Shown: one piece after another, positions 1 through 64,000 of the stretch
How positions within the stretch are numbered: the first letter of the stretch is position 1
Layout: each line of letters opens with the position of its first letter
Assembly (NCBI GenBank): GCA_964187785.1
Contig: OZ076409.1
Coordinates: forward strand, 12,836,001-12,900,000
Source: Amphiscolops sp. MND2022
Lineage: Eukaryota
Direction of reading: 5' to 3'
Length of the DNA: 64,000 nt
Notes under the pieces: generated by a model
The model's database searches: none
Seen by the model: only the letters and a program-made list of their open reading frames with translations
What the model was told of the DNA's origin: nothing
Position numbers and translations under genes: made by a program

Positions 1-1774
1 GCTTTGTTAATTGTCGATGAAATGAGTATGATTCGCGCTGATTTAATAAATCAGCTCCACGAAAGGCTTCAACAGATCAAACAGAATGATCGATTGTTCG
101 GCGGTGTTTCCATTCTTCTGTTTGGCGATCTTCTACAATTGAAACCGGTCCGTGGTCGATACATTTTTCAACAGCCTCGGTGTCAGAAGTATGCCGATTT
201 TTACGAGTTTTGCAATCTTTGGACCAAGTTTCTATCGGTCGTGCTCAAAGCTAATCATCGGTCAGTACATATTCCTTTTTTTTCACATAATTTATGTTGT
301 ATCTTGTTCAATCCTGTGTTTTGAGTCAAAAAGGTGATGACAAATGGTTACTGACATTGCAACATGTTAGAACTGCAACCTTGTCGGATGATGACGTCAC
401 GTTTCTTTCGTCCTTGCAGCTTTCAGAAAGTGATCCGCGATTGCCAGCCGACGCAACACGTATTTTTTACACAAATGCGGAAGTAGACGCCTACAATGAT
501 GAGAAACTCAGCAACATATCTGGTGAGATATTTGTCTCCAAGTCCGTCATTTCTTCTCCGGTAGGATGTCGCCCAAAAATACTCAACGGAAGGGTTGATG
601 ACACAGCTTTCGCCGAGTCAGTTTGTTTGAAGGTTGGATGCAGGGTAATGCTGGTGTACAATGTGGACGTAAAAGATGGTTTGACCAACGGCCAACTTGG
701 TGTAATTGCGGGAATAAATACATCTGATGCCTCTCAAATTGATTGCGTTTTTGTGAATTTCGACAATGAGAATGTCGGGGAATCCCTGAGGAAACAATAT
801 TCACAATTCCACCGAATGTATCCTGGAGCTGTTCCAATTTCAAGTGTTTTGTCTCATACCAGCTGAGAGGAAAAAATCAACATGGTGCCCGCTCGCATCT
901 TCTACAATTACCTCTTCGATTAGCTTGGGCTTTAACATGCCATAAAGTCCAAGGGCAAACATTTCCTGACGGACACAAAGTAATCATAAAGTGGGACAGA
1001 TGTCTACAATCAGGAATGGCCTACGTCATGCTCAGTAGATCCAGAAATTCAAAAGACATAGCAATAACCGGTCAGTTCAACCCAAGCCAAATCAGGTGCA
1101 ACTCAGAATCCAAGCTCATGTGCGACTTCCTCGCACTGCCTGAAAGATCCCCAACTTCAACAGCCAATAATTTCATGATGACACAAAATCTCACCCTGTG
1201 CTGTCTCAACATCCAATCGTTGAATGCAAATCTTGCGGACCTACTAGCAGATGACCCTGTTTTATCGGCTGATATTCTGATTTTTTCTGAAACTTATCTT
1301 GGAAGTGGGTTTCCAGTTCCTCAAATTCATCCCAAATTTTTACTAGACGAGCACATTAAAGATGGAAGAGGTCGTGGTTTGAGCATATATTCTTGCGATA
1401 ATAACACGCATTTTCAACTTCATCAGTCTTTGATCAAGTTTAGTTTACCGGTTCTCGGTTTTTCAGTAATCGGACTTTATCGAACACATCAGACTTCAGT
1501 GTTGACATTCGTGGACAACCTTATGAATTGTATAACAGCCGAAACTGCCCTGATAATGGGAGACTTCAACTTTTCTGATCCATCCCGCATTGAAGATTTA
1601 CTCATGAACCTAGGCTTTCGGCAAGTCGTTTCTTCACCTACGCATCAAGCAGGGAATAAACTTGATCTTTGTTTCGTTCGTTTCCTTGATATATCATTTT
1701 TCATCCATCCTTGTTATTACTCCCATCATGACTGCCTTTGCACTACTGTAAACAACATGAAGTCTTCGCCTTGA
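1..1774 (+). mobile_element. 3' part of a Helentron (Helitron2-type) RepHel ORF: PIF1-family helicase fused to an APE-like endonuclease; runs off the window start, one frameshift near 845-860
   Basis: PIF1 motifs IVDEMSM, FGDLLQLKPV, LKVGCRVML..N..DGLTNG and, after the frameshift, QLPLRLAWALTCHKVQGQT and AYVMLSR. The same frame continues into EN motifs NIQSL, SET, GLYR, MGDFN, PTH..GNKLDL, YSHHD. Confidence 0.88.
261..325 (+). other. Predicted 65-bp spliceosomal intron in the Helentron helicase
   Basis: GTCAGT donor, T-rich interior, AG at 324-325. Removal joins ORF 4..324 to ORF 294..866 in frame and restores the helicase motif NHRQ. The GAG acceptor is atypical. Confidence 0.7.
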
Positions 1775-2949
1775 TTTGTTTCTTTTATTAACAACTGAGA
1801 TTCAACATTTGATTTGTCTAGGATTTGTTCAATTTACAATATGCCGATACTTTTCTTTTTACTCACTTCTCTGTAGAGTTAACTTGAGTTGAGAATATCG
1901 AATAAAAGTTTGTAATCGATTGAAGTTGGCTTCTACTGAAGATTAACGATTCAAGTAAAGTATACTCGCATATGAAGACTAAAAAGTTTTGATCCATGTT
2001 TGATTCACTGTCAAACCAAAGAACCCATTCTGTATGTGCCATGTTTAAAGATAAATACTTTTGTCGAATCGTTTCGGATCTGAGGTTACATTGTTTAGTT
2101 CGACACCAGGTCTCTAGTTCGGATCGCGACACATGCTCGAATTTTCAGTACCTCAAAGACAATGGACGTTTCAAGGTCATTTTATCAACTTGAACTACGG
2201 CTGTCCAAAACATACTGAAATCGTCAGATCTTCGTCCAAAACAAAACTGCCGTCCAGAATCTCGAGAACGTACTAAGGATCCCCACTTTGGCTGCTGTTT
2301 TTAGGTTGGATTTTTTGTTGGCACTATGATAGTCCTTTCAAAAATTTTTGATTGAATCAAAATTTTGCCTTTTTTTATATTTCGCACCCACATGGAGTTT
2401 CAAAAAGCCCAAATGGTCCCCTTTTCAGATTTTCCGGCACGACAAAACTGTTCAAAATTGTCATTTTTCGTTTGATATTAGTTTTTTCAATATATATCAA
2501 CGAATAATTTTTTAATATATTGACGTAATATCCGGAGTAGTGTACTAAATCCGATGTTTTGACGTTGTATCCGAACTTTATCGTGTTTATGTAAGGACGA
2601 GGCGGAGGTTCGCAAATAAGCGGTCCCATTTACCACAGCACGTTATATCCGAACTTTGGAACGTTATATCCGAAATAATTTGCGTTTTAGTGAGGAGGAG
2701 CCGTAGGATCGAAAACAGCTCTCGCATTCGTCCGAGCAGGCGATATCCGAACTTCTGAAGCGTTTTCCAAGCACGAAAGTCTTCCTCTTGGTGGAACATT
2801 TCGTAAGTTTTTCATTGAACAAACGTCATGAGCATATCTTGAAAACATTGCCCTTTTTGAGCCTTAGATATAGCGCCGACATTGGCCGTTCCCGGCTTGT
2901 TCAATTTCTAGGTTCTTGTGCGTACTCAAAGTGTTAAAATCGACTCATG

Positions 2950-3600
2950 TTTGACAGCAAATTCTCAAGGGTCCTTAAAAACGCTTACGGTTCCGTCCAT
3001 TAAAAATCAAAAGGTTGAACTTTGGCATCAATGATTCCCTTACTATCAACGGAGAGGTTATGAAGTCTACAAATGAAATGTTGGACTTTGGCATTTCAAT
3101 CTCTTTTGATCTCATTTGGTCCCCTCATGTTTCAGCTAAACCAGATAGGCGGAACGCAATTAGATATTCAACTTCTTGCGTCGGCATGTTCCCATCAACG
3201 TATCAATCAACATTAAAAAGCTCCTCTACCAATATCTGATGTCTCTTCTGACTTATTGCTCTCTCGCTGGGCACCCTTCTCGCATTGACTTCAGAATGCT
3301 TAAAAATGTTCAACGAAAAGTAATTTGATACTTTGTACCAGGTGATAACTACAACCAGTGTCTTTATCGCCGTCAAAACCTGCCTCTTTGCTACCAACTT
3401 CTGTCATATCAGATTTGATTTTCCTATGGAAAGCGTGGAATGAACAAGTAGACGTGGAATTCACCATAAAGAAAAAATCAAAGCCGATACAAACTCGCAG
3501 TTTTTATTTTTGCATTTGTATGCCTATAATCAAAAAGTTCACAAGTACCATTATTTGCTTGCATCGTCCTTTTAAATGTGCAAATGAGCTGATTAGAAAC
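2950..3600 (+). pseudogene. Degenerate C-terminal RT region of a CR1/L2-type LINE
   Basis: INGEVMKSTNEMLDFGISISFDLIWSPHVSAK matches the DLG(I/V)..S.DL.W..H motif downstream of LINE RT; many stops and frameshifts. Confidence 0.6.
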
Positions 3601-3999
3601 ATTATGCTGAATTTTGACCATCCATTGCAGGCTTTGCAACAGGTGAGTTCAAATAAAATTCGCCAAGTTATCAAGAACGGAGGCACGGAGACTTGCCGAA
3701 TTTATATCTTTTAGGTGCTCTCCAGTGAACATTCAATCATCTCTCAGTGTTATGATGTTGTTTATTTCATATCGTTGTTGCCTTGAAAAGAATTCCCAAA
3801 AATTCACGAATAGTCGAGCCGTGATACCCGAATTTATTGATGTTTGTGTAACCCCGTCAAATTTTGCCTTGTTTTGCTTATTGCTCTCCTCTGTGAGCTG
3901 GTTGTTGGAAAAATCACCTCGGGGAAGTAAATGTCAGATTTCATCATTTAATGCAATCATCACCAAGCGTATTCGGGATGGTGTTACTGAGAAATACCA

Positions 4000-5860
4000 A
4001 AACACGACGTGAAACCGCAACAAAAAAGCGAGTTAGATCAACAACTGCGTTCCATTTGGTTCCAATAAGTCGAAGATAATGTTAATGACGAGATTGCAGA
4101 TTTCACTGTTGACAATTACGCGGCTCTCAAGCTGAAACATCCGCAGAGGGAAACTTGCTCTGTTCCGAACCCCACAGATATCGATTGTTTTTCAACCTCG
4201 GAGTCCTTCGTTGACAAGGCTCTAATGTCCTTCCCCAACAGCTCTAGTGCAGGTTTGCAAAGCTTTTTCCCCAAAAATTTTAAAAATTGACTGCCAAGTC
4301 TAACGAGCAAACTGAATTGAATGTTCCCAGAGCCGTAAAAAGTCTTGTGAATGGAATTATTTACGCTAAAAAACCCAATCAAGGATTTCATCTTATTGGT
4401 GTAGGCAAAAGTTTACTCCGGTTGTGTGCAAAATGTGAGAGATACTATGTCTTTGAATCACGTCAAGCAAGACGCGGAAGTCGACAAGTAGGTGCAGACA
4501 CCAATTAGGGCGCTTAATTGGCTTCGCAAGTGTTCCGTTGTGTGATAGAAAGCCATAAACCCAAAGGAAACGTAATCTTGAAAACTGACTTTGAAAACAC
4601 TTTCAACTCGATAAACTAATATTTCATGCTGGAGAAAACTTTTAAAAGACACCCTGAAGTTTATAAGTACTCACACTTGGGGTACAGTCAACCAATTTTA
4701 CTGTTTTACTGTGATTCAGTAATCAAATCTTGTAAAGGTACCAACAAAGAGATCCTGAGTCTCCAGTTTCATTTTCGAATTCAATTCAGGATCTGATTGA
4801 CAGTTTGAAGACCAAAATAAACTTATGGGATCTCGACGATGTAACTTTAAGTGATGATTACAGAACCGTTTTCAAAGATCTCAAAATAGTGTTGAAGCAG
4901 AAAAAACATCGGGACTCAAAATTAAACCCCCGAAATGTGAAATGTTTTTCTTTGGTGATATTTCTGAAAAACGACGATCGACAGTTTGTGCATCTTTGCA
5001 AAAAATCTGCCCCATCAAAACGCCAACAAAAGATGAACTTATTGTTCTTTCTTCAACGCAAGGTCCAAATGGGTGGTCTTAGTATTTCATCTGCATCATT
5101 ATTAGCATTTCCCGCCTTTTTTAGCCTCAGCTTTTGGTGAGAAAGACGTTCTCACAACAATTGTCTCTGACACCTTCGAAGATGTATCGTTCACAAAAGC
5201 GCTTGAGAAAGAGCTGAGTTTAACAAATGAACACAAAATTTCTTCCGATGGAACCCTGAAAAAGTGCACCCAAACAGTCTATATCAAATTTGCTCACGAT
5301 TTAATTTCTAGAAAGGATTACATACGTTCGAAGGTTTTTACCTCTCATCAAGGCGAATAGGGTCTCAGTGACTGAACTCAGTTCTTTGCAAGAACCTTGG
5401 CCTGATCCTTGATGATCAGCAGCTTCGGATTTTGATTGAGGTACGTCTCGGATCCAACAACTGTGTGGCACATACGTGCAACTGTGGTAAAAGTTTACCA
5501 CGGCCTTTCTTTCACAAAGAGTGCTGGTAGTTTCTCACGTCATGCAACTCTCAGTTTTCTCAGAAAGGAGACGTTGGGATCTCTCGATTTGCCTTTAATG
5601 TTTGAGCCGCTTCGACTGTACGGAACTGATGACAAACACGCAGACGGTGTTTCCATGGTTCCTTCGGGGAATGGGTCAACAACTGGTGTCGGATGTCGCG
5701 GTTGTGGAAGCTCTTGCACTCAATCGTCTGAATCAACCCTGCAACCACCACCGGCACCACCGAGCCTGAAGCATCGTAAAATTAAGAAGTATCCCGAAGA
5801 AATAGACAATGGATACATGTTTCAACCGGTGGTCATGGAAGTACAGGGATCATAATAAGG
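4000..5860 (+). pseudogene. Degenerate CRE-like (restriction-like endonuclease) non-LTR retrotransposon, RT plus RLE
   Basis: Fragments LKTDFENTFNSIN (~4580), QQ.DP, WDLDDVTL (a WYLDDGTL-like RT core), GGLSI, DGVSMVP, KY and FQPVVMEVQG occur in the expected order. Confidence 0.7.
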
Positions 5861-6559
5861 CGAGCGAACTAAAAAGCAAGAACAAAAAGCGAGGATCCAT
5901 GATATCTGATGATGGGGAAAAAGTCCCAGAATACTGACGCTGTTCTAGTCACTTCTCTTATAGTCGATTGACTTGATTTTTTTGTCGCGTCATTTGACTC
6001 AAAAATTTCACGACAAATGACCACAAAAATAAACCAAGTTCATTCTAACTCAAACAATGGCCTACAATGGCTATTCAACGCCAGGACTGAATTGAAGTTT
6101 TTAACGAAATGCTTGAGAAACAACAACAACAACAAAAGACGAAAAGTGACACGAAATGTTTAGCAATTTTGTTGTTTGTCTCAGTTGCTTCGCTCCCGTC
6201 GCCATGTAGCAACATTGGGGAATGACCATATGGCACGTGGTCCCACTTCGCTTCGCTTCTGCATTTAGGGAACTAGGGGTTTGTGAACGTACCTGACAAC
6301 ATGAGAGTAACAAATCCGACAAAATCTGCGGCGCTCTTTCAACTCTGTGATCCGGTAATCCGGAATCCGGCAAAATGATTTTAAGCCAAAAGATATTGGG
6401 TCAAGTGACAAATACTCGAGACATTTGGCTTGTAAAATTAAGGCCAAGTGACCAATTGTATAAGGTCAAATGACTTTAAGCCAAGTGATTTCAAACCAAG
6501 TGGTCAGTTACCCTGGTAACTCGTTTGTGATCAATCGCTGTCACCCAATTCACCAAAAT

Positions 6560-9019
6560 GAGTGATCGTTGTGCGAATGCGGATCATTTCCTCTCTCAGT
6601 GCAACACTGGCAGCGTTGTTCCACTTGGCACCTGACGCCAAGTAGTTTCACCCATGTACCTGAAGTTTAGAAGTTCTATTTGCCACGAAAGCAATTGAAG
6701 TATCGCCTAGCCAGTTTACGCTACAATCCAAACTCCATCGTATCAACTTTAATCAATAAACCCCACTTGAAAGAAATTAATGTTTTAACTGCTGCACAAT
6801 GAGGTCTCTTTGAAATCTTTTTTTTCTACTCCTTCAACTAGATCCCTTGAAGAAACAAGAGAGTCTGTCCATACGTGTTTCGACTGAATTTCCAACTTGT
6901 GACTACAGGATATAAACGATTGGCCCCCATACTGCAGCGCCCTGTTCGACTCGAAAAATGGATTGGGTTTTTAACGTGAAAAATTTTGATATACCAGTCA
7001 ATGAGGTATCTTTCAGGTTACTCACTGTGTCACAATATACAACAGAGCCCACATAGCCTTCTTCGAAGAAACGCAAAACAGATGTACATTCACATCTTGA
7101 AACGACTCGTTGCAAGCAGCGATTCGAATTTGGGAGAATTCGCTCAGACACATCAGTTTTGATTCAGAAGGAAAGGTAGCAATCCAGTCAGTTTTTTTTT
7201 GTTTTTTGCATCAAAACATCTTGCATTAGTTGCTTCAAAAGATGTCCGGCGAAAGTCGTTCGAGAGATTGGAATGCTGTACCAACGTCACTCAGTTTTTG
7301 TCGTTTGGTGAGCATTTTGATAAATTCCACCTTCAGATGTTTGACAGTGAGTGTGAACTTGTCCTTGATTGGACTCCAAACAAAGCCACGTGTTTTAATA
7401 GCAATGTTTTCTTTGTGGAGTTGAAAGTTTTCATCTGACAGCAAAGTGGCTCGATTTAGAGTGACCAGGTTGTTTTTGGTCGCTTCTGTTTGAACTTGTT
7501 CTTGTTTGTTCAATTACAAAAATGTTGTTTGTGTATTTGTAACTTTAGCATCATTCGCATTCAACAAAATGTTTTGCTCAGCGAACACTTTCTTCAAATT
7601 ATTTGATGTTTCACCGTTAATGTGTTTCAGAGTGACTATGGTGTGTTTGTTTGTAGGAGACAAATTATGAACTGGATGGGATCGTTATAAAATTTTCGGG
7701 AGGTCATTTTTGTTCCAATTAGAATTTATGAATATTGAAACATGTTTGCTGAAAAACATAAGTTTCAATTTATTATATTTGTCGCTGCTTTAATGTCAAA
7801 ACTGCCCAACCTGCCTCACAGCACTCAGGAGGAATATTTTGGATCAGGCAGGCATCACCATAGGTCCCTTTCCAAAAATAAAATCAACCTTGTTTTAGAT
7901 TCGCAAGGGTTTGCGATATTTTTGCTTCCTGCAACTTTTCGGCAAAACATAGGAAATCATCGACATAAAATTCGTAGAATTCGCGTTCAACGACTAGCTT
8001 CTCAACTTCAAGGGTATTCGGATACTTGGCACATTCATCTAGTGACCTGATTGCATAAAAAGAAGCTCTTGCAAAGATTCTGCCTTCAGTGATTCGATAC
8101 GGCACAATGGGTTTATTGCATTTTTGCGTCACAAACGTCTAGACACAGCTGTCTCAAATAGGACGCTGAAGATGACGCTAGTTTGCTGTTTACATTGTGA
8201 ATGAAATTAAATTGCATTGAAATGGCGGCAAAATTGTGAACGTCTCAGATGCATTTAAAATTAGAACTGATGCATGATAAAACTCGCAGAACTTCACGGC
8301 TTGAAATTGCCGCCAAAAATTTGATGATTCTTTGAAGCAGCATGATAAAAGTTGATGACAACAGGGAAATAATAACGCATTGAAGTTTCCGTAAAAGATT
8401 TAGAAAATCATTGAAAAAGTTGCTGGCAACTTTAAAGAACATATAAAAAGTTCAAGCAAGTTCAACAAGGGCTGTGGAAGTGGCGAGTGCCAAGTGATTT
8501 CACCATATCTGCTGACATGGAAACTTTGATCATACGAAACATGACTAAAAATTTAAAGAAAAGTCTTGAAAAATCGGTCAAACTAAAAATCATTCCATGA
8601 TTGTATCCGGTTGTACTTTTTGCACAAGCATCGAAATCGACACAAAATGTGGTAGAACTGTCTTTAGTTTTGAAGCAGTGAAACGGCAAGTCCGAGAGCC
8701 TCGGGAAATTCAATCAGCAACTCCTGTGAATTTCCGAAATTAATAAACTCTTGGATAAACGCATTGTATCATTTCTTTAAGACGATTCCAAATGCTCGTA
8801 ATTCCAATGCAAAAACTCTGCTTTCGGTAACGAATATAGCTTGTAATCCAAAGTCCTTGTAATCCAAAGTCCTTGTAATCCAAAGTCAAGCATGGCTTCA
8901 CGAGTCACTGAAGTGCTATTGGCATCCTCTATTATAACATGCCCTGTTTAAAAAAGAACTGTTTTTGTCACACTGTCAGCTCCACATTTATCATTTTGAT
9001 CTGTTTCTTCGACTGCTTG
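6560..9019 (-). pseudogene. Old BEL/Pao LTR retrotransposon pol relic
   Basis: FYVDDFL (RT), KTRGFVWSPIKDKF...LTKRQKLS (Pao K.LG..W...D...TKR..LS motif) and EEGYVGSVVY (DAS..AYG.VVY-like); heavily disrupted. Confidence 0.7.
8840..8887. repeat. Tandem repeat, 3 x 16 bp (CTTGTAATCCAAAGTC)
   Basis: Three exact adjacent copies read directly. Confidence 0.95.
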
Positions 9020-11197
9020 TGTCGTAAGCACGCGCGTTTGTGGATGTAGTTGGACCGTCTTTCTGACAGTCCATAAATGGCTTACTTCTCGAGATATCTC
9101 TGGAATCTGAGTTTCGCAGAACTTCGGAATATCCTTCCGGTCTCTCGGCCGGAACGTTCCATCTTTCTCTGGTCAATTGTCCCGATCCGGCCACAATGGC
9201 ATTTTGAATCTGGGGTAAAACCTGATTGCTAATTGCATCATTTATGGCTCTCTGTATCTGAACACTGACACTATTCATCATCTCGTCCATCTCTCTAGAT
9301 ATTCGGGAATTCAATTCACTCGACAGTCTATTTATCTCAGCACTAGAATTACCTCCAGCAGAGTTTTGGCCGTAATCGGCATTTGGACTAAGTCCGTCAT
9401 TTCTTGAATTTAAGTACCTGTTTTCATCATTATTTTCAAATTGATCACCAAAAGTACTTTCAGGTCTTCTGGTTTGATTACTACTGAGGCTTTCATCTCT
9501 CTCATTTCTACTGAAATGGTTTTCTCCGAGCATCATATCTACATTTTCAATGTCCGAAATTATCTCAACTCCTCTAGAATTTCTGGTTTTCTTCTGCTTT
9601 CTTGTTGTAGGCATTAGAAAGAAAGTCCGAGGTAAAACAGTGAATTAGGTTTTATTCGGAAAATAGGATTTTGTACGTTGTATCGTAAACAGGTATATCA
9701 AACTAAACTTGGAGAAGCAAAATACAATTGTGTCCCTCTCGGAAAAATACCAATATATATACCCCTGAGAGGGTGACACTCACATTCCTTGCATGACAAT
9801 CTATTTACAAATTCCATAAAGGGCACATGACCATGGCGGGTGACCACTAACATTCATTCATTTTTACCGGCGTCAACTGCATCAAAGCACTTAGGAATTT
9901 GTCCCGTTAGGGCCAAAGGGAATTCATACCTAATTCATTCGCAGCAAAATCATTTTGAGTTTACATAAAATATGGAATGCACTCAAATGCATTTTCTAAC
10001 TGCAAATACTATCATCAAAGGGGAGCGGAGGAATTTAGCCTTATTATATTAGGCAAACAACACTTTGACCAAACATCAAAACTAATACTTTCAAATTGTT
10101 TACAGTGAGAGGAATGTAAACTATTTAGCGGCACGTGCCTACACACGTGCGTAGAATCAACAAAACAAAGACACAGTTTCATGCAATAGAAATGAACATA
10201 ATATAGCAATATGGCCTAATACGGCCATTGGACTTGGGAACTGGCCAATAGTGAAGGCCGGAATAGGACAGGTAACGGGTATTCGGATTGCTACTACTGG
10301 TCGTTATTATTGCACTAATTGGATTTAAAAAGCTCATTAACATCTTCAAGTATATAAATATAATCTTACATGACTGTAAAACAAACTCATTCATGCTTAA
10401 AAGCATCTCTAATAATAATAAGCAAAATGGCCTAAACCGGCCATTTGCCTTTTGTCCTGCATTACCAATCTAATATAACGTCAAGTGGCCATATACGGCC
10501 AATCAATTAAAAATGTGTACAGCGCTTTACACAATCTGGCCTGAATAGGCTAATTGCCTCGTATTAAGTAAACATTATTAAAATACTGGTCAAACGGCCT
10601 TAACCGTCTGAAAGAGCTAAGTCTGTGGTGTAGTTAGTTAATACTGCACTAGAGGGGTTATTCAGCCTAAGAGTACAAGCACATGAATCCTGGTTAATAA
10701 TTAGCATCACAATTGCGCTTTTTGTGAAATGGCCGGAACCGTCTGACTGGATATTTATTAAAAGTAGCGAAGTTATGTCCACAGGCCTTATTCGGCCATT
10801 AATGAATGGAAATATTAACTGCGTAGCAAATGGAGTAATTTGATTGGACAAGGCCGCGTGCTCAAGTGACGTATCTGGTACGGGATTTTATCAAAAGCAA
10901 CTATAATTAAAACAATTAGCAATGCTTCTTCTAACACCTTTTATCATTGCATCTGACGTATTAAGACAGCTTCAAGTACTTTCCAAGAAAATAAACAGCA
11001 CTACTGATTAAATAGCACAGATTACTTGATGAAAGCTAAATAGGCCGGAACCGGCCATTGGACCAGCGTCCGCGAGCATAGTGGTTAGATTAAGGCAAGC
11101 GGCCATAACCGGCCAAATAATGTATTGCTGAGAGATAATGCTAATACTAGCTATACTGCACTGTGATTGGTTAATTTGCAGGAGGCAGCCTGCGACA
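9020..11197 (-). repeat. 3' LTR of element A (2178 bp)
   Basis: Matches 14950-17131 except for a handful of substitutions and a 4-bp GGCC indel near 10741. Confidence 0.97.
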
Positions 11198-12555
11198 CTG
11201 CGGGTGGAATAAATAAAAACGACCCTGCATTAAGTCAATTCAAATAAGCTTCCTTCATAATTGCTGTGACGTAGGCCGGCTCACCTCTTGGTGTTGATCT
11301 CCTTATCACTCCCGTCATCAGAATAGGTGTGAACAATGCTCAAGTTGTTAATATCAAATACACTCGTCTCAAGTGGGTAATTAACGAGTCGCTTGGAGGC
11401 AATTAACGGCACGCACCAAAGGTTTCTCTTAAAATGGTTTTAGCCAATCAAAATTGACTTTCGATAAAATGGAAATTGGTTAGTAAAATGGTGAAAATAA
11501 TAACTAAAATAATCCAGAATGCGGAAGTTCTAACTAAATGGTAATAAGGGCAACGGAACAAAACGGCAAAACGGAACAAGGTAAATGGCCATAATCGGCT
11601 TCTAACTAACTAATTTGTAAATAATGAGCAATCTTCTGTACATTTCGCTGGCAGACTCCATGCACAGTTTTAAATTCGTAAATAGCCATAAAATATTAAC
11701 CCGGTAATCTCTTCAGCCACGAACTCCAACTTTTCAATTTTGAGTATCATTATTCTAATTCCTTTATTATTTGGATTTTTGTTCATTTGAATTCATCTTT
11801 ACGACGTCCATCTCTCTCCGACTTCAACTTTGTTGCTGACTACATCTTCCTCGGAGTATTCCGGAGCATCTTCCCCTTTTCAGCCGAGCTCGGCCACTTT
11901 CCCCAACTTCACCAGCCGAATAAGGACGGTTACCCAGAAGGAGTTTCCATCACTGCAGGATGTCTTCAAACACAAGTTGATCTGGATTTTTATTTTGAAC
12001 TAATTTAACTTGATCAGGGTTAAAATTTGTTCACAAAATGCTTCCTGCTTCCATCACTAAACACGTGATAACACGTTTCATTCAAATTTTTAGAACACTT
12101 TCGAAAGGTTTCTGACGCGGCAAAATGGATTTCTTTCAAGGAAGCTAACCGCCAAATTTCATCTCTTTCTGTTTATAGAATCAGAACAAAGAGACTACTC
12201 GAACACCAGATCCCAATTCACCCGTGGGTACAGGTTATGCTGTTGTGTTTTCACCGCCCCTGTTTCCTCCTCTTAGAGTAGAGAGGTCCCCAAGTAGTAC
12301 TGACAGTGTTGATATTACAGCTTACGCTGACGAAAAGGTCAGACTCCATGCAGAGGCTCAATTGCTAGAAGGGTCACAGGTCGCTGAATCATTCATGGCG
12401 ACCAAGAGACAAAGGACGAAGAAGGAAGAAGGGTAGATGCAGTAGGAAGAGAAGTAGAAGGAGAGGTAGAAGCAGAGGGAGGAAGGACTTTAAAAATGAA
12501 AAGGAAAAGAAGAAAAGAGAGCAGTGTTCCTTCTTGGACGCTCATTAATCTTTTC

Positions 12556-13830
12556 CTAGTATCTGAAGTCTTCTGAGTAGTTTGGATCAGGATTAGGTCT
12601 CAGATTATATCTTCCACCTCTAGGACTCCGATTTTCATTTCCTTCATCATTTTGCGATATTTCGGGCACGATAATATCATCCCCCTTTTTTGGAGACTTT
12701 TGTGCATCGCTATCATTAGCAGAATTTCGTTCTGAAAAATTTGCATCGTTTCCTTGTCTTTCGGAGAGATCCGGCAAAGATTTTTCTGGATTTTTGTGGT
12801 AAACGGCCGAATCCGGCCAATCAGAGTTTTCATTTCTAGTAGCATCACTATCTTCATTTGCATTGCTGACGTCACTTTTCATTCTTTTATCTCGGCTGTG
12901 CACTGTATCGTTGACGTCATTCGGACGATCAGTCGTGATTATGTAATCCGCTTCATTCTCGCTTGCGTTATCTGCGTTCGCTTTTGCCGTACTCGGTCTT
13001 TCTTCATTCGCCAAGCTAGCCGGAATAGGCTCGTTGCCTCGTGTAGCTAGCTGTTCACCAAAGTTTGTTTCCCACGTAACTGTGTACAAATCGTCCTGCG
13101 GAATGACAATTTCTTCGTCCGGCAGTAATCGCTCTTCTCGGAAATTGTCCTCAAGCGGTTGATTGGGGACAAACTTTTTGAGGCGAATTCGATGCAAGAT
13201 CTGAGTTTTAAGGTTAATGTTGGTTGACAGGGGTATACAGTCTGGTTCACCATTTTTGGTAATGAGTACATTCAGGAACTGTCTCTCGTCTAGTAGCGAT
13301 TGTGGAATTGATTCTGCACAGTTTTCGATATTCTCGGTTCCCAAGGGGTTTGGAAACACCGGATGGTTTGTACCATCATTTATTTGCCAATTTCCAATTA
13401 GCGCTCTGGTTTTCTTGTTATGGGTAATTGGAGGGTTCTCGTGGACTGTCTTGTTGTAATGTTCAATATCGTCTAGAACATATTGAAATTGCAATAGATC
13501 CTGGTTGCAGATCTCAGTGTCCCAGTAGTGATCTCTTCCATAATCTGGGTCGATGTATGTAGGGTTGTAGTCGTCTACTAAGGGAATGGGCCTGAATCGG
13601 GTAGTAAAGGTAGTTGTGTAATCAGGATCCCAAACAGGAATTGATTTCTGGAACAAATGGGTATTATTATAGGTAATAATGATAGCTTTTTCAATTTGCT
13701 GCTGCCAGACAACAGAAGGATAGCCCATCAATTGTTGTTGGTAATTATGAAAGTTTTTGGTTTGAGGGTCCGATTTGATGTATTGACGGACAGAGACTAG
13801 TTGGTTGTATTGGAGTGGTGGCGAAGCTAG
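12556..13830 (-). pseudogene. pol: Element A pol remnant: pre-protease region fused in frame to the integrase C-terminal tail
   Basis: ...CIPLSTNINLK|TQILHRIRLKKFVP... joins segments homologous to element C YIPLHSTIVLK (before the protease) and TQTLHRIR (IN tail); ends RYNLRPNP.PN like C. Confidence 0.85.
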
Positions 13831-13835
13831 TTTTT

Positions 13836-15544
13836 TTACTCATCTTTGCTTGATGAGGATTGGGAATTGGATGATGTTGGCTTGTGATGGGGTTTTGAGG
13901 ATTTGAGGTCAGGATCGCTGTCCGACGAGTCCTCTGGCCTGGTGCGTTTGGGCTTGAGATGCGCACCAGCACCTTGCCAGCATCTCTCCTCAGGGTGGTT
14001 TGTCTTGCCACATGTCCCACATTTAGGATAAACCTTTTTCTGTGTGGGCTTGCCTTGTTGGGCATCTTTCTCCTTCTTCTTTTTGCGCTTTTCACAGTCT
14101 TTGACGATGTGGCCCTTTTCTTTGCAATAGTTGCAGGTAATGTCACTCATTTGGACGTTTGATGGAACAGTTTTTGTTTTTGTGGCTGAAGACGTCATTG
14201 ATGCCATTGGTAGGTCATCAGATTCTTCAAGCGCGTTTAGCTCCAATTCTCTCTCAAGATGAGCGACAATTTCGTCATAGGAGCCGTTCTCTAATCTGGC
14301 CATATTTACTGATCTTTTTTGCTTGGGCGGCAGTTTTGCGTATAGGAGACTGTCAATAATCTTTTGGGCATTGTCTCCGAATGTTTTTTCTGCGCCTTGA
14401 TTCAGCTCTTCAAGAAAATCTGGTAGTTTTGTCGTATTGGGATCAAATACCAGACGGTGCCATTTATGTTTGGCAGTTGCTTGAGATTCGGGTTTGACGT
14501 ATTTCCGTCTGAAGATGACTAATACGTCCTCGAGAGTTTGTCTGTTAGCTGTGCTAATGTTTCGGAATGTTTGCAGAGCGTTTTTTCTCAAAAGCGAATG
14601 AAAATGATTAATTTTCATCTGCTCGGACATCAACTTGATCATCGTGTGGAATAGATATACGAACAGCCCGAACTTCTTGCTTTTGCCGTCAAAAGTCATA
14701 GTGTTTGAGTTGACTGGGCGGATAGTGGGTTGTTGGGCTGTTGGACGGTTCTGCATACTGGTCAAGACATCAGCTACCTGTTGATAGGGTCTTGTTCCGG
14801 GGCCGGAACGGTCCTTTCTTGTGCTGGGATCGTCGTGTCGAGCAGGGGATTGAGGTCATCATGAGATCGGTTGAGATGACTTCTTGATGGCATTCGTCCC
14901 GTGAGAAACTCAGGAATATCAGTTGGAGATTCGTTTTCTCCTGTCACCATGTCGTAAGCACGCGCGTTTGTGGATGTAGTTGGACCGTCTTTCTGACAGT
15001 CCATAAATGGCTTACTTCTCGAGATATCTCTGGAATCTGAGTTTCGCAGAACTTCGGAATATCCTTCCGGTCTCTCGGCCGGAACGTTCCATCTTTCTCT
15101 GGTCAAATGTCCCGATCCGGCCACAATGGCATTTTGAATCTGGGGTAAAACCTGATTGCTAATTGCATCATTTATGGCTCTCTGTATCTGAACACTGACA
15201 CTATTCATCATCTCGTCCATCTCTCTAGATATTCGGGAATTCAATTCACTCGACAGTCTATTTATCTCAGCACTAGAATTACCTCCAGCAGAGTTTTGGC
15301 CGTAATCGGCATTTGGACTAAGTCCGTCATTTCTTGAATTTAAGTACCTGTTTTCATCATTATTTTCAAATTGATCACCAAAAGTACTTTCAGGTCTTCT
15401 GGTTTGATTACTACTGAGGCTTTCATCTCTCTCATTTCTACTGAAATGGTTTTCTCCGAGCATCATATCTACATTTTCAATGCCCGAAATTATCTCAACT
15501 CCTCTAGATTTTCTGGTTTTCTTCTGCTTTCTTGTTGTAGGCAT
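13836..15544 (-). pseudogene. gag: Element A gag, starting inside the 5' LTR; 1-bp frameshift near 14775
   Basis: ORF 15544..14774 and ORF 14765..13836 join as INR(L)ADVLTSMQN. TFDGKS.KF..F capsid-like region shared with C; knuckles CNYCKEKGHIVKDC and CGTCGKTNHPEERC. Confidence 0.88.
14938..14949 (-). promoter_or_regulatory. Primer binding site TGGTGACAGGAG of element A
   Basis: TGG-starting tract directly after the 5' LTR; the identical 12-mer follows the 5' LTR of element C. Cognate tRNA not identified. Confidence 0.85.
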
Positions 15545-17131
15545 TAGAAAGAAAGTCCGAGGTAAAACAGTGAATTAGGTTTTATTCGGAAAATAGGATT
15601 TTGTACGTTGTATCGTAAACAGGTATATCAAACTAAACTTGGAGAAGCAAAATACAATTGTGTCCCTCTCGGAAAAATACCAATATATATACCCCTGAGA
15701 GGGTGACACTCACATTCCTTGCATGACAATCTATTTACAAATTCCATAAAGGGCACATGACCATGGCGGGTGACCACTAACATTCATTCATTTTTAGCGG
15801 CGTCAACTGCATCAAAGCACTTAGGAATTTGTCCCGTTAGGGCCAAAGGGAATTCATACCTAATTCATTCGCAGCAAAATCATTTAAAGTTTACATAAAA
15901 TATGGAATGCACTCAAATGCATTTTCTAACTGCAAATACTATCATCAAAGGGGAGCGGAGGAATTTAGCCTTATTATATTAGGCAAACAACACTTTGACC
16001 AAACATCAAAACTAATACTTTCAAATTGTTTACAGTGAGAGGAATGTAAACTATTTAGCGGCACGTGCCTACACACGTGCGTAGAATCAACAAAACAAAG
16101 ACACAGTTTCATGCAATAGAAATGAACATAATATAGCAATATGGCCTAATACGGCCATTGGACTTGGGAACTGGCCAATAGTGAAGGCCGGAATAGGACA
16201 GGTAACGGGTATTCGGATTGCTACTACTGGTCGTTATTATTGCACTAATTGGATTTAAAAAGCTCATTAACATCTTCAAGTATATAAATATAATCTTACA
16301 TGACTGTAAAACAAACTCATTCATGCTTAAAAGCATCTCTAATAATAATAAGCAAAATGGCCTAAACCGGCCATTTGCCTTTTGTCCTGCATTACCAATC
16401 TAATATAACGTCAAGTGGCCATATACGGCCAATCAATTAAAAATGTGTACAGCGCTTTACACAATCTGGCCTGAATAGGCTAATTGCCTCGTATTAAGTA
16501 AACATTATTAAAATACTGGTCAAACGGCCTTAACCGTCTGAAAGAGCTAAGTCTGTGGTGTAGTTAGTTAATACTGCACTAGAGGGGTTATTCAGCCTAA
16601 GAGTACAAGCACATGAATCCTGGTTAATAATTAGCATCACAATTGCGCTTTTTGTGAAATGGCCGGAACCGGCCGTCTGACTGGATATTTATTAAAAGTA
16701 GCGAAGTTATGTCCACAGGCCTTATTCGGCCATTAATGAATGGAAATATTAACTGCGTAGCAAATGGAGTAATTTGATTGGACAAGGCCGCGTGCTCAAG
16801 TGACGTATCTGGTACGGGATTTTATCAATAGCAACTATAATTAAAACAATTAGCAATGCTTCTTCTAACACCTTTTATCATTGCATCTGACGTATTAAGA
16901 CAGCTTCAAGTACTTTCCAAGAAAATAAACAGCACTACTGATTAAATAGCACAGATTACTTGATGAAAGCTAAATAGGCCGGAACCGGCCATTGGACCAG
17001 CGTCCGCGAGCATAGTGGTTAGATTAAGGCAAGCGGCCATAACCGGCCAAATAATGTATTGCTGAGAGATAATGCTAATACTAGCTATACTGCACTGTGA
17101 TTGGTTAATTTGCAGGAGGCAGCCTGCGACA
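14950..17131 (-). repeat. 5' LTR of element A (2182 bp), with TATA-like box (15684-15691) and AATAAA (15581-15586)
   Basis: Direct repeat of 9020-11197; adjacent to the PBS. Confidence 0.97.
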
Positions 17132-17500
17132 GCTTGCATTTCTTGAAAAGTGTCATCAGCCTCATCAGAAGCCGTTTCCACAGCAGATGAGCAGTGCAAC
17201 AAGGTGTGATGATATAATTATGCAATCTCTACATGTAAACTGAGATAACACCGACAGATATTCTGAACAGATTGAAACTATTTAAGCATCTACGTTTGAC
17301 TTTGACACTGCTGAAACTTTTTGATACCTAACGAATTTTGAATTACACACACTTTTGTGTCTTTAGTAAATTCGTATATTCATGCAATTGAGGCAGTTTA
17401 AACCGAAAATTGTCCCTTTTGTTAATCCTGTGGGCACTTGCATGACACGAAATTGGCTTTGAAAAAGTCGAGTCCAGTGGTAACTCCTTGTAAAGAGAAA
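17132..17500 (-). pseudogene. Continuation of the BEL/Pao relic (gag zinc-knuckle region) split by element A
   Basis: Minus strand reads ...YHHTLLHC, matching the Pao gag C..C...HHTLLH knuckle; contiguous with 6560-9019 across the TSD. Confidence 0.6.
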
Positions 17501-17506
17501 TTGGGC

Positions 17507-17949
17507 TAGGGCTGTGCAATTAACCGACCGAACTCGAATAACCGACCGAAGTTGTCACTAACCGAAACCGACCGACTTATTATATAACCGACTTCGGTTA
17601 ATTCCTTCATCCAATTAGATTGAAGCTGGAAAGAAAAACTGGTTTACTGGAAAGAAAAAAGACAAGTATTTCCTTTTTTAAGTGTAAAGGCCCAGTTTTT
17701 ATTTGGAATATCAGCTACAGCAGTTCTTAGTGAACGACATTGGTCCGGTTCAGGCAACATCACGCAAAGAAACTTTCCGCGAACTTGTTTTTTTGAGAAG
17801 TTGCATAAATTAAATTGTTCAAAACTGAAGTTGAAAATTACTGTTTTGTTCACTTTGTTTTTAAATAACCGACTGATAACCGACCGAGTTTTTAAATAAC
17901 CGACCGATAACCGACCGAACTCGAAAAAAAGGATAATTGCACAGCCCTA
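17507..17949. mobile_element. hAT-type MITE (443 bp)
   Basis: 16-bp TIR TAGGGCTGTGCAATTA / TAATTGCACAGCCCTA; 8-bp TSD AATTGGGC / AACTGGGC (7/8); subterminal ACCGA repeats; no transposase ORF. Confidence 0.9.
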
Positions 17950-17992
17950 AACTGGGCTTCTTGATGTTAACACCAGAGGCCTAGTTGCGGAG

Positions 17993-18263
17993 TGTACTCA
18001 CCTACATTAATAACCAATAGTATTTAGATATTTATAGAATGTTCTAGAATTTACATTTATTTATTATTGAATGACTGTAAGTCTCTACTCCCTCAGAGAG
18101 AGAGAAAACTAATAATCAGTATTCAGTTGACTTCCTTTTTGTTCTACTTCTAACACCTCGAACTAGTTGTAATAAAGTTAGCTAGCTAGCCTGTCTCTTA
18201 GCCGCTTTTAGTAGTTGTTAATAATACCACCAAAAGAAATAACAAACCATTAAAAGCAGCACA
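17993..18263 (+). repeat. 5' LTR of element B (271 bp)
   Basis: TGT...ACA ends, contains AATAAA, followed by ATT-TGGTGCGAC; first ~135 bp repeated at 36217. Confidence 0.88.
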
Positions 18264-18266
18264 ATT

Positions 18267-18278
18267 TGGTGCGACTTG
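18267..18278 (+). promoter_or_regulatory. Primer binding site of element B (TGGTGCGACTTG)
   Basis: TGG-initiated tract 3 nt after the LTR end. Confidence 0.7.
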
Positions 18279-18488
18279 TAAAATTTCTTGCCTTTTCTCC
18301 TGGATGATTTCTCTTCTCTCAACAATCATACAAATACCACTCTCCATCTTTGAAATTCTCTGGAATTGCAGTGAAATCTTTCTAGAATTTCTAGAAAATT
18401 TAGTCTGTGACTTTCTGAATTACATTATTAAATACATCATCGTTCGAAAATACAACAATCCACTCAAATACAACAAATTTTCTTCACT

Positions 18489-18712
18489 ACCGGTTTATCA
18501 CGTTTTCTAACACGTTGACACGGTTCTTCCTCCTGCTCTTCTTGCCACACCGGTTTATCACGTTTTCTAATACGTTGAAACGGTTTCATTTCAGACTGAT
18601 TTATCCATTGTGACACAGTTCTCTTTCTCTTCTCTTTCCAGACTGATTTATCCACAAGTGACACAGTTCTGTTCTCTATACTGATTTATCACAGCTAATC
18701 CGGAAGCTTGTT
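18489..18712 (+). repeat. Short imperfect repeats in the leader of element B
   Basis: ACCGGTTTATCACGTTTTCTAA.ACGTTGA twice with a 60-bp period; CAGACTGATTTATCCA...GTGACACAGTTCT twice plus a partial copy. Confidence 0.85.
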
Positions 18713-19805
18713 GAAACAGATCGTTGATGTTTGTCTGGTTTATCAAGGTTTTCTAACACCTTTGACACAGCAACTTTCTTCAATCCTGCTATCTTAAACG
18801 TCAGGTGGACTCCTGGTGTAATAGTTGACTGAATGCATGTCCAGCTCAGCTCACCTATAAGCACATACGTATCAAGATCAACTTCGTGATGGCAGAAAAC
18901 CTGGATTTTCTACCTTTACGTTTCGGATCCATTTTCTACGAAAAATTCCTACAAAATAGTTTTCAGAAATAGACTCTGAATACAAAAAAAGGGGCAACCA
19001 AGACTATCTACAAAAAACAACCACGCACTATTCCATTTCTTTTCCAATTGTCGACAAACAATACAATTAATTTTACAAACCTTAAACAATACAAATAACT
19101 TCAAAACTTAAAAAACACAAGCAAAATAACAACACAATCTACACTCAACCTTATATCTAATACTTTCAACGGTAATAATTTTAACATAATCCTACAAAAC
19201 ATTTATTTCAACAAAATACCACATACAATTCTTACAACTCTTTTGCCCCAAAACCTAAAATAAGGCATGTAAATAACACAAACACTGTAAAGTTAGTTTT
19301 CTACTTTCAGGCGCCCACAATTGCTATCCCCTCCCGTAAGACTTAGACAATCAGACAGCCTCACCAGCTTACTCTGATTCTAAGACTGACTAACAACCTT
19401 GGTAAGTGTAAACGTCTTAAAGGAGAATCGAGAGGACACCGAACTACGTTCGAATCTTCAAAATTCTCAGGAAATAAAAGTAAAAGTAAAAGAAACAAAG
19501 ATCAAACTTTGATCTTGATCAGCATTGATCAGACTTTGGATAGTGGACGTTGATTGTTCAGAGTTCCACTCCCTTAGTCTTAAAACACACAACCCACTTA
19601 AAATTAAAACCACCTTAGTTTTTCTGGACGAGTCAGTAACCTTATGTTAGACACTTTGAAGTGATCCAGACTTAAAATCACATTTAGTTTCTGTTAGCAA
19701 TCCTTTGAGGTTGAATACAGATCCTAGTGCATCCGCTTCTTTCTTCTCTATCCAAAACTACTAACATCCCAAATAACTTCAAATTCTTGTTAGAACACAA
19801 ATTAT

Positions 19806-22800
19806 ATGAACTCTAACATATACAATCAAGCGATTTATCCTTTCAACTTTTACATTCCGCCAATTAGCTCACTTCAAAATCCTACATCAAACGATTTTGA
19901 AAGATTAATTGAACGATATCAACAATATTTGTTCTTTATCATAAATCAACAAAGACATTACCCAAGAGCTCCAACTTAGAAGGATCTCTATAAAAAATTA
20001 TTTTCAACGTTTCAATCTTCACATTATAACATGTGGGGAAAAGTTACCACAGTAGTACTCATTACAACATGCACGTTTTGTGTCTTATTTATAGTTTGTG
20101 TTCTCCTTGAAAAAATACTTACAGTGAAAAGAGATAAACTTTAAAAATGTCCTCAACAACAACCTTTCTACCTTGTCAAACTCCCGTCATTAAAATGCAA
20201 AAGTTGTAAAATTAGAACTAAACCCATTCCTACAAAACATTATTTCACATTATACACAACCACTCCCATTTGAGAATGAACCTCATACATTTGAAACAAT
20301 ACTTCTTATCAGAGAACAATTGGACACATACCTCTTCTATATTAGATACAAAGTTTTAACTATCACCGCAGAATACCCAGCTTTTCAAATCTCCTTTCCT
20401 CAACAAAGACCTAATTCATCTGATATATACAGAAGAACAATAAACCCAATGAATCTCCAAGTTCCTATTAAACAAGTTTTTCATGCTTTTTTAAACAATG
20501 TGAAAGACCACAACCTAGCACATGAAATTCCATAATTTAGTCCAAATGCACTCGACGACCTTGAACGAGATATAAACAATTTCGAAAAAGAAATTATTGA
20601 AAGATTAGTTAATCCTGAAGACAATCCTCATCATTGGTTACAAACTGATATACTACGAATTCAAAATTTCTTCTACCATTATTTCAAAGACTTAACATTA
20701 AATGACCAAACAACTCCTCAGGTCAAAGTAATATCTCTATTCCTCAGAAAATACTTCAGATTTAATTATCAACTATTATGGTCACAACAAGATCAATCTG
20801 CTTTTACAGCATTCCCAAATCATTTTACAGTCGACGAATGTTTACCATTCATCATCAGTGAACAAAATGAACAACCTTATTTTCATAAACCACAATTAAT
20901 TACAAAACAAACTTTAGATTACATACGTTTTGATCCTCTATTAATTACAGAAAATGATCTATTTGCAGACAATAGACCTTATCACTATGAACAAAATTCT
21001 CAAGTTCAGCAAAACTTACATTTTACCACTAATAACTATACTGAAGATGATAATACCAATAATGAAAATACATTCCAACAACAAAATCAAAATGAAAACT
21101 ATACCGATAATGAGTTTACTACTCAAGAATCTACAATTTCAACACAAAGATCATCACAAACAGGAATATCAACATCAGTACACACTCAGGCCTTTAGAGT
21201 TCCCACTAGAGTTGTAAGTCAGAGACAAAATACACATAGTCCTCAATCTCATTTAGATACATCTCCAAACCGTAATATAACTTTCAACCTTCCATACACG
21301 GATGAAACACACGACGAAACCCATGATACATTACATGATGATATTCTGACCCCATCTAGTGCTCAGAATACTTCTGGTAATGTTGCATCTCCAACAAGAA
21401 CTATTCCTGATTCTACAAGATACATTACTCGACCTAGATATGATCCTCTATCAAATCCCTCTGCTTTCCGCTCAAATAGATCGATTACTTCAAACAACAA
21501 TTGTAATGATAATCCTCAAACTTCCAATCAATATTACGATCCATTTAATTATAACTTTTATCCTCCATCAAATACAACTACCAATACAAATATCAACCAA
21601 AATCACTCTCAATTTAATACAACTTCAACAACACAAAACCCTTTCATACAATTATCACATACCACTACTTCACAGAATATATATTCTCAAAATCAAGGAA
21701 CTTCGTATCCTTCCACTTCTTATTCTCATATCACACAAGCTTCTCAAAGGAGACTTCAAAACCCTCCACTTACACATATACCAACTGTTCCTTTGTATCA
21801 AATGCATCCAAATCCAAATCCTAATCCTAATCCAAATCCATTACCACAAAATACAACTCAACATATACCTCCTCAACTCACACATCAATTAGCTCCTCCA
21901 CTCCAGTATTTACCAATGCCACAAGATACCTTTATGAACATGTCCGCTTCAATACCAGAACCTATGAAACCTTTTGATGGTTTTGACCATTCTTATACCC
22001 CAGAAGAATATCTACAACAAGTCGAAGCTAGATTAACCTTCGCCATAGGTGAAGAACCTCAGAATAATCTTATAAGATACAAATCTTGGCATAACAGACG
22101 CATGGCTTACATACAATGTTCATTAACAGGAACAGCTGTCGATTGGTATACTAACCTTCATATATCATATAAACAACAATGGAACTCCTTTGTACAATTA
22201 TTCAAAAAACAATTTTCATCTCAAAAAACAGCTTACTACGCCCAAGTAGAAGCTATGTCACTCATGAAAAAAGATAATGAAACAATACGCCACTTCGCCC
22301 TTAGAGTACAACAATTAGTTAAAAAGGGATGGTGTAATGAAAATGCAGCTACCATAAACCTCAAAAATAATGAAATCTTTACTAAAGGATTCCCCAAGAA
22401 ATTAAAAGATTTTGCCCATAAACGACAAGTTAAACATGTATCAACATTACTTGAACCTTCAATACCATTTCACACACTTGTTAGAAATGCCGATTCTGAA
22501 GACATTGCTAATAAAAAAATTAGAACTAACGACTTAGCTCTAGAAATAAACAAAGTATCGCTTGAAGATGATACTAGCAAAAATAAATTTGAACATGAAG
22601 ATCATATAATGGTTACTCAATCTGGAGACCCAAATAACAAAAACAAACCAGCTTATAAAAAATATTGTTCCTATCGTCACAAAAATAATCATAGTATTTC
22701 AAATTGTTATCAAAAACAACGTAATGATGAATACCAAAAATACAATAACCAAAGATCACGAACTCCTCAACAACTTTTGTACAATATTTTAGCAGTAAAC

Positions 22801-25800
22801 CTAATAATTCACAAGAAAATCGAAATGACAATACAAATCCTTACTCCTCAGATGATGATCGTAACAAATATAATCAAAATTACTATAATGATAGATACAG
22901 AAATAATGATAGATATCGTAGCAATAGTAAAGAATATTCGCAAAACAACTATCGATCAAATTCTCGACAAAGATATTACAATCGATCTCGAAGTCCATAT
23001 AGATCTCGATTTGATAATTATTATCAAAGAAGAACTCCATCTAGACCTCCATATAGATCTCCATATAGAAATAACTCAAATTACAGATATAACTCTCGCT
23101 CAAGATACAGATCTCGTTCCCAATCACAAGGAAACTCCTTTAAACGATATAATTATCCATATAGATCTCCATCAAGACCTAGAGATTTTAAATCACGATC
23201 TAGAACACCCTCACGAAACAGACAACAAAACAGAATAAATCAAGTAGACGTTAAATCTACAAAAGACAATGATAGTACAAAGATTGAAATCCACACCTGT
23301 CAAATAACTGAAATAGCTAATACAATCACTCCTTATAGTTGGTTTTATCCACTATATATTCACGCTTCTGGAACAAATGATAACATATTACCTTCAAAAT
23401 TGGAAATCTTATTCCTCTTAGATACTGGAGCATCCATATCTGTTTTGAATTTACCAACATTTCATGTAATTTCCAAACAATTAAACATCAATGTTCCAAC
23501 CAATCTTCAAAACAAAAGAGCCAAAACTCTTACAGTTGCAAACCAAACTGAAGTACCAATAATACACTATATTTCGATGACCTGTTTTACTGAAGTAAAC
23601 CATCAAACGCAATCCTTCAATATCGATTTCGCCGTAGCCAATATCTAATACAACATTCTTGGGACACCCTTTTTCAAAAAACACATCCAAAATATCGATT
23701 TTCAACAAAATATTATGACTTACATAGAACAACATCCAAAGCTTCCAACAAAAACAACATTTTCCACATTTACAGAAAAGGATTACCCATATATTTCTTA
23801 CATCTATACTATTAAATGTAAAGAACCAATTCACTTTAAACCAAGGTCAGGAAAAACCATACATTTCCCAATTAAAAACTATTCAAATCTACATTTTGAA
23901 CTTGAAGATAATACAAAATTCTATCCAACAAACCCATATGCATACTTCTTACAAAAAGTTAAAGATATCTTTCATTTCTTAGATATGGTAGTCAATGGAA
24001 AAAGCAAAGACTCTTGTGCAACCATAATTCAAAACTTTACATCTTACCCAGCCACATTACCACGAGGAATCATTGGATACATAGAGATACCTATTACTCA
24101 AACAACTCCTCCTCACTATAGAGTTAAAGATGTAAATTCACTTATTCACTCTGTTATACATGCGTATCATCCTGATACCACAACTCCAATTAAACAAAAT
24201 CCATATGCAGATATGAACTTATGTGCTAGGGTAACACCAAAATCCCTATTAGAAAGTAACAAAATAGAAATCAACGACGAAACACTTCAACTTCCTATAC
24301 CTTCTGTTACTGGAAACCTTCGACCCTCCGATTAAATTCGAAAAGATTTTCCTCCATTACCCTATTCTACAGAAAACCAACAATTCATAAAAAAGTTTAA
24401 CTTTGAATACTCAGATCTAACCGATACAGAATATGTAAAACTCTGCAATATTTCGATTGATAATCAAAATTGTTACGCCAAACATAAGAACGACGTAGGA
24501 AAAATTTTCTATTCCCTTTCGAATTAGAATAAAAGATAATTGTACACTTCAAACACAAAGACCTTCTAAAGTACCAATTCACTATAGAGATAGACTAAAT
24601 AAACTTTTACTAGAACTCGAAAAATACAATATAATAGAACAAATTGGTTCCACATCAGATGAAAAACACACAATTGGAACAACATTTTTAAATCCTTTGA
24701 TTATTATCCGAAAAGGAGACGCAATAAAAGTTGTATTAGACGCAAGACATCTAAACTCAAACACCAACCAAAAACTTACATCTTGGCCTATTGAACCTTT
24801 ACCTCCTGAATTAGATAGAGCCAATAAAAAATATAAACCAACTATTGATCTAATGTATGCCTATGCTCATACACCATTAGACGAAGAAACGATCAAACTT
24901 ACAGGATTTTCATCCGGTGACAAACTATACGCCTTTATCCGTGGATTTTATGGATTAAAGGGACTTCCAAACTTTTTCACAAAACAAATGTCAACTTTCT
25001 TTAGATCATTTATGGACAAACGTTCTGCGTTAGTTTATATCGATGATGTTTTATTACTCGCAAATGAAAAACAAGAAATGTTTGAACTCATAAAAGAATT
25101 ACATACAATAGCATCTCAAGAAAATCTTAAACTTGCACTCGAAAAATCATTCTACATGTTACTCAAAGTAAAATTCCTTGGACATGAGATTGCTAACAAC
25201 ACATTCAAACCAATTCCATCCAAAATCGAAGCCATTAAATGAATTCCATCACCAAAAGAAAAGAAAGATGTTATGCAATTTCTTGGCAGTGTTAACTTTT
25301 ATTCAAAATTCATTGAAAAACTCCATATAAACCATGAACCATTGTATACATTACTACATGATGATGTCAAATTTCAATTGACACCTGAATTAGAAAAAAT
25401 ATTCCAAAATGTTAAAAATGCAATGACAGCAGACACTGAATTATCAATACCCAATACAACGCATCCATTTTTCATAACAGTAGATGCTTCGTTAGTTGGT
25501 TTAGGCGCAGTCGTATTCCAAATGAACAAAGAAAATAAGATGAAAGTAATCTCTTATAACTCCAGAATTCTTAACACACAAGAACAAAAACTTTCAACTT
25601 TAGATAGAGAACTTCTCGCAATAGTTTACGCATTACAAATATATGAATTTTTGATCATTGGACCTCCTCATCCCATATACATCTTCACAGATCACAAACC
25701 TTTACTACATTGTTTCGCAAAGAAAGGAAATCTTAGTCCTAGATTCTATAGAGCACAAATGCAACTAACCAAATTCTCCAAACTAAAAATCATTCATACC

Positions 25801-28200
25801 ACTGGAAAAAACTTAACTGTAGCAGATATGCTTTCACGAACTTTTACAAAAGAACAATTACAAGTACACCAAGTACGACACAAACAATTACCACCTCAAA
25901 TAGATTTCTCTATCATGAAAGATAATCAACTCAAACCATTACATTATTTAGTGAAACACGAAGAAATCAAGTACAATCAAAAAAATGATTGTCATCCTAT
26001 CCTTGCTGACTACGAAGACGACCAATTCTCTATCCGTATAAATAACAAAGGAGAAGATATCCACATAAAACTTTTAGATTTCTTCTCTTTTCAATCTATT
26101 GTTCCATTTGAATCAAAATATAAAACGCCTACAAAAAACCAAACAAAATCTCTCTTACAACAATCGACAATTCTTAATGATACTGATATTCTCAGTGATG
26201 ACGATGAACTAACTCAATCAAATAACATCCAACATCAAAACTCAGACATATTAAAAGAACACACACTTGCTATACAATATCCTACCAAATCCGATTATTG
26301 TAGACAACAAGTTCTATTTTTTGATCCATCTTTTTTCAAATACAAAAGATATTTTAATTATTTCTTCCTCCAAGAAGATACACAAATAACCATTGAAACA
26401 ATAAAAGCTCAACAAAACCAAGACACTGTTTTACAAAAGGTTTACCAATGGATACTTGAAAATGAAAGACCTATACAAATAAACCCAACAATTGCAGCTA
26501 ATTCTTTCTTATTAGTATATTACAAAATTTTCAACCAACTATATATTAACCATGATACAAAAATTATACACATAGATTATCCTAATCTTCACGATTCCAA
26601 TCCGAATCAAAGAGACAAAATATGTCTACTATTTAAACTCTTCCACGCAGCTTTTAACAAACTTCATGCTCACGGATACTCAGAAATGAAAATATCCATC
26701 AAAGCTTTCAACCAATTTTACTTCATACCATATTTGAATAAATGGATGTCAATATTCATCCATGATTGTATTGAATGTCAACAAAATAAACTCATTAACC
26801 AAACAATACAAACTGCATCCATACACACCTTCTCAGAAAATGCTTCATATTTTAATTACCGAATATCAATGGATACAAAAGGACCTATAAACCCACCATC
26901 AAATCAAAATTCATACATTCATGTTATAGTAGACGCTTTTAGTCACTTTGTAGTAACAGTACCCATAAAGCAAAATAATGCTCAAAACGCTGTTAACTCT
27001 TTACTACATCATTGGATAACAAAATTTGGACCTCCTGTATGACTAGTTACCGACCGTGGAACAGAATACATTACTTCCGAATTTGCAAACCTTTGTGCTA
27101 CAATGGGAATTAGACATTCACCAAGAACTCCTTATGCATCATGGACTAATGGTCTAGTTGAAAATCAAAACAGAAATCTTGGAACTCATCTCAGACTTTT
27201 CTTACATAACACTCCAGAAAACTGGTCTACTCAAGTTCATATGTATGCTTATACACATATTTCACAACCATTTTCTGAAATGGACTTATCTCCATATGAA
27301 ATACTATTTCATACTATACCCAGAATTCCAATCAATTTTGAACTCAATCTCCAAAGAGATACATATAGAAATTGTACTTCCCAATATTGTCAAGAATTAC
27401 CACTTCATACACACCATGACAAATCAAATCTAAACCCCTTCTTCCATAAAATTTTATCTAAACCGATCCCACAATGGATCTTAGCCACTGAAACTGCTAT
27501 GATACAAATATACCACACAGTATATGAAAACACAAAAAATATAATTCTTAGGCCTATTTTAACAAAACATACCACAATCCGAGACCCTTGGATATTGGTA
27601 CATTTGCACTAAAAAGAAATTTTCTCCACGTTCATTTTTCCGATAAATTAAAACCTCTCAGAATTGGACCATTCAAAATTATTTAAAAAATTTCCGATAT
27701 AACGTATGAAATTGTTAATCAAGATGGTTATACATCTCACATACACAGAAATCATTTAATTCCTTACTATCCAAAAGAACCAATTATTTTTCCTTTCCTA
27801 CAACAGTATAATCCTCATTTATTCAGTGATAGTCTTTCGAATATAAACGATCAAATAATTAACTCCGATGAAAACCAATTTAGTGACGAAGATCAATTTT
27901 CTTACACAACACCTAATAAAGAAACGGATATACCATCCACAATCGACTTCCAACCAGAATCATTTAGCCAATATTCTTCATTTCCGTACTAACAAAAGGA
28001 ACAAATTCCTCCAAATACCAACTCAGATAACCAATCAGACCTTCATGACTATGATAATTTTATTAACCCCCGAAGACACTCCTATAATAGATACATTTTC
28101 CGCCCACAAACAAGAAAAGACTATCGTTTTTCAAGAAAAGACTTTTCAAGAAAAGACTTGGTGAAAACGATATAATTTCACTTTCTCAAAAACCCTGCTG
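19806..28200 (+). pseudogene. gag-pol: Element B Gag-Pol polyprotein (~2,800 codons, several stops and frameshifts)
   Basis: Retrotransposon-gag core (SLTGTAVDWY...WNSFVQLFKKQF), knuckle CSY(R)HKNNHSISNC, protease LLDTGAS, RT YIDD, RNase H DAS/ELLAI/TDH/ADMLSR, integrase zinc-finger remnant and DTKGP/DRG/NGLVE, GPF motif (IGPFK). Confidence 0.92.
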
Positions 28201-28381
28201 AAATACAGAAAGAAATATAAAATGAAAATTTGAAAGAAAGAAAGGAAGTTTGAAGCTTAATGTGAAATTGAATGAAAAATATTTCACAAGTGATAATGAA
28301 AAAAAGAAATCCTAATTGATATAAAATTATAACTAATTTACAAATTGAAACAAACTACCATAACACAAAGATTTCAAAATT

Positions 28382-29833
28382 GATAGACATATTCACTCAC
28401 CATCATCAACCACAAATAACTCATCTTCTAGTTCAACACATTCACTCCAAAAACTACCTGAATATACAGCATATTCAAACTCAGATACAGACATACTGGA
28501 TTCCTCATCCTCAAATCCCAGTCCATCCGCTCCATATACTCCTGATAGAGTACCAACAAGACCCACCAATACATCTATAACCCAAACTCAAACACTAGTA
28601 ATAACAACTCAATCACAACCTATTTCACGAAATCTAACATTTGCAGAAACAAATTCACCAGTTTCTGACTCTAATGATGAAACAGTTACAACACCAAATA
28701 CACAAGATACTTCAAATATTTTAAATAGACCTCCTCTTCCACCAATCACTACCACTAGTTCCGTTCATATCCCTGATCCCAGCTCAGTTCTACAATACAT
28801 AAACTCTTGTCCACATAAAGTTCCAACCGCAACGAAAACAAAAAGAAAACCTCCTTTACCTACATTACCACAAGACCTTAATCTACCATCATCAAGTCAT
28901 ACTCCAATAACATTCTTACCAGAACCTTCATGGAAGGCACCAGTGAAGAAATCACAATAACACCCAATTCCTTCACCATCTGAACTAAGTTCATTCACAT
29001 TTTCTCAAATATGTCCCAAACTTGAATTAGAACGTGTACATTCAACCACTACATCTTCTTTACCAGATTTATATCATAAAGACAAAGATTCTGACTCAAC
29101 TGCTAGTACTAGAGTACCAAGACATAATTATAACCTTCGATCTCAACAACAAAGAAATTCTCAGGAATTACAATCTTTAACTAGTTCAAGTACAAACTCA
29201 AGACTACTTAGACAGCACGCCCAACCCAGATTAGACACTTCTTCTCTTTCCTCATCCCAACCCACTATACCATCTTCTTTATCACTACCATTTCAAATCA
29301 CATCAGGATTTGAAACAGCTTCTCTTCTTTCTGAAGACCCAGTAACTATATCAGATAGCGCAGCTAATTTTTCGCGAGTTTACTCACCTAGTTCAATAGC
29401 ATCAAACTCTTTTATACAATCACCTGAATATTTTTTAGGAGATTTCTCAAGACCTCCAACACCAAACCCTCACGAATATCCCATCCGTGTTAATTCAAAA
29501 ATTGTTCGTACGCTTAACGAAGCTCCTCGATACACGGTCGTACCTGCAAGATTTATAAACAATAGTTCACTCTCAACTCAAAGAAAACAAAGAGAATTAC
29601 GAAGATTACAAGAACAACAACTCACTTTAAAATTTGAAGTAGAAGTCACATTCAACTCCTCAGGACCTCATCCATTCTCTTTTTCAACAAGAGTAGCACA
29701 CAAAACAACCCCATCACCATTCATAGTCACATCCATTTCTTACCTTTGTGACGCAGAATTACCTGAGATTAGAACAGGACATATAAACTTTTTTAATCCC
29801 TACTCCGGACTTAATTATAGAACAATATTTTAA
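28382..29833 (+). pseudogene. Ser/Thr/Pro-rich reading frame (~480 codons, one internal stop) between pol and env; no start Met seen
   Basis: By manual translation the frame is open apart from TAA at 28958; it is the same frame as env and ends at a 19-bp tandem duplication near 29816-29853. Confidence 0.6.
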
Positions 29834-29866
29834 CTATAGAACAATATTTTAACCAATGTTTTAACC

Positions 29867-32522
29867 ATGAACCAAATCACCTTTACCTTATACCTAATAT
29901 ACATAATACAGGTTGTAAAATACACACATATAATACATATAGTTCACTCTTTAGTTCACCCTTCAACTGTTCCTAAAGTTGACACAACCAATTCCGAAAA
30001 TCATATTTCAGACCAAGACCCTAACATTTTAAACTTGATGGTATCCCATTATGATTGTGCAAAACAAAACAATTTAAGGCAATTCAGTTTCTTAAATGTC
30101 GAACCATGTAAACAAGCACCCTCAGATATACAACACACAAAAACCCAAGCAACAGTTTATGTTAGAGCAAAGGCCAAAAGAATAAAAGCCTTTAAATGCG
30201 AAGCATATTTAAAGACTGAAAAGGTCTGGTGTTCACGAACATTCACATCTAGTAGACGATATGATCGTTCACAATGGGGACAAAACATATTAGATCTTCC
30301 AAAAATATTGGACCCTGTTGAATGCAAAAACATGATACGATATTTAAACGCGACTGATAGCGAAGAACTGAACAATTACAATATACAAAGTTCGTTCTCA
30401 TTGTTCGACAGTAGTAACTATCAAAACACAATTGAACGAATTCAAACACCATTTAGAGTAAAAAAATTAAACACATGGCATATTGGAACCTTCGTATTCG
30501 ATGAAAATTATCCCGACTGGATAGTTAATGTTACACAAAATACATACTCCAGATGTCGATCCGACCAAGAACATTTAATTACCCGACAAAGTTGGAAACT
30601 TAGAATTGTTAACACCGCAATAGATTATGACGATAAAAACAATCAATTAATACATGACGGACACATATTACCATGCTATCATTCAGACGGATTTTGTAAA
30701 CCAACGACAAAAACTCCATATACATTAACATGGTTTGATGAAAAAAATTGCCTCATATTTCAACTTCAAGAATTCATTGGTAGAATGACACGAATCAAAG
30801 ATAGATATTGGATAGAAACCGATACCTTCATTGAAACTTCAAACATCACACAAAAACTTCAAACTGAAGGAATACAAGGAACAAGATATCCTAATGTGAA
30901 AACACCACAATCAAAAGTAAGCAATCCAAGCCTTTCTCGATTTGAAATATACCCAATTGCACAAACCTTTTGTGGAAAACCTGAACCATTATTCTCAACA
31001 CAATATGATGACATCTTTGTTACATACTTAGATGGCTTTGATATGAACACAGGACTACCAAAACCACACTCAATAAATGACCAATCAATTAGTGGAAACT
31101 TAAAATATGATGACTCAAATAAAAAGTATATATTCCCTGCATTGAATATATCAAACAATTTCGCCTTTTCAGATTATGACGCCCACATTAATACAAAAAT
31201 TGATTTCACAATAAATCATGTATTTAAATCCATGACAGTACAAGAACAAAACACCCTTCATACAATATGTGAACTGGAAAGAACTCAATTGTTAACGATC
31301 CTAGCTATGTCAGTTAAAAATCCTCAATTAGCCGGTTTTCTTTTAACTGGAAATCGTAGTAACTTTCTCTACGTTGAAGGATCTACAGCATGGCTGTATG
31401 ATTGCCCTCATTTTATATCACCACTATACAAGGCAGATAAATGCTTTGATAGAATTCCCATACACTACAGAGAAACGATAATGTATGTTAATCCTATAAC
31501 AAGACAAATTTTTAACTATGCAACACCAATTGAATGTGGAAATAACCCACAAAATATAATCGAATTAGACCCAGATTCTAACGACGGAGATTTTCATGTG
31601 TTTACACCAGAACCACTCAAACGAGAAGCACCACAAATGTTTAAACTTACCCAAATTAAAACAACAATCACTCCTAATATATTTACCGCCCAAGATGCCG
31701 TTATATACTCGAATGCAGAATTAGATCATTTCTGGAACAGAGTATTATTCGCTAAACATTCAGACACAACCCTTCAATTACTTGGAAAATCATTAAGCTA
31801 TGATTTCATCACAGTGCATAATGATAAACATTCCTACTCAGCACATAATCCTTATAATCATTTAAGGATTGGAGTACATGACCACTTGTTAAACCTCTTA
31901 CCATTTTTCAACCCTGACTGGTTCAGTCAAGCATTCATTAATTTCTTTGGATATCCATGTTATGTTTTAACACAAAGTGGAATTTATTTTTCAACATTTC
32001 TTTTCTCTTAGAAAAGTCTTAACATTTTTACTCAAATTCTACAGAACAATTAGCATAAAATACAATCTCCAAAGCAACATTTCCATTTTGAGTTCAATAG
32101 CCCATGGATTTTTTAATATAGTTACATCGGAAATGGTAACCGATTTAAACAATACAGGAAAACGAAAACGGATATATACTAAACACAAAATTACAACAAG
32201 TGAAATGGATAATATCCTATTGCCGGAAAAAGAATTAAACAATAAACGAAGATACTCTGATAATGACTCCCCTTATTTACCTCCTAAATATTCCAGTAAG
32301 AATTCAACATTTCAATCACCGCAAAAGACACACTCAACTACTGTCAACGATATTAATTCTCAGGACTATAACCCAATATTATCAAATGTAAAAGCTGTAC
32401 CGGAAAGTCCTGCTAAAGTCTTTACAAAATTTAATCCCTCCCAGCTAAAAAGCAATAACCAAATAAACAAATTAACTCCAGAAAAAGTTCAAAAATTATC
32501 AACAAAATTCTTCTCAGTTTAA
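29867..32522 (+). CDS. env: Envelope glycoprotein, class III fusogen-like (chuvirus G / herpes gB type); frameshift near 32005
   Basis: Hydrophobic N-terminus; Cys-rich ectodomain YDC...CEA...CELER.QL..ILAM...P..AG.LL.G...EG..AW...CP...CFDRIP...PITR...C; hydrophobic C-terminal segments and a tail in ORF 31977..32522. Confidence 0.8.
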
Positions 32523-32885
32523 CTTTCATTCAAACCCAAATTCTCACTCGGACCAGTCTCTCCTTTTCAACTCAACTGAAAAATTCACTTGCCTATCACA
32601 ACTCAACTCTCAAACAGAAGACTTCAACTGGATCTTCAGTCCATCTAAAAGACCGAAATTACAGACGTTTCTATTCCTGGAATAGATGCCACTGTGATTG
32701 TTGATGTTTTCAACCCACAATTGTTTCAGTTATTCTCATATTGTAAGTACAATTTAAACTTCAATTTTAACAAACAATTTAATGGATAGAAAAGACATAA
32801 CAAAAATTTTCCTTATTATTAGAAACAGTATAATCAAACGTTATAATCATTATTTTAGCTCTACAAAAACACGCAAGTTTAAATA

Positions 32886-34178
32886 ATGGAATCCTTGCCC
32901 GAAATTGATGTAGTTAATTCTAACCCCTCTGAATTGCTTGCATCCCCTTTGAATATAACTATTCAACAAAATGTTAACGAAGATAATAACTCATCTTCAG
33001 ACTCTCAAGATCCCATGGAAACTATTCCTATTGAACAAGTAGATCATGTTAACGCAAGATCTCAAAAAAGAAAGTACCCAGATATAACTGCAGAAAAACC
33101 TTTTATGGAATCTGGCGCTTGCCCTCCTTTCATAAAACCAGTTAAACAAGATGAAGATAGAGATTGTGAAATAGTTCCTATTCTCTCATCAAAACAATTT
33201 ACCTTCCAATCTCAGTTAACCTCGTTATATATGATTCCAACAAAATACAAATTCATCATCAGAGAACTTAAAAATGATTATCATACTTCAATCGCTTCAA
33301 AATTGATCACCCCATATGATTGGTGGTTAAACAAAAAAGTGAAAATTTTCTCACTCCAATACAATTTCCTCAGACCATCTCCATATGATCTTCGAACCGA
33401 AAAAAATGATGCAAATTTTTTGCCATACCAAATCAAAAAAGCTCATCACATGACTTATCAGAAGTTTCTTCAATACAAAGAGCCCGATAATTATATATTC
33501 TTCAATTCCAAGTATACGTCGCCATTTACTTTCAACTCAGAATATTTGATAGATTATACCAAAAAAAGAGGAAAACTTAGAAATTACGATCCGCTTAAAC
33601 AAAGTTTTCTTTTCCTTCTAAATGATAACCCAAAAAGACAAATCATTGTACCACAAGAATACCTCATTCTGAACGACGATTCGTTATTACAAGAAGATAT
33701 ACCTCAAAATATATCTGAGCCTTTTCCTCCACTTCAACATATAGCCTCTCAACCTCTGGGAGACTGTGAATAATCTTATTTTTACGCAATGACCAAAAAG
33801 GGGTATTCAAATAATGAATTAATTTTCATTATTTTTCACCTGCTTTCACTTCTTACAAATGGAAATCATAAAAAACACAAAAAGACAAAACAAAAATCGC
33901 CAAAGAAAACCAAAAATGACATTCCTCAACCACAAAGTTTTCGCCCAACGGACGAATTACAGAAATATACAGAAATTCTGAACATCATAAAACCTTATCA
34001 TCACCCGAACCGAGATATTCTCATAACAATCGCCGAAATTGTAAATACTCTTGAACAAGCTCGACGCATAATACAAAATATCGTATTTGATACGACAAGA
34101 ATTAGCCAATCAGCTTTGTGTATTCGCACATCATTAGACGAATTCAACTACACAATTGAAAAAATGCACCGATCTTAA
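32886..34178 (+). pseudogene. Element B accessory ORF 1 (~430 aa, one in-frame stop at 33771-33773), function unknown
   Basis: ORFs 32886..33773 and 33789..34178 share a frame and are 15 nt apart; acidic N-terminus, basic KKHKKTKQKSPKK tract. Confidence 0.7.
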
Positions 34179-34701
34179 CTGGTAATTATGGGATAATCAC
34201 TTTAAATTGTTAACACTTATCACTTAATCTCTTAACAACCTGTCAAAATTAATTGAGTCTACACGCATATGCCTGCTATGCATGATTATATTACACGCTT
34301 GATATTAAAATACTCTTTTAAAATAAAATAATACAAAAATTTTCAATCGCGACATGAAAATTTTTAACAAAATTCCTCAATTGCTCCTCCTTTTAATGGA
34401 CCGATTTCAACAAATAAGAACTTATATGAAACATTTTTAAATACCCTTCAAAAGATTTCCAAAATACATCAACTTAATTCTTAAAATTAAAAAGTTATAA
34501 CATCACAAATTACATCAAAAAAATGTCAACTACGAAATTCTATTTTCAAAGGAAACTTTATTGTAAACAAACTAATCTATTTTAGGTGAATATCGTCACA
34601 ACTGCTTCGTCAGCATTCCTTCCTCCTCTCAAGCCGTCCATCCAATCAGAAATCCAACGTATCTTCTACAACTTTCAACAAATTTCATCATATTCTTCAA
34701 T

Positions 34702-35178
34702 ATGACGACACTTCATTCTGGTGACACAGACTGCCCGATAGCTCCTCTTCTTTCAATTCCTTCAGCTCGATTGCGATCCTTGATTCTGAAAAAGCATTTA
34801 ACAACATTAAATGCGCAGCTCAAAACAGATAAAAAGGCAGACCCTCATCTTACAAGAATGATATTGCTCAATATGTTCCAAATATTCCAAATTACACGAA
34901 AAAACTTTGACCAATATCTTCAAATTCATAAACATCCTGATACATATTCAACTCAACGAGACGCCACTGCCCAAACAGAGCATACTACCATCAAGCCCAA
35001 ACTTTTAGTACGAAACTTATCTAACAGAATACGTTCTGAAATGGAAAAACAACGTCTAAATTTCTATTGGCCTTCAGACAATCACGACGATACTGATGAA
35101 GAACTTCAAAAAGACCCTCCAGAAGCACTTCTAGATGATAATTACCCATACAAAACAAATACCTACGTCTCTTTCTGA
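34702..35178 (+). CDS. Element B accessory ORF 2 (158 aa or more), function unknown
   Basis: Sense ORF inside the element; preceded by a CTAAT...TTTTAG acceptor-like site near 34586. Confidence 0.5.
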   Translation: MTTLHSGDTDCPIAPLLSIPSARLRSLILKKHLTTLNAQLKTDKKADPHLTRMILLNMFQIFQITRKNFDQYLQIHKHPDTYSTQRDATAQTEHTTIKPKLLVRNLSNRIRSEMEKQRLNFYWPSDNHDDTDEELQKDPPEALLDDNYPYKTNTYVSF

Positions 35179-36216
35179 TATCAACAGATGACATCAACAG
35201 CACTCGTCCACCCCCATCTTCGAATCCAACATCTACAACGATTGATCGTCACAGCTCAGCACCCGTTCTTCACAACGTCATCGCCGCCCAACAGCTGACC
35301 CATCTTCTTCCATCTTCCAATCTTCAATCTTCAGCCATCCAATTCTCAGCCGAAGATGATTGATAATCAATAATAAAGGAAACTCAAAGAAAAAACATTG
35401 TCCATGAGAATATTTAAAAAGATTCAAACTCATCTAATATTTAAAAAGATTCAAACTCATACCGAAAACATTCGCAATGTATTTATCATTTCAAATGTAA
35501 TCCCCACCCATATTTATTTGCCCTTAAAGTCTTTTAATCCACACCCGTACCGATATTTATTTGCTTTATTTTTAAAGAATAATTAATAGTTATTATTTTT
35601 CAGTGCTATCCTATCCAAAATTAACATATGTTAACAACAAATCTTTTCAAAATTCAACAAAACAAGTTCAAAAATAGATCAAGCACATTGTTCAAATCAG
35701 ATTCGAATAATGACAGACCCAAATTCTCAAAGTTTTCAACACTTGTTACATAACAAACCCGCCAAAGTTAATCACAACCTGATATCTTTTCAGACAGTTT
35801 TCACACTCGATAAAAAAATCTTACCAACAAAAATTTTTCAATGACTCTTTGACCTTTAACTCGTATGATGTTTGCTCACGTTTGTTCAATGCGAAGTTCA
35901 TTCAAAGACTTCAACAGAGGCATAAAATTGAGCATCTACCAGTTCAAAAAACAAGCCGACGAAAGCATAGTGAAAAAACACTTTGACGCTTTTTGAACTG
36001 TAGTCGCACCTACGAGGTGTCAATCAAAATTTTGACAATTCGAGGTACACCAATGAGTCGAACTTACACCACTCTTAAAGAGACTTTTGCCAATCATCCA
36101 TCAAATGAAAAATGTTAACTAGCTGAAACGCTAAGAACATTTAAACAACATTTTTTTCTCCATTTTAATTACCGATGCTATTTTAAAATTTTATTTTATT
36201 TAAAAACCGGGATGGA

Positions 36217-36348
36217 TGTACTGACCTACATTAATAACCAATAGTATTTAGATGTTTATAGAATGTTCTAGAATGTACATTTATTTATTATTGAATGACT
36301 GTAAGTCTCTACTCCCTCAGAGAGAGAAAACTAATAATCAGTATTCAG
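36217..36348 (+). repeat. Truncated 3' LTR of element B
   Basis: Matches 17993 onward up to ...AATCAGTATTCAG, then identity ends; preceded by AAAAACCGGGATGGA. Confidence 0.92.
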
Positions 36349-38241
36349 GGATGCATTTTGCATGGTAGCTAAAATACGAGGAGTGAATCACCTTGATCAT
36401 TGGGGTGCCCAAAATCTTTCAAAGATCTGAGAAGCTCATTCGTGACTTCTAACGGTTTCCTGAGACCCTTTCAGATGCAACGTTCCTTGAGTACTGAGAT
36501 TAGATCGAGTGAAGCTGACTTGTACGATGCTTCCTTTGTTGGCGTTTCTATTGGTCAAAAAGCTCAAACCGAAAGCGTAAGTGGCGTTCTTGGCAGCTAT
36601 ACTAATCGAGCTAATCAACTCGACAGTCTCTTTTCAAGCATGAGTGCAGATAAAAAGTCTTTCATTCAACTTGTTAAAGAGTCTGCAGACACATTGAAGA
36701 GATAAAAAACAGTTTCAGATCAGTGCATGCGTTATCCACATTTGTCATGTTTACCACCAGCATTTTCGGTAAAGAACTGCTAGGATCCCTCCATTCTAAT
36801 CCCCTTGTCTAGTATTCTACTAGAGCAGTTACTCTACCAGTTGCAATGCATTTGCGTAAATTCAACTCATAGCAATAACTAAGTATCACTGTTTGCTTCG
36901 ATGATTATCTAGTTCTTTTGTTTTTCTGTTGAAAACATCAGCTTCAGCATCACGAAGCTACCCTTCATCAAATATTGTGTTTACCATCATGTCTAATGTT
37001 TTTGCTTTACGCGTATATGCTCCACTTCGAAATATGCTTTTTTTGTTGTAGGTCCATTTTTCCGCAGCGGACTTGTCATCCATTGAACCAACGAGTTATG
37101 TTTTTCGTACTTTTTTGTAATAGCTCAAAACTAATACGCCACAAAAGACGAATTCAAGTAGTTCCAAATACGCCCACGACAGGATCACGCCAGTGAGCTA
37201 CACAAGATCTACTGATCATTGTTTAGAATCAGTTCAGACGATTTTTTCAGTATGTATAAACAGCCGTTCCATATGCGAATATCGTTCTGGGAGAGGTCAG
37301 AAACTGGAGAAATACCTCAGATAAGCTCTAAAGAACTAGTTTCCAGCAACGCTTCTATATGAAACTGCAAATACCATTGTGAGATAAAGTTATATTGTTG
37401 GCAGGGACGCGAAATCGAATGCTTAACTACGACGACATCAATTGTGATTGATCGCAGGACTTCGAAGTTTCGAGGCAATCTAATTTTTCAGCGAACAATA
37501 TCTGGTATTTGTTCCTTGTTTTTTATCAACATTGACGCAGAATGGCTTGTATCAAGACCAATGTAAACGTTAAACTTGTGCTTGGTGAACTTCTCATTGA
37601 TCTTGTGTGCGAAATCTCTGCGTTTGTTCTTTGACGTAAAAAAAAAGAGGATAATAGGACTGCAGTTGTGGATTTCGCAACATTTCGTGTTTCTCTCTGG
37701 GGAAGTTTGTCGAGTGAGCGCTTCAAAAATTTGCATCTTAATATAGACCATCAATTTAGTATTGAGTGCTCACAAACTGTGAAAAGCTCAAAAAAAGCGT
37801 GTCTTAAAAATTGGTAAATTTCCTAATTGGCCGATTTCTTCTGTCAAAATAATGATGTAAAATCCTGTTCTGGAACGTTAGTTTCGGTGTCAGTAAGGAG
37901 CAGTAATTGTACGATAGCGTCTTATGAAGTGCTCTAATTTTGTTAATTTTTGAAGTACGAACCTCAAAACCCGAAAATGAAACTGCATATGTCTTCGAGG
38001 TTTGATAATTGAAAAGTCACGAAACTTGTTTGTCGTACAGACAATAAACAACTTACAAAAAACAATTAACTCATCTTTTAAGATCAGGAAGCCAATTTGG
38101 ACTGAGCAAGCAATACTGACAAAAATGTACTAAACATACGAGATATTCATCAAAATATTTGGTCAACGAAATAATGGAAGGTTGTTAGGCAGCCCAGAAG
38201 CGCATAGCTTTATTGAAAAACAAAAAAAATATATTTAAAAC

Positions 38242-40629
38242 TGTTACGAATTACGCTATGATTTTCGTTTTGGGTAGAATTAATTCACACTGTTTTCGTC
38301 GGAGTATAGAAGCTTCTTGTTTCATTTTCTAGTTCTTCCGATACATGGTCTTTTACATTTTCTCTCGTTTCAGATCTCAAGAGTTTCAACATTTCCTTTT
38401 GGGACTCGAGCAAAAGAGTCTTAATCTCAGACGTTATCTCTTCCTTCAGAGAGGACCTTATGCTTTCCAAGAAACTATTTTCTACTCTGGGGACTTAGAC
38501 CTCGAAGGACCTGCTAATTCTACGTTTTGATCTAAAGGATGAGAATTTTCTGTGTTTATTGGCGAAACAAAGCCTTCACTTACATTATCATCAACTTCTC
38601 GCTGGATATTCTTTCTCTTTTGGCTTCGTGTTGTAGACATGTTGTTGAAGAAAGATTTATTCTTGAAGAATTCAATTTTTTCTTTCTGATTTTCAACAAA
38701 GTTAGAAGAATGAGAATAGTTTGAGAACAACAAGTTTGGGACAACTAGGTTGTAGCACTGGTAAAAGACTGAGTCCCTTCGAAAAGTTTGCACTTCCTAT
38801 ATATACCCTCCTAGCATCATCTGATCACGTACATATTTCCAAATTTTTTAAAATATTAGTCATTTCCTGTTTTTTCGGTGAAAAAATCATCAAAATCCCA
38901 AAAGTGCGTCGACATTTCGTCAGTTTTTAAGACACGGCAATTTTAATTTAGCGTTAGTCATCAAACATGATCATATCATTTCATCCGGGCGTCCTTTTGC
39001 TTCCTCCCAAGCAGGAAGTAGATATTACTTCAGTCTGTCAAATCGGAAATGCTTCCCTGTTTTACTGCTTTGGTTCGCGGGAAATTGACGCTAAGATGAC
39101 GCTGACGTGAACAACAAATACCTGATTTTGAAATTCAACTTGATCAAATGCTATGACTAATTCCAAAGTGTGATTATTTGAACGATGCTAAGATGATATT
39201 TTATGAATTTGGACTCACTCTTTCGCTGAAATTAGAATTAAGAATCATGGTATCAAAATAATACTCCATTAGCAAATTTATCATGTCGCGACAAGTGCGA
39301 CAAGTTTTACAAAATTAACAGCAACGTTTGTTAAGTAGCAACGATAATGCAATGCATTTAATGGATAGCAACGATGAATTAGTATGGAAAATATGATTAC
39401 GATCATAAGTATAGCGTTCAATATCAGATGGTACAAAATGCCAAGTATATGAAAATACATTTTCAATACAAAATATACTTTAGTTGAAAGTATAAACTGT
39501 GACTTTCTGATCATTTTACTATGAACTCCCATAGAGGAAAAAATGGGTTGAGTAAGGGAAATCCCTTGTTGTTGAGAAGTGCAAGACGATTAGTTAACGT
39601 AGATTTAAATCAACCTATATGTGTCAAAATCTACCTTAAGTTATTACCTTAAGTTATAGGAATACCTCCTCTATGCTTATCTTACGAATTGAGATAGCTA
39701 GCATGCATTCCCTTTTAACATAATAACGACTTTATTGCGATGAAACCTTGACTGATCTTGCAAATTTATCCATTTTGTTCAATTTCATAAACTTGGCAGC
39801 GTCATGTTGACGAGTTTTCTTGACAGAACTTTGAGCTTTATAAACTTGTCAACGTCATGTTGACGAGTTTTCTTGGCAGAATAGAGATTTGACTAGTTTG
39901 ACGCAATGCTGACGAGTATTTTAGAAATGAGTCTCTCGCTAGCTGCCGGAGCAGTGACGTCACAGTGGCGGTAAATTGGAATGATTTTTGGTAATGCTAT
40001 TAGTATAGGCGGATAATTGGAATGATTTTCTGGTACGCTTATGCGAGGCAGTGACGTCAATTGGTATACCTTCAAACTTGTCTGCGTCTTACTGACGACA
40101 AATATACATATATTCTTATTTTTTCCGCTGCTTTGTTTGCTCAGCGCAATATTGACGTCCTAAACCACACTAATTGCTGTTCAAAGAGTAATTAAGCTGC
40201 CTTTCTTAGAAAAGGCTTAGTTTCTTCGGCGTGCCATCTCAGTGTATTTTCTATTTTAGATCTGATTGATGTTTTTTAGGGGAATGATTTCGACTACGTT
40301 TTTGTTTAGATTAGGCTATGATTTCTTTGTTTTAGAACGTAATTTAATTTAGCTTTCAGGTGGCGAATGTTGCTATTTTGACGTGACAAAAACGTTTCAA
40401 CCGGAAATGTAAGAATCATTTCAAAGCGCTCATTCATTGTAACTAGTTTCATTTGAAATTTCCGTTGATCAGACGTTCAATTTGTTTTTTGTTTTCCTAG
40501 TCACAGTTTATTTGTTAGTTTTAATAGTTAAAGTAAGTTTTTTCGAACCTCGCGGTGCAGCTGGGGCCTCTCCCGAAGCCAATTCTTAAACATCCACAGC
40601 ACAGCCCAGTCCGGGAGCTGACTGTGACA
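38242..40629 (-). repeat. 3' LTR of element C (2388 bp)
   Basis: Direct repeat of 51952-54327. Confidence 0.97.
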
Positions 40630-41272
40630 GGGCCACTGTCATAGGTTTTATCGTCCTCCCAGGGAACCTCGGCTGGTAGAAAGGGTATTGCAGCTCGTAG
40701 ACATTAGGGTCAATTGCTTGGTTCCTGGATGGGGGCATTATCGCCGGGCCTCTTTCTTTATCTAGATCGTTTAGCGATTCTTTCTTCTGTTCTCCCCAAA
40801 CTTTCAGAGGTCCGCGGGGGGATTCAAAATAGGAACATGCATCATCCTCCGTTGCCTGTCTTATGAATTCAGCGACTTTACTGCTAGTCATGGAGGACAT
40901 TTCTTCTTCACAAGGTTTCTCTACTACGAACACGTCTGAGTTCAGCGAGGGATCAGGGCTTTCTGGCGAGTCCGCAATTTCTTCTTCGTTTTCCGACTGA
41001 GGGTACTGTCCCGATTCAACTGTTTCAAAACTCGTGTAAGATTCACTGAGCTTCATCCTCTTACACTCGGTTTCCAGTGAATTTAAGGAGAGGTCTAGAA
41101 ATTCTTCTTCATCTGCTGTGGCTTCCGCTGACGAGTTTAATATTTCCACTATCAGTTTTGGGTATTTCTTGTTATTTTCTGGCAGTGGGGTAGAGGATCT
41201 TGTGATTTCTCCTTCTTCTTCACTCGACGATGAAATGTCAATTAGTTCATATATGTCCATTAAATTGCTCAT
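40586..41272 (-). CDS. Element C acidic Ser/Glu-rich accessory ORF (228 aa from ATG 41272), ending inside the 3' LTR
   Basis: Uninterrupted ORF; ELIDISSSSEEE motif; low complexity. Confidence 0.65.
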   Translation of the reverse strand: MSNLMDIYELIDISSSSEEEGEITRSSTPLPENNKKYPKLIVEILNSSAEATADEEEFLDLSLNSLETECKRMKLSESYTSFETVESGQYPQSENEEEIADSPESPDPSLNSDVFVVEKPCEEEMSSMTSSKVAEFIRQATEDDACSYFESPRGPLKVWGEQKKESLNDLDKERGPAIMPPSRNQAIDPNVYELQYPFYQPRFPGRTIKPMTVALSQSAPGLGCAVDV

Positions 41273-41379
41273 CTTCTTTATTTGGCTTTTCTTCGACTGT
41301 TGACCGTATTTTAATTGTTCCACAATGAATTTCAGCTTTAATTTGGATTAAGGAGAATATTGGAAAATTCCCTCCATTC

Positions 41380-41700
41380 TGATTGGCTGTTCAAATATTT
41401 TAATCTTTTTAATCTTCAGATGTTGACGTTATGTCGACATTGCATTTTTATTGGCTGTAAATTGAAATAACTTAGTTAGCAAAACTTGTCAACGTTATGC
41501 TGACGTCATTTTGTTAGCTTGGCTAACTTTTTGATTTTGTCACCGTTTTGATGACGTCATTTTAGGTAATAGGATTAATTTCTTAACCCTGATAACCTTT
41601 TTGTTGACGTTATGCCGACGTCAATGTCGTTGGTAATTAGCCAACTTTCATTTTTGTCACCGTTATGGTGACGTCAGTTTGGTTGTTGTTTTCATCATTT
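41380..41700. promoter_or_regulatory. Candidate internal bidirectional promoter of element C
   Basis: Lies between two divergent ORFs; ATTGG (CCAAT) boxes near 41382 and 41450; TGACGTCA at 41501, 41552 and 41669; repeated GTCAMC-N5-GNTGAC palindromes. Confidence 0.55.
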
Positions 41701-41725
41701 CTCTTTTCCAGATTGCCTTTGAAAG

Positions 41726-44700
41726 ATGTCTTCCTCGCGCCGTGTTTCTGGTTTCCAGAGCGGTCACGATACCCAATTCGTCTTCTCGGAAGGAGAAGTT
41801 CGAGACAGTGAAGCCGATGCCCCTGCTTTGCAGCTTGCTGCTGGTGAGTTTTCATCCCTCCATCCATTAAGCTTTTGTGAATAATATTCTCTACAGATAG
41901 GCTTTTTCTGTTTTATATTTTCACAGCTTAGATTTTCTGACGCGTCGTTATGGGATGTTTCTTTGTTGTTAGATCCAACGTTCTCTTCTCCTTTGGCTGG
42001 GGCTTCTGTCTCCCATCTCGAAACCTCCCTTCCTGCTGATCTTTCTGGAATTTCAATTGAACCCATTGCTGAGTCTACTCATCGCGTTGGCGATTCTTCT
42101 GTCACTGTTGGCGCTGCAAATGCTCCCAATCCATCTCCAGCTTGTTCTGATTCAGATGTTCCTCTGGCTGCTGTTGCTAGAAGTGTTAATCCTTCTGGGA
42201 CAGTTGCCACTCGCGGAGGTGAGGGGTCTCCCCCTACCCAAGAGAATGTTGTCGGGAGTCAGAAAACTGTTTCGCCTCGGTTTTCATCCTTCTTGCACAA
42301 ATTGCAGACGACGGACGATGATGATGATCGCCTCACGGGGTCTAAGCATGGTGAGTTGATTCGATTATGTATGCACTTGACTGTATGGGTCTTTGTGGTT
42401 GGGGGGTTTTTTTGTTGTTGTTGGGTGTTGGAGTTGTATTTGCTGTTTTAGTGCGGTTGGTGGTTCCTGACAAGGGTGGTTCCGGAGTTCAGTCGACGTC
42501 AAGGTAATGTGTTTCACTGGTACCTGTTGTTGCCCCTCCAGTCGTTCGTTTCTCCTTCGCTGACAGTGGGGAGGAGGATGCAGAACCTGGCTCATCGCAA
42601 CGAGTGAGCAATCAGCGTCCATCGATGGATGTTGATAACGTGTCAGTGGACCCCTTTGTTGCCCGTAAGTGAAAACCATTGTGTTTGGTGTTTGTCTTGG
42701 GATTTGCATATGAGATAGATAGGTCTTTCTTTTCGTTTTGAGAATCAGTTGCTTGTTTTTCGGTTGTTCTCCTTTTTGCCTTGTCATTCTTTAAAATAGT
42801 TAGGGATAGTCATGTTATGTTGGTGAATTTATTGTAGGTTTTGAAGAGCTGCTCAGTCGTATGGAGTCGACTCTCGAGGTCGCTGAGCGGGGTCGCAAGC
42901 GCGTTTATAGTCCTCGCAATCGTCTTCGTCGGGATATGGTTACTGGGAATCCTAAATACGAGCTCTTCGTCAGTGGTTCCAGTACTGGTTCCGACAAGCT
43001 GTTCCATTGCATGATATGTCAACGAGACGTTTCAATGGAATCGCGGGGTGCCGCCGAGTTCAGCAGGCATTTCTTCGGGAAACGACATTGGCAGCTTGAT
43101 GTTACGTATCGAGTTCAGAACGGTTTGCCAGTGTATAATCGCCTGATGGACCCGATGACTTTGAGTGAGGTAGAATTGGAGGAATATCGTAGTCGGCCCA
43201 GCAAGGGGAAAAACGAGGGTTTCAGTTTTCCTGAAGACCTGCTTCCTGCCTGTGCCCAAATAAACTCAAGTGTGCCCTTGATGTCGATGATTAACTGCCT
43301 CATTGAGTTGTTGCGATTTGGAGGAAGCTACCTTCTGTTGCGGAAGTTGTGGGGGTGCTTTCGAGCGACACTTGGGCCTGACAGTCCCTTATACAACCTA
43401 TATTGGAGTCGTCCTGAGTCTCTGGTGAGTACTGCATTTCTTCGTCTTTTAGTGTGTTGAACATTCAGGTTATGAGTGGGAAGTTTGGAAGTTTGATTGT
43501 CGTTTTTGGGTATTTGTGTTGGACGTGTGGTGAACGTCGGGTGTTGTATTTTAGTTGTTGATTTTCCAAGCTCTGTTTCCGCGTGTGTTACGTTCCCTGA
43601 TGTCCCGGATCGCCGCTTTTCGGGAATACAGCATGTTCTTCATCGAGAGTGGTGAAGATCATAATTGCCTCGTCCAAACCTGGGATGATCATACGTTAAT
43701 GAGTGTCTGTGTGCGAGTCGAATCAGTGGGGCAGCGTGTTCCTGAGGCTGAGTTGGCCGGATTGTCACGTGTCATTGACGGTACTTCCTCTTGTCAGATG
43801 CCCTTGTGCTGTCAGGGGTGTAGTCCGACGCTGTTGCGTATGCTGAGTGACAATCGAGTGGACGGACGTGAGTTCGTCGTGTACCGTGAGTTCAGTGAAG
43901 GAGGTGTTCTTGCACTGTTATGAGCTGGCCCATCAGGAAGTGTTTGGTGGTTTGGACACTACTGCCATGATTGACTTCCTCATGCTCCGATTACGTGGGG
44001 CTGTGCAAGAGCCGTGGTGCGAAGGTGTACCTTGTCTTCGCCGATGCATTGTCGCTGGACGTGTTGCGTTCGCAGACTTGCGTGATGTCGTCACTGATTT
44101 GATTGCTGTTTGGGCATCTGTGCAGGATTTCGTCAAACATACTGTCCCTCGTCATTTTAAAACCGGAGCTGGCAGGGTAATTCATATTTGTTTGATTTTC
44201 TTTTGTTGTTTTGTTGTTTTCCTTCTCTCTCTCTCTCTCTTTTGTGTTGTCATCGTTTGTGTTGCTAAGTTGATATATGATGAATTGCATTCTTATTTGC
44301 AGATGTGTGGCACTGACTGGCATATCTATTCGGAGATTACGAGTGAGTTGCGACTTGGACTTCTCCTGCACGTCCTCGATCTTTGTGAGTACAGTTTCTT
44401 GATATTTGGACTTTACCGGCAGAGTGTAGTTGTATGTTGTTTATTGGGTGGTAGTGTTAAAGGAATCCGTCAGTCTTGTGTCAGGTATGATTTAGGTATT
44501 GTGTTTTAGATCATTGCACCTTTAAGAAACAGTTGTCGTGTCGAGCTGACTACGCCTTTCATGCCAATGTGGAAATTTGTCAGTTCGTGCACTGCCCGTT
44601 ATCACGTAGTCGCAAGATTGGTTCTCTTCCAAGTTTGAATTCGTCGGAGGAGTACATGGACCCGCAGAAGCTTGATGGTTTTGAGTGAATTGATTCCGTC

Positions 44701-45759
44701 GATTTCCTCAGAAGCCATGACTTTGGTGCTGTTCTGCGACGTCACAAGGGTGGTGAGGGCCGTGCGTTTCGGGATCAGTGCCTCAAATTCGTCGATCGCT
44801 TTGTTTGTGTCATACTGCGACAGCAGCCTGTGACAGGAGATTTCTCTCAAGGAGTTTATGCATTTTGCCCTGAGCTTTTGTTGGAGGGAGACGACCATCA
44901 CATGACGGACTTGTTTCGTAAGCTTGTCCGAGTATTGGAGCGGTGTGGTGTTGTGTCGTCGTTGGAATCAAAGTCTGCTGTGGAAGAGTACGCTTCGTTT
45001 GTTGTTGTTGTGGATGCTCGGGCACGACACGCTGGTTCCAACAGCTGTGCCGAGGCTATCGACGACGTTCGTCAGTATTTGCTGGACGATTACGGATTCT
45101 TAGCTCGCAAGTCGTTGTGTCGGGTGTTCAAGTTGTGCTGCCTTGTCGTCCTGAAGCCACGGGTTGACTTCCCTGCAGTTGACATTGGCCTCAGTGATTG
45201 TAGAGTGCCTGAACGTGTGGTTGCAACGTGTATTCGAGGAGTGCAGAGCAGCGTTATGTCTCCCGGGTTTAAGCTGGGATCATTTTTTACAAAGTTCACT
45301 ATGGGCGAGGTTCGCAAATCAATCGCTGCTGCTAGTTCCTTCATGACTGCTGCTGATTTCAATCCGTGGGAAGGTATATGTGGTGAGAATCAATCTGCCT
45401 TTGTTGACCGTTATAGAGATGTGTTCAAGAAACAGGTCAGTCGCAAGAGAGGTGGTGTCATTGGGCAGTCCCTTGGTGTGGGAACATCTAGTCGTGATGC
45501 TGCGGCTGTTGATGGCGAAGGGTGTTTTTCTCAGTGTGAGAGTCTGACTGCTTCCACCGTTTCTGCCCCAGCTGATTCTGCCACTAGTACTTGTAGTCTG
45601 TTTGGTTTGAGTAAGGTGCAAGTACATCAGAGCATAGCTTCCTTACTTGGTCGAAAGAGAGATGCTGAAGAGGTTGGTGAGTCATCGTCAAAGAAGGATA
45701 AGAAAAGGTCTAGACAGTCAGTTGTTAAAGATGATGAGTCCCGTTCGAAGAAAAAGTGA
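41726..45759 (+). pseudogene. Antisense 7-exon cargo gene of element C (~1,080 aa), zinc-finger protein resembling an inactive hAT transposase
   Basis: Exons 41726-41843, 41973-42350, 42452-42664, 42838-43424, 43555-44176, 44303-44384, 44510-45759; all six introns GT-AG and phase-matched. Lesions: TAA 42505, frameshift ~43900, TGA 44686. Confidence 0.82.
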
Positions 45760-45962
45760 GCTTTGTCGTCTTGGATTTCCAAACTTTTGTAGCGTAGTTT
45801 ATATTATTTATTTGTTTCTGTATTTGTATAGTGGACTGTGTATATTATTAGAAGAAAACCGGACGTATAGAGTTCGGCTGGAGTCATTCACTTTGTAGTA
45901 TGTCTATAATTGAAAATCGTCAAATCGGTTCGATTTGGACTCCAGATATTATCTTTTCCTTC

Positions 45963-48900
45963 TTAGAGAGTCGTAGTTATAGCGTCGAGTCGTCTGAAAT
46001 CAGGGTTAGCGTTAGGTTTAGGATTAGGTCTCAAATTGTACTTTGCTGTTTTTCGCGGGTTATATCCGACAACTGTAGGCGGTGATCTTGGGGGAATAGG
46101 TGGACTTTCAAGGGGTGGGGGGCGGCGTATGTATGGGTTATCCCCCACGTCTGTAGTAAGATTTGAAAAATCCGGAGACGGTGGCGCCTCGTCATTTATG
46201 TCATCGGTTTGGTTTCTTGGCATTTGAGACGTCGTGGCTTCGTCATTCGTATTTGTCACTTCTTGTATTTTTGCGTGTTGGTTGTTTTCTGTACTTTTTC
46301 ATGTTTTGTGTTCATCAATCTGTTTTCCGAAATCCATTTCCCACGATACCGCGTACCACTCGTTGTGTGACACTTTGACGTCTGGATCGGGAAGATATTC
46401 GTTTGCTCGTACTGTGACGTCAGGCACGCGTTGCTCTGGCACGTAAGGTCGTGTGCGAATTCTGTGTAATGTTTGTGTATATCGTGTGCCAATTTTTTGT
46501 ATCGTGTAATTATTATTTGAGAGCACTTCGATTACTATGTACGGTCCCGTCCAGATACAATCTTGAAACGCAAACTTTGTCGATTGATTGTCGGCTTTCG
46601 GATTGAGGATGTAGCAATAATCATTTAGTTTGAGCGGAGCTGCCGACGCTTTACGGTCATAATACTTTTTGTATTTGAGGTAAGACAGCATGATGTTGTC
46701 TTTCGCTGTCGCTCGCACTTCATCGATTTGTTGTTGTAGCTGCTCTGTTATATCTGAATTTGGCGTAGTTTTCCACTTTGGCTTGATGCCTAGTTTTAAA
46801 TCGAGGACGCTGTAGGGTATACGTCCGTGGAATACTGTAGATGGTTCGCAGCCTAGGGTTTCATGATACGTTGTATTATAGTTCATGACTGCGATCTGAA
46901 CGTATTTGTGCCACATTGATCGTCTTTCACCCGTCGATATTTTTAGTGCAGTTTTGATTGAAGCGTGTGTCCTTTCTAGGATGCCAATCGTTTGTGCATG
47001 TTTCGTGGATGCATGGCTAATTTGGATTTCGAGTATGTGCATTATTTCTGCGACGACTTCTGATCTGAATTGAGAGCCTTTATCTGACAAAATTAAAGTT
47101 GGCAGATATGCGTGTCTGGTCATGACGTCGACAATGCATCGTCCAATTGCTGTGACGTTCTGTGTTGGGTATGCGAATAGATATGGGTATGCGAATAGAT
47201 AGCGTGAAAATACATCAATCATCGTAACAATGTTTTGGTATCCTGCAGATTTGGGTAGATTCGGTAATATGTCAATCTCGAGAATGTCTTCCGGGCCCAG
47301 GACATGTTCTGTGTTGTTGATCATCTTTGGTCTGATTTGGCTGTTGCTGATTCGTTTGTATTTGATGCAGTCTTCACATTGCATTACCCATTGTCTAATT
47401 CTTTTTGCTAAGCTAGGGTAGTAATACTTTGATCGACATTCTTGGATCCTTTTTGTGATCCCTGGGTGTTTTCCCATTTGTCCATGGATTGCTTTCAGGA
47501 GTTCTGTAATCAAATGCTCAGGGATTAGTATTTGGTTGTGTGTGACTTGACCGCATTCTCCGTAGTATTTGCGCATTAGTACTCCATCTTTGACTATGAG
47601 TCTGTTTTCGTGGACTAAGAGGCGTTTGGCTTTCGGATCTGTTTGTAGTAGGTGTTTGTCGTATTCTTCGCAGATCAGTTTTCTCTTGATTGCTTTGAAA
47701 ACTAAGTCTGCGTCTTGTTCAACTCTAATGCGTGCGTCTTCCTTGATTGCCCCAAAGGTGTATGATGCCTTGTTTTTTGGGATTGGAGTTGTTTCTTTTA
47801 TTGACAGCTTTATTTTCGTCGTCTTCTCATCTCGTGCATTTTGTATTGCTTGTTCCGTTTGTAGAAGAATTTCCTCTTCTGTTTCAATCGTTTCCTCTGG
47901 GAGAAAAAAGAGTTGTTCTTCATCTGCGACGTCTGTCGATTGAAGGTTTACCTGTATTGGTTGGATCGTAATATCGTTTCGGATTTTTAGTTCAACTTTT
48001 TCCTTGGGGTTAAGGTCAATTCGCGACAAGAAGTCGGCAGCAGTGTTTTGCGTTCCTGCTACGTGCATGATGTGAAAATTGAACTGTAGTACGTAGTCAC
48101 ATGCGTTCCATAGTGTGGGGGGAATTGCTTTTGTTTGAAAAAACCTGGTTACTGATCTATTGTCGGTCATTATGAGGGTTGGTAGGGTTGTTTCCCACAA
48201 TATGTGGCTATATTCTAAAAATGCGTGGTAGATTGCCAGAAATTCTTTGCACTAAATTGACATCTTCAGTTGCGCAGGTGAAAATACTTTTGATCCAAAT
48301 GCAACAGGCGCAAAAGTTTTCTTTTTGGAGTTGAGTTTTTTGTCGTTTTCTTCTTCGATCATTAGCGCATAACCTGAGGCGCGAAAACTAGCATCCGTCA
48401 TTAGGACGTATTGTCGTCCTGTGATTGGTTGTTTGAGGGCTAGTCCACATGCTTCCGCTAGTGCTGCGTTGATCGCTTTGTAGTGATCTAGCAGTTCTTC
48501 TGTGACTTTGATTTGTTTGTCAGCTTTCAGTAGTTCGTAGAAACCAAGTAGCTTTTCTGACAACCGCGGGATATAGTTGCGGTAGTAGTTGACAAAGCCT
48601 ATGTATCTCTGTACTTGTTGCTTTGATTTCGGGAATCGTACATTTGCTAAGAATTTCTGGATTTTGTGGTCTTGGGGGCGATTCCTTGTGGGGTGATCGT
48701 TCTTCCAAGGAATTCGACCTCGGTTACTCCAAAATGGCATTTGTCGATGGATAGTTTGAGTCCTGCTTGTCTAATGCACTCGAAGACAGCTCGGATGTTT
48801 CGTATCAGTTGCGTCACGGAGTTAGCGGCTATTCCAATGTCGTCCACATACTGCGCGCATTGGTCAGCCTTGATTACTTTGTCCAAATATTCTCTCATGA

Positions 48901-50912
48901 AACTAGAGAATGCTGACAATGCTCTGCTCAGTCCTTGTGCCAGGCGTTTATATGCAAACGTTCTGCTTGCGAAGTTGAATGCCAGCATTTCGATTGATCT
49001 CTGGTCAGCCATTTGCAGACAGTGATATGCTTGAGAGCAATCTAATTTACAGAATAACCTTTTCCCAGCTAGGTGTTGAGCTGCGTCTGACAGGGTGCTG
49101 ACTGGGTGGTTGTTGTTGATGTAATCGTCCGATATCAGTGCGTTGATTTTTCGCAGGTCGACCAGTAAACGTAGTTTACCGTTTGGTTTGCGTTGTGCGA
49201 AAATCGGGCTGGCATATTTTGAAAATGGTAATGTCGTGATTATACCATACCTATGCATTAGTGCCAAGTTCGACTGTTAGGTCTTCCTTGAGGTTGATTG
49301 GCACTGGCAGGCTCTGTGTGTATATGGGTCGTTCGTCTTTTGGCGTCAGTTTCACTTTGAAGCTATTATTGATACCATGGTCGAGTCTGTGACGCACAAA
49401 GATGTCGCTGTATTCAACTATCGTTTGCTCCAGCTGTTTCTTGTCGTTTCCCTCAATCTGTGATCCTTCCCAGTTGAACATGTCAAGGAAGTCTTTCCTT
49501 GATTCTGGATCTTTGGTGGGATCAAGTTGTTCTTTTTTTATGAATTCTCTGATTTCTTTTAATATTCGCCTTTGTATTGGCGTGTGTTCATCTTCATTTC
49601 CCGGGTTTTCGGGTGTTGGGAACCAGAGGTTTTCGTCATTTTGTTCATTGTTTGTGGATTTCATGAGCTCATTTACATACATGAGGGTGTCATCTGGATC
49701 TTGTAAGGTGGTCAGCGTTGCGACGTCTACAGGTCGTATTTGTTTGGTGTCCTCTGGCCTCAGGATTTGTAATTCTGCCAATTTGGTGTGGTTTTTTATG
49801 GTGTGCGGGAAATCTGTCAACTTGGCTATTCGGAGGTTGATTCGTTTGTTGTGAGCTGTGGCTAGTGCTGGTGCAACGATGATGGTGGCTGTTTCATCAA
49901 ACTGTGGTAGCGGTTGTACTGCCCCTGTGATGTCGATTGCATTGGTGGTTATGACTATTGCATTAACGGTTGTTGTTTGTTGTGGCGGCAACGTCTGGTG
50001 CCCTTCAGCCATGATTTGGAGCGGTTTGGGGTTACGGTTTTTCTTTTCATCTGTCATGGCTAATGTCATTTCGACATGGGGGAAGGTGATGGTTCCATTG
50101 GCTGTATCTATCACTGCTTGGTGGTTTCTCATGAAGTTCAGTCCGATTATGGGGAATGACGTCTTTGATAGTATGACAAAGGTGTCGGTGAACGTGTATG
50201 TTCCGATATTGAATTGAATGTCTGCAGTGGCAATTGGTTGCTCTAGTTGTGCGTTCGCACATTCGATCTTGAAAGGGGGTTGTGGATACTCCTTTATGAC
50301 ACAATTATCGCTGTTCATTTTGATGGCGTTGTAATCGGACCATGACATGGCATTGATGAACCCTCCTGAGTCGACAAGGCCGTCCATTGTTAATTCGCCA
50401 AATTCCAGTGGCAAGTAAAGCATTCGTCTTCTGTTCTTGAGGACTATTGTTGAGTGGAGTGGTATATAAGTGTTACCGTCTTTTTCAGTTACATATTCTT
50501 TATTTGAGTTGAGGAAGGTGGGGAAGTTTTCGTGGAAGATAGGTGACCCGGTGGAGTCGTGTTTATCTTTCTCGGACATTTGCGACGAAGTGCAGGCGTC
50601 GTGGACGTTTTCAACTGGGTTTCCTTGGGTCTGAGCAGCGGGTTCTTTAGTGGTGATGATTGGTTGAGAGGATGTTTTTTGGTGATGTTGGCAATCGTTT
50701 CTGTAATCCTGATTGTTTGGAGGTGTTACCTTTTGATCCTCTTGTGGCGGGCGTCGTTTCATAGATGCGATTGCTTGTTGTCTCAGCCATGCTTCTGATG
50801 GGGTGCCTGAGCACTCTACAGTCGTGTCGTTGGTATACGTTGTTGGGGGTTCTTGTGGAGAATATGCCCTCGCGTCTACTGTTTCCCCAAAGCGCAGGCG
50901 CGGCGTAATTAG
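45963..50912 (-). pseudogene. pol: Element C pol (PR-RT-RH-IN), disrupted by frameshifts (~49262, ~48672, ~46300) and a stop (48252)
   Basis: LVDSG protease; YASPIF..RK..GKLRLLVDLR and YVDD RT; TDAS RNase H; H..GKHPG...CEDC, DIL/SDKG/ERTH integrase; WTGPY. Confidence 0.95.
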
Positions 50913-52351
50913 TTTTTTGATTCATCATCGGGTTGGTTTGTTGAGTGTGTGACGGAGGTGTCCCTTTTACTTTCTTGTGTGTTGTGACGCTTAGGTCGTG
51001 GGTCGTTGGCAGTATTGGCTCCGTTCCAACAATCCTCTGTTTTGTGGGGTTTGCCGCAGGTATCGCATCTGGGTGGTTTGCCTGCACTGTGGTTGGTTGG
51101 TCCGTTGTTTCTTCGGGTTTGCATCCATTTGTCTCTTTTCATTTTACGACATTCAGCTTTATGATGTCCAAATTTGTTACAATAGAAGCAGTACCCTTTT
51201 TTAGTAGTTTGAGCGGTAGTTTCCACTGATTTAGGTTCAGTTTTTGTTTGGGCAGGTTCAATTTTGTTTAAGGGCACTAACGTTACCTCGTCTGGCGCTC
51301 CTAGTCCATTGAGACGCATTTCCCTTTCCAGGTGAAGTACTATGTCGTTATAGGGTTTGTCTTCGAGGTATGCGCGGTTTAGTATTTTCTTGACGTGGTC
51401 TGGCATTTTGGCGTATATAGCCTTGTCTATGAATTGCTGTGCCTCTGTTCCAAAAGCTTCTTTTGCAGTTCTTTTTAGTACATCCAGGAATTCGTGGAGT
51501 TTTTGTGTCGAGGGGTCAAATTTTAGTGCGTCCCATTCGCATCTAGCCTTTGCCATCGACAGGTAGTCCCCAAATCGTCGTTTGAATATCGTTATATACT
51601 CGTCTAGTGAGTCTTTCTTCGAGTCTTCAATGTTGCAAAAGGCTTGTAAGGCGTCTCCCCGGAGTAGGGAGTGGAAGTAGTTTATCTTTTGTATTTCCGT
51701 AAGCTGCGGATACATTTTGATATTATTCCAAAAGAGATCTTCAAAGAGCTCAAATTTTTCGGATTTCCCGTCAAAAGTTGGGAGTGACGCCGTTAGAGCT
51801 TTTGGCATGGGTAGCATCGTGGTGTTATTTTGGTCTGGGGCGAACAAGGTTCGCGTTATTGCTGGGCGTTCTTTTGACGAGGGTTGGCTTTGAGATCGAA
51901 TCTTCGTTCTCTTGGGTTGATTGGTGGAGTCGTTTAAAACTCCTGTCACCATGTTACGAATTACGCTATGATCTTCGTTTTGGGTAGAATTAATTCACAC
52001 TGTTTTCGTCGGAGTATAGAAGCTTCTTGTTTCATTTTCTAGTTCTTCCGATACATGGTCTTTTACATTTTCTCTCGTTTCAGATCTCAAGAGTTTCAAC
52101 ATTTCCTTTTGGGACTCGAGCAAAAGAGTCTTAATCTCAGACGTTATCTCTTCCTTCAGAGAGGACCTTATGCTTTCCAAGAAACTATTTTCTACTCTGG
52201 GGGACTTAGACCTCGAAGGACCTGCTAATTCTACGTTTTGATCTAAAGGATGAGAATTTTCTGTGTTTATTGGCGAAACAAAGCCTTCACTTACATTATC
52301 ATCAACTTCTCGCTGGATATTCTTTCTCTTTTGGCTTCGTGTTGTAGACAT
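50909..52351 (-). CDS. gag: Element C gag: LTR-encoded N-terminal part (52351-51998), in-frame TGA at 51995-51997, then an intact 347-aa ORF from ATG 51952
   Basis: TFDGKSEKFELFEDLF core; knuckles CFYCNKFGHHKAEC and CDTCGKPHKTEDC; the upstream LTR ORF is in frame across 14 sense codons. Confidence 0.9.
51940..51951 (-). promoter_or_regulatory. Primer binding site TGGTGACAGGAG of element C
   Basis: Immediately follows the 5' LTR; identical to the element A PBS. Confidence 0.85.
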
Positions 52352-54327
52352 GTTGTTGAAGAAAGATTTATTCTTGAAGAATTCAATTTTTTCTTTCTGA
52401 TTTTCAACAAAGTTAGAAGAATGAGAATAGTTTGAGAACAACAAGTTTGGCACAACTAGGTTGTAGCACTGTAAAAGACTGAGTCCCTTAGAAAAATTTG
52501 CACTTACTATATATACCCTCCTAGCATCATCTGATCACGTACATATTTCCAAATTCTTTAAAATGATTATTCATTTCCTGTTTTTTCGGTGAAAAAATCA
52601 TCAAAATCCCAAAAGTGCGTCGACATTTCGTCAGTTTTTAAGACACGGCAATTTTAATTTAGCGTTAGTCATCAAACATGATCATATCATTTCATCCCGG
52701 CGTCCTTTTGCTTCCTCCCAAGCAGGAAGTAGATATTACTTCAGTCTGTCAAACCGGAAAAGCTTCCCTGTTTTACTGCTTTGGTTCGCGGGAAATTGAC
52801 GCTAAGATGACGCTGACGTGAACAACAAATACCTGATTTTGAAATTCAACTTGATCAAATGCTATGACTAATTCCAAAGTGTGATTATTTGAACGATGCT
52901 AAGATGATATTTTATGAATTTGGACTCACTCTTTCGCTGAAATTAGAATTAAGAATCATGGTATCAAAATAATACTCCATTAGCAAATTTATCATGTCGC
53001 GACAAGTGCGACAAGTTTTACAAAATTAACAGCAACGTTTGTTAAGTAGCAACGATAAAGCAATGCATTTAATGGATAGCAACGAGGAATTAGTATGGAA
53101 AATATGATTACGATCATAAGTATAGCGTTCAATATCATATGGTACAAAATGCGAAGTATATGAAAATACATTTTCAATACAAAATATACTTTAGTTGAAA
53201 GTATAAACTGTGACTTTCTGATCATTTTACTATGAACTCCCATAGAGGAAAAAATGGGTTAAGTAAGGGAAATCCCTTGTTGTTGAGAAGTGCAAGACGA
53301 TTAGTTAACGTAGATTTAAATCAACTTATATGTGTCAAAATCTACCTTAAGTTATTACCTTAAGTTATAGGAATACCTCCTCTATGCTTATCTTGCGAAT
53401 TGAGATAGCTTGCATTCATTCCCTTTTAACATAATAACGACTTTATTGCGATGAAACCTTGACTGATCTTGCAAATTCATCCATTTTGTTCAATTTCATA
53501 AACTTGGCAGCGTCATGTTGACGAGTTTTCTTGACAGAACTTTGAGCTTTATAAACTTGTCAACGTCATGTTGACGAGTTTTCTTGGCTGAATAGAGATT
53601 TGACTAGTTTGACGCAATGCTGACGAGTATTTTAGAAATGAGTCTCTCGCTAGCTGTCGGAGCAGTGACGTCACAGTGGCGGTAAATTGGAATGATTTTT
53701 GGTAATGCTATTAGTATAGGCGGATATTTGGAATGATTTTCTGGTACGCTTATGCGATGCAGTGACGTCAATTGGTATACCTTCAAACTTGTCTGCGTCT
53801 TACTGACGACAAATATACATGTATTCTTATTTTCTCCGCTGCTTTGTTTACTCAGCGTAATATTGACGTCATAAGCCACACTAATTGCTGTTCGAAGCGC
53901 AATTAAGCTGTCTTTCTAAGGAAAGGCTTAAATCATTCGGTGTGTCATCTCGGTGTATTTTCTATTTTAGATCTGATTGATGTTCTTTTGGGGAATGATT
54001 TTGACTACGTTGTTGTTTAGATTAGGCTATGATTTCTTTGTTTTAGAACGTAATTTAATTTAGTTTTCAGGTGGCGAATGTTGCTATTTTGACGGGACAA
54101 AAACGTTTCAACCGGAAATGTAAGAATCATTTCAACGCGCTCATTCATTGTAATTAGTTTCATTTGAAATTTCCGTTGATCAGACGTATTTTTGTTTTCC
54201 TAGTCACAGTTTATTTGTTAGTTTTAATAGTTAAAGTAAGTTTTTTCGAACCTCGCGGTGCAGCCGTGGCCTCTCCCGAAGCCAATTCTTAAACATCCAC
54301 AGCCCAGTCCGGGAGCGGACTGTGACA
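51952..54327 (-). repeat. 5' LTR of element C (2376 bp), with TATA-like box (52508-52515) and AATAAA (52367-52372)
   Basis: Direct repeat of 38242-40629. Confidence 0.97.
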
Positions 54328-55407
54328 AAAACATTTTGGAATCAAAGAGAGTTTGAACAATATCTCCTAACGGTATCGGCAAAAGTTGCATGTCAAGATG
54401 CTCGAAGATGTTTATGACGCATCCATTTTTTTCTTTCTGACTCAAAACTAAGTTCCAATATTGTTTCATGGCAGTTCCATAGTTATTCTGGAAAATGCTT
54501 AGAAGTTTGATTTTCTGGGTCTCTGACAGAATGGTGTAGCTCTGCCCAAAATGTTCTTCAAGATTGTAACAACTTCTCGGATCCCAAATCGACCAACTTG
54601 TTCAAATCTTTTGTCCTCTTTGGGACTCGGCACCACTTCAAGTTGTAGTTAATGAAACTTTCATCGAGATTTACGTTCAAGCGCGTGACTTCAGTTGTCT
54701 CCACGATTTCACATGAAAAATTGGAACCTGGAGCAATGAGTTGTATGTCAGGGTCCGCGGACCTAATACAACAGCTGCTCAGTATTCAAAGGCGAATTCA
54801 AGTTTCAAGCCGTCTCTGGTTCGTACTGCTTGGACAAAACTCAGGAACAAGTCAGTTTCTTATAAAAAGACTTTGTGCAAGAATTTCAGTCGAATAACTC
54901 CCTCTTATTACTCTCAGCTGTTATTATTTTCATATTCTGTGTTCTCGATTCCTAGCGAACAATGCACTTTAGTGATATCAATTCTCTGCTCAAGTTGATG
55001 TCAGGTTCCTGTTCTCGAAATTTCTGAAGTAAAAAACTAAAATATTTAGTCATCGACCATTTTCTCGCTCAAGCATCAACTTTTGCTCAGGTCGTGATAA
55101 GTATGAAACATGAATTTTTCAGTCAACTATTCTTTGCCCGAACATGACTCAACATTTTGTTTGACGACCGCACAATTAGAGAAATTGAACTATTCTTGCA
55201 GCAGATAAGGTAAGCTAATTTACAGATATGTTGATTTTTTTTTTGATGTGATCAACAGTCAAGAAAGACCTCTAATCACTAATCTTGACACTAACAACGA
55301 TAAATTGCAAATTACTAAGAAACAACGCATGGTATCGACACTCCACAAAGGTCGGTATGTGGCGCTAGATGTTTGGTCACATACAGCAAGTCCACGATGG
55401 TCCATCA

Positions 55408-55658
55408 ACTCTGTCAAAAAAGCACGACCACTTCATCATTTGAAAACACAAACAAAGATGACAAATGACCATAATTCAATTTCCGGGAATTTCTCTTCTA
55501 TGAAAGTGAATATCACAATTCTGTTCCCTGCAAAAGTTGAGTATATCGATAGCAACAGAAAGGACTTTAAAGATTTCTGAAGCCCCCTCCTGCTTTAGGG
55601 AGGGAAATTTCCGAAGTCATCATTAAGAGCGAAAGTCAGTTTTCGACGCCAAAATTGC
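55408..55658 (+). repeat. ~250-bp dispersed repeat, second copy at 59129-59379
   Basis: ACTCTGTCAAAAAAGCACGAC...CGCCAAAATTGC is nearly identical at both sites. Confidence 0.92.
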
Positions 55659-55702
55659 CTGCCATGTTTTCTTTCGGGAAAAATTTTCCGAGTTTTTCAG
55701 TT

Positions 55703-55955
55703 TCACAGAAAATTTCTGTACTGTTCGCTGGGAGCTGCACCCAATCCTCTTTTTGGTAAGTTGAAATCGCCCATAATTAATATTTTACCAATGGAATCGT
55801 TTCTGAGTGCCTTGTATGCTGAGTATAGGCAGTTTGAGATAACATCATCAGGAACAGGATACTCACTGGGGTTTGGAGGGTTGCATAAAACAATATTCCA
55901 TAGGAGTAGTAAGAGGCTGAGCAGATCAGGTGGGGGGTGGAGAACCCACATGTTT
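55703..55955 (-). pseudogene. LINE APE endonuclease fragment
   Basis: CNPPN...LIMGDFNLP motifs. Confidence 0.7.
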
Positions 55956-56305
55956 TAACATAGGCTATAGCCGTTCGGCTCGAGCCGAGAGCATAGAAGC
56001 GTCCTCCACCCCTGGATTCGCTTAGGCTCGATTCTGACGACTCGGGTGTGGGTGTATACCCTTAACTGACGACTCGTGTCGTGCTGCCGACACGAGTCAT
56101 GCTCAATTCTGATTGGCTGACGACTTGATTCCAAGGTATGTAGCTGACTAATGTAAAAAGATGTGTTATGTATTAGGGTAGGGAAAAGCTTCGCTAATGT
56201 TTTGAGGTAAGGAATAGGGTTTTTCGGCACTGTGCGACATTTTCGGCACTTTGAGACTTTGGGTAAAATTGATTTTTTGGTGGCCACAACCGCCGCCGAG
56301 CATTA

Positions 56306-56416
56306 TTTTATCCGCCCGCGCAATATTTCATCCGCCTGCGCAATATTTTATCCGCCTACGGAATATTTTATCCGACACCGCAAAAATTTATCCTCCACGG
56401 GAATAATTTATCCGCA
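56306..56416. repeat. Imperfect 20-bp minisatellite (TTTATCCGCC.GCG.AATA), ~5.5 units
   Basis: Periodic TT(T/C)ATCC read directly. Confidence 0.85.
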
Positions 56417-58648
56417 TTTCCGACTGGCTTTTCGTGCTCGATTCTGATTGGCAGACGACTCGTCTCAATGTATGAAGGTATGGAAACGAGTGTCTGCTGA
56501 TATCAAGATATGCTATAGCTCCGTCAAAGTATAAAGATAGCGAAAAGTGTCAAGAAATAAAAACAGCTAATAAGGTCAGCAATGTAATAAGATTGGGAAT
56601 AGGGGTTTCCGGCATAGTGGGACATTTTTTGACACTGTGAGATTTCGGGTAAAATGCAATTTTGTGAGCGCCAGGGGAATGTTTCCACCCACATTTGCAA
56701 ATATTGATCATAGTATGGGAGGTTTTTTCCGCCAGTGGGAAATTTTATCAACAGAATACGTTGAGCTAGATACTTAACTGCTCTGTGGTGATAAAAAGAT
56801 CTATGATTGGAAAAAATTCCTATTATACTGTATAAATGAATAAATTCCACTGCTATAAAATGCAAAGAAATGATGAAAGTTGATCAGACGAGAGTGACGT
56901 TCATTTTTTCGAACAATACGTTTTGGGTAAATGTATTAAAAGGACTCTTGTCTGTTCGTACACACCCATATTGCCAGGAATAGAATAAAGCACTGACGTC
57001 ACGTCACTTTCTCTTGCAAAATTCATCAATATTTGGAAATTGGGCAACCACCGTTGCTTTCAATTAATCTCTTGTTCAATTAGTTGCAGCAAAAATTGAA
57101 ATGAGTGAATGAGAATCATAAAAACACGTCTTGCAGCACCCACACAACAATTCCGTGCAGCGAAACTCTGCCTTGCAGAGACTAGGTTCGAGCTTGTTAT
57201 GCTTCTCTTATTTCGCTCAGCAAGTACGGAGAGAAATAGACAGTAGGCTTTTGTCATAACCTCGTCCTTACAATGGAAATATTCACAGGGTTAACCACGG
57301 TTCTTTCATTTGGGATAATGTACAATCACACAAGTCTCTCTCGGTTTAGCCAATATATAATGAGTTGGTGTCCGTTTCAAGCATTTCTTTAACATACACA
57401 CACCACAATAGTTGGCAAGAAATGTAGTAATAATTCTCAATTCAGCATACTGCAGGTGTTCGCAGTGTTAACTCTTGTACAGTCGCACACTGGAAAGCAT
57501 TCAGTCACTTGCCTGCTCCCATCCATAAATTATTATTGTACGATCTGTTGGCCAGCAAGATTGTTGTCTTAGCTACAACACTCTAGTCTGTAGTCGTATC
57601 GATTTTTCTTTTCTCGTCAGTCACCGACTCCAAAACGCCGTACAAAGATATCAATTATAAATTATTGAACAAGTCGTTCTTTAACAGTAACATACAAAAC
57701 CCAAGCTCCAACAAAAGTATTTAGGATGCGTCAACTGAGGTTTAAAGAGTGACTGACAACAACCAGAATCCTGATTCCAGTCTAACAAACTAGTACAGTG
57801 TATGCTTTGCGATGACAAATACGAAAGTGCAGTTCAAGTAACAAGGTTCGTAAGAGATGGGGTGGTGATGAATATTCAGTGTATCTTCTTTGTCTCCTGG
57901 GGTGAAAACCTCATGATTGTGAGCAATTAGTCTGGTAGCTTCACGGGCAATAAGTGCCAAGCGGTACAACTTGCAATTTTTGTATAGTGTGGAAAAATGT
58001 GGTAGACGTAATTTGGTCTTGACACGTTCAAGTCTCCCTCCTGGAACGATTGTAAGGCATAGTGTGAAAACATGTTGTTTGAACACAATAGTTGAATCTG
58101 GATTTCCAATTTCCCTCAGCTGATGCTGCAATCGGGTGATGTTTTCGTTTGTAGAACGAATAAGGACGCTTTTAACCATAACCATTGAAATAAAGTGTAC
58201 ACAGTTGAGTTTATGGATTTAAAGCCCTATTCTTGTTGACTCAAAACAAAATTATTGCATTTGTTGAAAGCATAAGATGCACAACGTATTAATTCTTAAA
58301 TATCAAAAAATGAAAAATGACAGATATCGCAACAAATCTGTATCGCTACGGAAGCAACTCGATTGTTAAGCTGTTAACAGAATAATGAAAAAAATGCCGG
58401 AACGTTCAGTCATCATTGTCAATCTACCTTTTTTGGAAGGTACGAGTCACTTTACCATACAAGGGAGCGTAAACCTACCATAAAAGGAAAAAGTAGTTAC
58501 GTACTAGAGTCAGTGTTGCCTCTAAAGTATATAACAATCAATTTATTTCTCTGTGAATGTTGATAATTTAAGGTTGTGACGTTGAGAAATTGGGGCATTT
58601 AGAGCAAAATAATGTCCCAACGGAGCATCTCTTTTTGTGTACTGACAG

Positions 58649-59871
58649 GATTTGCTTAGATACTTTGGTACCACAATCGGCGCAGGCAACTTATAGATTT
58701 CGATCAAGAGCAGGCATTATAAGCAGCAAGTGTAACAAGCCTCTATCTGAAAGCAAGCAACTAGATTGCAGAAAAGTGAAATGAATAATAAAATGAAAGT
58801 GGTTGAAAATTCTGTTCATGTAATTGTTCAACCATATACGGAAGATATGAGTCATTGAACCATGAAAGAAATAGTTAGCCTAACATAAAAGGCGAAAGTA
58901 ATTACGCACTAGCGTCAGTGTTTCCTCTCAAGTACCTGTCAATCACTTTTAATCTTCCTGAAAGTTAATTGCTCAAGTGGAACAAGTTTCCCTCAGGGGA
59001 CGCCACATTGTCTGAGAAAATCACTCAAGTGGAACAAATTACCTCAAAAAGACGCCAATACGTCTAGGAAAACCACTCAAGTGCAGTAGTTATCCGACCA
59101 TAAAAGATTAGTAGCGTGGGTAGCTGACACTCTGTCAAAAAAGCACGACTACTTCACCATTTGAAAACACAAACAAAGATGACAAATGTCCATAATTCAT
59201 TTTCCGGGAATTTCTCTTCTATGAAAGTGAATATCACAATTCTGTTCCCTGCAAAAGTTGAATATATCGATAGCAACAGAAAGGACTTTAAAAATTTCTG
59301 AAGCCCCCTCCTGCTTTAGGGAGGGAAAATTCCGAAGTCATCATTAAGAGCGAAAGTCAGTTTTCGACGCCAAAATTGCTTAGATACTTAGATTTGCTTA
59401 GATACTTTGGTACCACAATTGGCGCAGACAATTTTTAGATTTCGATCAAGAGCAGGCCTTATAAGCAGCAAGTGTAACCAGACTCTATCTGGAAGCAAGC
59501 AACTAGATTGCAGAAAACTGAAATGAATAATGAAATGAAAGTTGTTGAAAACTCTGTTGATGTAATTGTTCAACCATATACGAAAGACATGAGTCATTGA
59601 ACCATGAAAGAAATAGTTAGCCTAACATAAAAGGAGAAAGTAATTACGCACTAGCGTCAGTGTTCCCTCTCAAGTACCTGGCAATCACTTTTATTCTCCC
59701 TGAAAGTTAATTGCTCAAGTGGAACAAGTTTCCCTCAGAGGACGCCACATTGTCTGAGAAAATCACTCAAGTGGAACAAATTCCCTCAAAAAGACGCCAA
59801 TACGTCTGGGAAAACCACTCAAGTGGAGTAGTTATCCGACCATAAAAGATTTGTAGCGTGGATTGCTGACA
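58649..59871 (+). repeat. A-B-A' duplication: 58649-59129 repeated at 59390-59871 around the 250-bp repeat
   Basis: GATTTGCTTAGATACTTTGGTACCACAAT...GCTGACA occurs twice; related CTCAAGTGGAACAA motifs recur at 61380-61560. Confidence 0.9.
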
Positions 59872-59876
59872 GCTTG

Positions 59877-60800
59877 TTACCCTTTCATCTTGCATTCCTT
59901 TAAATACTTTCCATAAATGGAAGTTGCATGTAGTTCAAGTTTTAGTGGTTGACAAAAGTAACACTCACAAGTCGAGCAACGAAATGTGTTGAAGAGCGCT
60001 TGAATGTTTGCTACATAGTAAATGTGACTGTTGTAGCGTAGCAACCTAACAGTACTGGAATGCTTCAGCAGACTCCATCTGCCAAGCTCACCCACAAAAT
60101 ATCCGTCCACAATGTCAACATCGTATAAAATATGGTTTATCCCTAGAGTTTCTTCCGCTGTCTGTTTATTGTTCAAGCAAACACCTTGAAATGTTGAGGA
60201 CTCAACTTTTCCTTTCTCTTTCATGTAGAGATGGAAGAAGTAACGAGTTCTCTCTTCTGACGCCAAGGATTTGAAGTAAAATTAAATTGTCACAAGTGTT
60301 TTGACCACAAGTGAGACAATTAATAAATCGTTCCTTCAAAAGATGGTCCGGTAAAAGTGCATTTCTACAACCCATTGGAATATTCTTTAGTAAAATTGCA
60401 CAAACTAACATTTGTCAACTTCCAAAACTGCCATTTTGTGTTGCCCATTCCACGGGGACAAGCTGTTATGTCATTTATTGAAGCAATCATTGCTTTAAAT
60501 TGTTTCAAGTTGTCCCCTGTAACCAACAGTTTGTTTTTCTCCAACAATGATATTTTTCCTGGAGGATAAACAAATCAACAGCGTGAGTCCTCAGAATTCT
60601 CTATTACAAATCCGAAAGCTTTATAGCTTACATTGACTTTAGTTGCGTATTTCAAGTGTCCAAGTAAGCCATCCAGCTTGGAATTGAGTTTAAAATACTG
60701 AAAGGTTCTTATGCGAAGTTGAATGTAACGTGATCTCCTTGCTCCAATTTTCAATCAACCAGAAGTTGCTGATACCCACATGGAACATTTTTGGTGTCCG
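59877..60800 (-). pseudogene. Degenerate N-terminal region of a Polinton/Maverick-like protein-primed DNA polymerase B ORF
   Basis: PMGC..ALLP..LLK..INCL, FQGV......E..LGIN..LY and VRLLRYNSHIYYV.....F..FRCSTC resemble the region preceding metazoan Polinton pPolB; catalytic motifs absent. Confidence 0.6.
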
Positions 60801-61670
60801 CACCGATGGTATTGTTGCAAAATGCACCTGGACGCGGACTGTTCAACCGAGTTCCTAACTTTTTTGTTGAATGCTTCCTGTTTTCAGGTTGTGCTGGTGG
60901 AAAAAACCCAAGAATTTCTGTGTGACACACTTTACATGTTTTACTTCCAGCTCAACATTTTGCTGCTTCACAATACTGTAAATCAAATCAGCTTGGGTTA
61001 TTGTTCAGAAGGTAATGCAATTGTGACAGTAAATATTTCGAACAGAACACCTTTGTTGTACAGAACGCTTTCTTTCTGTTTTTGTTGCAGTTTTTGCAAG
61101 TAAAGCTCCATCATTTCACCAAGAACACGGATTGTAACAATGTAACGCAACAAATCTGTATCTTTACGGAAGCAACTTGTCAGTGGAACGGTCAACAAAA
61201 AAATGAAAAAAATGGCGGAAAATTCAGTCAAAACCTTCAATCTGCCTTTTATGGAAAGTATGAGTCACTGAACCATAAAAGGAAGTATCAACCTATTTTA
61301 CCAGGACAAATTAAATACGCAAAAGCATCTGCGTTCCCTCTAAAGTACCTGTCAATCATTTTTCTTCTCTGTGAAAGTTGATTGCTCAAGTAGAACTCGT
61401 TCCTCTCAAGTAACGACGAGTAAGTCCAGGAAGACCACTCAAGATGAACAAATCCCTCAATAGGACGTTGTGGGGTCTGAAAAAATAACTCAAGCGTAAC
61501 AAAACCCCTAAGGAAGACGACACATTGTCTGGGAAAGCTACTCTTGGTGAATAATCCCCATTAAAAAGACGCCGCATTGACTGCGAAAATCACTATCCAG
61601 TAAATTATCAATTTTTAACGCTAGATAGCGTGCGTAACAAAACCTACACGCCACTAGATTAATTGAAAAA

Positions 61671-63550
61671 TCAGGAGCGTTGTATCAGAAACAATTGTTT
61701 TGTTGGTTTTCTATCACTCATCTTTTCACTACTAAAAAGCATTGAAGCAAAATTGTCTGTTATGAAGGGTATGTCGAAAACAAAAGAGTTTTGAACATTT
61801 TTCCCTATTATATAATTAATGGGAGTTTCAGAGGTTTTGCCTACTCTTGTTGGAAGCGTTGGGCAACAGACATTCAGTGCAAAATGATTTTTGACCGAGT
61901 GAAGGTGATTTGGTCCAAGTTTATTTAGGTAATCTATGTTATAATCCCCCATCAAAACAATGTTAGTTGTCTTAAGCATAGGTACTTCAATACTTTTGGA
62001 CAAATTATCAAGCAAAAGGCCGGAAAGAGATTTTTGAGGGTTTTACGAAACATTCAATAAAACTTTGTTCACATGAGGCGTGATTTGAGGGTAGTTTAAG
62101 TTCATCCCATTTTGACCGAGAAAGTTCCATATCGCACAAGTTTAATATCGGTAATTCTTTTGATTCTAATTTATAAGGGATATATAAGACAATAACAACG
62201 CGTGTGGTTTTATCTACACACTTTCTATCGTATCTAAAGCATTTATGAGTTTCAGGAGAAATATCTTAAGTTTTAAATTCAACTTTTTCGGTCAACCATA
62301 TTTCAGTTATAGCTAGAACTGTGTTTAGGACAAGATCATTGCTTAAATTTTTTGAGCCATTTTGTTTTTTTTCGAATATCTTGAAAGTTCAGATGTACAT
62401 ATTTCAGATAGTTTTTCTTACTCTGAATGATTCACAGAATTGGCGTGAAAGCCATGACAGGGCCCGGATTACGCTCGATATCACCAGACAACAAGAGTAG
62501 AAGAAGCACAAGCTCTAAGATCTCTGGATTTTCATTAAAGCACACAATTTTCTGCCTTTTATGAATAGAAGACGACCTCAACAAAGAGTAGGTTTCAGCA
62601 ATATTCAAGGAATTTATGCTAACAGTGTTTGCTCTAAGTAGAGCAAGGTGAAAAAGCAGCATGATACAGCGAAACCTAAACTGCATGCATAAAAATTCAT
62701 CAGACAAGCTTAACACTGAACAAATGGATAATTATCAGTTGAAGTTTCTCTGATAAGTGTATGATCTCAGATAATTCCAATAACTATTTCCTTTTTGCAT
62801 CAGATGTTCACGAGGTACATTGTTTGTGTATTTCAAAATGCGTGAGAGTAAGGTAAACTTCATCAAAGGCAACCCATATTTATAATTGAACAGTATATTG
62901 TCGAAAAAAGGATTGTTTGAATTACAAACAGCACATAATCGTTCGTGCAAATGTAAATTGAATATTCCAATTGCTGGATTATCATGATATTTGTAATTCA
63001 ATATGATTTTGAAATTTAGAATTCGTTCCCTGACAGTAACTTCATTTTTTACTGATGGAATTTCGCAAATGAAAATTTTATTCGGCCTAAATTTCCAAGA
63101 TAGTTTCTAAACTAACAGTTTCTGTTTTTCGAAATGATTTTTCACGTTGATACTTCTCTGCTTTATGGCTATTTGTTCCATCGTGGAGAGTTATCGTCCG
63201 TAGTTGTTTGTTTTCGTTGGAGTCCAGTATCTCTGCCTTTTCATCAGTCATTGACCCAGGATAAGCATTGATAGCCTCGTCACGAGGAAAGACGTTTTTG
63301 TTCATTCTACTGATGATGCTCGATCCAATAAAAAGGTTTCTGGATTCGGCAAGTGATCTCGAAATGGACAATATTGTTTTGGTTGGGTTTGATTGTCTTT
63401 CATTTCTGTCACTTTGTTGGTATTTTTCACTTGGTTGATTTTTTGGTTGCGTAATAAGTCATTCAATTTTTTCTCATGGGTATTCAGCCTCATGGGTAGA
63501 TGTTGCGAATTGTTTATTTTGCTTTTTTGCCAAGGGCCATTTTTTTATAT
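61671..63550 (-). mobile_element. 5' part of a degenerate CR1/L2-clade LINE: ORF1 SGNH-esterase-like domain, 2A-like peptide, APE endonuclease
   Basis: LFIGSSII...YPGS...LHDGTN (esterase), LLLLLLSGDIERNPGP (62459-62506) and MGDYNIDYL...PTRV (EN) in the expected order. Confidence 0.8.
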
Positions 63551-63599
63551 ACACTTTTAACTTGAATTTCGAAAGTTAGTTTGTTGTCGATGACAATGT

Positions 63600-64000
63600 C
63601 TTATTACTTTACTTCATTCTTAAGTTTTGTATAGGAACCGGTGACTCTAAGTTGATTTTTGGATACGGTCGTTTTTCGCGTTGTGAAACGTATGAATTCT
63701 GTTTTAGATGTTAACTAAAACATTCAGAGTTAACTGATTCGACCGAAAGTAGTCTTCTAGGTTTTCAAGATAGATTTGTAAATTCTCAAATGCAATATCA
63801 GGTTTTGGATTCGCTTAGTATATCAAACAGTCAGCGGCGTATGGATAATTCTGCATTCTTCCGAGATATATTTTGTAATATCGTTAATGTAGATGATAAA
63901 AAGTAATTGACCAGTACTGTTCCTTGCAGTACACCTGGAAAGGTTACGATGATGTCAGATACAGTATTATTGACAACAACTTGTTGGCTTCTGTGTGATA
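63600..64000 (-). pseudogene. LINE reverse transcriptase fragment
   Basis: Minus strand gives PGVLQGTVL then FIIYINDI...IHY, matching GVPQG.VLGP.LF..YIND...YADD. Confidence 0.75.

Follow-up and report, generated by a model that had tools for sequence, protein, structure and literature searches.

Two lineages of Gypsy-type LTR retrotransposons have, with high probability, an N-terminal Gag region that is coded inside the LTR and kept by selection. In both, the RNA that serves for Gag translation likely begins in the same LTR, about 115-130 nt before the ATG, and is read across the LTR end and the primer binding site (PBS). About one third of Gag is encoded by the last 400-600 bases of the LTR, and this part is under selection. 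The lineages are represented by elements A and C in the window, i.e. the whole 64-kb stretch of DNA that was analysed, and belong to a large, recently active family. The arrangement is an extreme variant of the Ty1 layout within a Gypsy-type lineage. A long LTR-coded Gag was not found by exact-phrase or related literature searches; Repbase, GyDB, subscription journals and supplements were outside their scope, and an earlier description is possible.

The Gag frame inside the LTR

Both elements, and all features given below with coordinates, are on the minus strand. The 5' LTR of element A (17131-14950) is 2182 bp long, has TG...CA ends, and shares the target duplication CAAGC with the 3' LTR (11197-9020), to which it is 99.5% identical. 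Element C has its 5' LTR at 54327-51952, with the target duplication GTTTT, and its 3' LTR at 40629-38242, in which the Gag frame shifts and stops after 52 codons. The target duplication is 5 bp in A and C and can also be read in relatives, and the LTRs of these elements are 1.7-2.5 kb long.

The Gag ATG is located 595 nt (A) and 400 nt (C) inside the LTR, in frame with the PBS. This agrees with the first-pass annotation, which had placed the ATG at 15544 in A and 52351 in C; the LTR codes for 198 and 133 codons, respectively, plus one base. In A this N-terminus (15544-14950) consists of a basic tip, low-confidence linkers and one long helix, and in C it covers 52351-51952. The PBS of A (14949-14938) is complementary over 12 nt to the 3' end of tRNA-Leu(CAG) and is read as Gag codons, and the PBS of C (51951-51939) is complementary to tRNA-Leu(CAG) over 13 nt. 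Genes for tRNA-Leu(CAG) match the PBS over these 12-13 nt, and ARAGORN called two of six loci as tRNA genes. As noted earlier, the terminal A of the LTR and the PBS spell ATG GTG ACA GGA (MVTG) in both A and C. However, MVTG is forced by the CA of the LTR end and the TGG of the PBS, so the phase alone is informative.

The rest of the gag of A (14949-13836) contains a spacer, the capsid and two zinc knuckles. In the window copy the frame is broken near 14776, with a stop at codon 257 and the capsid-nucleocapsid part in another frame (14756-13836). The internal part of the C gag (51952-50909) has DUF1759 above the Pfam cut-off and two CCHC-type knuckles that can be read from the translation. An uninterrupted frame across the LTR end had been claimed for both elements; it is found in other copies, but the C copy of the window has a TGA at codon 119 (51997-51995).

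Among the best 30 matches to A, all are in frame up to the PBS at 594 nt, and 26 have a single frame of 569-572 codons that runs from the LTR through the capsid to the zinc knuckles. Unbroken read-through of 478-480 codons is seen in eight of the best 30 matches to C, and all 14 diverged C-lineage copies that we picked are open at 393-399 nt. The copies examined are the best-scoring matches, which biases these counts towards intact frames. The layout is kept in all whole-element regions examined (12/12): the LTR ends at the PBS and the Gag ATG is present in both LTRs in nine of nine A-lineage regions and three of three C-lineage elements. In the LTR part of ten representatives there are no stops in the Gag frame, compared with 4-31 in each of the five other frames, and in unbroken copies the LTR-coded length varies in steps of three (393-399 and 585-594 nt).

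It is highly improbable that functional Gag instead begins at the junction MVTG, with the LTR ORF being an upstream extension or a separate protein that is in frame by chance. The junction ATG does lie in a strong context, with a purine at -3 and a G at +4, and the LTR part is far less conserved than the capsid, with identities of 51-62% vs 95-99%. However, this ATG is the forced one, many AUGs lie upstream of it, both lineages keep the frame open and in phase across the junction with lengths in steps of three, and a conserved splice-donor-like motif was not found in 15 copies. For a Gag that starts in the LTR, position -3 of the first ATG is a pyrimidine in 21 of 21 listed A-lineage copies, and the leader of three of these contains an additional ATG further upstream; leaky scanning could therefore reach later in-frame methionines.

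Selection on the LTR-coded codons and the encoded proteins

The first-pass annotation had proposed dN/dS as a check, and the LTR ORF does not evolve neutrally. The dN/dS of the LTR-coded part is 0.09-0.27 in 21 pairs, with a highest bootstrap upper limit of 0.53, and the four pairs whose dS is below 1 give 0.13-0.26. For variants shared between copies, pN/pS is 0.09 in D, 0.09 in C, 0.13 in G and 0.16 in F; for singletons it is 0.27-0.41. The LTR-coded Gag codons are thus under purifying selection across copies, with a looser constraint than the capsid. In the A subfamily alone, with 28 copies and few variants, selection is not significant in the LTR part (p = 0.27), nor is it in the capsid.

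According to structure prediction, the helix at Gag residues 89-142 has a pLDDT of about 80, while the mean pLDDT of the full-Gag model is 38.7; a complex prediction for four helix copies (score 0.11) speaks neither for nor against binding. Residues 1-260 have no usable match in the Atlas, and the Atlas neighbours of Gag are retrotransposon Gags. A profile search gave 890 unnamed matches, and the cluster members that were read likewise bore no name. Between the LTR-coded parts of the A and C lineages no homology was detected beyond 15 residues (hhalign probability 5.7%). DUF1759 is above the cut-off in the C gag and in P0027, zf-CCHC and Retrotrans_gag are below it, and the capsid starts about 80-90 codons after the PBS. 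The LTR-coded part likely serves as a matrix-like region, with a basic tip, disordered linkers and a long helix that may oligomerise.

The order of pol, obtained with Pfam from the relative E, is PR-RT-RH-IN (the protease is below the cut-off, E 2e-5), and in the C element of the window RT is followed by integrase. Ty1 has the copia domain order; unlike in Ty1/copia (Pseudoviridae), the integrase is not upstream of RT here. Solved foamy-type, Ty3 and other RTs score alike against these RTs. The slippery heptamer A AAA AAC is found at the end of gag in six of six cases, and the pol frame opens about 37 codons upstream of its ATG. Gag-Pol would be made by a -1 frameshift at this heptamer, and in that case it would carry the same LTR-coded N-terminus. 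The elements also have antisense ORFs and a sense ORF3. In C, ORF3 (41272-40586) is a second ORF that runs over an LTR border, at the opposite end from Gag: it ends inside the start of the 3' LTR, and this border has no purine tract.

Promoter, RNA ends and primer site

The TATA-like box that had been reported upstream of the ATG is present in both elements, and its arrangement with an initiator-like motif is conserved. In A the TATA box (15691-15684, TATATA) is conserved in relatives at 115-150 nt before the ATG, and an initiator-like CA (15662-15656) follows after 30-32 nt, with a predicted start at about 15659-15661. The core promoter of C (52515-52477) has its TATA at 52515 and an initiator-like TCAGTC motif with the A at about 52480. 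Promoter types were grouped by clustering, which replaced a noisier first classification (r2 at most 0.5). An initiator-like CA is located at +29 to +35 from the TATA in 32 of 34 promoter types, with 8.4 expected; this initiator window was set once the sequences had been inspected, and the 34 types are mutually related. Given the conservation of TATA and initiator-like CA, transcription likely starts in the same LTR, 115-130 nt before the Gag ATG. The RNA would then start in the LTR, and translation would run from the LTR ATG straight through the LTR end and the PBS into the capsid.

The first-pass annotation also described an AATAAA before the ATG. The hexamer is present at 15586-15581 in A, in one arm of a weak hairpin (z < -2 in five of 19 promoter types), and at 52372 in C, but it is not conserved among relatives. 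As a poly(A) signal it is unsupported: the canonical hexamer occurs in nine of 34 leaders, with 8.1 expected, and in none of 14 diverged C-lineage copies. At such a chance level the label U5 for the coding stretch is unproven. Copies in the genome with a poly(A) tail were sought at two candidate sites; each of two patterns gave 0 matches, a result that favours no site.

Where the RNA ends may be explained in three ways. Perhaps, and we put this forward tentatively, the TATA-like hexamer acts as a promoter in DNA and as the poly(A) signal, in a hairpin loop, in the 3' copy of the RNA. Cleavage would then fall close to the initiator CA, leaving a very short R and a U5 of about 700 nt that is mostly coding. 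An inverted repeat does surround the TATA of A (15709-15660, arms 15709-15692 and 15672-15660). It ends at the predicted start site and is stable despite differing sequence, with a folding z < -2 in 15 of 19 promoter types compared with two of 19 in each of two controls, and the 30 nt after it contain 27-53% T. A dual role of TATATA has been suggested for Retrofit, Tnt1 and HML LTRs, according to PMC3601003. However, the hairpin is about equally stable on the opposite strand (16/19) and so may act as DNA, RNAalifold gave no consensus fold from a MAFFT alignment, the hairpin is not seen in two C copies, and many copies have TATATA instead of TATAAA. If this reading is true, the coding stretch would keep its U5 label, though by virtue of another signal, and the RNA would escape being cleaved too early in the 5' LTR.

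A non-canonical signal with cleavage within the coding stretch or near the LTR end, which would make the Gag codons mostly R, is possible though doubtful. One mosaic type combines a D2 leader (87%) with a G Gag, and among 56 D copies the four-gamete violations are at 0.00-0.15 in the leader and climb to 0.24-0.34 past codon 65. A signal near the LTR end is described for some Gypsy clades in PMC3601003. However, other mosaics switch at the leader, and the mosaics need no long R, as template switching inside a long U5 accounts for them. Neither was a conserved signal found near the LTR end, where variants are seen in 10 of 19 (synonymous recoding predicts 7.0) and nine of 15 (5.3 predicted). Under this reading a solo LTR could produce a self-contained truncated RNA. 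The original proposal, an AATAAA signal 20-45 nt before the ATG with an R of about 100 nt and the coding stretch as U5, is unlikely. The hexamer is at -42 in A, with a CA and T-rich runs behind it, at -27 in E and at -21 in the C subfamily of the window, and other promoter types are A-rich at that site. Against it are the near-chance count given above, the varying positions, and its absence from the leaders of D1, D2, F and most G types as well as from the diverged C-lineage copies.

An RNA stem likely forms at the primer site in the A lineage: an LTR arm (15093-15067) would pair over a long range with an internal arm beyond the PBS (14914-14886), and the stem would close around the LTR end and the PBS. 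Synonymous conservation is raised in the arms, 0.86 and 0.94 compared with mostly 0.4-0.7 elsewhere, and the duplex outscores all of about 112 other windows in 15 of 15 copies; the arms were selected after folding. Covariation in the stem is not above that of shuffled alignments (167 of 500 shuffles are as high), and one pair has a two-sided change. The stem is not seen in the C lineage. The internal arm lies beyond the PBS and is absent after 3' and solo LTRs; the stem would only exist at the 5' end of the genomic RNA, where it may organise priming or mark the 5' LTR. Minus-strand strong-stop DNA would be about 710 nt long in A and 530 nt in C. At the other end, a purine tract before the 3' LTR is absent in A and C of the window and in relatives, where the sequence is pyrimidine-rich or mixed instead.

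Gag fragments in other LTRs and relation to known elements

Both new LTRs receive a copy of all sequence that precedes the PBS, so each 3' or solo LTR inherits a gag fragment that lacks the capsid. The first-pass annotation had expected such LTRs to carry a promoter and an ORF running into flanking DNA. The ORF at 9614-8991 is indeed the 3' LTR copy of the A Gag N-terminus and ends nine codons into the flank, and all 3' and solo LTRs examined have the promoter motifs, the ATG and the coding sequence of the long helix. The reach into the flank, however, is short, 1-31 codons with a median of nine in 15 of 15 3' and solo LTRs. Differences that arose after insertion between paired 5' and 3' LTRs are 22 replacement and five silent (19 pairs, one frameshifted pair dropped) and fit neutrality. 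With this short reach and neutral ratio, the suggested chimeric genes are unsupported. Truncated peptides from these LTRs are possible, and the spare gag fragment is likely a by-product.

That such a peptide is functional, as a dominant inhibitor of Gag assembly in copy-number control or as a seed of chimeric genes, appears distinctly improbable. Promoter motifs, ATG and long helix are retained in each of these LTRs, and Ty1 is restricted by a self-encoded Gag fragment (excerpts of PMC13709905), so a self-encoded truncated Gag, similar to the p22/p18 control of Ty1, is conceivable here in principle. However, p22 holds the C-terminal domain of the capsid and is made from an internal transcript, as the same excerpts describe, while the putative LTR peptide lacks the capsid, in which the activity of p22 resides. 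Nor has a stop codon become fixed within the LTR; the limited flank reach and the replacement-to-silent ratio also argue against a function, and selection on full Gag already explains the LTR ORF. A wider idea, that the LTR is a cassette coding at both ends (ORF3 over the plus-strand border, which lacks a purine tract, and Gag over the minus-strand border) in which the long helix of the LTR peptide poisons or tunes particle assembly, copy-number control scales with LTR number and the stem marks the 5' LTR, has in our view little chance of being right.

In Ty1 the gag AUG is also in the 5' LTR, with a 53-nt 5' UTR, the PBS at RNA nt 95-104 and a cis-acting RNA structure inside gag, according to the consulted sections of PMC5454406. 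As in Ty1, the gag start codon here is upstream of the LTR end and the PBS is within the gag frame. The overlap in Ty1 was said to be far shorter, and this is correct: it is about 41 nt, computed from the numbers in those sections, compared with 400-595 nt here, a ratio of ten or more. The LTR of Ty1 is 334 bp, compared with 1.7-2.5 kb here, and its primer is initiator-Met rather than tRNA-Leu. The disordered N-terminal region of Ty1 Gag is needed for particle assembly (PMC10372613, in excerpt).

TG...CA LTRs, a 5-bp target duplication, a tRNA PBS, a capsid with CCHC knuckles and the order PR-RT-RH-IN are shared with Ty3/Gypsy (Metaviridae), and the Ty3 RT is among the best solved relatives. 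Differences from Ty3/Gypsy are the start of Gag at a long distance 5' of the PBS, the lack of a purine tract next to the 3' LTR, and the presence of antisense ORFs and a sense ORF3. The elements are Gypsy-type by the order of pol, and not a textbook member since the purine tract is missing. Retand elements, a plant lineage, reportedly have antisense ORFs between pol and the 3' LTR (PMC11963269), and the long pol-to-LTR region with antisense ORFs resembles them in layout. Here the TATA is conserved and the AATAAA is not, the reverse of animal Metaviridae as described in the consulted parts of PMC3601003. Long ORFs inside LTRs are described for HIV nef, MMTV sag and HML (PMC2664473, in excerpt). 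Like nef, ORF3 extends into the start of the 3' LTR; however, nef and sag are separate genes in the 5' third of the LTR (U3), whereas the LTR ORF here is the front of Gag, downstream of the TATA.

A Gypsy-type element can thus take the Ty1 device, a gag that begins in the LTR, as far as an entire protein region of 133-198 residues. This implies a very long strong-stop DNA and a triple constraint on the LTR end, which has to be integrase site, primer site and coding sequence together. It further implies a spare piece of gag in every 3' and solo LTR. Pipelines that mask LTRs would truncate Gag at the junction methionine, and gene callers already enter LTR-sized fragments as proteins (many entries of 100-250 aa). 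One family poses two questions, i.e. how an RNA ends without a conserved AATAAA and how the plus strand starts without a purine tract.

LTRs, primer site and the gag frame

Comparison of the window with itself gives two LTR pairs, both on the minus strand. The LTRs of element A (17131-14950 and 11197-9020) are 99.5% identical, with the target duplication CAAGC, and those of element C (54327-51952 and 40629-38242) are 97.0% identical, with the duplication GTTTT. Both 5' LTRs end in CA, directly followed by TGGTGACAGGAG, and the primer binding site (PBS) shows a match of 12 nt (A) or 13 nt (C) to the 3' end of tRNA-Leu(CAG). Because this match adjoins the terminal CA, the LTR end is set without reliance on the ORF. 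A pattern search for the tRNA-Leu 3' end gave 780 matches, the majority of those listed lying within one tandem array, and ARAGORN called a tRNA-Leu gene at two of the six loci fetched. On contig C8, an extensive tandem array of units of about 296 bp, which bears tRNA-Leu 3' ends matching the likely primer, runs from 35,595,871 onward.

Although the target duplication is intact, the C LTRs differ densely in the first 500 bp, by about 2% in the middle and at only two positions in the final 500 bp, and an identical TGA triplet is present in both. This uneven divergence may reflect gene conversion or mixed templates.

The TATA-like box, the AATAAA and the ATG lie where the first-pass annotation had placed them. 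Its claim that the frame crosses the LTR end does not hold for the window copy of C, and unbroken read-through is seen in other genomic copies. Both window copies are broken: the gag frame of A stops at codon 257, beyond the LTR end, and C has a stop at codon 119 in the 5' LTR and an ORF of only 52 codons in the 3' LTR. In all 30 of the best genomic matches to A the ATG precedes the junction ATG (spelled by the LTR-terminal A and the PBS) by 594 nt, and 26 of them keep a single frame of 569-572 codons including capsid and zinc knuckles; for C, 478-480 codons are open in 8 of the 30 best matches. In 14 of 14 hand-picked, diverged C-lineage copies the frame runs uninterrupted for 393-399 nt up to the PBS. 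A protein search found 214 longer relatives; the 120 listed have 459-747 residues, mostly about 570, and nearly all of these 120 carry MVT at positions 190-199. Families D, E, F and G were defined from four of these relatives, P0004, P0027, P0085 and P0077, with 76 scored matches each in the same genome. At the level of whole elements, all nine A-lineage regions have LTRs of 1.74-1.92 kb that end at the PBS and contain the Gag ATG in both copies, and all three C-lineage elements have an identical layout. Being drawn from best-scoring matches, all of these sets are biased towards intact copies. Identity is 37% between the Gag proteins of A and C across capsid-nucleocapsid and 82% between the RT of C and that of family E; likeness between the LTR-coded parts is confined to the first 15 residues.

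Selection and structure of the LTR-coded part

The LTR-coded part is under selection, though far more loosely than the capsid. Its dN/dS is 0.09-0.27 (Nei-Gojobori, 21 pairs of 7 natural copies), 0.13-0.26 where dS is below 1 (four pairs), with a bootstrap upper limit of 0.53 at the highest, against at most 0.05 for the capsid. For variants present in at least two copies, pN/pS in the LTR part is 0.09 in D (52 copies), 0.09 in C (20 of 30), 0.13 in G (22 copies) and 0.16 in F (16 copies), each far from neutral; singletons give 0.27-0.41. Neutral evolution of the LTR ORF, named at first pass as the outcome that would speak against it, does not describe these values. In the A subfamily by itself (28 copies) the LTR part is indistinguishable from neutral (p = 0.27), as is the capsid. 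Identity between families is 51-62% in the LTR-coded part, compared with 95-99% for capsid and PR-RT-RH.

The structure model of full Gag is poor (mean pLDDT 38.7), and the one confidently predicted helix, residues 89-142, lies within the LTR-coded part. Its hydrophobic residues are mostly spaced by four, which we take to suggest a right-handed coiled coil. In the alignment, variable linkers separate four elements: a conserved basic tip, one short helix, the long helix and a W-x4-ERPE motif.

Codons 150-164 and 195-209 stand out by unusually high conservation of their synonymous sites. In an RNAalifold prediction from 30 copies, 15093-15067 forms 17 pairs with 14914-14886, and the resulting stem encloses the LTR end and PBS. 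Pairing holds in 99% of cells, against 28-59% in slid controls; only 0-19 of 300 synonymous recodings are as strong, and in 15 of 15 copies the duplex is stronger than all other windows, with arms chosen after folding. Covariation was not above shuffles, and the same stem was not seen in the C lineage. An RNA stem around the LTR end and PBS is likely in the A lineage.

Since reverse transcription copies the sequence from cap to PBS into each of the two new LTRs, a spare ORF can be intact with no selection acting on it directly. Of 29 classified LTRs, 15 are 3' or solo, and their frames extend 1-31 codons into the flank (median 9). The 5' and 3' LTRs of single elements differ by 22 replacement and 5 silent changes (19 pairs, one frameshifted pair dropped), with a neutral expectation of about four to one. 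The short read-through and neutral ratio leave the chimeric genes proposed for such LTRs unsupported; a truncated Gag peptide may be made.

Promoter and RNA end

In both lineages a TATA-like box lies 115-165 nt upstream of the ATG. Of 34 promoter types, 32 have a CA-N-W motif at +29 to +35 from this box (8.4 expected from shuffles), a count that supports a start site but does not prove it, since this interval was picked after the sequences were seen and the types are related. The C-lineage form is TCAGTC. Transcription is predicted to start near 15659 (A) and 52480 (C), and we infer that the part of the LTR that codes for Gag is transcribed; its earlier label, U5, is not established.

The mosaic subfamilies fit more than one position for the end of R. 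Promoter and leader modules have been exchanged between subfamilies (region L061 versus L067; L177; L128 versus L123): D1 and D2 have Gag in common but differ in their leaders, and in L177 a D2-like leader precedes a G-type Gag.

Three readings of the RNA end were weighed. The TATA may, we tentatively suggest, serve as both promoter and poly(A) signal, giving a short R: of 19 A-lineage types, 15 have it enclosed by an inverted repeat (each control, 2 of 19), but the repeat has no consensus fold and is about equally stable on the opposite strand. A long R, with the RNA ending within the coding stretch or near the LTR end, is only slightly less likely; no conserved poly(A) signal was found near the LTR end. 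The first-pass choice of AATAAA is unlikely: 9 of 34 leaders contain AATAAA or ATTAAA, where 8.1 would be expected, and the position varies.

Whole elements and known layouts

Relatives of A measure about 16 kb and contain Gag, a Pol of up to 1701 residues (PR-RT-RH-IN) and, where gag ends, the heptamer A AAA AAC. Between pol and the 3' LTR lie two antisense ORFs (672-844 and about 317 residues in the A lineage; 1795-2748 and 4001-6019, minus strand, in region L138); neither has a Pfam match, and the longer has a Cys/His zinc-finger-like motif. In the window, antisense ORFs in this position lie at 42861-45759 (plus strand). A sense ORF3 (window 40586-41272; L138:7083-7865; also L140 and L142) encodes 228-262 residues with an acidic N-terminus in both lineages and extends into the beginning of the 3' LTR; in A relatives it has about 260 residues and ends 89 nt inside. 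With Gag over one border and ORF3 over the other, each LTR border, like each priming region, lies within an ORF. Neither lineage has a purine tract ahead of the 3' LTR.

Element A (9020-17131) is internally deleted, keeping gag and only the ends of pol, with substitutions at otherwise invariant capsid residues. Since its LTR-to-LTR spacing (5.93 kb, about 14.3 kb in relatives) is common to many genomic copies and most of pol is missing, A looks like an amplified non-autonomous, gag-only subfamily. At C5:67761401-67791869 (L147-L150) a tandem LTR-internal-LTR-internal-LTR array has one target duplication (AGCCT), its middle LTR serving as both 3' and 5' LTR; at 99.98% identity it may be an assembly artefact. 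Similar spacings, 14.3-14.4 kb, occur on C6 and C12.

Elsewhere in the window, element B (17993-36348, plus strand) is a distinct, decayed element of Gypsy type whose terminal repeats are 134 bp long. It has about 3.3 kb ahead of gag, and an envelope-like ORF (29867-32011; Pfam Monjiviricetes_fusion, E 8e-23) with more ORFs after it. A Pif1-helicase fragment precedes an endonuclease/exonuclease/phosphatase ORF at 294-1774 (plus strand), presumably a Helitron/Helentron-like order, and repeats with a period of 742 bp occupy 55408-61550, together with 52-bp subrepeats and further diverged copies.

In Ty1, the stated 5' UTR of 53 nt and PBS at nt 95-104 (PMC5454406) leave about 41 nt of gag ahead of the PBS, bearing out the earlier remark that its overlap is far shorter. 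By these positions the overlap in A and C is 10-14 times longer, and it sits in an element with Gypsy domain order. The long retroviral LTR ORFs nef and sag are, as described in PMC2664473, separate genes in the U3 part. A search of openly accessible papers, outside Repbase, GyDB, subscription journals and supplements, found no description of a long LTR-coded Gag. The LTR-coded start of Gag is a genuine feature maintained by selection, and represents an extreme form of a layout already known.

Follow-up and report, generated by a model that had tools for sequence, protein, structure and literature searches.

The 64,000-nt window analysed here carries, on its + strand at 17993-36348, a stretch that the initial annotation described as a retrovirus-like LTR element with Gag-Pol, env, an S/T/P-rich frame and two post-env ORFs. 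This raises the question of whether the three extra frames are genes of a single element, and to which group of retroelements such an element belongs. Pfam matches and the gene order in sibling copies largely bore out the description, and we consider it highly probable that the region is a decayed, 3'-truncated copy of a high-copy family of large, five-gene endogenous retroviruses of the Ty3/gypsy type (Metaviridae-like).

Structure of the element across its copies

The window element is one broken provirus copy, and the full element, ~18.5 kb in size, was read across siblings. Ten siblings were taken from the same genome; nine were 93-96% identical to the window element, three of them aligning with it end to end without a break, and the order gag-pol, ORF2, env, ORF4, ORF5 was constant in all nine that could be aligned. 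A search of the same genome with env DNA as the query returned 3327 first-look candidates, and each of the 40 that were scored matched at 95-100% identity over the full or near-full length. Across the siblings, the layout is LTR, leader, gag-pol, ORF2, env, ORF4, ORF5, a ~1-kb tail, PPT and LTR, with the following features in window coordinates.

17993..18263, + strand: 5' LTR, 271 nt here and 269 nt in siblings, with TG...CA ends
18264..20146, + strand: leader, ~1.9 kb, without a long conserved frame
18267..18278, + strand: PBS-like TGGTGCGACTTG, TGG-type, 3 nt past the LTR, kept in siblings
20147..28201, + strand: gag-pol, a single frame read across siblings, ~2,685 codons
28364..29833, + strand: ORF2, 489 codons, S/T/P-rich, no hydrophobic segment
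29867..32444, + strand: env, 858 aa in open siblings
32886..34178, + strand: ORF4, 430 aa counted from the ATG, soluble
34702..35178, + strand: ORF5, 158 aa, intact in the window copy
35179..36201, + strand: 3' untranslated stretch, ~1 kb, between ORF5 and the polypurine-like tract
36202..36216, + strand: polypurine-like tract AAAAACCGGGATGGA, adjoining the 3' LTR, kept in all four siblings shown
36217..36348, + strand: 3' LTR, truncated after ~132 nt in the window copy

A direct repeat (17993-18106 versus 36217-36330, 96% identity) bounds ~18.2 kb and reaches 18126 and 36348 when followed by eye. The LTR had initially been put at ~133 nt and the leader at 1.5 kb; both figures need revision, the former to the 269 nt of the siblings, whose 3' LTRs match element nt 1-272, and the latter to the ~1.9 kb listed above. 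The LTR termini are TGTACT...GCACA. Target site duplications of 4 bp are exact (GTAG/GTAG, GCAG/GCAG) in two of the four siblings having both LTRs and match at three of four bases in the other two. Both the TG...CA termini and the duplications agree with Ty3/gypsy elements, in which the latter measure 4-6 bp. Membership in Troyka, which has CG...CG termini and 3-bp duplications (available text of PMC12440569), was rejected on the TG...CA termini and 4-bp duplications found here. Searches for tRNAs found no primer for the PBS-like sequence, and the selection test gave no consistent signal in the leader. DUF1759 was found in the window's other element and is absent from the ~18.5-kb retrovirus-like element.

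In the window copy, gag-pol contains premature stops at 20533, 23646, 24333, 25240, 27040 and further on, as well as frameshifts near 20191, at ~22.75 kb, at ~24.4-24.5 kb and at 27541. Its env is frameshifted near 32006, and stops interrupt ORF2 at 28958 and ORF4 at 33771. None of ten sequences had a wholly open gag-pol; the longest open pieces (1428, 1133 and 1055 codons) jointly tile one frame at 20147-28198. The ~2,800-codon Gag-Pol of the initial annotation is not open in the window copy.

The genome also contains a sister family with the same five-frame order, to which the identity is ~53% in pol, 53% in env, 34% in ORF4 and 35% in ORF2.

Affiliation of pol and env

The domains and motifs recognised in gag-pol and env are as follows.

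22111-22326, + strand: Retrotrans_gag (PF03732), capsid, Pfam match
22666-22707, + strand: CCHC knuckle, mutated in the window copy
23415-23435, + strand: PR (aspartic protease), DTG motif
24820-25191, + strand: RT (RVT_1), Pfam match, YIDD at 25036
25381-25776, + strand: RNase H (RT_RNaseH), Pfam match
26665-26790, + strand: IN HHCC, residue pattern seen
26854-27174, + strand: IN core (DDE), Pfam match to rve, residues seen
27666-27677, + strand: GPF motif (GPFK) of the IN C-terminus
31181-31798, + strand: match to PF24664 (Monjiviricetes_fusion) in env, E 8.5e-23 in the window and 3.5e-23 in a second Pfam search

The knuckle reads CX2CX4HX4C, CSYCHKNNHSISNC, in a sibling; a Gag capsid domain, such a knuckle and a GPF/Y motif at the IN C-terminus are given in PMC12440569 as Ty3/gypsy features. 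The pol domain order is PR-RT-RH-IN, as in Ty3/gypsy; PF17917 and PF17919 (RT_RNaseH and RT_RNaseH_2, Ty3/gypsy type) begin ~60 residues past RVT_1, the ~290 residues from RH to IN had no Pfam match, and the Integrase_H2C2 and rve matches together span 26650-27174. When compared with the PDB, RT-RH best matched Ty3 Gag-Pol (2.2e-37), then CaMV (5.7e-24), with weaker matches to foamy (5.8e-15) and MLV-type (1.6e-8) proteins. Of all solved structures, Ty3 is thus the nearest to this RT-RH, and by this similarity the element is of the Ty3/gypsy (Metaviridae) type and not spuma-like; the comparison with foamy viruses drawn at the outset does not hold. Membership in BEL/Pao was rejected, as only gypsy-type Pfam families matched in pol and gag. 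An alternative, overlapping frame at 22610-23235 is open in most copies and is not likely a gene.

The PF24664 match in env is partial (profile positions 302-506 of 653) and is present in 57 of 64 env homologues. The env gene supplies its own ATG, in a good context, after which comes a signal-like N-terminal segment; the protein also has a TM segment (near aa 704-722) and contains 16 Cys as well as 10 N-glycosylation sequons. These features predict a type-I membrane glycoprotein that is akin to the fusion glycoproteins of Monjiviricetes RNA viruses; the class assignment rests on one partial Pfam match, since the AlphaFold (AF2) model (pLDDT 32) was too poor for judging the fold. With a separate gene for a putative viral-type fusion glycoprotein and the order gag-pol-env, the element has the make-up of an env-carrying gypsy element, or 'errantivirus' in the broad usage of PMC13524379.

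Two other origins for the element as a whole were weighed. The element might be a gypsy element of the ordinary sort that took in unrelated elements or pieces of host DNA bearing ORF2, ORF4 and ORF5, which would then not be its own genes. The initial annotation had rightly judged it larger than typical elements, and its ~18.5 kb, ~1.5-2.5 times the ~7-12 kb (LTR to LTR) of the env-carrying gypsy elements catalogued in the available text of PMC13524379, would fit such a composite, as would the failure of the three frames to match known families. However, a repeat search found no internal LTRs or repeats inside the 18-kb element, and the strand bias of the enclosed DNA (GC skew -0.2 to -0.45, coding strand A-rich and G-poor), which the flanks lack, is uniform along all 18 kb. 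In addition, all aligned siblings have an identical frame set and order, the sister family shares this order despite the divergence of its pol, and selection was seen in the correct reading frame only (see below). Because the siblings match the window copy colinearly at 93-96%, the extra frames belong to the element and did not arrive as nested insertions, as had been supposed from the start; a composite is largely refuted, and we give it hardly any credence. The other possibility is a true complex retrovirus lineage (Retroviridae-, spuma- or Loki/Odin-like) instead of a gypsy-type one. Pointing in this direction are the presence of five genes, some of them post-env, an ORF2 that lacks an ATG and resembles an exon, the long leader and the A-rich, G-poor coding strand, as well as the GPF motif, which is common to gypsy, Retroviridae and Odin (available text of PMC12440569). 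In contrast, RT-RH has a much stronger match to Ty3 than to the Pol of foamy or MLV-type viruses, and RT_RNaseH and RT_RNaseH_2 directly follow RVT_1 with no tether-sized gap, whereas Retroviridae, Loki and Odin have a tether and a non-orthologous RNase H (PMC12440569). Membership in Retroviridae/Loki-Odin was rejected on this Ty3-type RNase H directly after RT, and a lineage of this kind is very improbable.

Selection on the extra frames and their possible expression

The initial annotation had proposed a check for purifying selection, for which we compared N/S, the ratio of amino-acid-altering to silent changes, of variants common to at least two copies with that of variants in a single copy. 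N/S was lower in shared than in single-copy variants of pol (0.47 vs 2.90, p 8e-8), ORF2 (0.50 vs 2.44, p 0.003), env (0.26 vs 2.26, p 1e-7), ORF4 (0.19 vs 1.77, p 1e-4) and ORF5 (0.88 vs 2.79, p 3e-5, 30 copies). Constraint was weak in gag (N/S 1.14), and also in ORF5. No drop of N/S in shared variants was observed in the off-frames. Among the noncoding controls, 3 of 12 tests gave a nominal p<0.05 (0.012-0.027; N/S 1.0-1.1), so that the p value for ORF2 is only moderate support; its N/S in shared variants is lower than in every noncoding control. ORF2, ORF4 and ORF5 carry the signature of purifying selection.

Searches that included Pfam found no known protein family for ORF2, ORF4 or ORF5. 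ORF4 has 277 representative relatives at E<=1e-3, down to ~30% identity and with conserved motifs, and its AlphaFold model (pLDDT 48) was too poor for judging the fold. The search with ORF5 gave 204 matches, in which a length of 158 aa is retained at identities of 65-92%, and ORF5 was intact in 17 of 30 copies. In the sister family, 68 of 89 scored copies of ORF2 were without stops and four loci were 100% identical.

The notable point on ORF2 is that its start codon is missing in two families: none of ten sequences has an ATG, and the sister ORF2 is likewise without Met. An ATG-free ORF2 is not unusual for its codon make-up, with ~1 ATG expected. It is possible, though unlikely, that ORF2 is an exon spliced to Pol, Env or a short Gag leader peptide, yielding an alternative isoform and not an independent accessory protein. 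The missing ATG, the position of ORF2 directly between pol and env, and the overlap of its end with the start of the env frame in the sister family are consistent with such an exon, but a stop codon lies directly 5' of ORF2 in its own frame, the pol-ORF2 spacer contains stops, env starts at an ATG of its own with a signal-like segment, and our search established no splice sites. For ORF5, and perhaps ORF4, the question is whether the frames are non-functional and open only through the youth of the copies and their skewed composition. ORF5 is short, no relative was detected in the sister family's ORF5 slot, which holds unrelated sequence, and the overlapping frame in gag-pol shows that a frame may be mostly open without likely being a gene. 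Nevertheless, subfamilies that are 65-68% identical all have an ORF5 of precisely 158 codons, while a chance stop is expected every ~16 codons at this composition (as estimated from base frequencies), and the selection signal of ORF5 is in-frame only, starting at the ATG and absent from the open frame 5' of it. As for ORF4, it has 134 relatives at E<=1e-10 in addition to its 34%-identical counterpart in the sister family. Non-functional frames are therefore improbable, and we favor the reading of ORF2, ORF4 and ORF5 as accessory genes.

An LTR-driven full-length RNA would serve both as the genome and as the Gag-Pol mRNA, from which Gag and Pol would be made in equal amounts, since there is no frameshift between them, and then cut by the protease. 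The PBS and PPT would be the priming sites of reverse transcription, and the integrase would produce the 4-bp duplications. Env, ORF4 and ORF5, which have their own ATGs, would probably be expressed from subgenomic, probably spliced, RNAs. The start codon of ORF2 would most likely be supplied by a spliced upstream exon, ORF2 being ATG-less in two diverged families; this model follows, by analogy, the accessory exons of complex retroviruses and the CERV protein of Cer1. Our best guess is that ORF2, ORF4 and ORF5 encode soluble regulatory, RNA-handling or host-countering factors, although we infer both the roles of the accessory genes and their mode of expression. More speculatively, and with considerable doubt, the element may represent a 'complex' Metaviridae clade of large, env-bearing animal gypsy-type retroviruses with a self-evolved accessory set, including a spliced-leader ORF2 and Rev/Tat/Bet-like or host-countering ORF4 and ORF5. 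If this is true, the accessory set arose independently of vertebrate complex retroviruses, the sister families appear to be still transposing, judging from identical ORF2 proteins at several loci, and the clade occupies a noticeable share of the 1.07-Gb genome.

Comparison with known systems

Complex retroviruses (foamy viruses, lentiviruses and deltaretroviruses) have genes past env, an accessory exon that lacks an ATG, and genomes of large size. The element described here differs from them in its Ty3-type pol, with no tether and second RNase H visible in Pfam, and in its env, which Pfam does not place with the class I retroviral Envs. The further comparisons refer to the available text of the papers cited. 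Fish foamy-like ERVs reach up to 17 kb (PMC6431247). The metazoan 'ancient errantiviruses' (Chary and Hayashi, eLife 2026, PMC13524379) have, as here, a Ty3/gypsy-type pol, the order gag-pol-env, an env of viral-fusogen type and multiple copies, and chuvirus-like, gB-like glycoprotein genes occur beside gypsy pol in that study. It is a three-ORF survey in which no accessory genes are reported, whereas three extra genes are present here, and neither the PBS 12-mer nor any of four env peptides was found in its supplements as listed. The mosquito element Anakin (Dezordi et al. 2020, PMC7642597) has a chuvirus-derived glycoprotein, an env related to Jingchuvirales/Monjiviricetes and similar to that described here, but its pol is BEL/Pao (PMC12440569, PMC13524379) and not gypsy-type.

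The planarian giant gypsy element Burro/GYPSM1 (Arkhipova and Yushenova 2019, PMC6431247) likewise has thousands of copies, accessory ORFs and an env with homology to mononegavirus-type fusion proteins. Burro exceeds 30 kb and carries env in frame between gag and pol in a ~4,900-aa polyprotein that also contains host-like domains (BIR, BCL2, MATH and others); in contrast, pol is here followed by env as a gene of its own, and no domains are recognisable in the extra genes. The CERV protein of Cer1 in C. elegans (Sun et al. 2023, PMC10309623) offers the best precedent for the function of ORF2, ORF4 and ORF5. Cer1, which lacks env and has only one extra protein, has no sequence similarity to the element described here and was returned by none of the sequence searches. 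LTR retrotransposons of bdelloid rotifers (Rodriguez et al. 2017, PMC5408684) have captured extra ORFs, with ORFs lying downstream of env or in the interval from pol to env. The five-gene layout is uncommon but has precedent among animal retroelements. The suggestion that the element was undescribed holds only for the ~18.5-kb family and its accessory genes and not for its kind, since env-carrying gypsy elements, giant gypsy elements and extra ORFs have already been published (PMC13524379, PMC6431247, PMC10309623).

Copies of the element and its gene map

The element at window positions 17993-36348 (plus strand) is a genuine, abundant and large gypsy-type endogenous retrovirus. A DNA search of the 1.07-Gb assembly with its env returned 3327 first-look candidates, a figure that is not a copy number, and each of the 40 matches scored showed 95-100% identity across the entire length or almost all of it. 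For 10 of the 13 best env matches, excluding the window's own copy, a 20-kb region spanning the match was retrieved; these siblings are labelled c01-c10. Nine of the ten aligned to the element at 93-96% identity, three of them unbroken from end to end, while c07 (L021/L022) was rearranged and was excluded from the alignment. Because the siblings are colinear with the element at this level of identity, the extra reading frames belong to the element, as the initial annotation had assumed, and are not nested inserts. The open frames of every copy were projected onto window coordinates to give the gene map.

Features of the element in window coordinates (ORF2, S/T/P-rich frame between pol and env; ORF4 and ORF5, post-env frames)
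17993-18263, + strand: 5' LTR of the window copy, from sibling alignment
Directly 3' of the 5' LTR, + strand: TGG-type primer site TGGTGCGACTTG, from sequence
20147 (ATG) to 28198, + strand: gag-pol, ~2,685 codons, single frame, tiled from copies
28364-29830, + strand: ORF2, 489-496 codons, open in c03 and c09
29867 (ATG) to 32441, + strand: env, ~858 aa, open in c08 and c10
32886 (ATG) to 34175, + strand: ORF4, 430 aa, open in c01, c03 and c10 (429 codons in c04)
34702 (ATG) to 35175, + strand: ORF5, 158 aa, intact with its ATG in 17 of 30 copies
Directly 5' of the 3' LTR, + strand: purine-rich tract AAAAACCGGGATGGA, from sequence
Ending at 36348, + strand: 3' LTR of the window copy, to ~nt 133 of 269, from sibling alignment

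Among the plus-strand stop-to-stop frames, Pfam identified Retrotrans_gag, RVT_1, RT_RNaseH, RT_RNaseH_2, Integrase_H2C2 and rve, and a 723-codon frame of the window matched PF24664, Monjiviricetes_fusion ("viral fusion glycoprotein"), with an E value of 8.5e-23. Read from stop to stop, the S/T/P-rich frame of the window spans 28364-29830 and the post-env frames span 32883-34175 and 34576-35175.

The Gag-Pol originally put at ~2,800 codons proved to be one frame of ~2,685 codons across the copies, although the whole frame was open in no copy sampled; stretches of 1428, 1133 and 1055 codons do stay open in individual copies, and they overlap one another. In the window copy, gag-pol carries stops at 20533, 23646, 24333, 25240, 27040 and beyond, and frameshifts near 20191, 22.75 kb, 24.4-24.5 kb and 27541. 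Other damage comprises a stop at 28958 in ORF2, a frameshift near 32006 in env and a stop at 33771 in ORF4; ORF5 is undamaged. A second frame at 22610-23235 (~209 codons), which overlaps the R/S/Y-rich repetitive part of gag, was open in six of nine siblings, probably as a consequence of the repetitive composition; a frameshift takes the window copy into it.

Termini, classification and env

The short LTRs of the initial annotation correspond to a direct repeat (17993-18106 versus 36217-36330, 96% identical) that encloses ~18.2 kb of the window and, judged by eye, extends from its TGTACT start to 18126 in the 5' copy and 36348 in the 3' copy. However, the siblings' 3' ends align to element nt 1-272, and the true LTR is therefore longer, at 269 nt (TGTACT...GCAGCACA), and incomplete at the 3' end of the window copy. 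The second half of the 3' LTR (from window 36349) is found nowhere else within the window, and its loss was probably caused by deletion. Four siblings with both LTRs are flanked by 4-bp target duplications (GTAG/GTAG, GCAG/GCAG, ATAT/ATAG and ATGT/AGGT). Paired LTRs differ by a K2P distance of 0.011-0.046 in these four siblings; in the window copy, compared across 132 nt, the distance is 0.023. The median distance from copy to copy was 0.047.

Two genome pattern searches for the primer tRNA gave matches no commoner than in controls, ARAGORN found no tRNA at two loci, and an Rfam search across the element gave no match. Inside the repeats, the plus strand is G-poor and A-rich, with a GC skew of -0.2 to -0.45, and this bias is absent from the flanks. 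In ORF2, G makes up only ~9% of the coding strand; this composition is reminiscent of the skew in some retroviruses.

The domains run in the order CA, a CCHC knuckle (CX2CX4HX4C, read in a sibling), PR (DTG), RT (YIDD), RNase H and IN, the last containing HHCC, D-D-E and GPF motifs. Compared with PDB, the best match of the PR-RT-RH-IN region was Ty3 Gag-Pol (2.2e-37), ahead of CaMV (5.7e-24), foamy virus Pol (5.8e-15) and MLV-type RT (1.6e-8). The sole named match to pol in a sequence search was a cestode hypothetical protein with 28% identity, and no BEL/Pao family was matched in the element with Pfam. Ty3-type RNase H families begin ~60 residues past RVT_1, and this predicted placement is the gypsy arrangement. 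Retroviridae, Loki and Odin are described as having a tether and a new RNase H (PMC12440569), unlike this element, and that arrangement was rejected. In the same source, Troyka elements have CG...CG termini and 3-bp target duplications (PMC12440569); they are excluded because the element has TG...CA termini and 4-bp duplications.

Env starts at its own ATG (context AACCATGA). In the open protein, a hydrophobic stretch starts near residue 8 at the N-terminus and a single transmembrane segment lies at ~704-722; the protein also has a tail of ~135 residues, 16 cysteines and 10 N-glycosylation sequons. Its match to PF24664 spans positions 302-506 of the 653 in the profile, and this family is carried by 57 of 64 database homologues, all of them unnamed ENA records (identity 47-94%; the largest cluster has 1758 members). 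Env gave no match to PDB by sequence and chance-level matches only by profile, and none of 17 pattern matches of its alignment in IMG/VR was confirmed. An AlphaFold2 model from a 26-row alignment had a pLDDT of 32 and is unusable for fold class. A chuvirus-like glycoprotein with a herpesvirus gB-like structure has been reported to adjoin gypsy pol genes, and also to occur in mosquito BEL/Pao elements (PMC13524379); the predicted env would fit such a glycoprotein beside a gypsy pol. A 17-nt direct duplication (TAGAACAATATTTTAAC twice, window 29816-29850) lies exactly at the ORF2 stop, just 5' of the env ATG; it is kept in eight of nine siblings, and the remaining one has a single unit.

Other features were seen in the window. 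A second, unrelated LTR-type retroelement lies at 40586-52534 on the minus strand. Its strand bias runs the other way (G>C and T>A on the plus strand), and it contains a DUF1759 gag-like frame, RVT_1, RT_RNaseH_2, Integrase_H2C2, rve and Integrase_p58_C, interrupted by several stops and frame changes. At 291-1771 on the plus strand, frames encoding parts of a helicase (Pif1 2B and UvrD_C_2) precede an endonuclease/exonuclease/phosphatase domain and look like a Helitron/Helentron-type remnant. Adjoining frames of 427, 339 and 266 codons at 12556-15574 on the minus strand, with no Pfam match, raised GC and a strand skew of their own, are possibly another repeat.

Selection on the frames and a sister family

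Selection was tested without a consensus. In each codon column, variants confined to one copy, largely decay that followed insertion, were counted apart from variants in at least two copies, which arose while the lineages still replicated. The two classes were then compared by their ratio of changes that alter the amino acid to silent ones (N/S). Ten sequences were used for gag-pol, ORF2, env and ORF4; the rows of 24398-24780 are uninformative, as this segment lacked a codon anchor. For ORF5, 20 extra 900-nt stretches around the frame were added to give 30 copies.

N/S among variants shared by at least two copies versus single-copy variants
gag-PR, 10 sequences: 1.14 vs 2.92, p = 4e-4
pol, 10 sequences: 0.47 vs 2.90, p = 8e-8
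ORF2, 10 sequences: 0.50 vs 2.44, p = 0.003
env, 10 sequences: 0.26 vs 2.26, p = 1e-7
ORF4, 10 sequences: 0.19 vs 1.77, p = 1e-4
ORF5, 10 sequences: 1.20 vs 3.33, p = 0.15
ORF5, 30 copies: 0.88 vs 2.79, p = 3e-5

Three of 12 noncoding control tests reached a nominal p of 0.012-0.027, with a shared-variant N/S of 1.0-1.1, so a small p alone needs care. The shared N/S in the true frames of pol, ORF2, env and ORF4 was at most 0.5 throughout. Off-frames of the ORFs showed no drop in N/S among shared variants, and for ORF5 at 30 copies there was no signal in either off-frame or in the open stretch 5' of its ATG. A signature of the purifying selection that the initial annotation had proposed to look for was found in pol, ORF2, env and ORF4 and, with 30 copies, in ORF5.

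A diverged relative in the same genome, sampled as one copy (14 kb fetched, 18.1 kb read), carries five open frames arranged as in the element: a gag-pol of 2225 codons or more, whose 5' end lies beyond the fetched DNA, an ORF2-like frame (478 codons), env (923), an ORF4-like frame (551) and a fifth frame (313). Identity between the two families is 53% in pol, 53% in env, 57% in the gag capsid region, 34% in ORF4 (E 2e-55) and 35% over the C-terminal ~290 residues of ORF2 (E 2e-27). The fifth frame showed no similarity to ORF5 (hhalign probability 0.1). A genome search with the sister ORF2 gave 8276 first-look candidates (not copy numbers); 68 of 89 scored lacked stops and the protein was 100% identical at four loci. 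The sister family is therefore much younger than that of the window, and appears to be very young. The sister family had come to light in a genome search with a 447-aa relative of ORF4, 33% identical to that of the window family. That search returned 8271 first-look candidates, likewise not copy numbers, of which 92 of 94 scored were free of stops, with open frames of ~380-600 aa. Together, the lineage of both families may make up a noticeable share of the 1.07-Gb genome.

Accessory frames and comparison with known elements

ORF4 has 277 representative relatives at E<=1e-3 and 134 at <=1e-10, down to ~30% identity and with conserved motifs; the ten looked up were all unnamed ENA records. ORF5 has 204 database matches, and its 158-aa length is held in subfamilies at 65-68% identity. 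Pfam gave no family for ORF2, ORF4, ORF5 or their sister-family counterparts, the ESM Atlas no match for ORF4 or ORF2 residues 290-489, and PDB no match to the ORF4 profile. No hydrophobic segment was found in the three frames. AlphaFold2 modelled ORF4 (38-row alignment) with a pLDDT of 48, and only the C-terminal helices at 357-430 reached ~70-80. Selection maintains ORF2, ORF4 and ORF5, and these comparisons give none of the three a known relative beyond the lineage.

None of the 10 ORF2 sequences contains an in-frame ATG, and the sister ORF2 has no Met at all; in ORF2, a Met-free interior is not unusual given the codon make-up (~1 expected). Readthrough from pol was considered and rejected: the purine-rich 165-nt spacer after pol contains stops, a stop in the same frame lies directly 5' of ORF2, and the sister ORF2 is in a different frame from its pol, a relation that differs between the families. 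Since a selected frame of 480-490 codons lacks a start codon in two families ~47% apart in pol, the start would have to be supplied from elsewhere. The usual retroviral solution is splicing to an upstream exon, and ORF2 would acquire its start codon in this way. Such splicing is documented for CERV, the accessory protein of the gypsy element Cer1 (PMC10309623). A splice-donor scan with a simple consensus gave 12 candidates; the GT of the best leader site, 19402, is not kept in siblings.

Our best guess, drawn from the parallel with CERV and with accessory proteins in complex retroviruses, is that the three proteins would have regulatory, RNA-handling or host-countering roles. To our knowledge, CERV is so far the sole worked example of "complex"-retrovirus-type genes in Metaviridae. 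The window family would offer many natural copies for studying the origin of accessory genes. For annotation, unannotated ORF4 and ORF5 in thousands of copies can pass for host genes.

Within the first 400 characters of each cell of the PMC13524379 supplements, whose alignments are gapped, the PBS strings and four env peptides were absent. The suggestion that the element is possibly undescribed holds insofar as no description of the family or its three accessory genes was found in open-access literature text, but env-carrying, giant and ORF-capturing elements are already known (PMC13524379, PMC6431247). Env-carrying Ty3/gypsy elements are widespread in metazoans, according to a survey that sought gag, pol and env only and lists LTR-to-LTR spans of ~7-12 kb in part of its table rows (PMC13524379). 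Burro, a giant planarian gypsy element of more than 30 kb, has env homology and accessory ORFs, and LTR elements capture ORFs between pol and env or 3' of env (PMC6431247). Described env-carrying gypsy elements have three genes, whereas the window family has five. If ORF2, ORF4 and ORF5 are regulatory or host-directed, the genome complexity that defines "complex" retroviruses would also have arisen within Metaviridae.

Follow-up and report, generated by a model that had tools for sequence, protein, structure and literature searches.

Our analysis of a 64,000-nucleotide stretch of contig OZ076409.1 from Amphiscolops sp. MND2022 (hereafter the window) asked whether the DNA between two divergent genes of a retrotransposon (41380-41700) is an internal promoter, and whether the palindromic motif that it has in common with the long terminal repeat (LTR) belongs to a circuit in which the element regulates itself through a zinc-finger protein of its own. 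Both ideas had been put forward in a sequence-only reading of this DNA. The features on which the answer depends are collected in Table 1.

Table 1. Coordinates of the element, its accessory genes and the motifs discussed (window positions; "." denotes no assigned strand)
Feature	Position	Strand	Remarks
3' LTR, TGT...ACA on the element strand	38242..40629	-	97% identical to 51952-54327
U3	about 40629-38773	-	within the 3' LTR
Weaker LTR dyad copies	38633, 38908, 39084, 39593
Three main U3 dyads	39795, 39848, 39897 (array 39795..39914)	.	spacing 53, 49
Two free-standing CRE-like TGACGTCA sites, U3	39955..40059	.
Sense accessory ORF, acidic	40524..41272	-	frame of the window copy ends early, at 40586
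CCAAT boxes 41382 and 41450 (weaker 41359), with conserved non-coding block behind the first	41359..41454	-
Five internal dyads	41422, 41488, 41539, 41603, 41656 (array 41422..41676)	.	spacing 66, 51, 64, 53
Putative 5' exons 1-3 of the cargo gene, Ser/Pro/Asp-rich	41726..42664	+	tentative boundaries; donor-like sites 41844, 42351, 42665
Cargo finger exon, C-x2-C-x16-H-x5-H	42810..43457	+	open in the window copy; 163 clusters
Further cargo exons, helical domain and basic tail	43555..45759	+	68 clusters (last exon)
gag-pol, Gypsy order, in several broken pieces	45963..52534	-	Pfam and reading frames
5' LTR	51952..54327	-	dyads also here: 53506, 53559, 53608

The element and its two accessory genes

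The stretch lies within a minus-strand Gypsy LTR element (38242-54327). Its LTRs, both of about 2.39 kb, have TG...CA ends and are flanked by the 5-bp target duplication AAAAC, and gag is followed by protease, reverse transcriptase (RT), RNase H and integrase in the Ty3/Gypsy order, as determined using Pfam (protease weak, E 0.015). The gag frame starts within the 5' LTR, as it likewise does within the LTR of a second element of the window, 9020-17131. A primer site that starts with TGG, TGGTGACAGGAG (51921-51951), adjoins the 5' LTR, with a short inverted repeat after it, while the bases beside the 3' LTR had no clear purine run or polypurine tract. From the letters of the 3' LTR, we take a site near 38800 to be TATA-like and TCAGTC at 38772-38767 to be initiator-like. 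The LTRs differ by 55 substitutions, i.e., 28 transitions and 27 transversions, five of the 55 being at CpG, and the observed/expected CpG ratio is 0.8-1.2; because CpG is not depleted and the LTR differences are not CpG-biased, a role in DNA demethylation like that of VANC is unlikely. Twenty of these substitutions crowd into one 200-base bin (40042-40241), which suggests a recombined patch, and the U3 contains a 45-nt tandem pair.

Between pol and the 3' LTR there is an accessory cassette that is composed of a plus-strand gene, antisense to the element (approximately 41726-45759; the cargo gene), and a minus-strand sense ORF that begins at 41272. The divergent layout that had been read from the letters was supported, as conserved coding units (120 protein clusters for the sense ORF and 163 for the cargo gene) stand head to head with 453 bases between their start codons. 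Of the two start codons, the sense ATG is fixed by homologues, being shared by 213 of the 257 anchored proteins (334 fetched); the cargo ATG at 41726 is a candidate.

The sense ORF is conserved at 29-99% identity across its clusters and had no significant family in Pfam. A C-x-C-x8-H-x-C tail is present in 44 of the 69 relatives that reach the LTR part, and its coding sequence is the initial ~100 bases of the U3 (40524-40629; 54227-54327 in the 5' LTR). Since the start of the U3 encodes a conserved Cys/His tail, this end of the LTR is under coding constraint, which brings to mind the overlap of nef with the U3. Near the N-terminus, 79 of the 120 carry a word that we take to be SIM-like.

A profile search for the cargo gene yielded 459 representatives at E 0.001. 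One of its relatives, the 890-aa P0310, gave four collinear matches to the window (E 1e-22 to 1e-15), and the introns are supported by the sibling gene calls, which start and stop at the splice sites of the window. The putative exons 1-3 contain an open frame of 188 codons, and the first exon with homologue support is 1.1 kb away from the dyad array. The window copy is broken by a frame change at about 43850-43945 and a stop at 44686. Of the 46 proteins aligned, 40 had all four CCHH ligands, as did 87 of the 120 matches listed; the finger helix is variable, with 57 distinct words among these 87. In the Atlas, the finger was placed near BED/Spin-doc fingers (0.85-0.87) and the body of P0310 near hAT-type families (0.81-0.85; eight of the ten best named matches in one clan), in both cases under the Atlas's own bar of 0.9. 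Pfam gave no significant family for the cargo protein and no zf-BED in 46 members, and TRP28 (PF04195) was absent from the window pieces and 25 relatives. Searching the PDB by sequence gave no matches for two cargo alignments and only E >0.4 for P0310 and a composite alignment; the fold searches reached best Z scores of 4.8 and 7.4, with helical bundles only, and Foldseek found nothing at E 0.001, the ZBED1 finger appearing at E 3.2 (model pLDDT 53); blanks of this kind exclude no fold. From the leads in the Atlas, we judge a hAT origin of the CCHH-finger cargo protein to be somewhat more likely than not.

In addition, a finger match and a sense-ORF match of another family carry one shared tag for a 3,779-base contig. 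In the sibling gene call P0047, the cargo helical domain is joined to pol in one reading direction; as cargo and pol are antisense to each other in the window, this fusion indicates a rearranged copy. The finger exon, the sense-ORF alignment and the RT had no match in viral contigs, and the search for siblings in prokaryotic genomes came back without a match. The metagenome locus L001 (E 2e-4), a candidate sibling, was discarded because it reads as a phage contig.

The dyad motif in the LTR and between the genes

The identity of 22 of 24 bases between 41482-41505 and LTR positions 39842-39865, from which the idea of a shared motif had arisen, is exact. When the intergenic stretch was shuffled 60 times, the best 24-mer that it shared with the LTR agreed at 17-20 bases every time. 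The recurrent form that had been described, GTCAxC-N5-GxTGAC, holds at 39848, 41488, 41539, 41656 and 53559; at the other positions this form fails and only a looser GTYRAC pair fits. The dyad is best written as two GTYRAC-like hexamers that are separated by a 5-base spacer, lie 11 bp apart and have up to two mismatches. With this pattern, which was formulated after the sites had been seen, five dyads were counted between the accessory genes (0.17 expected) and seven in the LTR (0.71 expected), and none of 200 shuffles was as high in either case. Elsewhere the dyad is at background: the sense ORF has none, the cargo gene has one (1.8 expected) and gag-pol has three (2.3 expected), and the flanks are close to it with three and six (3.3 and 4.4 expected). 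In the third element of the window it is slightly raised, at nine versus 4.9 (3 of 40 shuffles). A spacer of five gives 12 hits, and spacers of zero and eight score too, with eight hits each.

A weight matrix that was built from the five internal copies alone picked out four LTR sites that exceeded 12 bits, where 0.06 were expected and 0 of 500 shuffles did as well, and parts of the same motif ranked at the top of an unbiased scan of spaced 4-mer pairs. Once the dyads were removed, the internal stretch was no more similar to the LTR than were shuffles, 98 of 200 of which scored equally high. The likeness to the LTR is thus confined to the dyad, which is what is expected of selected sites. The counts support the claim that the LTR and the intergenic stretch have a motif in common, and the palindrome array of the element is real, non-random and, it seems, family-specific. 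We consider it likely that the dyads are functional. The main U3 array is 1.0-1.1 kb upstream of the TATA-like site of the LTR. In the internal array, the dyads take turns with inverted repeats of a second type, located at 41514-41528, 41629-41645 and around 41566-41590.

The element at 9020-17131 offers a comparison. It is Gypsy-related, with a gag that is 43% identical to that of the studied element over 128 aa, the primer site TGGTGACAGGAG in common and a similar TATA context. It contains no copy of the GTYRAC dyad. GGCC-N6-GGCC-like dyads occur there instead, with 11 in the LTR (0.26 expected), two in the 3' internal region (0.12 expected) and two in the gag region, and this array was also recovered by the unbiased 4-mer dyad scan; the same GGCC dyads are absent from 38242-54327, and the left flank has three (0.55 expected). 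As another dyad occupies the same two places in a related element, the layout appears to be common and the motif family-specific. No homologues of the cargo gene or the sense ORF were found in 9020-17131, and its use of another dyad therefore cannot be put down to another cargo; a different host factor may be responsible. The LTRs of this element are 99.5% alike and flanked by the duplication GCTTG, its gag was found and no RT was found. Another antisense gene may have left a remnant at 12179-12576, where there are short frames on the plus strand with a basic tail; a CCAAT box lies at 11444.

The candidate internal promoter

Some sibling proteins read through upstream of the sense ORF, and these were used as a back-translated trace of the promoter DNA. 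The first CCAAT box is reached by 13 of them, of which 12 are compatible with an intact box; it is read in one frame by 11 and in another by two, the ORF identity being 42-90%. Conservation of the box whatever the frame, upstream of the common start, points to a non-coding element. Dyad 41422 is reached by three proteins from two families. In P0667 (89%), the arm bases that are fixed by the code are identical in 6 of 6 cases, and the spacer bases in 1 of 2; in P0496/P0711 (52% over 110 aa), the corresponding values are 6 of 7, the seventh base still being compatible with GTYRAC, and 1 of 3. This small sample is suggestive of arms that were kept in two sibling families while the spacer changed.

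On the side of the cargo gene, the letters TCAGTT (41674..41679, plus strand), which we take to be initiator-like, overlap the last CRE and lie about 50 nt ahead of the candidate ATG. The conserved CCAAT-type element agrees with what is known of bidirectional promoters, in which CCAAT/NF-Y occurs (PMC4730256, available text). Taken together with the layout, these features indicate that 41272-41726 is probably an internal promoter with family-specific sites. A transcription start for the sense gene is very probable, and one for the cargo gene is predicted with less confidence. Beyond the element, dispersed and tandem repeats cluster at 55408-61550 (20-bp and 52-bp units and a 742-bp duplication), and within this cluster CCAAT-containing words that resemble 41382 occur at 56110 and 56447, and a CRE at 56994.

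Possible binders of the dyads

The explanation that we prefer, although tentatively and at slightly less than even confidence for the whole, is that the finger protein regulates its own element through the dyads. The segment 41272-41726 would serve the two-gene accessory cassette of a Gypsy family as its internal promoter, and host factors of the CCAAT/NF-Y and CRE/bZIP types would supply its basal activity both ways. The cargo introns would outlast retrotransposition because the gene is antisense to the genomic RNA. Its product, a CCHH-finger protein that is probably a disarmed hAT-type transposase, would bind the GTYRAC-N5-GTYRAC dyads, which follow one another at intervals of about five helical turns, both in the U3 and at the promoter of its own gene, and this binding may turn on the main element transcript or shield it from silencing. 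That the cargo protein is the dyad binder is possible rather than probable, and is suggested by the conserved finger, the weak hAT lead and precedent. The available text of the sources describes cooperative binding of BED domains to quasi-palindromic repeats (PMC10368747) and proteins of transposase descent that control the family to which they belong (PMC5735166; bioRxiv 10.64898/2026.08.24.746577).

The main rival to binding by the cargo protein is a host bZIP factor (CREB/ATF), for which the dyad would present paired CRE-like ACGT cores one helical turn apart; the shared motif would then make the LTR and the internal promoter fire in one cell type, and the cargo protein would act elsewhere. 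We regard this reading as credible but doubtful. The occurrence of TGACGTCA (CRE) in both places, which had been noted before, is correct: it stands at 41501, 41552 and 41669 between the genes (three versus 0.004 expected) and at 39955 and 40052 in the LTR (two versus 0.028 expected). A perfect copy closes three of the five internal dyads, and the two in the U3 stand alone. The sequence also exceeds chance outside the element (four versus 0.57 expected). With three of five internal copies ending in a CRE and such an excess outside the element, a host bZIP protein could explain much. ACGT half-site factors (GMEB-like) would be alternative host binders. CCAAT boxes lie beside the dyads, and Sirevirus motifs in the same layout were interpreted as sites for host stress factors (PMC2829016, available text). 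Moreover, the foamy virus Tas sites in the LTR and the internal promoter show scant sequence relatedness in the accessible text of PMC7390438, so the sharing of a motif is no mark of self-regulation. Against a host bZIP factor stand the three main LTR dyads, whose right half is TGACGAG and not a CRE, the proteins P0496/P0711, which hold the hexamer arms but alter the spacer that bears the first ACGT, and the unrelated dyad in the same places of 9020-17131. For Pax, nuclear-receptor, RFX, WRKY and p53 proteins, we know of no site shape whose spacing matches the dyad.

It is improbable that the arrays are neutral relics of ~52-bp tandem duplications and hairpin-driven symmetry, and that through template switching a short piece was copied from one of the two regions, U3 and internal, to the other. 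Spacings of 49-53 do occur in both arrays, the U3 has its 45-nt tandem pair, and the matching 24-mer takes in six flanking bases, but the flanks are non-homologous after removal of the dyads, the arms outlast the spacers in siblings, and the second element has the same layout with another motif. Still less probable is a nested hAT DNA transposon, in which the cargo gene would have been inserted and the array would be its left subterminal repeats, irrelevant to the retroelement. The hAT leads from the Atlas for both finger and body agree with such an origin, as does the presence of short repeated finger sites at hAT ends (PMC10368747, available text). However, comparison of 40630-41722 with 45701-45965 found no exact inverted repeat of at least 9 bases with an 8-bp duplication (decayed ends would be missed), only about 200 bases separate the cargo stop from the pol stop, the motif is in both LTRs too, and the cargo gene had a contig tag in common with the sense ORF in 27 of 116 cases, a proportion that lacks a proper null. 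The least probable explanation is an RNA element, in which the dyads would be hairpins of a 6-bp stem and a 5-nt loop that serve the genomic RNA in packaging, export or strand transfer. Both arrays would fall within the 3' end of this RNA, and on either strand 41380-41700 folds better than every one of 100 shuffles (z of -5.5 for minus and -4.0 for plus). Such folding is nevertheless expected of any DNA palindrome, each arm is self-complementary by itself, Rfam had no match for 38242-42000, and the case for this role is weakened by the G-U pairs, which are not biased towards the genomic strand (the 72 pairs of the 12 sites include 6 on minus, 10 on plus and 7 mismatches). A tRNA gene search found none.

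As for known systems, the foamy virus and HTLV-1 comparisons of the sequence-only reading are analogies only, and nearer precedents are the repeated motifs of Sireviruses, the antisense genes of Retand/Grande and VANC/TnpA. In the available text of PMC2829016, Sireviruses have family-specific CG-containing palindromes that cluster in the LTR, within its upstream half, and recur before an internal extra gene, as here, and an internal promoter was proposed. They are Copia elements of plants with a sense env-like gene, and that text proposes no element-encoded binder, whereas the present element is Gypsy with head-to-head genes and a candidate binder. The Sirevirus motifs go with the Copia order and a CGG-CCG core, in contrast to the Gypsy order and GTYRAC core found here, so that their system resembles the studied array in its working only. 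Retand, Grande and RIRE2 are likewise Gypsy elements in which a conserved antisense gene separates pol from the 3' LTR; this gene has the transposase-related domain TRP28, Grande gene23 has its own upstream promoter, and a regulatory role is suspected (PMC11963269, PMC7264820, available text). These are plant elements, while the gene described here is spliced, encodes a CCHH finger and has no Pfam match; it is accompanied by a further gene in sense orientation and by a motif that recurs in the U3. The role of antisense extra genes in LTR retrotransposons is an open question, and the accessible text of these sources names no target site (PMC7264820, PMC11963269).

In foamy viruses, as far as the text of PMC7390438 extends, there are two promoters, of which the internal one makes the activator of both, and the same circuit would hold here; the foamy internal promoter is inside env, sense and one-way, whereas the present candidate lies between divergent genes and would work by analogy, not homology. 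VANC of VANDAL and TnpA of Spm are element proteins that bind short motifs, which are amplified by tandem repeats in the non-coding DNA of the family (PMC5735166; bioRxiv 10.64898/2026.08.24.746577; available text). They belong to DNA transposons of heavily methylated plant genomes, in contrast to a retrotransposon without a methylation-decay signature. An internal promoter has been mapped downstream of pol in the Tor elements, which are LTR elements of the animal Oikopleura, but it drives a sense env, and the available text describes neither an antisense finger gene nor a shared palindrome (PMC4402516). On the features tested, 38242-54327 belongs to none of these systems. The layout is known from plant elements and foamy viruses; the combination seen here, a Gypsy element with a comparable head-to-head cassette, was not found in the open-licence literature that was searched.

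A broader scenario, which we find unlikely as a whole, is that Gypsy families in a large, probably animal, radiation captured and disarmed a hAT transposase and kept it as an intron-containing antisense gene. This would have become a family-specific transcription factor whose palindrome was amplified in the U3 and a bidirectional internal promoter. The facing SIM-bearing protein, the C-x-C-x8-H-x-C tail of which the U3 encodes, would join this factor in countering SUMO-dependent silencing. If it were true, dozens of families would constitute a natural finger-to-site code. The candidate DNA-binding domain and candidate site lie in one element, whose family has hundreds of copies and variable finger helices, and this co-location makes a retrotransposon-encoded, sequence-specific regulator a testable idea. 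If a host factor binds, a parallel to the Sirevirus motifs and two unnamed accessory protein families would be gained.

The window also holds other mobile DNA. An 18-kb plus-strand Gypsy-type element (17993-36348), strongly A/C-skewed, lies between 134-bp direct repeats and encodes gag, RT, RNase H, integrase and several other ORFs, with a Monjiviricetes-type fusion domain at 29840-32011 (Pfam, E 8.5e-23); this viral domain and the promoter words would suit an animal host. At 291-1774, pieces of a Pif1-type helicase are followed by an endonuclease/exonuclease/phosphatase domain (Pfam), an order that we take to be like that of Helitron-type elements.

Follow-up and report, generated by a model that had tools for sequence, protein, structure and literature searches.

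An antisense gene with six predicted introns, carried by a Ty3/gypsy LTR retrotransposon

Relation to described antisense genes

Most of the antisense extra genes described so far in LTR retrotransposons come from plants, with a single fungal family besides, and a function has been established for none of them. According to PMC7264820 and PMC11963269, such additional ORFs lie between pol and the 3' LTR of the plant Tat/Retand/Grande/RIRE2 elements and of fungal Boty, the plant examples (aORF-3R) being gene23 of maize Grande and the genes of rice RIRE2 and Silene Retand. The fungal counterpart, brtn, is the antisense gene of a Boty-like Ty3/gypsy element of Botrytis cinerea (Zhao et al. 2011, Virology, as cited in PMC7264820 and PMC8365987).

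We analysed a stretch of 64,000 nucleotides of an Amphiscolops sp. genome, hereafter the window, in which a 16-kb minus-strand Ty3/gypsy LTR retrotransposon with 2.4-kb LTRs and a 5-bp target duplication carries an antisense gene of its own. Like brtn, as far as the sources describe it, this gene belongs to a Ty3/gypsy element and occupies, in antisense, the stretch from pol to the 3' LTR, and its place and orientation are those of the plant aORF-3R. Of the features that mark this class in PMC7264820, the position and strand, the presence in most copies and in related families and a conservation like that of the element's own proteins were found for the window gene, and for antisense transcription from an own promoter there is a candidate upstream array, described below. 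According to the same papers, the plant genes likewise occur in most copies and in related families and are about as well conserved as the other proteins of the element; a promoter of their own and a regulatory role in the nucleus have also been suggested for them, and the region from pol to the 3' LTR is long in both cases (2.9-6.6 kb in Retand, 5.7 kb here). The window gene has ~1,080 codons and six predicted introns, whereas the word 'intron' is absent from both PMC7264820 and PMC11963269. HBZ and APH-2 of deltaretroviruses are likewise protein genes opposite gag-pol at the 3' end, expressed from integrated DNA only (PMC11963269, PMC7264820), as is proposed below for the window gene. We found no sequence relationship between these viral proteins and the window protein. 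HBZ has a spliced isoform and a bZIP domain; the window gene has six predicted introns against one in HBZ, and its product lacks both a bZIP domain of the HBZ type and the Retand-type TRP28/Transposase_28 domain (PF04195), with no Pfam match of any kind.

The literature that we searched reports no multi-intron antisense gene for an animal-type Ty3/gypsy clade. As far as these searches reach, what is new is the protein family, its size, its six introns and its lineage-specific intron content, the class of antisense genes being already known. An earlier sequence-only reading of the locus had named it the best candidate for an undescribed system; this was overstated, since plant and fungal antisense genes have been described, and it stands for the protein family, the size and the intron content.

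Several things make the case useful. The protein is large and under strong constraint, and although its relatives run into the hundreds, neither its family nor its fold can be recognised; its gene has a conserved candidate promoter; and the intron content of the gene differs between two sister lineages of the same genome. Since it is the other strand that retrotransposition copies, antisense introns provide a clean natural experiment on the persistence, origin and loss of introns in mobile DNA. Should the protein turn out to regulate the element or to counter host defence, 'complex' retroelements whose regulators are antisense would extend far beyond deltaretroviruses. There is also a consequence for annotation: gene finders will call thousands of such copies orphan host genes unless the family is recognised.

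The element, its antisense gene and their relatives

The 3' LTR (38242..40629, 2,388 nt) and the 5' LTR (51952..54327, 2,376 nt) of the host element, both on the minus strand and both TG...CA, are 97.07% identical over 2,390 columns (54 mismatches, 6 gaps). The identical five bases beside them, GTTTT on the element's strand, form the target duplication at 38237..38241 on the 3' side and 54328..54332 on the 5' side. A primer-binding-site-like 12-mer with a TGG start (51940..51951, minus strand), judged from its letters only, abuts the 5' LTR; at the other end of the internal region, a stretch rich in purines precedes the 3' LTR by ~20 nt. The gag-pol remnants (46299..51994, minus strand) are five broken open frames with the Pfam families RVT_1, RT_RNaseH, Integrase_H2C2 and rve; RT at 48647-49276, RNase H at 48252-48770 and integrase at 46299-48251 follow one another on the minus strand in the order found in Ty3/gypsy (Metaviridae). 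All ten of the best named clusters for pol are Integrase_H2C2/rve families, and the clusters most like pol are mostly metazoan rather than plant, which is a weak indication. The plus strand is G+T-rich over 40-52 kb, with a GC skew of +0.15 to +0.20 and an AT skew of -0.25 to -0.33 over 42-52 kb. An Rfam scan of the window gave no matches.

Between the edge of the 3' LTR at 40629 and the end of pol at 46299, and convergent with pol, sequence and three-frame translation place a plus-strand gene of seven exons and ~1,083 codons at 41726-45759. Exon 1 (41726..41843) opens with the ATG at 41726 and ends in phase 1, exon 2 (41973..42350) encodes a low-complexity N-terminal region, and exons 3 (42452..42664), 4 (42838..43424), 5 (43555..44176) and 6 (44303..44384) lead to exon 7 (44510..45759, stop codon included); exon 4 measures 587 nt in 7 of 11 copies and exon 6 measures 82 nt in 10 of 11. 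The predicted introns, in phases 1,1,1,0,0,1, have the donors GTGAGT (41844, 42351, 43425, 44385), GTAAGT (42665) and GTAATT (44177), and their acceptors are T-rich (T/C)AG with last bases at 41972, 42451, 42837, 43554, 44302 and 44509. The window copy is a decayed one, with three lesions that are all private to it: an in-frame TAA in exon 3 (42505-42507), a +1 frameshift somewhere in 43847-43920 of exon 5, seen as a 1-nt excess (622 nt, against 621 nt in 8 of 10 other copies), and an in-frame TGA in exon 7 (44686-44688).

The six donors were found where the sequence-only reading had put them, and its (T/C)AG acceptors, its phases, its ~1,080 codons and its three lesions were confirmed. Its claim that the gene lies wholly inside the LTR and target-duplication bounds agrees with the limits given above. 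It had seen no terminal inverted repeats or target duplication of the gene's own, and no inverted or direct terminal repeats were found to flank the gene region. For 40600-46400, Tandem Repeats Finder returned a single result, an 8-nt repeat within intron 5. An introner-like origin of the six introns was rejected, their mutual similarity being limited to T-rich words of 7-14 nt. On the plus strand from 45760 to 46700 there is no AATAAA or ATTAAA, a point against the proposed transcript.

For comparison across the family, ten further copies were fetched (70-98% identical; 11 copies with that of the window), seven of which are diverged. All ten are collinear over the full 16-kb element, LTRs included, and all carry the antisense gene, which therefore belongs to the family; a nested insertion into one element alone is ruled out. 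When the window copy is compared with the seven diverged ones, exons 4-7 show 66-81% identity and few indels (0-3 gap columns in exon 6, 1-5 in exon 5 and none in exon 4 of four copies), whereas introns 2-6 show 47-66% identity and 2-110 gap columns. The splice dinucleotides of the 11 copies, whose conservation the sequence-only reading had proposed to check, are canonical GT/AG in 127 of 132 cases, and one of the five non-canonical ones is a GC donor. Splicing of the six introns is predicted from this comparison. In diverged subfamilies the start codon of exon 1 is shifted by an indel, and the nucleotide identity of this exon to the diverged copies (56-59%) is lower than that of intron 1 (76-83%); because exon 1 is the less conserved of the two, it or the start codon may have been placed wrongly. 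Database relatives number 295, all representative, for exon 7, 168 of exon size for exon 4 and 51 for exon 5, where the alignments end exactly at the donor; none of 10 looked-up clusters bears a name.

An abundant sister lineage carries the same gene, convergent with pol, as a single frame of 860-920 codons without introns 4-6. Judged from match coordinates, a match to the gene (79 were scored) lies within 8 kb of 31 of 60 integrase matches; these pairs are convergent in 31 of 31 cases, with a spacing of 1,411-1,554 bp in 30. The homologue P0125, whose 890 aa lie in one frame, and, from the sister lineage, a frame of 910 codons are collinear with exons 4, 5 and 7. In the continuous homologues the exon 4/5 junction maps to one residue, and exactly 50 residues separate anchors that lie 33+82+35 spliced nt apart, so that the continuous frame provides an independent check of the predicted junctions 4-6. 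The difference between the lineages, which concerns three 3'-proximal introns, may mean either that new spliceosomal introns were gained in a retrotransposon gene or that they were erased via reverse transcription of spliced antisense mRNA; the latter, if true, would in itself be genetic proof of splicing.

Selection on the gene and its predicted product

Most individual copies of the antisense gene are broken, so that selection had to be estimated from comparisons of different lineages, the usual practice with transposons. In exons 4-7, dN/dS was 0.04-0.14 over 652-809 codons in seven of the eight between-subfamily pairs, dS being saturated in the eighth; exons 2-3 gave 0.40-0.58 in the eight pairs. 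The ratios are rough in the several pairs with saturated dS (1-2.8, one undefined). The element's other proteins gave 0.07-0.14 (gag-PR), 0.03-0.10 (integrase), 0.01-0.06 (RT) and 0.01-0.05 (RNase H, save one near-identical pair at 0.28). In a frame control on the same columns, dN/dS was at least 0.9 in four of the five other frames, and the codon-complementary frame gave 0.15-0.26. These values show purifying selection on the antisense gene as strong as that on gag-PR and integrase. A dN/dS below 1 had been proposed as a check by the sequence-only reading and was obtained for exons 4-7; its proposal of a spliced accessory gene of the element family is supported, as far as sequence comparison can support it.

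The predicted product of ~1,080 residues would begin with a weakly constrained N-terminus and a C2H2-like motif; a segment of mixed alpha/beta character would follow, then a large domain of helices and, last, a basic tail. The zinc-finger-like motif C-x2-C-x16-H-x5-H (43008..43088, plus strand) is conserved among relatives, in 111 of 113 and 113 of 117 for the two cysteines and 108 of 120 and 118 of 123 for the two histidines, and is present in the intron-poor lineage and in P0125 as well. Exon 7 encodes an all-helical domain followed by a basic disordered tail. Structures were predicted for exons 5 and 7 as separate pieces: the exon 7 model of a sibling reached a pLDDT of 71.1 and the exon 5 model 59.9, the latter starting with a helix, three strands and a helix (pLDDT 35-58 there). 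Nuclear localisation and binding of zinc or nucleic acid are suggested for the protein by its sequence.

Pfam recognised no family in 5 window pieces, 11 relatives and 40 + 43 alignment members, with E up to 1-10, and no relative was found among PDB sequences (best E 0.31 with the profile and 1.3 with P0125). Foldseek gave no PDB match at E <= 0.001, the exon 7 model reaching 0.27 at best; against BFVD the best E was 0.037. With VIA-align, the exon 7 model had no fold match (best Z 5.2, rmsd 3.1, 93 aligned) and the best hits of the exon 5 model, at Z 8.2, were designed helical bundles, a generic likeness.

Candidate promoter and competing explanations

Upstream of the gene, a repeat search found a promoter-like array of four copies of a 29-nt box on the plus strand (41484..41680), whose downstream end lies 46 nt before the ATG. 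Three of the four boxes contain the exact palindrome TGACGTCA (41501, 41552, 41669), which occurs 13 times in the window against 1.04 expected. Nine of the 10 other copies keep the array, with 2-5 palindromes within 500 nt upstream of exon 1, and in seven of these the proximal palindrome lies at -55 to -57. TGACGTCA matches the cAMP-response-element consensus; sites of this type also occur in the HTLV-1 LTR. The boxes are a candidate for the antisense gene's own promoter, which would be internal, unlike that of HBZ; the same palindromes occur in the LTRs too.

At 41726-45759, then, this Ty3/gypsy family has a genuine gene for a protein on the plus strand, inherited with the element. Probably, the locus as a whole is best explained as an element-borne, constrained antisense gene with six introns and its own promoter that encodes a regulatory accessory factor. 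Such a gene would be transcribed from integrated DNA by the TGACGTCA boxes just upstream of its ATG, and six spliceosomal introns would be removed from the antisense transcript. Being antisense to the genomic RNA, these introns would not be removed by retrotransposition and would survive it. The product would be an accessory factor that binds nucleic acid in the nucleus. Only integrated copies would make it, and it would act in trans, either on expression of the element itself or on the host's control over it; this trans role is modelled on the plant antisense aORFs, where it is proposed, and on deltaretroviral HBZ, where it has been demonstrated. We regard the accessory-factor mechanism as the most likely one.

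That the frames arose by chance, from the skewed base composition opposite an A-rich retroelement and with chance splice sites, has a negligible probability. The G+T-rich plus strand does somewhat disfavour stop codons; however, four of the five other frames lack constraint on the same columns, database relatives, hundreds in all, match the gene one exon at a time, an uninterrupted homologue runs across the joins, and the similarly skewed other retroelements of the window have no counterpart of the gene. The exon/intron contrast, the splice-site conservation, dN/dS and the continuous homologue had already refuted this reading. We also give very little credence to the view that the antisense RNA itself matters, through double-stranded or small-RNA control, with the open frames incidental. 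Antisense non-coding transcripts are known for micropia, TART and IAP (as listed in PMC7264820), but purifying selection confined to one frame, exon lengths and phases that stay constant and the conserved C/C/H/H residues are traits of a translated protein, and the introns have been free to diverge where the exons have not.

It is unlikely, if less so than the RNA explanation, that the gene is an old passenger that does not serve the retrotransposon. Such a gene would have been captured from the host or else from some DNA transposon, of which a hAT-like transposase carrying a finger of BED type is an example. Leads in this direction come from a language-model look-up of P0125, which lists DUF4371, FAM200-ZBED5 RNase-like, DUF659 and Dimer_Tnp_hAT at 0.79-0.82 and is to be read as leads only, and from the low-pLDDT start of the exon 5 model, which resembles RNase H-like folds; the C-x2-C...H-x5-H spacing may also be reminiscent of BED or U1-type fingers. 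Against a passenger, the dN/dS of exons 4-7 is not expected across subfamilies with saturated synonymous sites, and place and orientation are unchanged between two lineages, with identity between their antisense proteins down to 28-39%. The Pfam searches described above revealed no hAT domain, and no inverted pair flanks 40600-46400, a region without terminal repeats of its own; the terminal inverted repeats and 8-bp duplication of a hAT element were not seen around the gene. A hAT-derived origin is unsupported by these searches: Pfam detects no BED, DUF4371 or Dimer_Tnp_hAT, and the exon 7 model has no fold match. The exon 5 model is too uncertain for a verdict on an RNase H-like fold, and the gene may still have originated in an ancient capture.

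Beyond the element-borne accessory gene itself, we put forward, as a tentative reading that we hold rather doubtful, that this whole, very abundant Ty3/gypsy clade consists of 'complex' retrotransposons that need a trans-acting nuclear antisense protein of new fold, expressed only after integration. Under such a reading the antisense gene module would recombine between pol backbones. In the sister lineage, integrase keeps 91-95% protein identity where the antisense protein keeps 65-82%, and one pair combines a dS of 0.011-0.14 for RNase H and integrase with a dS of 2.0 for the antisense gene; this pattern is what an arms race with host silencing would be expected to produce.

The element may have a third sense ORF as well, an acidic, Ser-rich open frame of 253 codons (40586..41347, minus strand) that ends 44 nt inside the 3' LTR. 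By tblastn, it was matched in all ten sampled copies at 33-95% amino-acid identity.

A seven-exon gene antisense to gag-pol

The antisense gene lies on the plus strand at 41726-45759, inside a 16-kb minus-strand Ty3/gypsy element. The LTRs of this element, which start with TG and end with CA, span 51952-54327 (5') and 38242-40629 (3') and share 97.07% identity (2,390 columns, with 54 mismatches and 6 gaps); GTTTT flanks both, and a 12-mer starting with TGG directly follows the 5' LTR. Between the LTRs, gag-pol is present as five broken open frames, with the Pfam domains RVT_1, RT_RNaseH, Integrase_H2C2 and rve on the minus strand in Ty3/gypsy order, and the closest look-alike clusters of the integrase are all Integrase_H2C2/rve families, for the most part animal. 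The region from the end of the pol frame (46299) to the start of the 3' LTR (40629) measures 5.7 kb.

Sequence reading and three-frame translation reproduced exactly the model proposed in the sequence-only reading, with its sites, phases and three lesions. The seven plus-strand exons are 41726-41843, 41973-42350, 42452-42664, 42838-43424, 43555-44176, 44303-44384 and 44510-45759; donors are GTGAGT (four), GTAAGT and GTAATT, acceptors are T-rich (T/C)AG, intron phases are 1,1,1,0,0,1 and the total is approximately 1,083 codons. The coding sequence is interrupted three times, by stop codons at 42505 (TAA) and 44686 (TGA) and by a +1 frameshift within 43847-43920. No terminal repeats, inverted or direct, were found flanking the region, in agreement with the earlier claim that the gene has no terminal inverted repeats of its own.

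Between the upstream region of the antisense gene and the 3' LTR, a 253-codon open frame (40586-41347, minus strand), acidic and Ser-rich, runs on the sense strand of the element and continues 44 nt into the LTR. It is present in all ten sampled copies at 33-95% amino-acid identity (tblastn), and may be a third sense ORF.

Conservation and selection across copies

An exon 7 DNA search of the assembly (1.07 Gb, 1,929 contigs) gave 41 matches, with 40 of 174 first-look candidates scored; among the scored matches three are 97-98% identical and the others 68-77%. From the 40 matches other than the window copy itself, those of ranks 2-9, 11 and 15 were fetched with their full surroundings, and all ten are collinear with the entire element (LTR, antisense region, pol, LTR), which excludes a one-off nested insertion, the alternative against which the sequence-only reading had set its family gene.

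In an alignment of the window copy with these ten, identity between the window copy and seven diverged copies is 66-81% in exons 4-7 and 47-66% in introns 2-6, where 2-110 gap columns occur; gap columns against the diverged copies number 0-3 in exon 6 and 1-5 in exon 5, and exon 4 is gap-free in four copies. Exon lengths are kept as well (exon 4, 587 nt in 7/11 copies; exon 5, 621 nt in 8/11; exon 6, 82 nt in 10/11). Exon 5 has at least one gap column relative to the window in all ten other copies, and its length of 622 nt in the window versus 621 nt in eight of the ten indicates that the window frameshift is private. The expected splice-site conservation was also found, with GT or AG at 127 of 132 dinucleotides (12 sites in 11 copies) and five exceptions (AT twice; AA, GG and a GC donor once each), every one confined to a single copy. 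No sampled copy reads through without a lesion; the lesions lie at scattered positions, and in several copies most or all of the exons, taken singly, are open.

Intron 1 (41844-41972) is 76-83% identical between subfamilies, versus 56-59% for exon 1 and 47-66% for the other introns, a pattern that points to something conserved at the DNA level in this region.

Selection was estimated with a custom script (Nei-Gojobori on alignment columns). For exons 4-7, dN/dS, predicted to lie below 1, is 0.04-0.14 in seven of eight between-subfamily pairs (652-809 codons), the eighth having saturated dS; since dS is 1-2.8 in many pairs, these ratios are rough. When the same columns are read in the other frames, four of the five give dN/dS of at least 0.9; the 0.15-0.26 of the codon-complementary frame is expected from its shared third positions. 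Exons 2-3 give 0.40-0.58 in the eight between-subfamily pairs. On the same pairs, values are 0.03-0.10 for integrase, 0.07-0.14 for gag-PR, 0.01-0.06 for RT and 0.01-0.05 for RNase H, except 0.28 in one near-identical pair. Closely related copies have a higher dN/dS in the antisense gene (0.18-0.47), and such a rise is usual for insertions decaying after integration. These comparisons indicate that the antisense gene is real, part of the element family, split by conserved introns and under selection, and so support the central proposal of a spliced accessory gene; its expression, splicing and function are predicted.

The element modules have different histories. For the pair of copies c4 and c13, dS rises from 0.011 in RNase H through 0.139 in integrase, 0.573 in gag-PR and 0.867 in RT to 2.0 in the antisense gene, a mosaic that would be accounted for by recombination between subfamilies.

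An intron-poor sister lineage

Database relatives, all from ENA records, number 295 for exon 7, 168 for exon 4 and 51 for exon 5, and none of ten clusters looked up has a name. The majority are exon-sized, and in the exon 5 alignment relatives match as far as the donor and then diverge at once. One relative, P0125, is an uninterrupted 890-residue frame on a 4,009-bp contig, collinear with the window exons: residues 31-250 correspond to exon 4, 250-347 and 381 onwards to exon 5, and 500-794 to exon 7, with the exon 4/5 junction located at a single residue.

There were 11,115 first-look candidates in a genome search with P0125; the 51 scored matches all have E below 1e-260 and are continuous frames of 862-918 codons, 28 of them stop-free within the match. 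The sequence-level description of this lineage comes from one locus, L051+L052 (G000:C3:52196001-52216000), where a 910-codon frame is convergent with an open 1,828-codon gag-pol frame whose protein identity to the window is 79.5% in RT, 50% in integrase and 43% in gag-PR. Exons 4 and 5 join on one residue of the 910-codon frame, and exactly 50 residues lie between anchors separated by 33 + 82 + 35 = 150 spliced nucleotides; since the frame spans the joins exactly, introns 4, 5 and 6 are absent here. Candidate splice sites occur 5' of the frame: the donor reads CAG|GTGGGT, and the AG acceptors, which are T-rich, immediately precede the residues matching the beginning of exon 4. The locus includes 200 N and is bracketed by a 1.86-kb inverted repeat of 99.7% identity (oriented positions 584-2444 and 18140-20000).

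For this lineage, linkage was judged solely from the coordinates of 60 scored integrase matches (30,860 candidates) and 79 scored gene matches (9,237 candidates). A scored gene match lies within 8 kb of 31 of the 60 integrase matches, and all 31 pairs are convergent, with a spacing of 1,411-1,554 bp in 30 and 2,717 bp in one; the other 29 are uninformative because a small fraction of candidates was scored. Relative to the reference copy of the lineage, integrases are 91-95% identical and the N-terminal half of the antisense protein 65-82%.

Protein, candidate promoter and known systems

No Pfam family matched any part of the antisense protein, nor did a sequence search of solved structures. 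Exon 4 encodes a C-x2-C-x16-H-x5-H motif, found in both intron-poor homologues too, with ligand positions kept in 111/113, 113/117, 108/120 and 118/123 aligned relatives. The AlphaFold2 model of a sibling's exon 7 (43 aligned sequences; pLDDT 71.1, pTM 0.56) has a confident all-helical domain at residues ~10-210 and a disordered stretch of the last ~100 residues; that of exon 5, at a pLDDT of only 59.9, has a helix, three strands and then helices. Fold searches gave nothing above background: the best E was 0.27 in Foldseek PDB and 0.037 in BFVD, and the best VIA-align Z was 5.2 for the exon 7 model and 8.2 for the exon 5 model, the latter to designed helical bundles. A language-model look-up returned hAT-derived families at 0.79-0.82, scores rated as a lead only, and nothing else points to that identity. 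Lys, Arg and Ser are abundant in the C-terminal tail, which may be a nuclear localisation signal.

The window contains 13 copies of the palindrome TGACGTCA where 1.04 are expected, and none of 100 shuffles reached 13. Three lie upstream of the ATG (41501, 41552 and 41669), inside a fourfold 29-nt box ending 46 nt before it; each LTR holds two or three, spaced 97-101 nt (39955 and 40052; 53666, 53763 and 53864), and one (46415) lies between the antisense stop and the end of pol. In nine of the ten other copies, the 500 nt preceding exon 1 contain 2-5 palindromes; in seven of these copies the one nearest to the gene lies at -55 to -57, and some arrays have a 115-nt periodicity. The upstream array is a candidate promoter of the antisense gene; no TATA-like hexamer was found for it, and the plus strand beyond the stop codon (45760-46700) has neither AATAAA nor ATTAAA.

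The literature records antisense ORFs between pol and the 3' LTR for maize Grande, rice RIRE2, Silene Retand, Phaseolus PvRetro13 and fungal Boty, in most copies, conserved like other element proteins and without known function; the Grande ORF is reported to encode a nuclear product and to have its own promoter (PMC7264820). Among Retand clusters, 97% encode a TRP28 domain (PMC11963269). The word "intron" is absent from the text of both papers, as is "antisense", by term search, from that of a survey published in 2026 on the third ORFs of metazoan Ty3/gypsy elements (PMC13524379). The suggestion of an undescribed system therefore holds in part: the general kind is already known, and the variant seen here is new, as the literature searched, with most subscription journals outside it, describes no antisense gene with several introns from an animal-type Ty3/gypsy clade.

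Other retroelements accompany this one in the window. A related fragment (12556-15574, minus strand) retains part of the integrase C-terminus and a gag whose protein sequence is 36% identical across 311 residues; the antisense gene is entirely missing from it, and it contains two TGACGTCA (12867 and 12912). On the plus strand, 18000-36000 is AT-rich (31-34% GC), with strongly negative GC skew and open frames up to 900 codons; no antisense gene homologue was found there, its RT is only 23% identical to that of the antisense-gene element, and its sequence marks it as one or more unrelated retroelements.

Follow-up and report, generated by a model that had tools for sequence, protein, structure and literature searches.

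A Ty3/Gypsy-like LTR retrotransposon of Amphiscolops sp. MND2022 carries an intron-containing gene antisense to its own coding genes. This gene is an integral part of every copy of the element examined and appears to encode a catalytically dead protein with a predicted hAT transposase fold and a BED-like zinc finger, which would serve the element as a nuclear DNA-binding factor. The window analysed is a 64,000-nucleotide stretch of contig OZ076409.1 (assembly GCA_964187785.1, positions 12,836,001 to 12,900,000), and all coordinates given below are those of the window.

The host element and its antisense gene

The retrotransposon occupies 16.1 kb (38242-54327) on the minus strand. Its two LTRs (2.39 kb), located at 38242-40629 and 51952-54327, share 97.07% identity over 2390 columns and have TG..CA ends. 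A primer-binding-site-like sequence adjoins the 5' LTR, and a 5-bp target site duplication (TSD), AAAAC, abuts both outer LTR ends, immediately preceding position 38242 and immediately following 54327. The features identified in and around the element are as follows.

38237..38241, unstranded: left copy of the TSD AAAAC, abutting the LTR start
38242..40629, minus: 3' LTR with TG...CA ends, matching the other LTR
40586..41347, minus: orfm, an acidic, Ser-rich accessory ORF (253 aa) with the orientation of the element, whose end falls within the 3' LTR
41345..41716, unstranded: promoter-like conserved block between orfm and the hAT-like gene (copy alignment)
41726..41843, plus: exon 1, with the ATG at 41726; ATG and GT donor kept in 10/10 copies
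41973..42350, plus: exon 2 (the 'orfp' ORF), Ser/Pro-rich and probably disordered; its phases fit exons 1 and 3
42452..42664, plus: exon 3, a single continuous exon in other copies
42838..43424, plus: exon 4, with a basic helix, a C-x2-C-x16-H-x5-H finger and the helical region predicted before the core
43555..44176, plus: exon 5, predicted to cover beta1-beta5, the N-terminal half of the RNase H-like core, together with the first part of the helical insertion domain
44303..44384, plus: exon 6, one predicted helix of the insertion domain
44510..45759, plus: exon 7, predicted to encode what is left of the insertion domain and the C-terminal section of the core, followed by a Ser-rich tail whose end is basic
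46299..48251, minus: integrase (Pfam Integrase_H2C2, rve and Integrase_p58_C)
48252..49276, minus: RNase H and reverse transcriptase (Pfam RT_RNaseH_2; RVT_1, E 1.8e-24)
49251..51994, minus: gag (Pfam DUF1759 and Retrotrans_gag) and protease region (Asp_protease, a weak match, E 0.015)
51940..51951, minus: primer-binding-site-like TGGTGACAGGAG, adjoining the 5' LTR (read from the sequence)
51952..54327, minus: 5' LTR (LTR comparison)
54328..54332, unstranded: right copy of the TSD AAAAC, abutting the LTR end

The Pfam domains on the minus strand follow the order gag, protease (the weak match), reverse transcriptase, RNase H and integrase, which is that of Ty3/Gypsy elements. An in-frame stop is located at the 48251/48252 boundary between the integrase and the RNase H/reverse transcriptase region. 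The segment represents a single, slightly decayed member of an abundant Ty3/Gypsy-like family, assigned to this class by its Pfam domain order. A 179-aa ORF in the 5' LTR (51995-52534) was considered as an extension of gag and rejected; its counterpart in the 3' LTR is not open, and the gag homology of the sister family described below begins at the LTR edge.

The antisense gene consists of seven exons on the plus strand (41726-45759), lying between the integrase gene and the 3' LTR, and its product would comprise about 1082 aa if intact. Among 10 aligned copies, the GT..AG boundaries are kept in all 10 for introns 1-5 and in nine for intron 6, with matching phases. The copy in the window has three disabling lesions, two of them in-frame stops and the third a frameshift, namely a TAA in exon 3 (42505-42507; copy L011 has no stop at that codon), a frameshift in exon 5 between 43870 and 43900 (a region read in one frame in L011 and L013-L018), and a TGA in exon 7 (44686-44688). 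The presence of introns in this gene differs between lineages, with six found in clade 1.

The first-pass annotation had placed a cargo protein at 43008..45170. A gene does lie there, but it is larger than that span at both ends. All of the peptides quoted were found in the plus-strand translations, where they belong to exons 4-7 of one spliced gene: the finger FHCMICQRDVSMESRGAAEFSRHFFGKRH in ORF 42810-43460; YSMFFIES in ORF 43555-43923; HCYELAHQEVFG in ORF 43847-44509; and FRDQCLKFVDRFVCVILRQQP...FCP, LFRKLVRVL...SAVEEYASF and LCRVFKLCCLV in ORF 44689-45759.

The accessory ORF orfm, which gave no Pfam match, is present in 9/9 clade-1 loci with amino acid identities of 38-89%, and its omega is about 0.2-0.4 in the four of nine comparisons with computable dS. 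The block between orfm and the antisense gene contains ATTGG (CCAAT) boxes as well as three TGACGTCA palindromes (41501, 41552 and 41669), and shares 85% nucleotide identity with eight divergent copies, compared with 46-58% for exons 1-3. Intron 1 also contains a conserved block. In the whole window, this CRE palindrome occurs 13 times against 1.04 expected. These sequence features suggest that the block may act as an internal promoter.

Copies in the genome and selection

In clade 1, 114 copies of the last exon were scored from 6543 first-look candidates, and 107 of these 114 copies contain no stop in the matched region; in clade 2, 51 copies were scored from 11115 first-look candidates. Across its two clades, the family thus has at least 165 copies that were scored, spread over all large contigs, and the genome probably contains thousands of copies of the antisense gene. 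The gene shows the same order and orientation in 9/9 clade-1 loci and in 3/3 loci of a sister family (12/12 in total), whose integrase is only ~51% identical to that of clade 1 and whose LTR pairs are 99.6-99.8% identical. Every copy examined sits within an LTR element, and not in a fixed syntenic host locus. The antisense gene has accompanied the retroelement lineage since before the split of its two families.

Exon 4, which contains the finger, is conserved more strongly than the rest of the protein (78-95% amino acid identity between copies), with an omega of ~0.04 (dS computable in two of eight divergent copies). The omega values for exons 5 and 7 were 0.04-0.21, with dS greater than 1 or saturated beyond computing; those for exon 7 alone were 0.11-0.14 and those for exon 2 were 0.4-0.55, and pol gave values of 0.02-0.06. 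The antisense gene is under purifying selection (omega 0.04-0.14, against saturated dS between copies) and, with its many copies and conserved splice boundaries, is clearly no chance ORF.

All homologues in the protein collections searched are unnamed ENA predictions. The family is nameless in these collections, and repeat masking has therefore probably hidden it. Two single-protein scans of metagenome contigs found no relative, and a search with the last exon, restricted to longer proteins, returned no homologue.

Predicted fold, catalytic positions and finger of the product

The protein modelled was P0124, a full-length homologue from clade 2 with 19-34% identity to the exons in the window. 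Its AlphaFold2 model, which draws on a shallow, 33-row alignment, has a pLDDT of 77.7 and a pTM of 0.67, with residues 250-790 above pLDDT 90. A Foldseek search of the PDB with this model yielded 12 matches at E <=0.001, and the 10 listed are all chains of the Hermes transposase (E 3.2e-6 to 4.9e-4, the best at probability 1.0); the next match had an E value of 0.048. VIA-align matched the model to six Hermes entries with Z scores of 12.6-13.8 over 379-402 residues (model 206-729 against Hermes 116-609). At Z 13.8, 400 residues were aligned with an rmsd of 6.1 (model 210-728 against Hermes 116-609), whereas the next fold was ISCth4 (Z 6.7), and RAG1 also appeared among the matches (5.5). In BFVD, the sole match at E <=0.001 was a Pandoravirus hAT protein. 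The named ESM Atlas neighbours listed are mostly hAT-derived (DUF4371, ZBED5-like, DUF659 and Dimer_Tnp_hAT), with scores of only 0.79-0.82, and are regarded as a lead. As in Hermes, the RNase H-like core of the P0124 model is interrupted by a large all-alpha insertion domain. On this predicted structure, the product of the antisense gene has a hAT transposase fold; the derivation from a hAT transposase proposed in the first-pass annotation, for which a structural comparison had been set as the test, is thus supported by a match specific to Hermes.

The assignment rests on predicted structure because no link to hATs was found at the sequence level. The six exon ORFs of the window and 12 homologues matched no Pfam family at E <=0.1 except FANCI_S1, at chance level, and neither Dimer_Tnp_hAT (PF05699) or a related model nor PF04195 was among their matches. 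A sequence profile search of the PDB with the family alignment gave nothing below E 1.1, and hhalign comparison of the same alignment with six true hATs gave no match (probability 0.07%). The motif-by-motif sequence parallels to hATs drawn in the first-pass annotation consequently have no statistical support in the hhalign and Pfam results. True hATs of the same genome, which has 150 scored PF05699 matches, align to Hermes at E 1e-26 and keep D, D and E.

The DDE triad of Hermes (D180, D248 and E572) was located in the family alignment by secondary-structure topology and not by residue-level structural alignment. No conserved acidic residue was present on beta1 (P0124 273-279), after beta4 (333-338) or in the helix at 674-687. 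Other acidic residues in or near the core are conserved (D270, E304, E314 and D/E347), and a Glu at the end of beta1 is kept in clade 1 but is not conserved in clade 2. With the positions mapped by topology, it is likeliest that the triad has been lost and that the protein is catalytically dead, in agreement with the initial suggestion from the window. The replacement of the first Asp by Ile, as given in the first-pass annotation, is a tentative assignment at this resolution, since fixing the residue takes a structural alignment.

The spacing of the C-x2-C-x16-H-x5-H finger is conserved, both Cys and the second His being invariant across copies and the first His being kept in at least 90%. Modelled by itself (pLDDT 68.5), exon 4 forms strands with a helix after them. 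Foldseek found nothing significant with this model, the BED finger of ZBED2 appearing only at rank 19 (E 7.6), and the matches in pdb and pdb_via_wide were all to generic helical repeats (Z <=5.8). No Pfam match to zf-BED was obtained for the finger. The zinc finger noted in the first-pass annotation is therefore real in its conserved spacing, but its BED identity depends on that pattern, by which it can be described as BED-like.

No inverted repeats of 40 nt or longer were detected in the 36-56 kb region, and the antisense gene is flanked by no terminal inverted repeats (TIRs), the few pairs around it being short, imperfect and of the sort that chance produces. An 8-bp TSD is likewise absent around the gene, the mobile unit being the LTR element with its 5-bp TSD.

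Proposed role, alternative explanations and related systems

In the explanation that we favour, the gene would be transcribed from the CCAAT/CRE-rich block, facing orfm on the opposite strand. Its introns would persist through retrotransposition since, being antisense to the genomic RNA, they would never be spliced out of it. The protein would no longer cleave DNA and may bind DNA in the nucleus on behalf of the element, by analogy with host-domesticated hAT/BED proteins. Its main role would most likely be the regulation of the element's own transcription, and less likely the tethering of the integration complex to chromatin. A more specific version is put forward tentatively, with somewhat less confidence: a Ty3/Gypsy lineage may have domesticated a hAT transposase, keeping its gene in antisense with introns and a promoter of its own, and the inert protein may have become a sequence-specific DNA-binding factor that switches on promoters or steers integration, with no part played by the host.

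It is possible, but unlikely, that the protein serves integration and not transcription, binding chromatin or specific DNA and tethering the pre-integration complex. Chromodomains and other targeting modules tether the integration complexes of other LTR elements, and the combination of the finger with a predicted transposase-like DNA-binding scaffold, the strongest constraint on the finger exon, and the evolution of the hAT scaffold to hold DNA ends would all be consistent with such a role. However, the protein is encoded apart from pol on the opposite strand and therefore could not be delivered within Gag-Pol. A still less probable explanation is that the likeness of fold misleads and that the product is an RNase H-like accessory factor of non-hAT descent, derived for instance from another RNase H-fold protein. 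The lack of detectable sequence similarity to hATs, the shallow alignment behind the model and the appearance of ISCth4 and RAG1 among the structural matches leave some room for it. Nevertheless, the Hermes score is double that of every other fold across ~400 residues, insertion domain and C-terminus included, a second, independent library (BFVD) returned only a hAT protein, hAT-derived families predominate among the named language-model neighbours listed, and the N-terminal finger, at the place of the BED finger, completes the hAT domain order.

We consider it very improbable that the protein is a still-active nuclease or recombinase that uses unconventional residues for excision, cDNA end processing or integration. 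Its core is well conserved and well folded in the model, and the conserved acidic residues and the clade-1 Glu described above could be read in this way, but they all lie away from the triad positions of RNase H-fold transposases, clade 2 does not conserve the beta1 Glu, no TIR-like ends are present, and an integrase of intact type is already encoded by the element. Repeat-rich genomes often contain nested insertions, and this one is rich in true hATs, and yet an ordinary hAT DNA transposon nested by chance in the retroelement is the least credible explanation of all. The gene occupies the same place and orientation in all 12 copies, spanning two families with saturated synonymous divergence, and it lacks TIRs, the DDE triad and an 8-bp TSD, while the conserved promoter-like block is common to it and orfm. 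Chance nesting was ruled out on these grounds, and the gene is retroelement cargo, as had been surmised from the window.

The favoured explanation, a dead hAT-fold factor belonging to the element, can be compared with several known systems. The product resembles hAT transposases (Hermes, PDB 2bw3, 4d1q and 8edg) in its predicted fold over ~400 residues, with C-terminal helices aligned as far as Hermes residue 609, and in having an N-terminal Cys2-His2 finger where hATs have the BED finger. Unlike them, it has no conserved DDE triad, TIRs or 8-bp TSD, sequence similarity to them is not detectable, and its gene rides in an LTR retrotransposon with no movement of its own and contains six introns in clade 1. 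The ZBED family, DREF and DAYSLEEPER are host-domesticated hAT/BED proteins that are often catalytically inert, nuclear and DNA-binding, and are encoded by single- or low-copy genes. They provide the best functional analogy, and the named language-model neighbours, with their weak scores, are of the same kind. In contrast to such host genes, the gene described here was scored in at least 165 copies, all of those examined being carried by a mobile element; the domesticating party would therefore be the retrotransposon and not the host.

No LTR retrotransposon with a hAT-like antisense gene was found in the literature full text searched, which excludes Repbase and subscription journals. Coe1 of sugar beet (PMC2426827) is reportedly among the nearest matches. 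Others are the ORF3s of rotifers (PMC5408684, available text) and the antisense ORFs of plant LTR elements. According to the accessible text of two papers (PMC7264820, PMC11963269), Retand, Grande and RIRE2 have, in all or the majority of their copies, an additional antisense ORF located between pol and the 3' LTR, containing a TRP28 domain (PF04195) or no known domain and suspected to have a DNA-binding or regulatory role; for gene23 of Grande, an antisense promoter of its own has been demonstrated (PMC7264820). The word 'intron' occurs 0 times in that text of PMC7264820 and PMC11963269. As far as these descriptions extend, the position, orientation and presence in most or all copies (12/12 here) are alike, but the hAT-fold product, the up to six introns and the absence of PF04195 set the present gene apart, and the likeness is one of layout only. 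Retroviruses also possess antisense genes, namely HBZ of HTLV-1 and ASP of HIV-1 (cited in the accessible text of PMC7264820 and PMC11963269). Judged from that account, these are likewise retroelement genes on the antisense strand encoding a nuclear regulator, a function that is predicted in the present case, and HTLV involves the CREB/CRE axis, CRE palindromes being enriched in the window too. By the same account, however, HBZ and ASP are small bZIP or membrane proteins expressed from the 3' LTR, whereas the product here is a 1082-aa protein of transposase fold, probably expressed from an internal block.

Transposase domestication is known as an activity of hosts. In the present case another mobile element seems to benefit, and if this is true, a transposon has tamed the enzyme of another transposon without the host. 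The partnership is old (two families with integrases ~51% identical), abundant, and also recent, as seen from the nearly identical LTR pairs of the sister family. It may represent an animal-type or other non-plant counterpart to the unexplained antisense ORFs of Retand and Grande, with a recognisable fold that suggests DNA-binding functions, and it would provide a natural case of a multi-intron gene maintained within a retrotransposon.

The host retrotransposon and its antisense gene

The minus strand carries a 16,086-bp Ty3/Gypsy-type LTR retrotransposon at positions 38242–54327, and a strong strand bias in composition was observed across 40–52 kb of the window. Its direct repeats (38242–40629 and 51952–54327) share 97.07% identity over 2390 columns and have TG...CA ends, and the element is flanked by a 5-bp duplication (AAAAC); TGGTGACAGGAG adjoins the inner edge of the right repeat. 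A seven-exon gene, referred to here as the hAT-like gene, lies antisense to the element between the integrase and the 3′ LTR. A 179-aa frame within the 5′ LTR (51995–52534, minus strand), in the gag frame with one stop between, is probably due to chance because the corresponding part of the 3′ LTR lacks an open frame.

Features of the retrotransposon and its antisense gene
Between the repeats, first in order, minus strand: gag (DUF1759, Retrotrans_gag; Pfam)
Between the repeats, after gag, minus strand: aspartyl protease (weak Pfam match)
Between the repeats, after the protease, minus strand: RVT_1 (Pfam, E 1.8e-24)
Between the repeats, after RVT_1, minus strand: RT_RNaseH_2 (Pfam)
Between the repeats, last in order, minus strand: Integrase_H2C2 and rve (Pfam)
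41726–41843, plus strand: exon 1 of the hAT-like gene, carrying the ATG
41973–42350, plus strand: exon 2
42452–42664, plus strand: exon 3
42838–43424, plus strand: exon 4, carrying the finger
43555–44176, plus strand: exon 5
44303–44384, plus strand: exon 6
44510–45759, plus strand: exon 7 (last)
41345–41716: conserved 370-bp block between orfm and exon 1, with ATTGG boxes and palindromes
41347 down to 40586, minus strand: orfm, a 253-aa acidic, Ser-rich accessory ORF in the sense of the element, past the hAT-like gene and ending within the LTR

The exon boundaries were obtained by reading the sequence and aligning the window with nine other genomic copies. All of the peptides quoted in the first-pass annotation occur in plus-strand frames within 42810–45759; they do belong to one gene, but exon reading and alignment extended this gene beyond the span originally proposed (43008–45170). 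The intron phases (1, 1, 1, 0, 0, and 1) are mutually consistent, and GT..AG borders are present in all 10 aligned copies for introns 1–5 and in nine of them for intron 6, which is cleanly absent from one copy (L018; G000:C4:6289000-6298999). An unbroken copy would encode 1082 residues. The window copy contains three breaks, namely a TAA (42505–42507), a frameshift between 43870 and 43900, and a TGA (44686–44688), and its pol also has in-frame stops. Intron content differs among lineages: apart from L018, three loci (L042, L045, and L046) of the sister family's protein type (clade 2) lack introns 4–6.

The block at 41345–41716 contains three exact TGACGTCA palindromes plus near-copies and shares 85% identity with eight divergent copies, compared with only 46–58% for their exons 1–3. 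The window contains 13 instances of TGACGTCA, compared with an expected 1.04, and most of them are in this block or in the LTRs; each LTR carries two or three palindromes (39955 and 40052; 53666, 53763, and 53864). The LTRs also contain a tandem pair of 45-nt repeats (39784–39881 and 53495–53592) with GCGTCATGTTGACG-like motifs resembling those of the block. The block is a putative internal promoter, probably a bidirectional one. Intron 1 (41844–41972) shows 81% identity to the eight divergent copies, compared with 46–58% for its flanking exons, and includes a near-invariant stretch, CACAGCTTAGATTTTCTGACGCGTCG, which could be a cis element of either strand.

Other elements were also found in the window. 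The plus-strand region 20536–35178, strongly A-rich with C over G, holds a second retrovirus-like element, with ORFs matching Retrotrans_gag, RVT_1, RT_RNaseH, and rve; because a 723-aa ORF (29840–32011, plus strand) matches the Monjiviricetes viral fusion glycoprotein family (E 8.5e-23), this is apparently a Gypsy-type element that carries env. A fragment of a related element (12556–15574, minus strand; gag 36% over 311 aa, C-terminal piece of integrase 41%) has two TGACGTCA sites (12867 and 12912) and no Pfam match. An ORF at 770–1774 (plus strand) with a weak Exo_endo_phos match (E 1.6e-4) is possibly a non-LTR retrotransposon endonuclease.

Fold and active site of the encoded protein

Pfam returned no family for the hAT-like protein at E ≤ 0.1, a PDB sequence search with the family profile gave no match, and neither did a profile–profile comparison with aligned sequences of six genuine hAT transposases of the same genome (probability 0.07%). 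The hAT motif parallels that had been drawn from the peptides found no statistical support, and CxxH and RW have no counterpart in the protein detectable by hhalign.

An AlphaFold2 model was built for P0124, a full-length clade-2 homologue (890 aa), from a 33-row alignment including the window's exons (pLDDT 77.7, pTM 0.67, with blocks >90 in residues 250–790). Residues 273–358 contain five strands: the first three are antiparallel, and one helix separates them from the fourth strand and another separates the fourth from the fifth. Then come ∼300 residues of helices and, after these, more helices, the predicted architecture being an RNase H-like core into which a helical domain is inserted. 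Foldseek detected 12 PDB matches at E ≤ 0.001 (rank 13, E 0.048), and the hAT transposase Hermes accounted for each of the best 10 of the 12 (E 3.2e-6 to 4.9e-4, probability 1.0). VIA-align 2 placed residues 206–729 of the model on Hermes 116–609 (six entries; Z 12.6–13.8, 379–402 residues aligned, rmsd 5.2–6.1), followed by ISCth4 transposase (6.7), RIG-I-like helical domains (about 6), RAG1 (5.5), and the P element and Transib transposases (4.8). The sole match at E ≤ 0.001 among viral models (BFVD) was a Pandoravirus 'HAT family C-terminal dimerization region' protein. Feature-based neighbours in the ESM Atlas scored weakly (0.79–0.84); the named ones listed were mostly from hAT-derived families, which is a lead only. 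Because the window's exons align along the whole length of P0124 (tblastn E 1e-15 to 1e-22, four segments), the assignment extends to the window's protein, and its hAT fold, as first proposed, is supported at the level of a predicted structure based on a shallow alignment.

A true hAT of this genome matched Hermes (E 1e-26), its D (LTSDIW), D (ITDNA), and E (PSERVW) aligning with the motifs of Hermes; these three residues are invariant in all six true hATs. The corresponding places in P0124 were chosen by topological equivalence.

Places in P0124 topologically equivalent to the catalytic triad
Residues 273–279: beta1, FSITFKS
Residues 333–338: stretch after beta4, SLRGCS
Residues 674–687: first helix past the insertion domain

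No conserved acidic residue was found at any of these places in an alignment spanning both clades. Clade 1, the window's type of protein, has kept a Glu (F-x-E) where beta1 ends, whereas clade 2 has not. D270, E304, E314, and D/E347, the acidic residues that are conserved in the core, lie elsewhere. This topology supports the earlier view of a catalytically dead hAT and suggests that the protein is no longer a DDE transposase, without confirming, residue for residue, the proposed replacement of the first Asp by Ile. Neither an intact triad nor flanking terminal inverted repeats, as in an ordinary nested hAT, were found at the gene, and a hAT nested there by chance is for practical purposes excluded.

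The C-x2-C-x16-H-x5-H pattern of the finger is conserved: the two Cys and the second His do not vary, and conservation of the first His is about 90%. It is N-terminal, as is the BED finger in hATs. Exon 4 folded alone (pLDDT 68.5) gave two short strands and then helices around the finger, and a fold search with this modest model yielded no significant match (ZBED2 BED finger at rank 19, E 7.6). The label 'BED-like' thus stands for spacing and position.

Distribution and selection

A last-exon search of the 1.07-Gb genome yielded 6543 first-look candidates and 114 scored clade-1 matches (55–94% identity), 107 of them without a stop by our count. The layout was constant in all nine clade-1 loci fetched, with the integrase and the exons on opposite strands and orfm following the exons; RT, counted where the locus extends that far, is on the integrase strand. 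orfm, which has no Pfam match, is kept in 9 of 9 copies (38–89% amino acid identity, omega about 0.2–0.4 where computable).

Between the window and eight divergent copies, omega was 0.02–0.06 for pol (dS 0.4–1.9) and 0.04–0.21 for exons 5 and 7 (dS >1 or too saturated to compute). The finger exon is the most conserved part (78–95% amino acid identity; omega about 0.04 in the two comparisons with computable dS), and exon 2 is looser (0.4–0.55) and looks disordered. These sequence comparisons place the hAT-like gene under purifying selection. Against L011, the sole near-identical copy, omega was 0.5–1.0, as expected for post-insertion decay.

In clade 2 (51 scored matches out of 11,115 candidates; 28 without a stop by our count), the core of the protein is in one long exon (about 870–910 aa). 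The gene has the same place and orientation inside a sister retroelement family in all three loci fetched, so the partnership is older than the split of the two families (RT 78–80% identical, integrase about 51%, gag 41–45%). Direct LTR pairs of about 2.07 kb in two of these loci are 99.6–99.8% identical, which shows very recent movement of at least the sister family. A 265-aa ORF at the LTR edge (L042, 3982–4779) is the positional counterpart of orfm, with no similarity detectable between them. Outside this genome, a scan of 1.84 billion representative proteins gave 295 matches to the last exon at E ≤ 0.001 and 19 near-full-length homologues (528–890 aa), all ENA entries and none named.

Possible role and relation to known elements

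Transcription of the hAT-like gene would be driven by the internal block and proceed away from orfm. Being antisense to the genomic RNA, its introns would stay in the reverse-transcribed template, so that a multi-intron gene could persist in a retroelement. The protein may be nuclear, given its basic C-terminal tail, and would bind DNA via the finger and the transposase scaffold. Within this overall reading, we tentatively favour a regulator of the element's own promoters, a role that has nearly even chances. A protein with the same scaffold could instead tether the element to chromatin for integration, which appears rather improbable, and an active, unconventional nuclease is very unlikely.

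The element belongs to a known kind, LTR retrotransposons with an antisense accessory gene. PMC7264820 and PMC11963269 describe the plant elements Retand, Grande, and RIRE2, in which antisense extra ORFs lie between pol and the 3′ LTR. Most copies contain such an ORF, which in Grande has a promoter of its own; the ORFs encode a TRP28 domain or nothing recognisable and are there given without known function. HBZ and ASP, antisense genes of retroviruses, offer a looser parallel, and rotifer LTR elements have captured other types of ORF3 (PMC5408684). No retrotransposon with a hAT-fold accessory gene was found in searches of the open full-text literature. As it has no triad, terminal inverted repeats, or sequence match, the protein falls outside the hAT superfamily as operationally defined. 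What is new in this element is the apparent class II origin of the protein, the intron-rich gene, and its putative private promoter; the protein appears to descend from the hAT superfamily and to work like a domesticated hAT.
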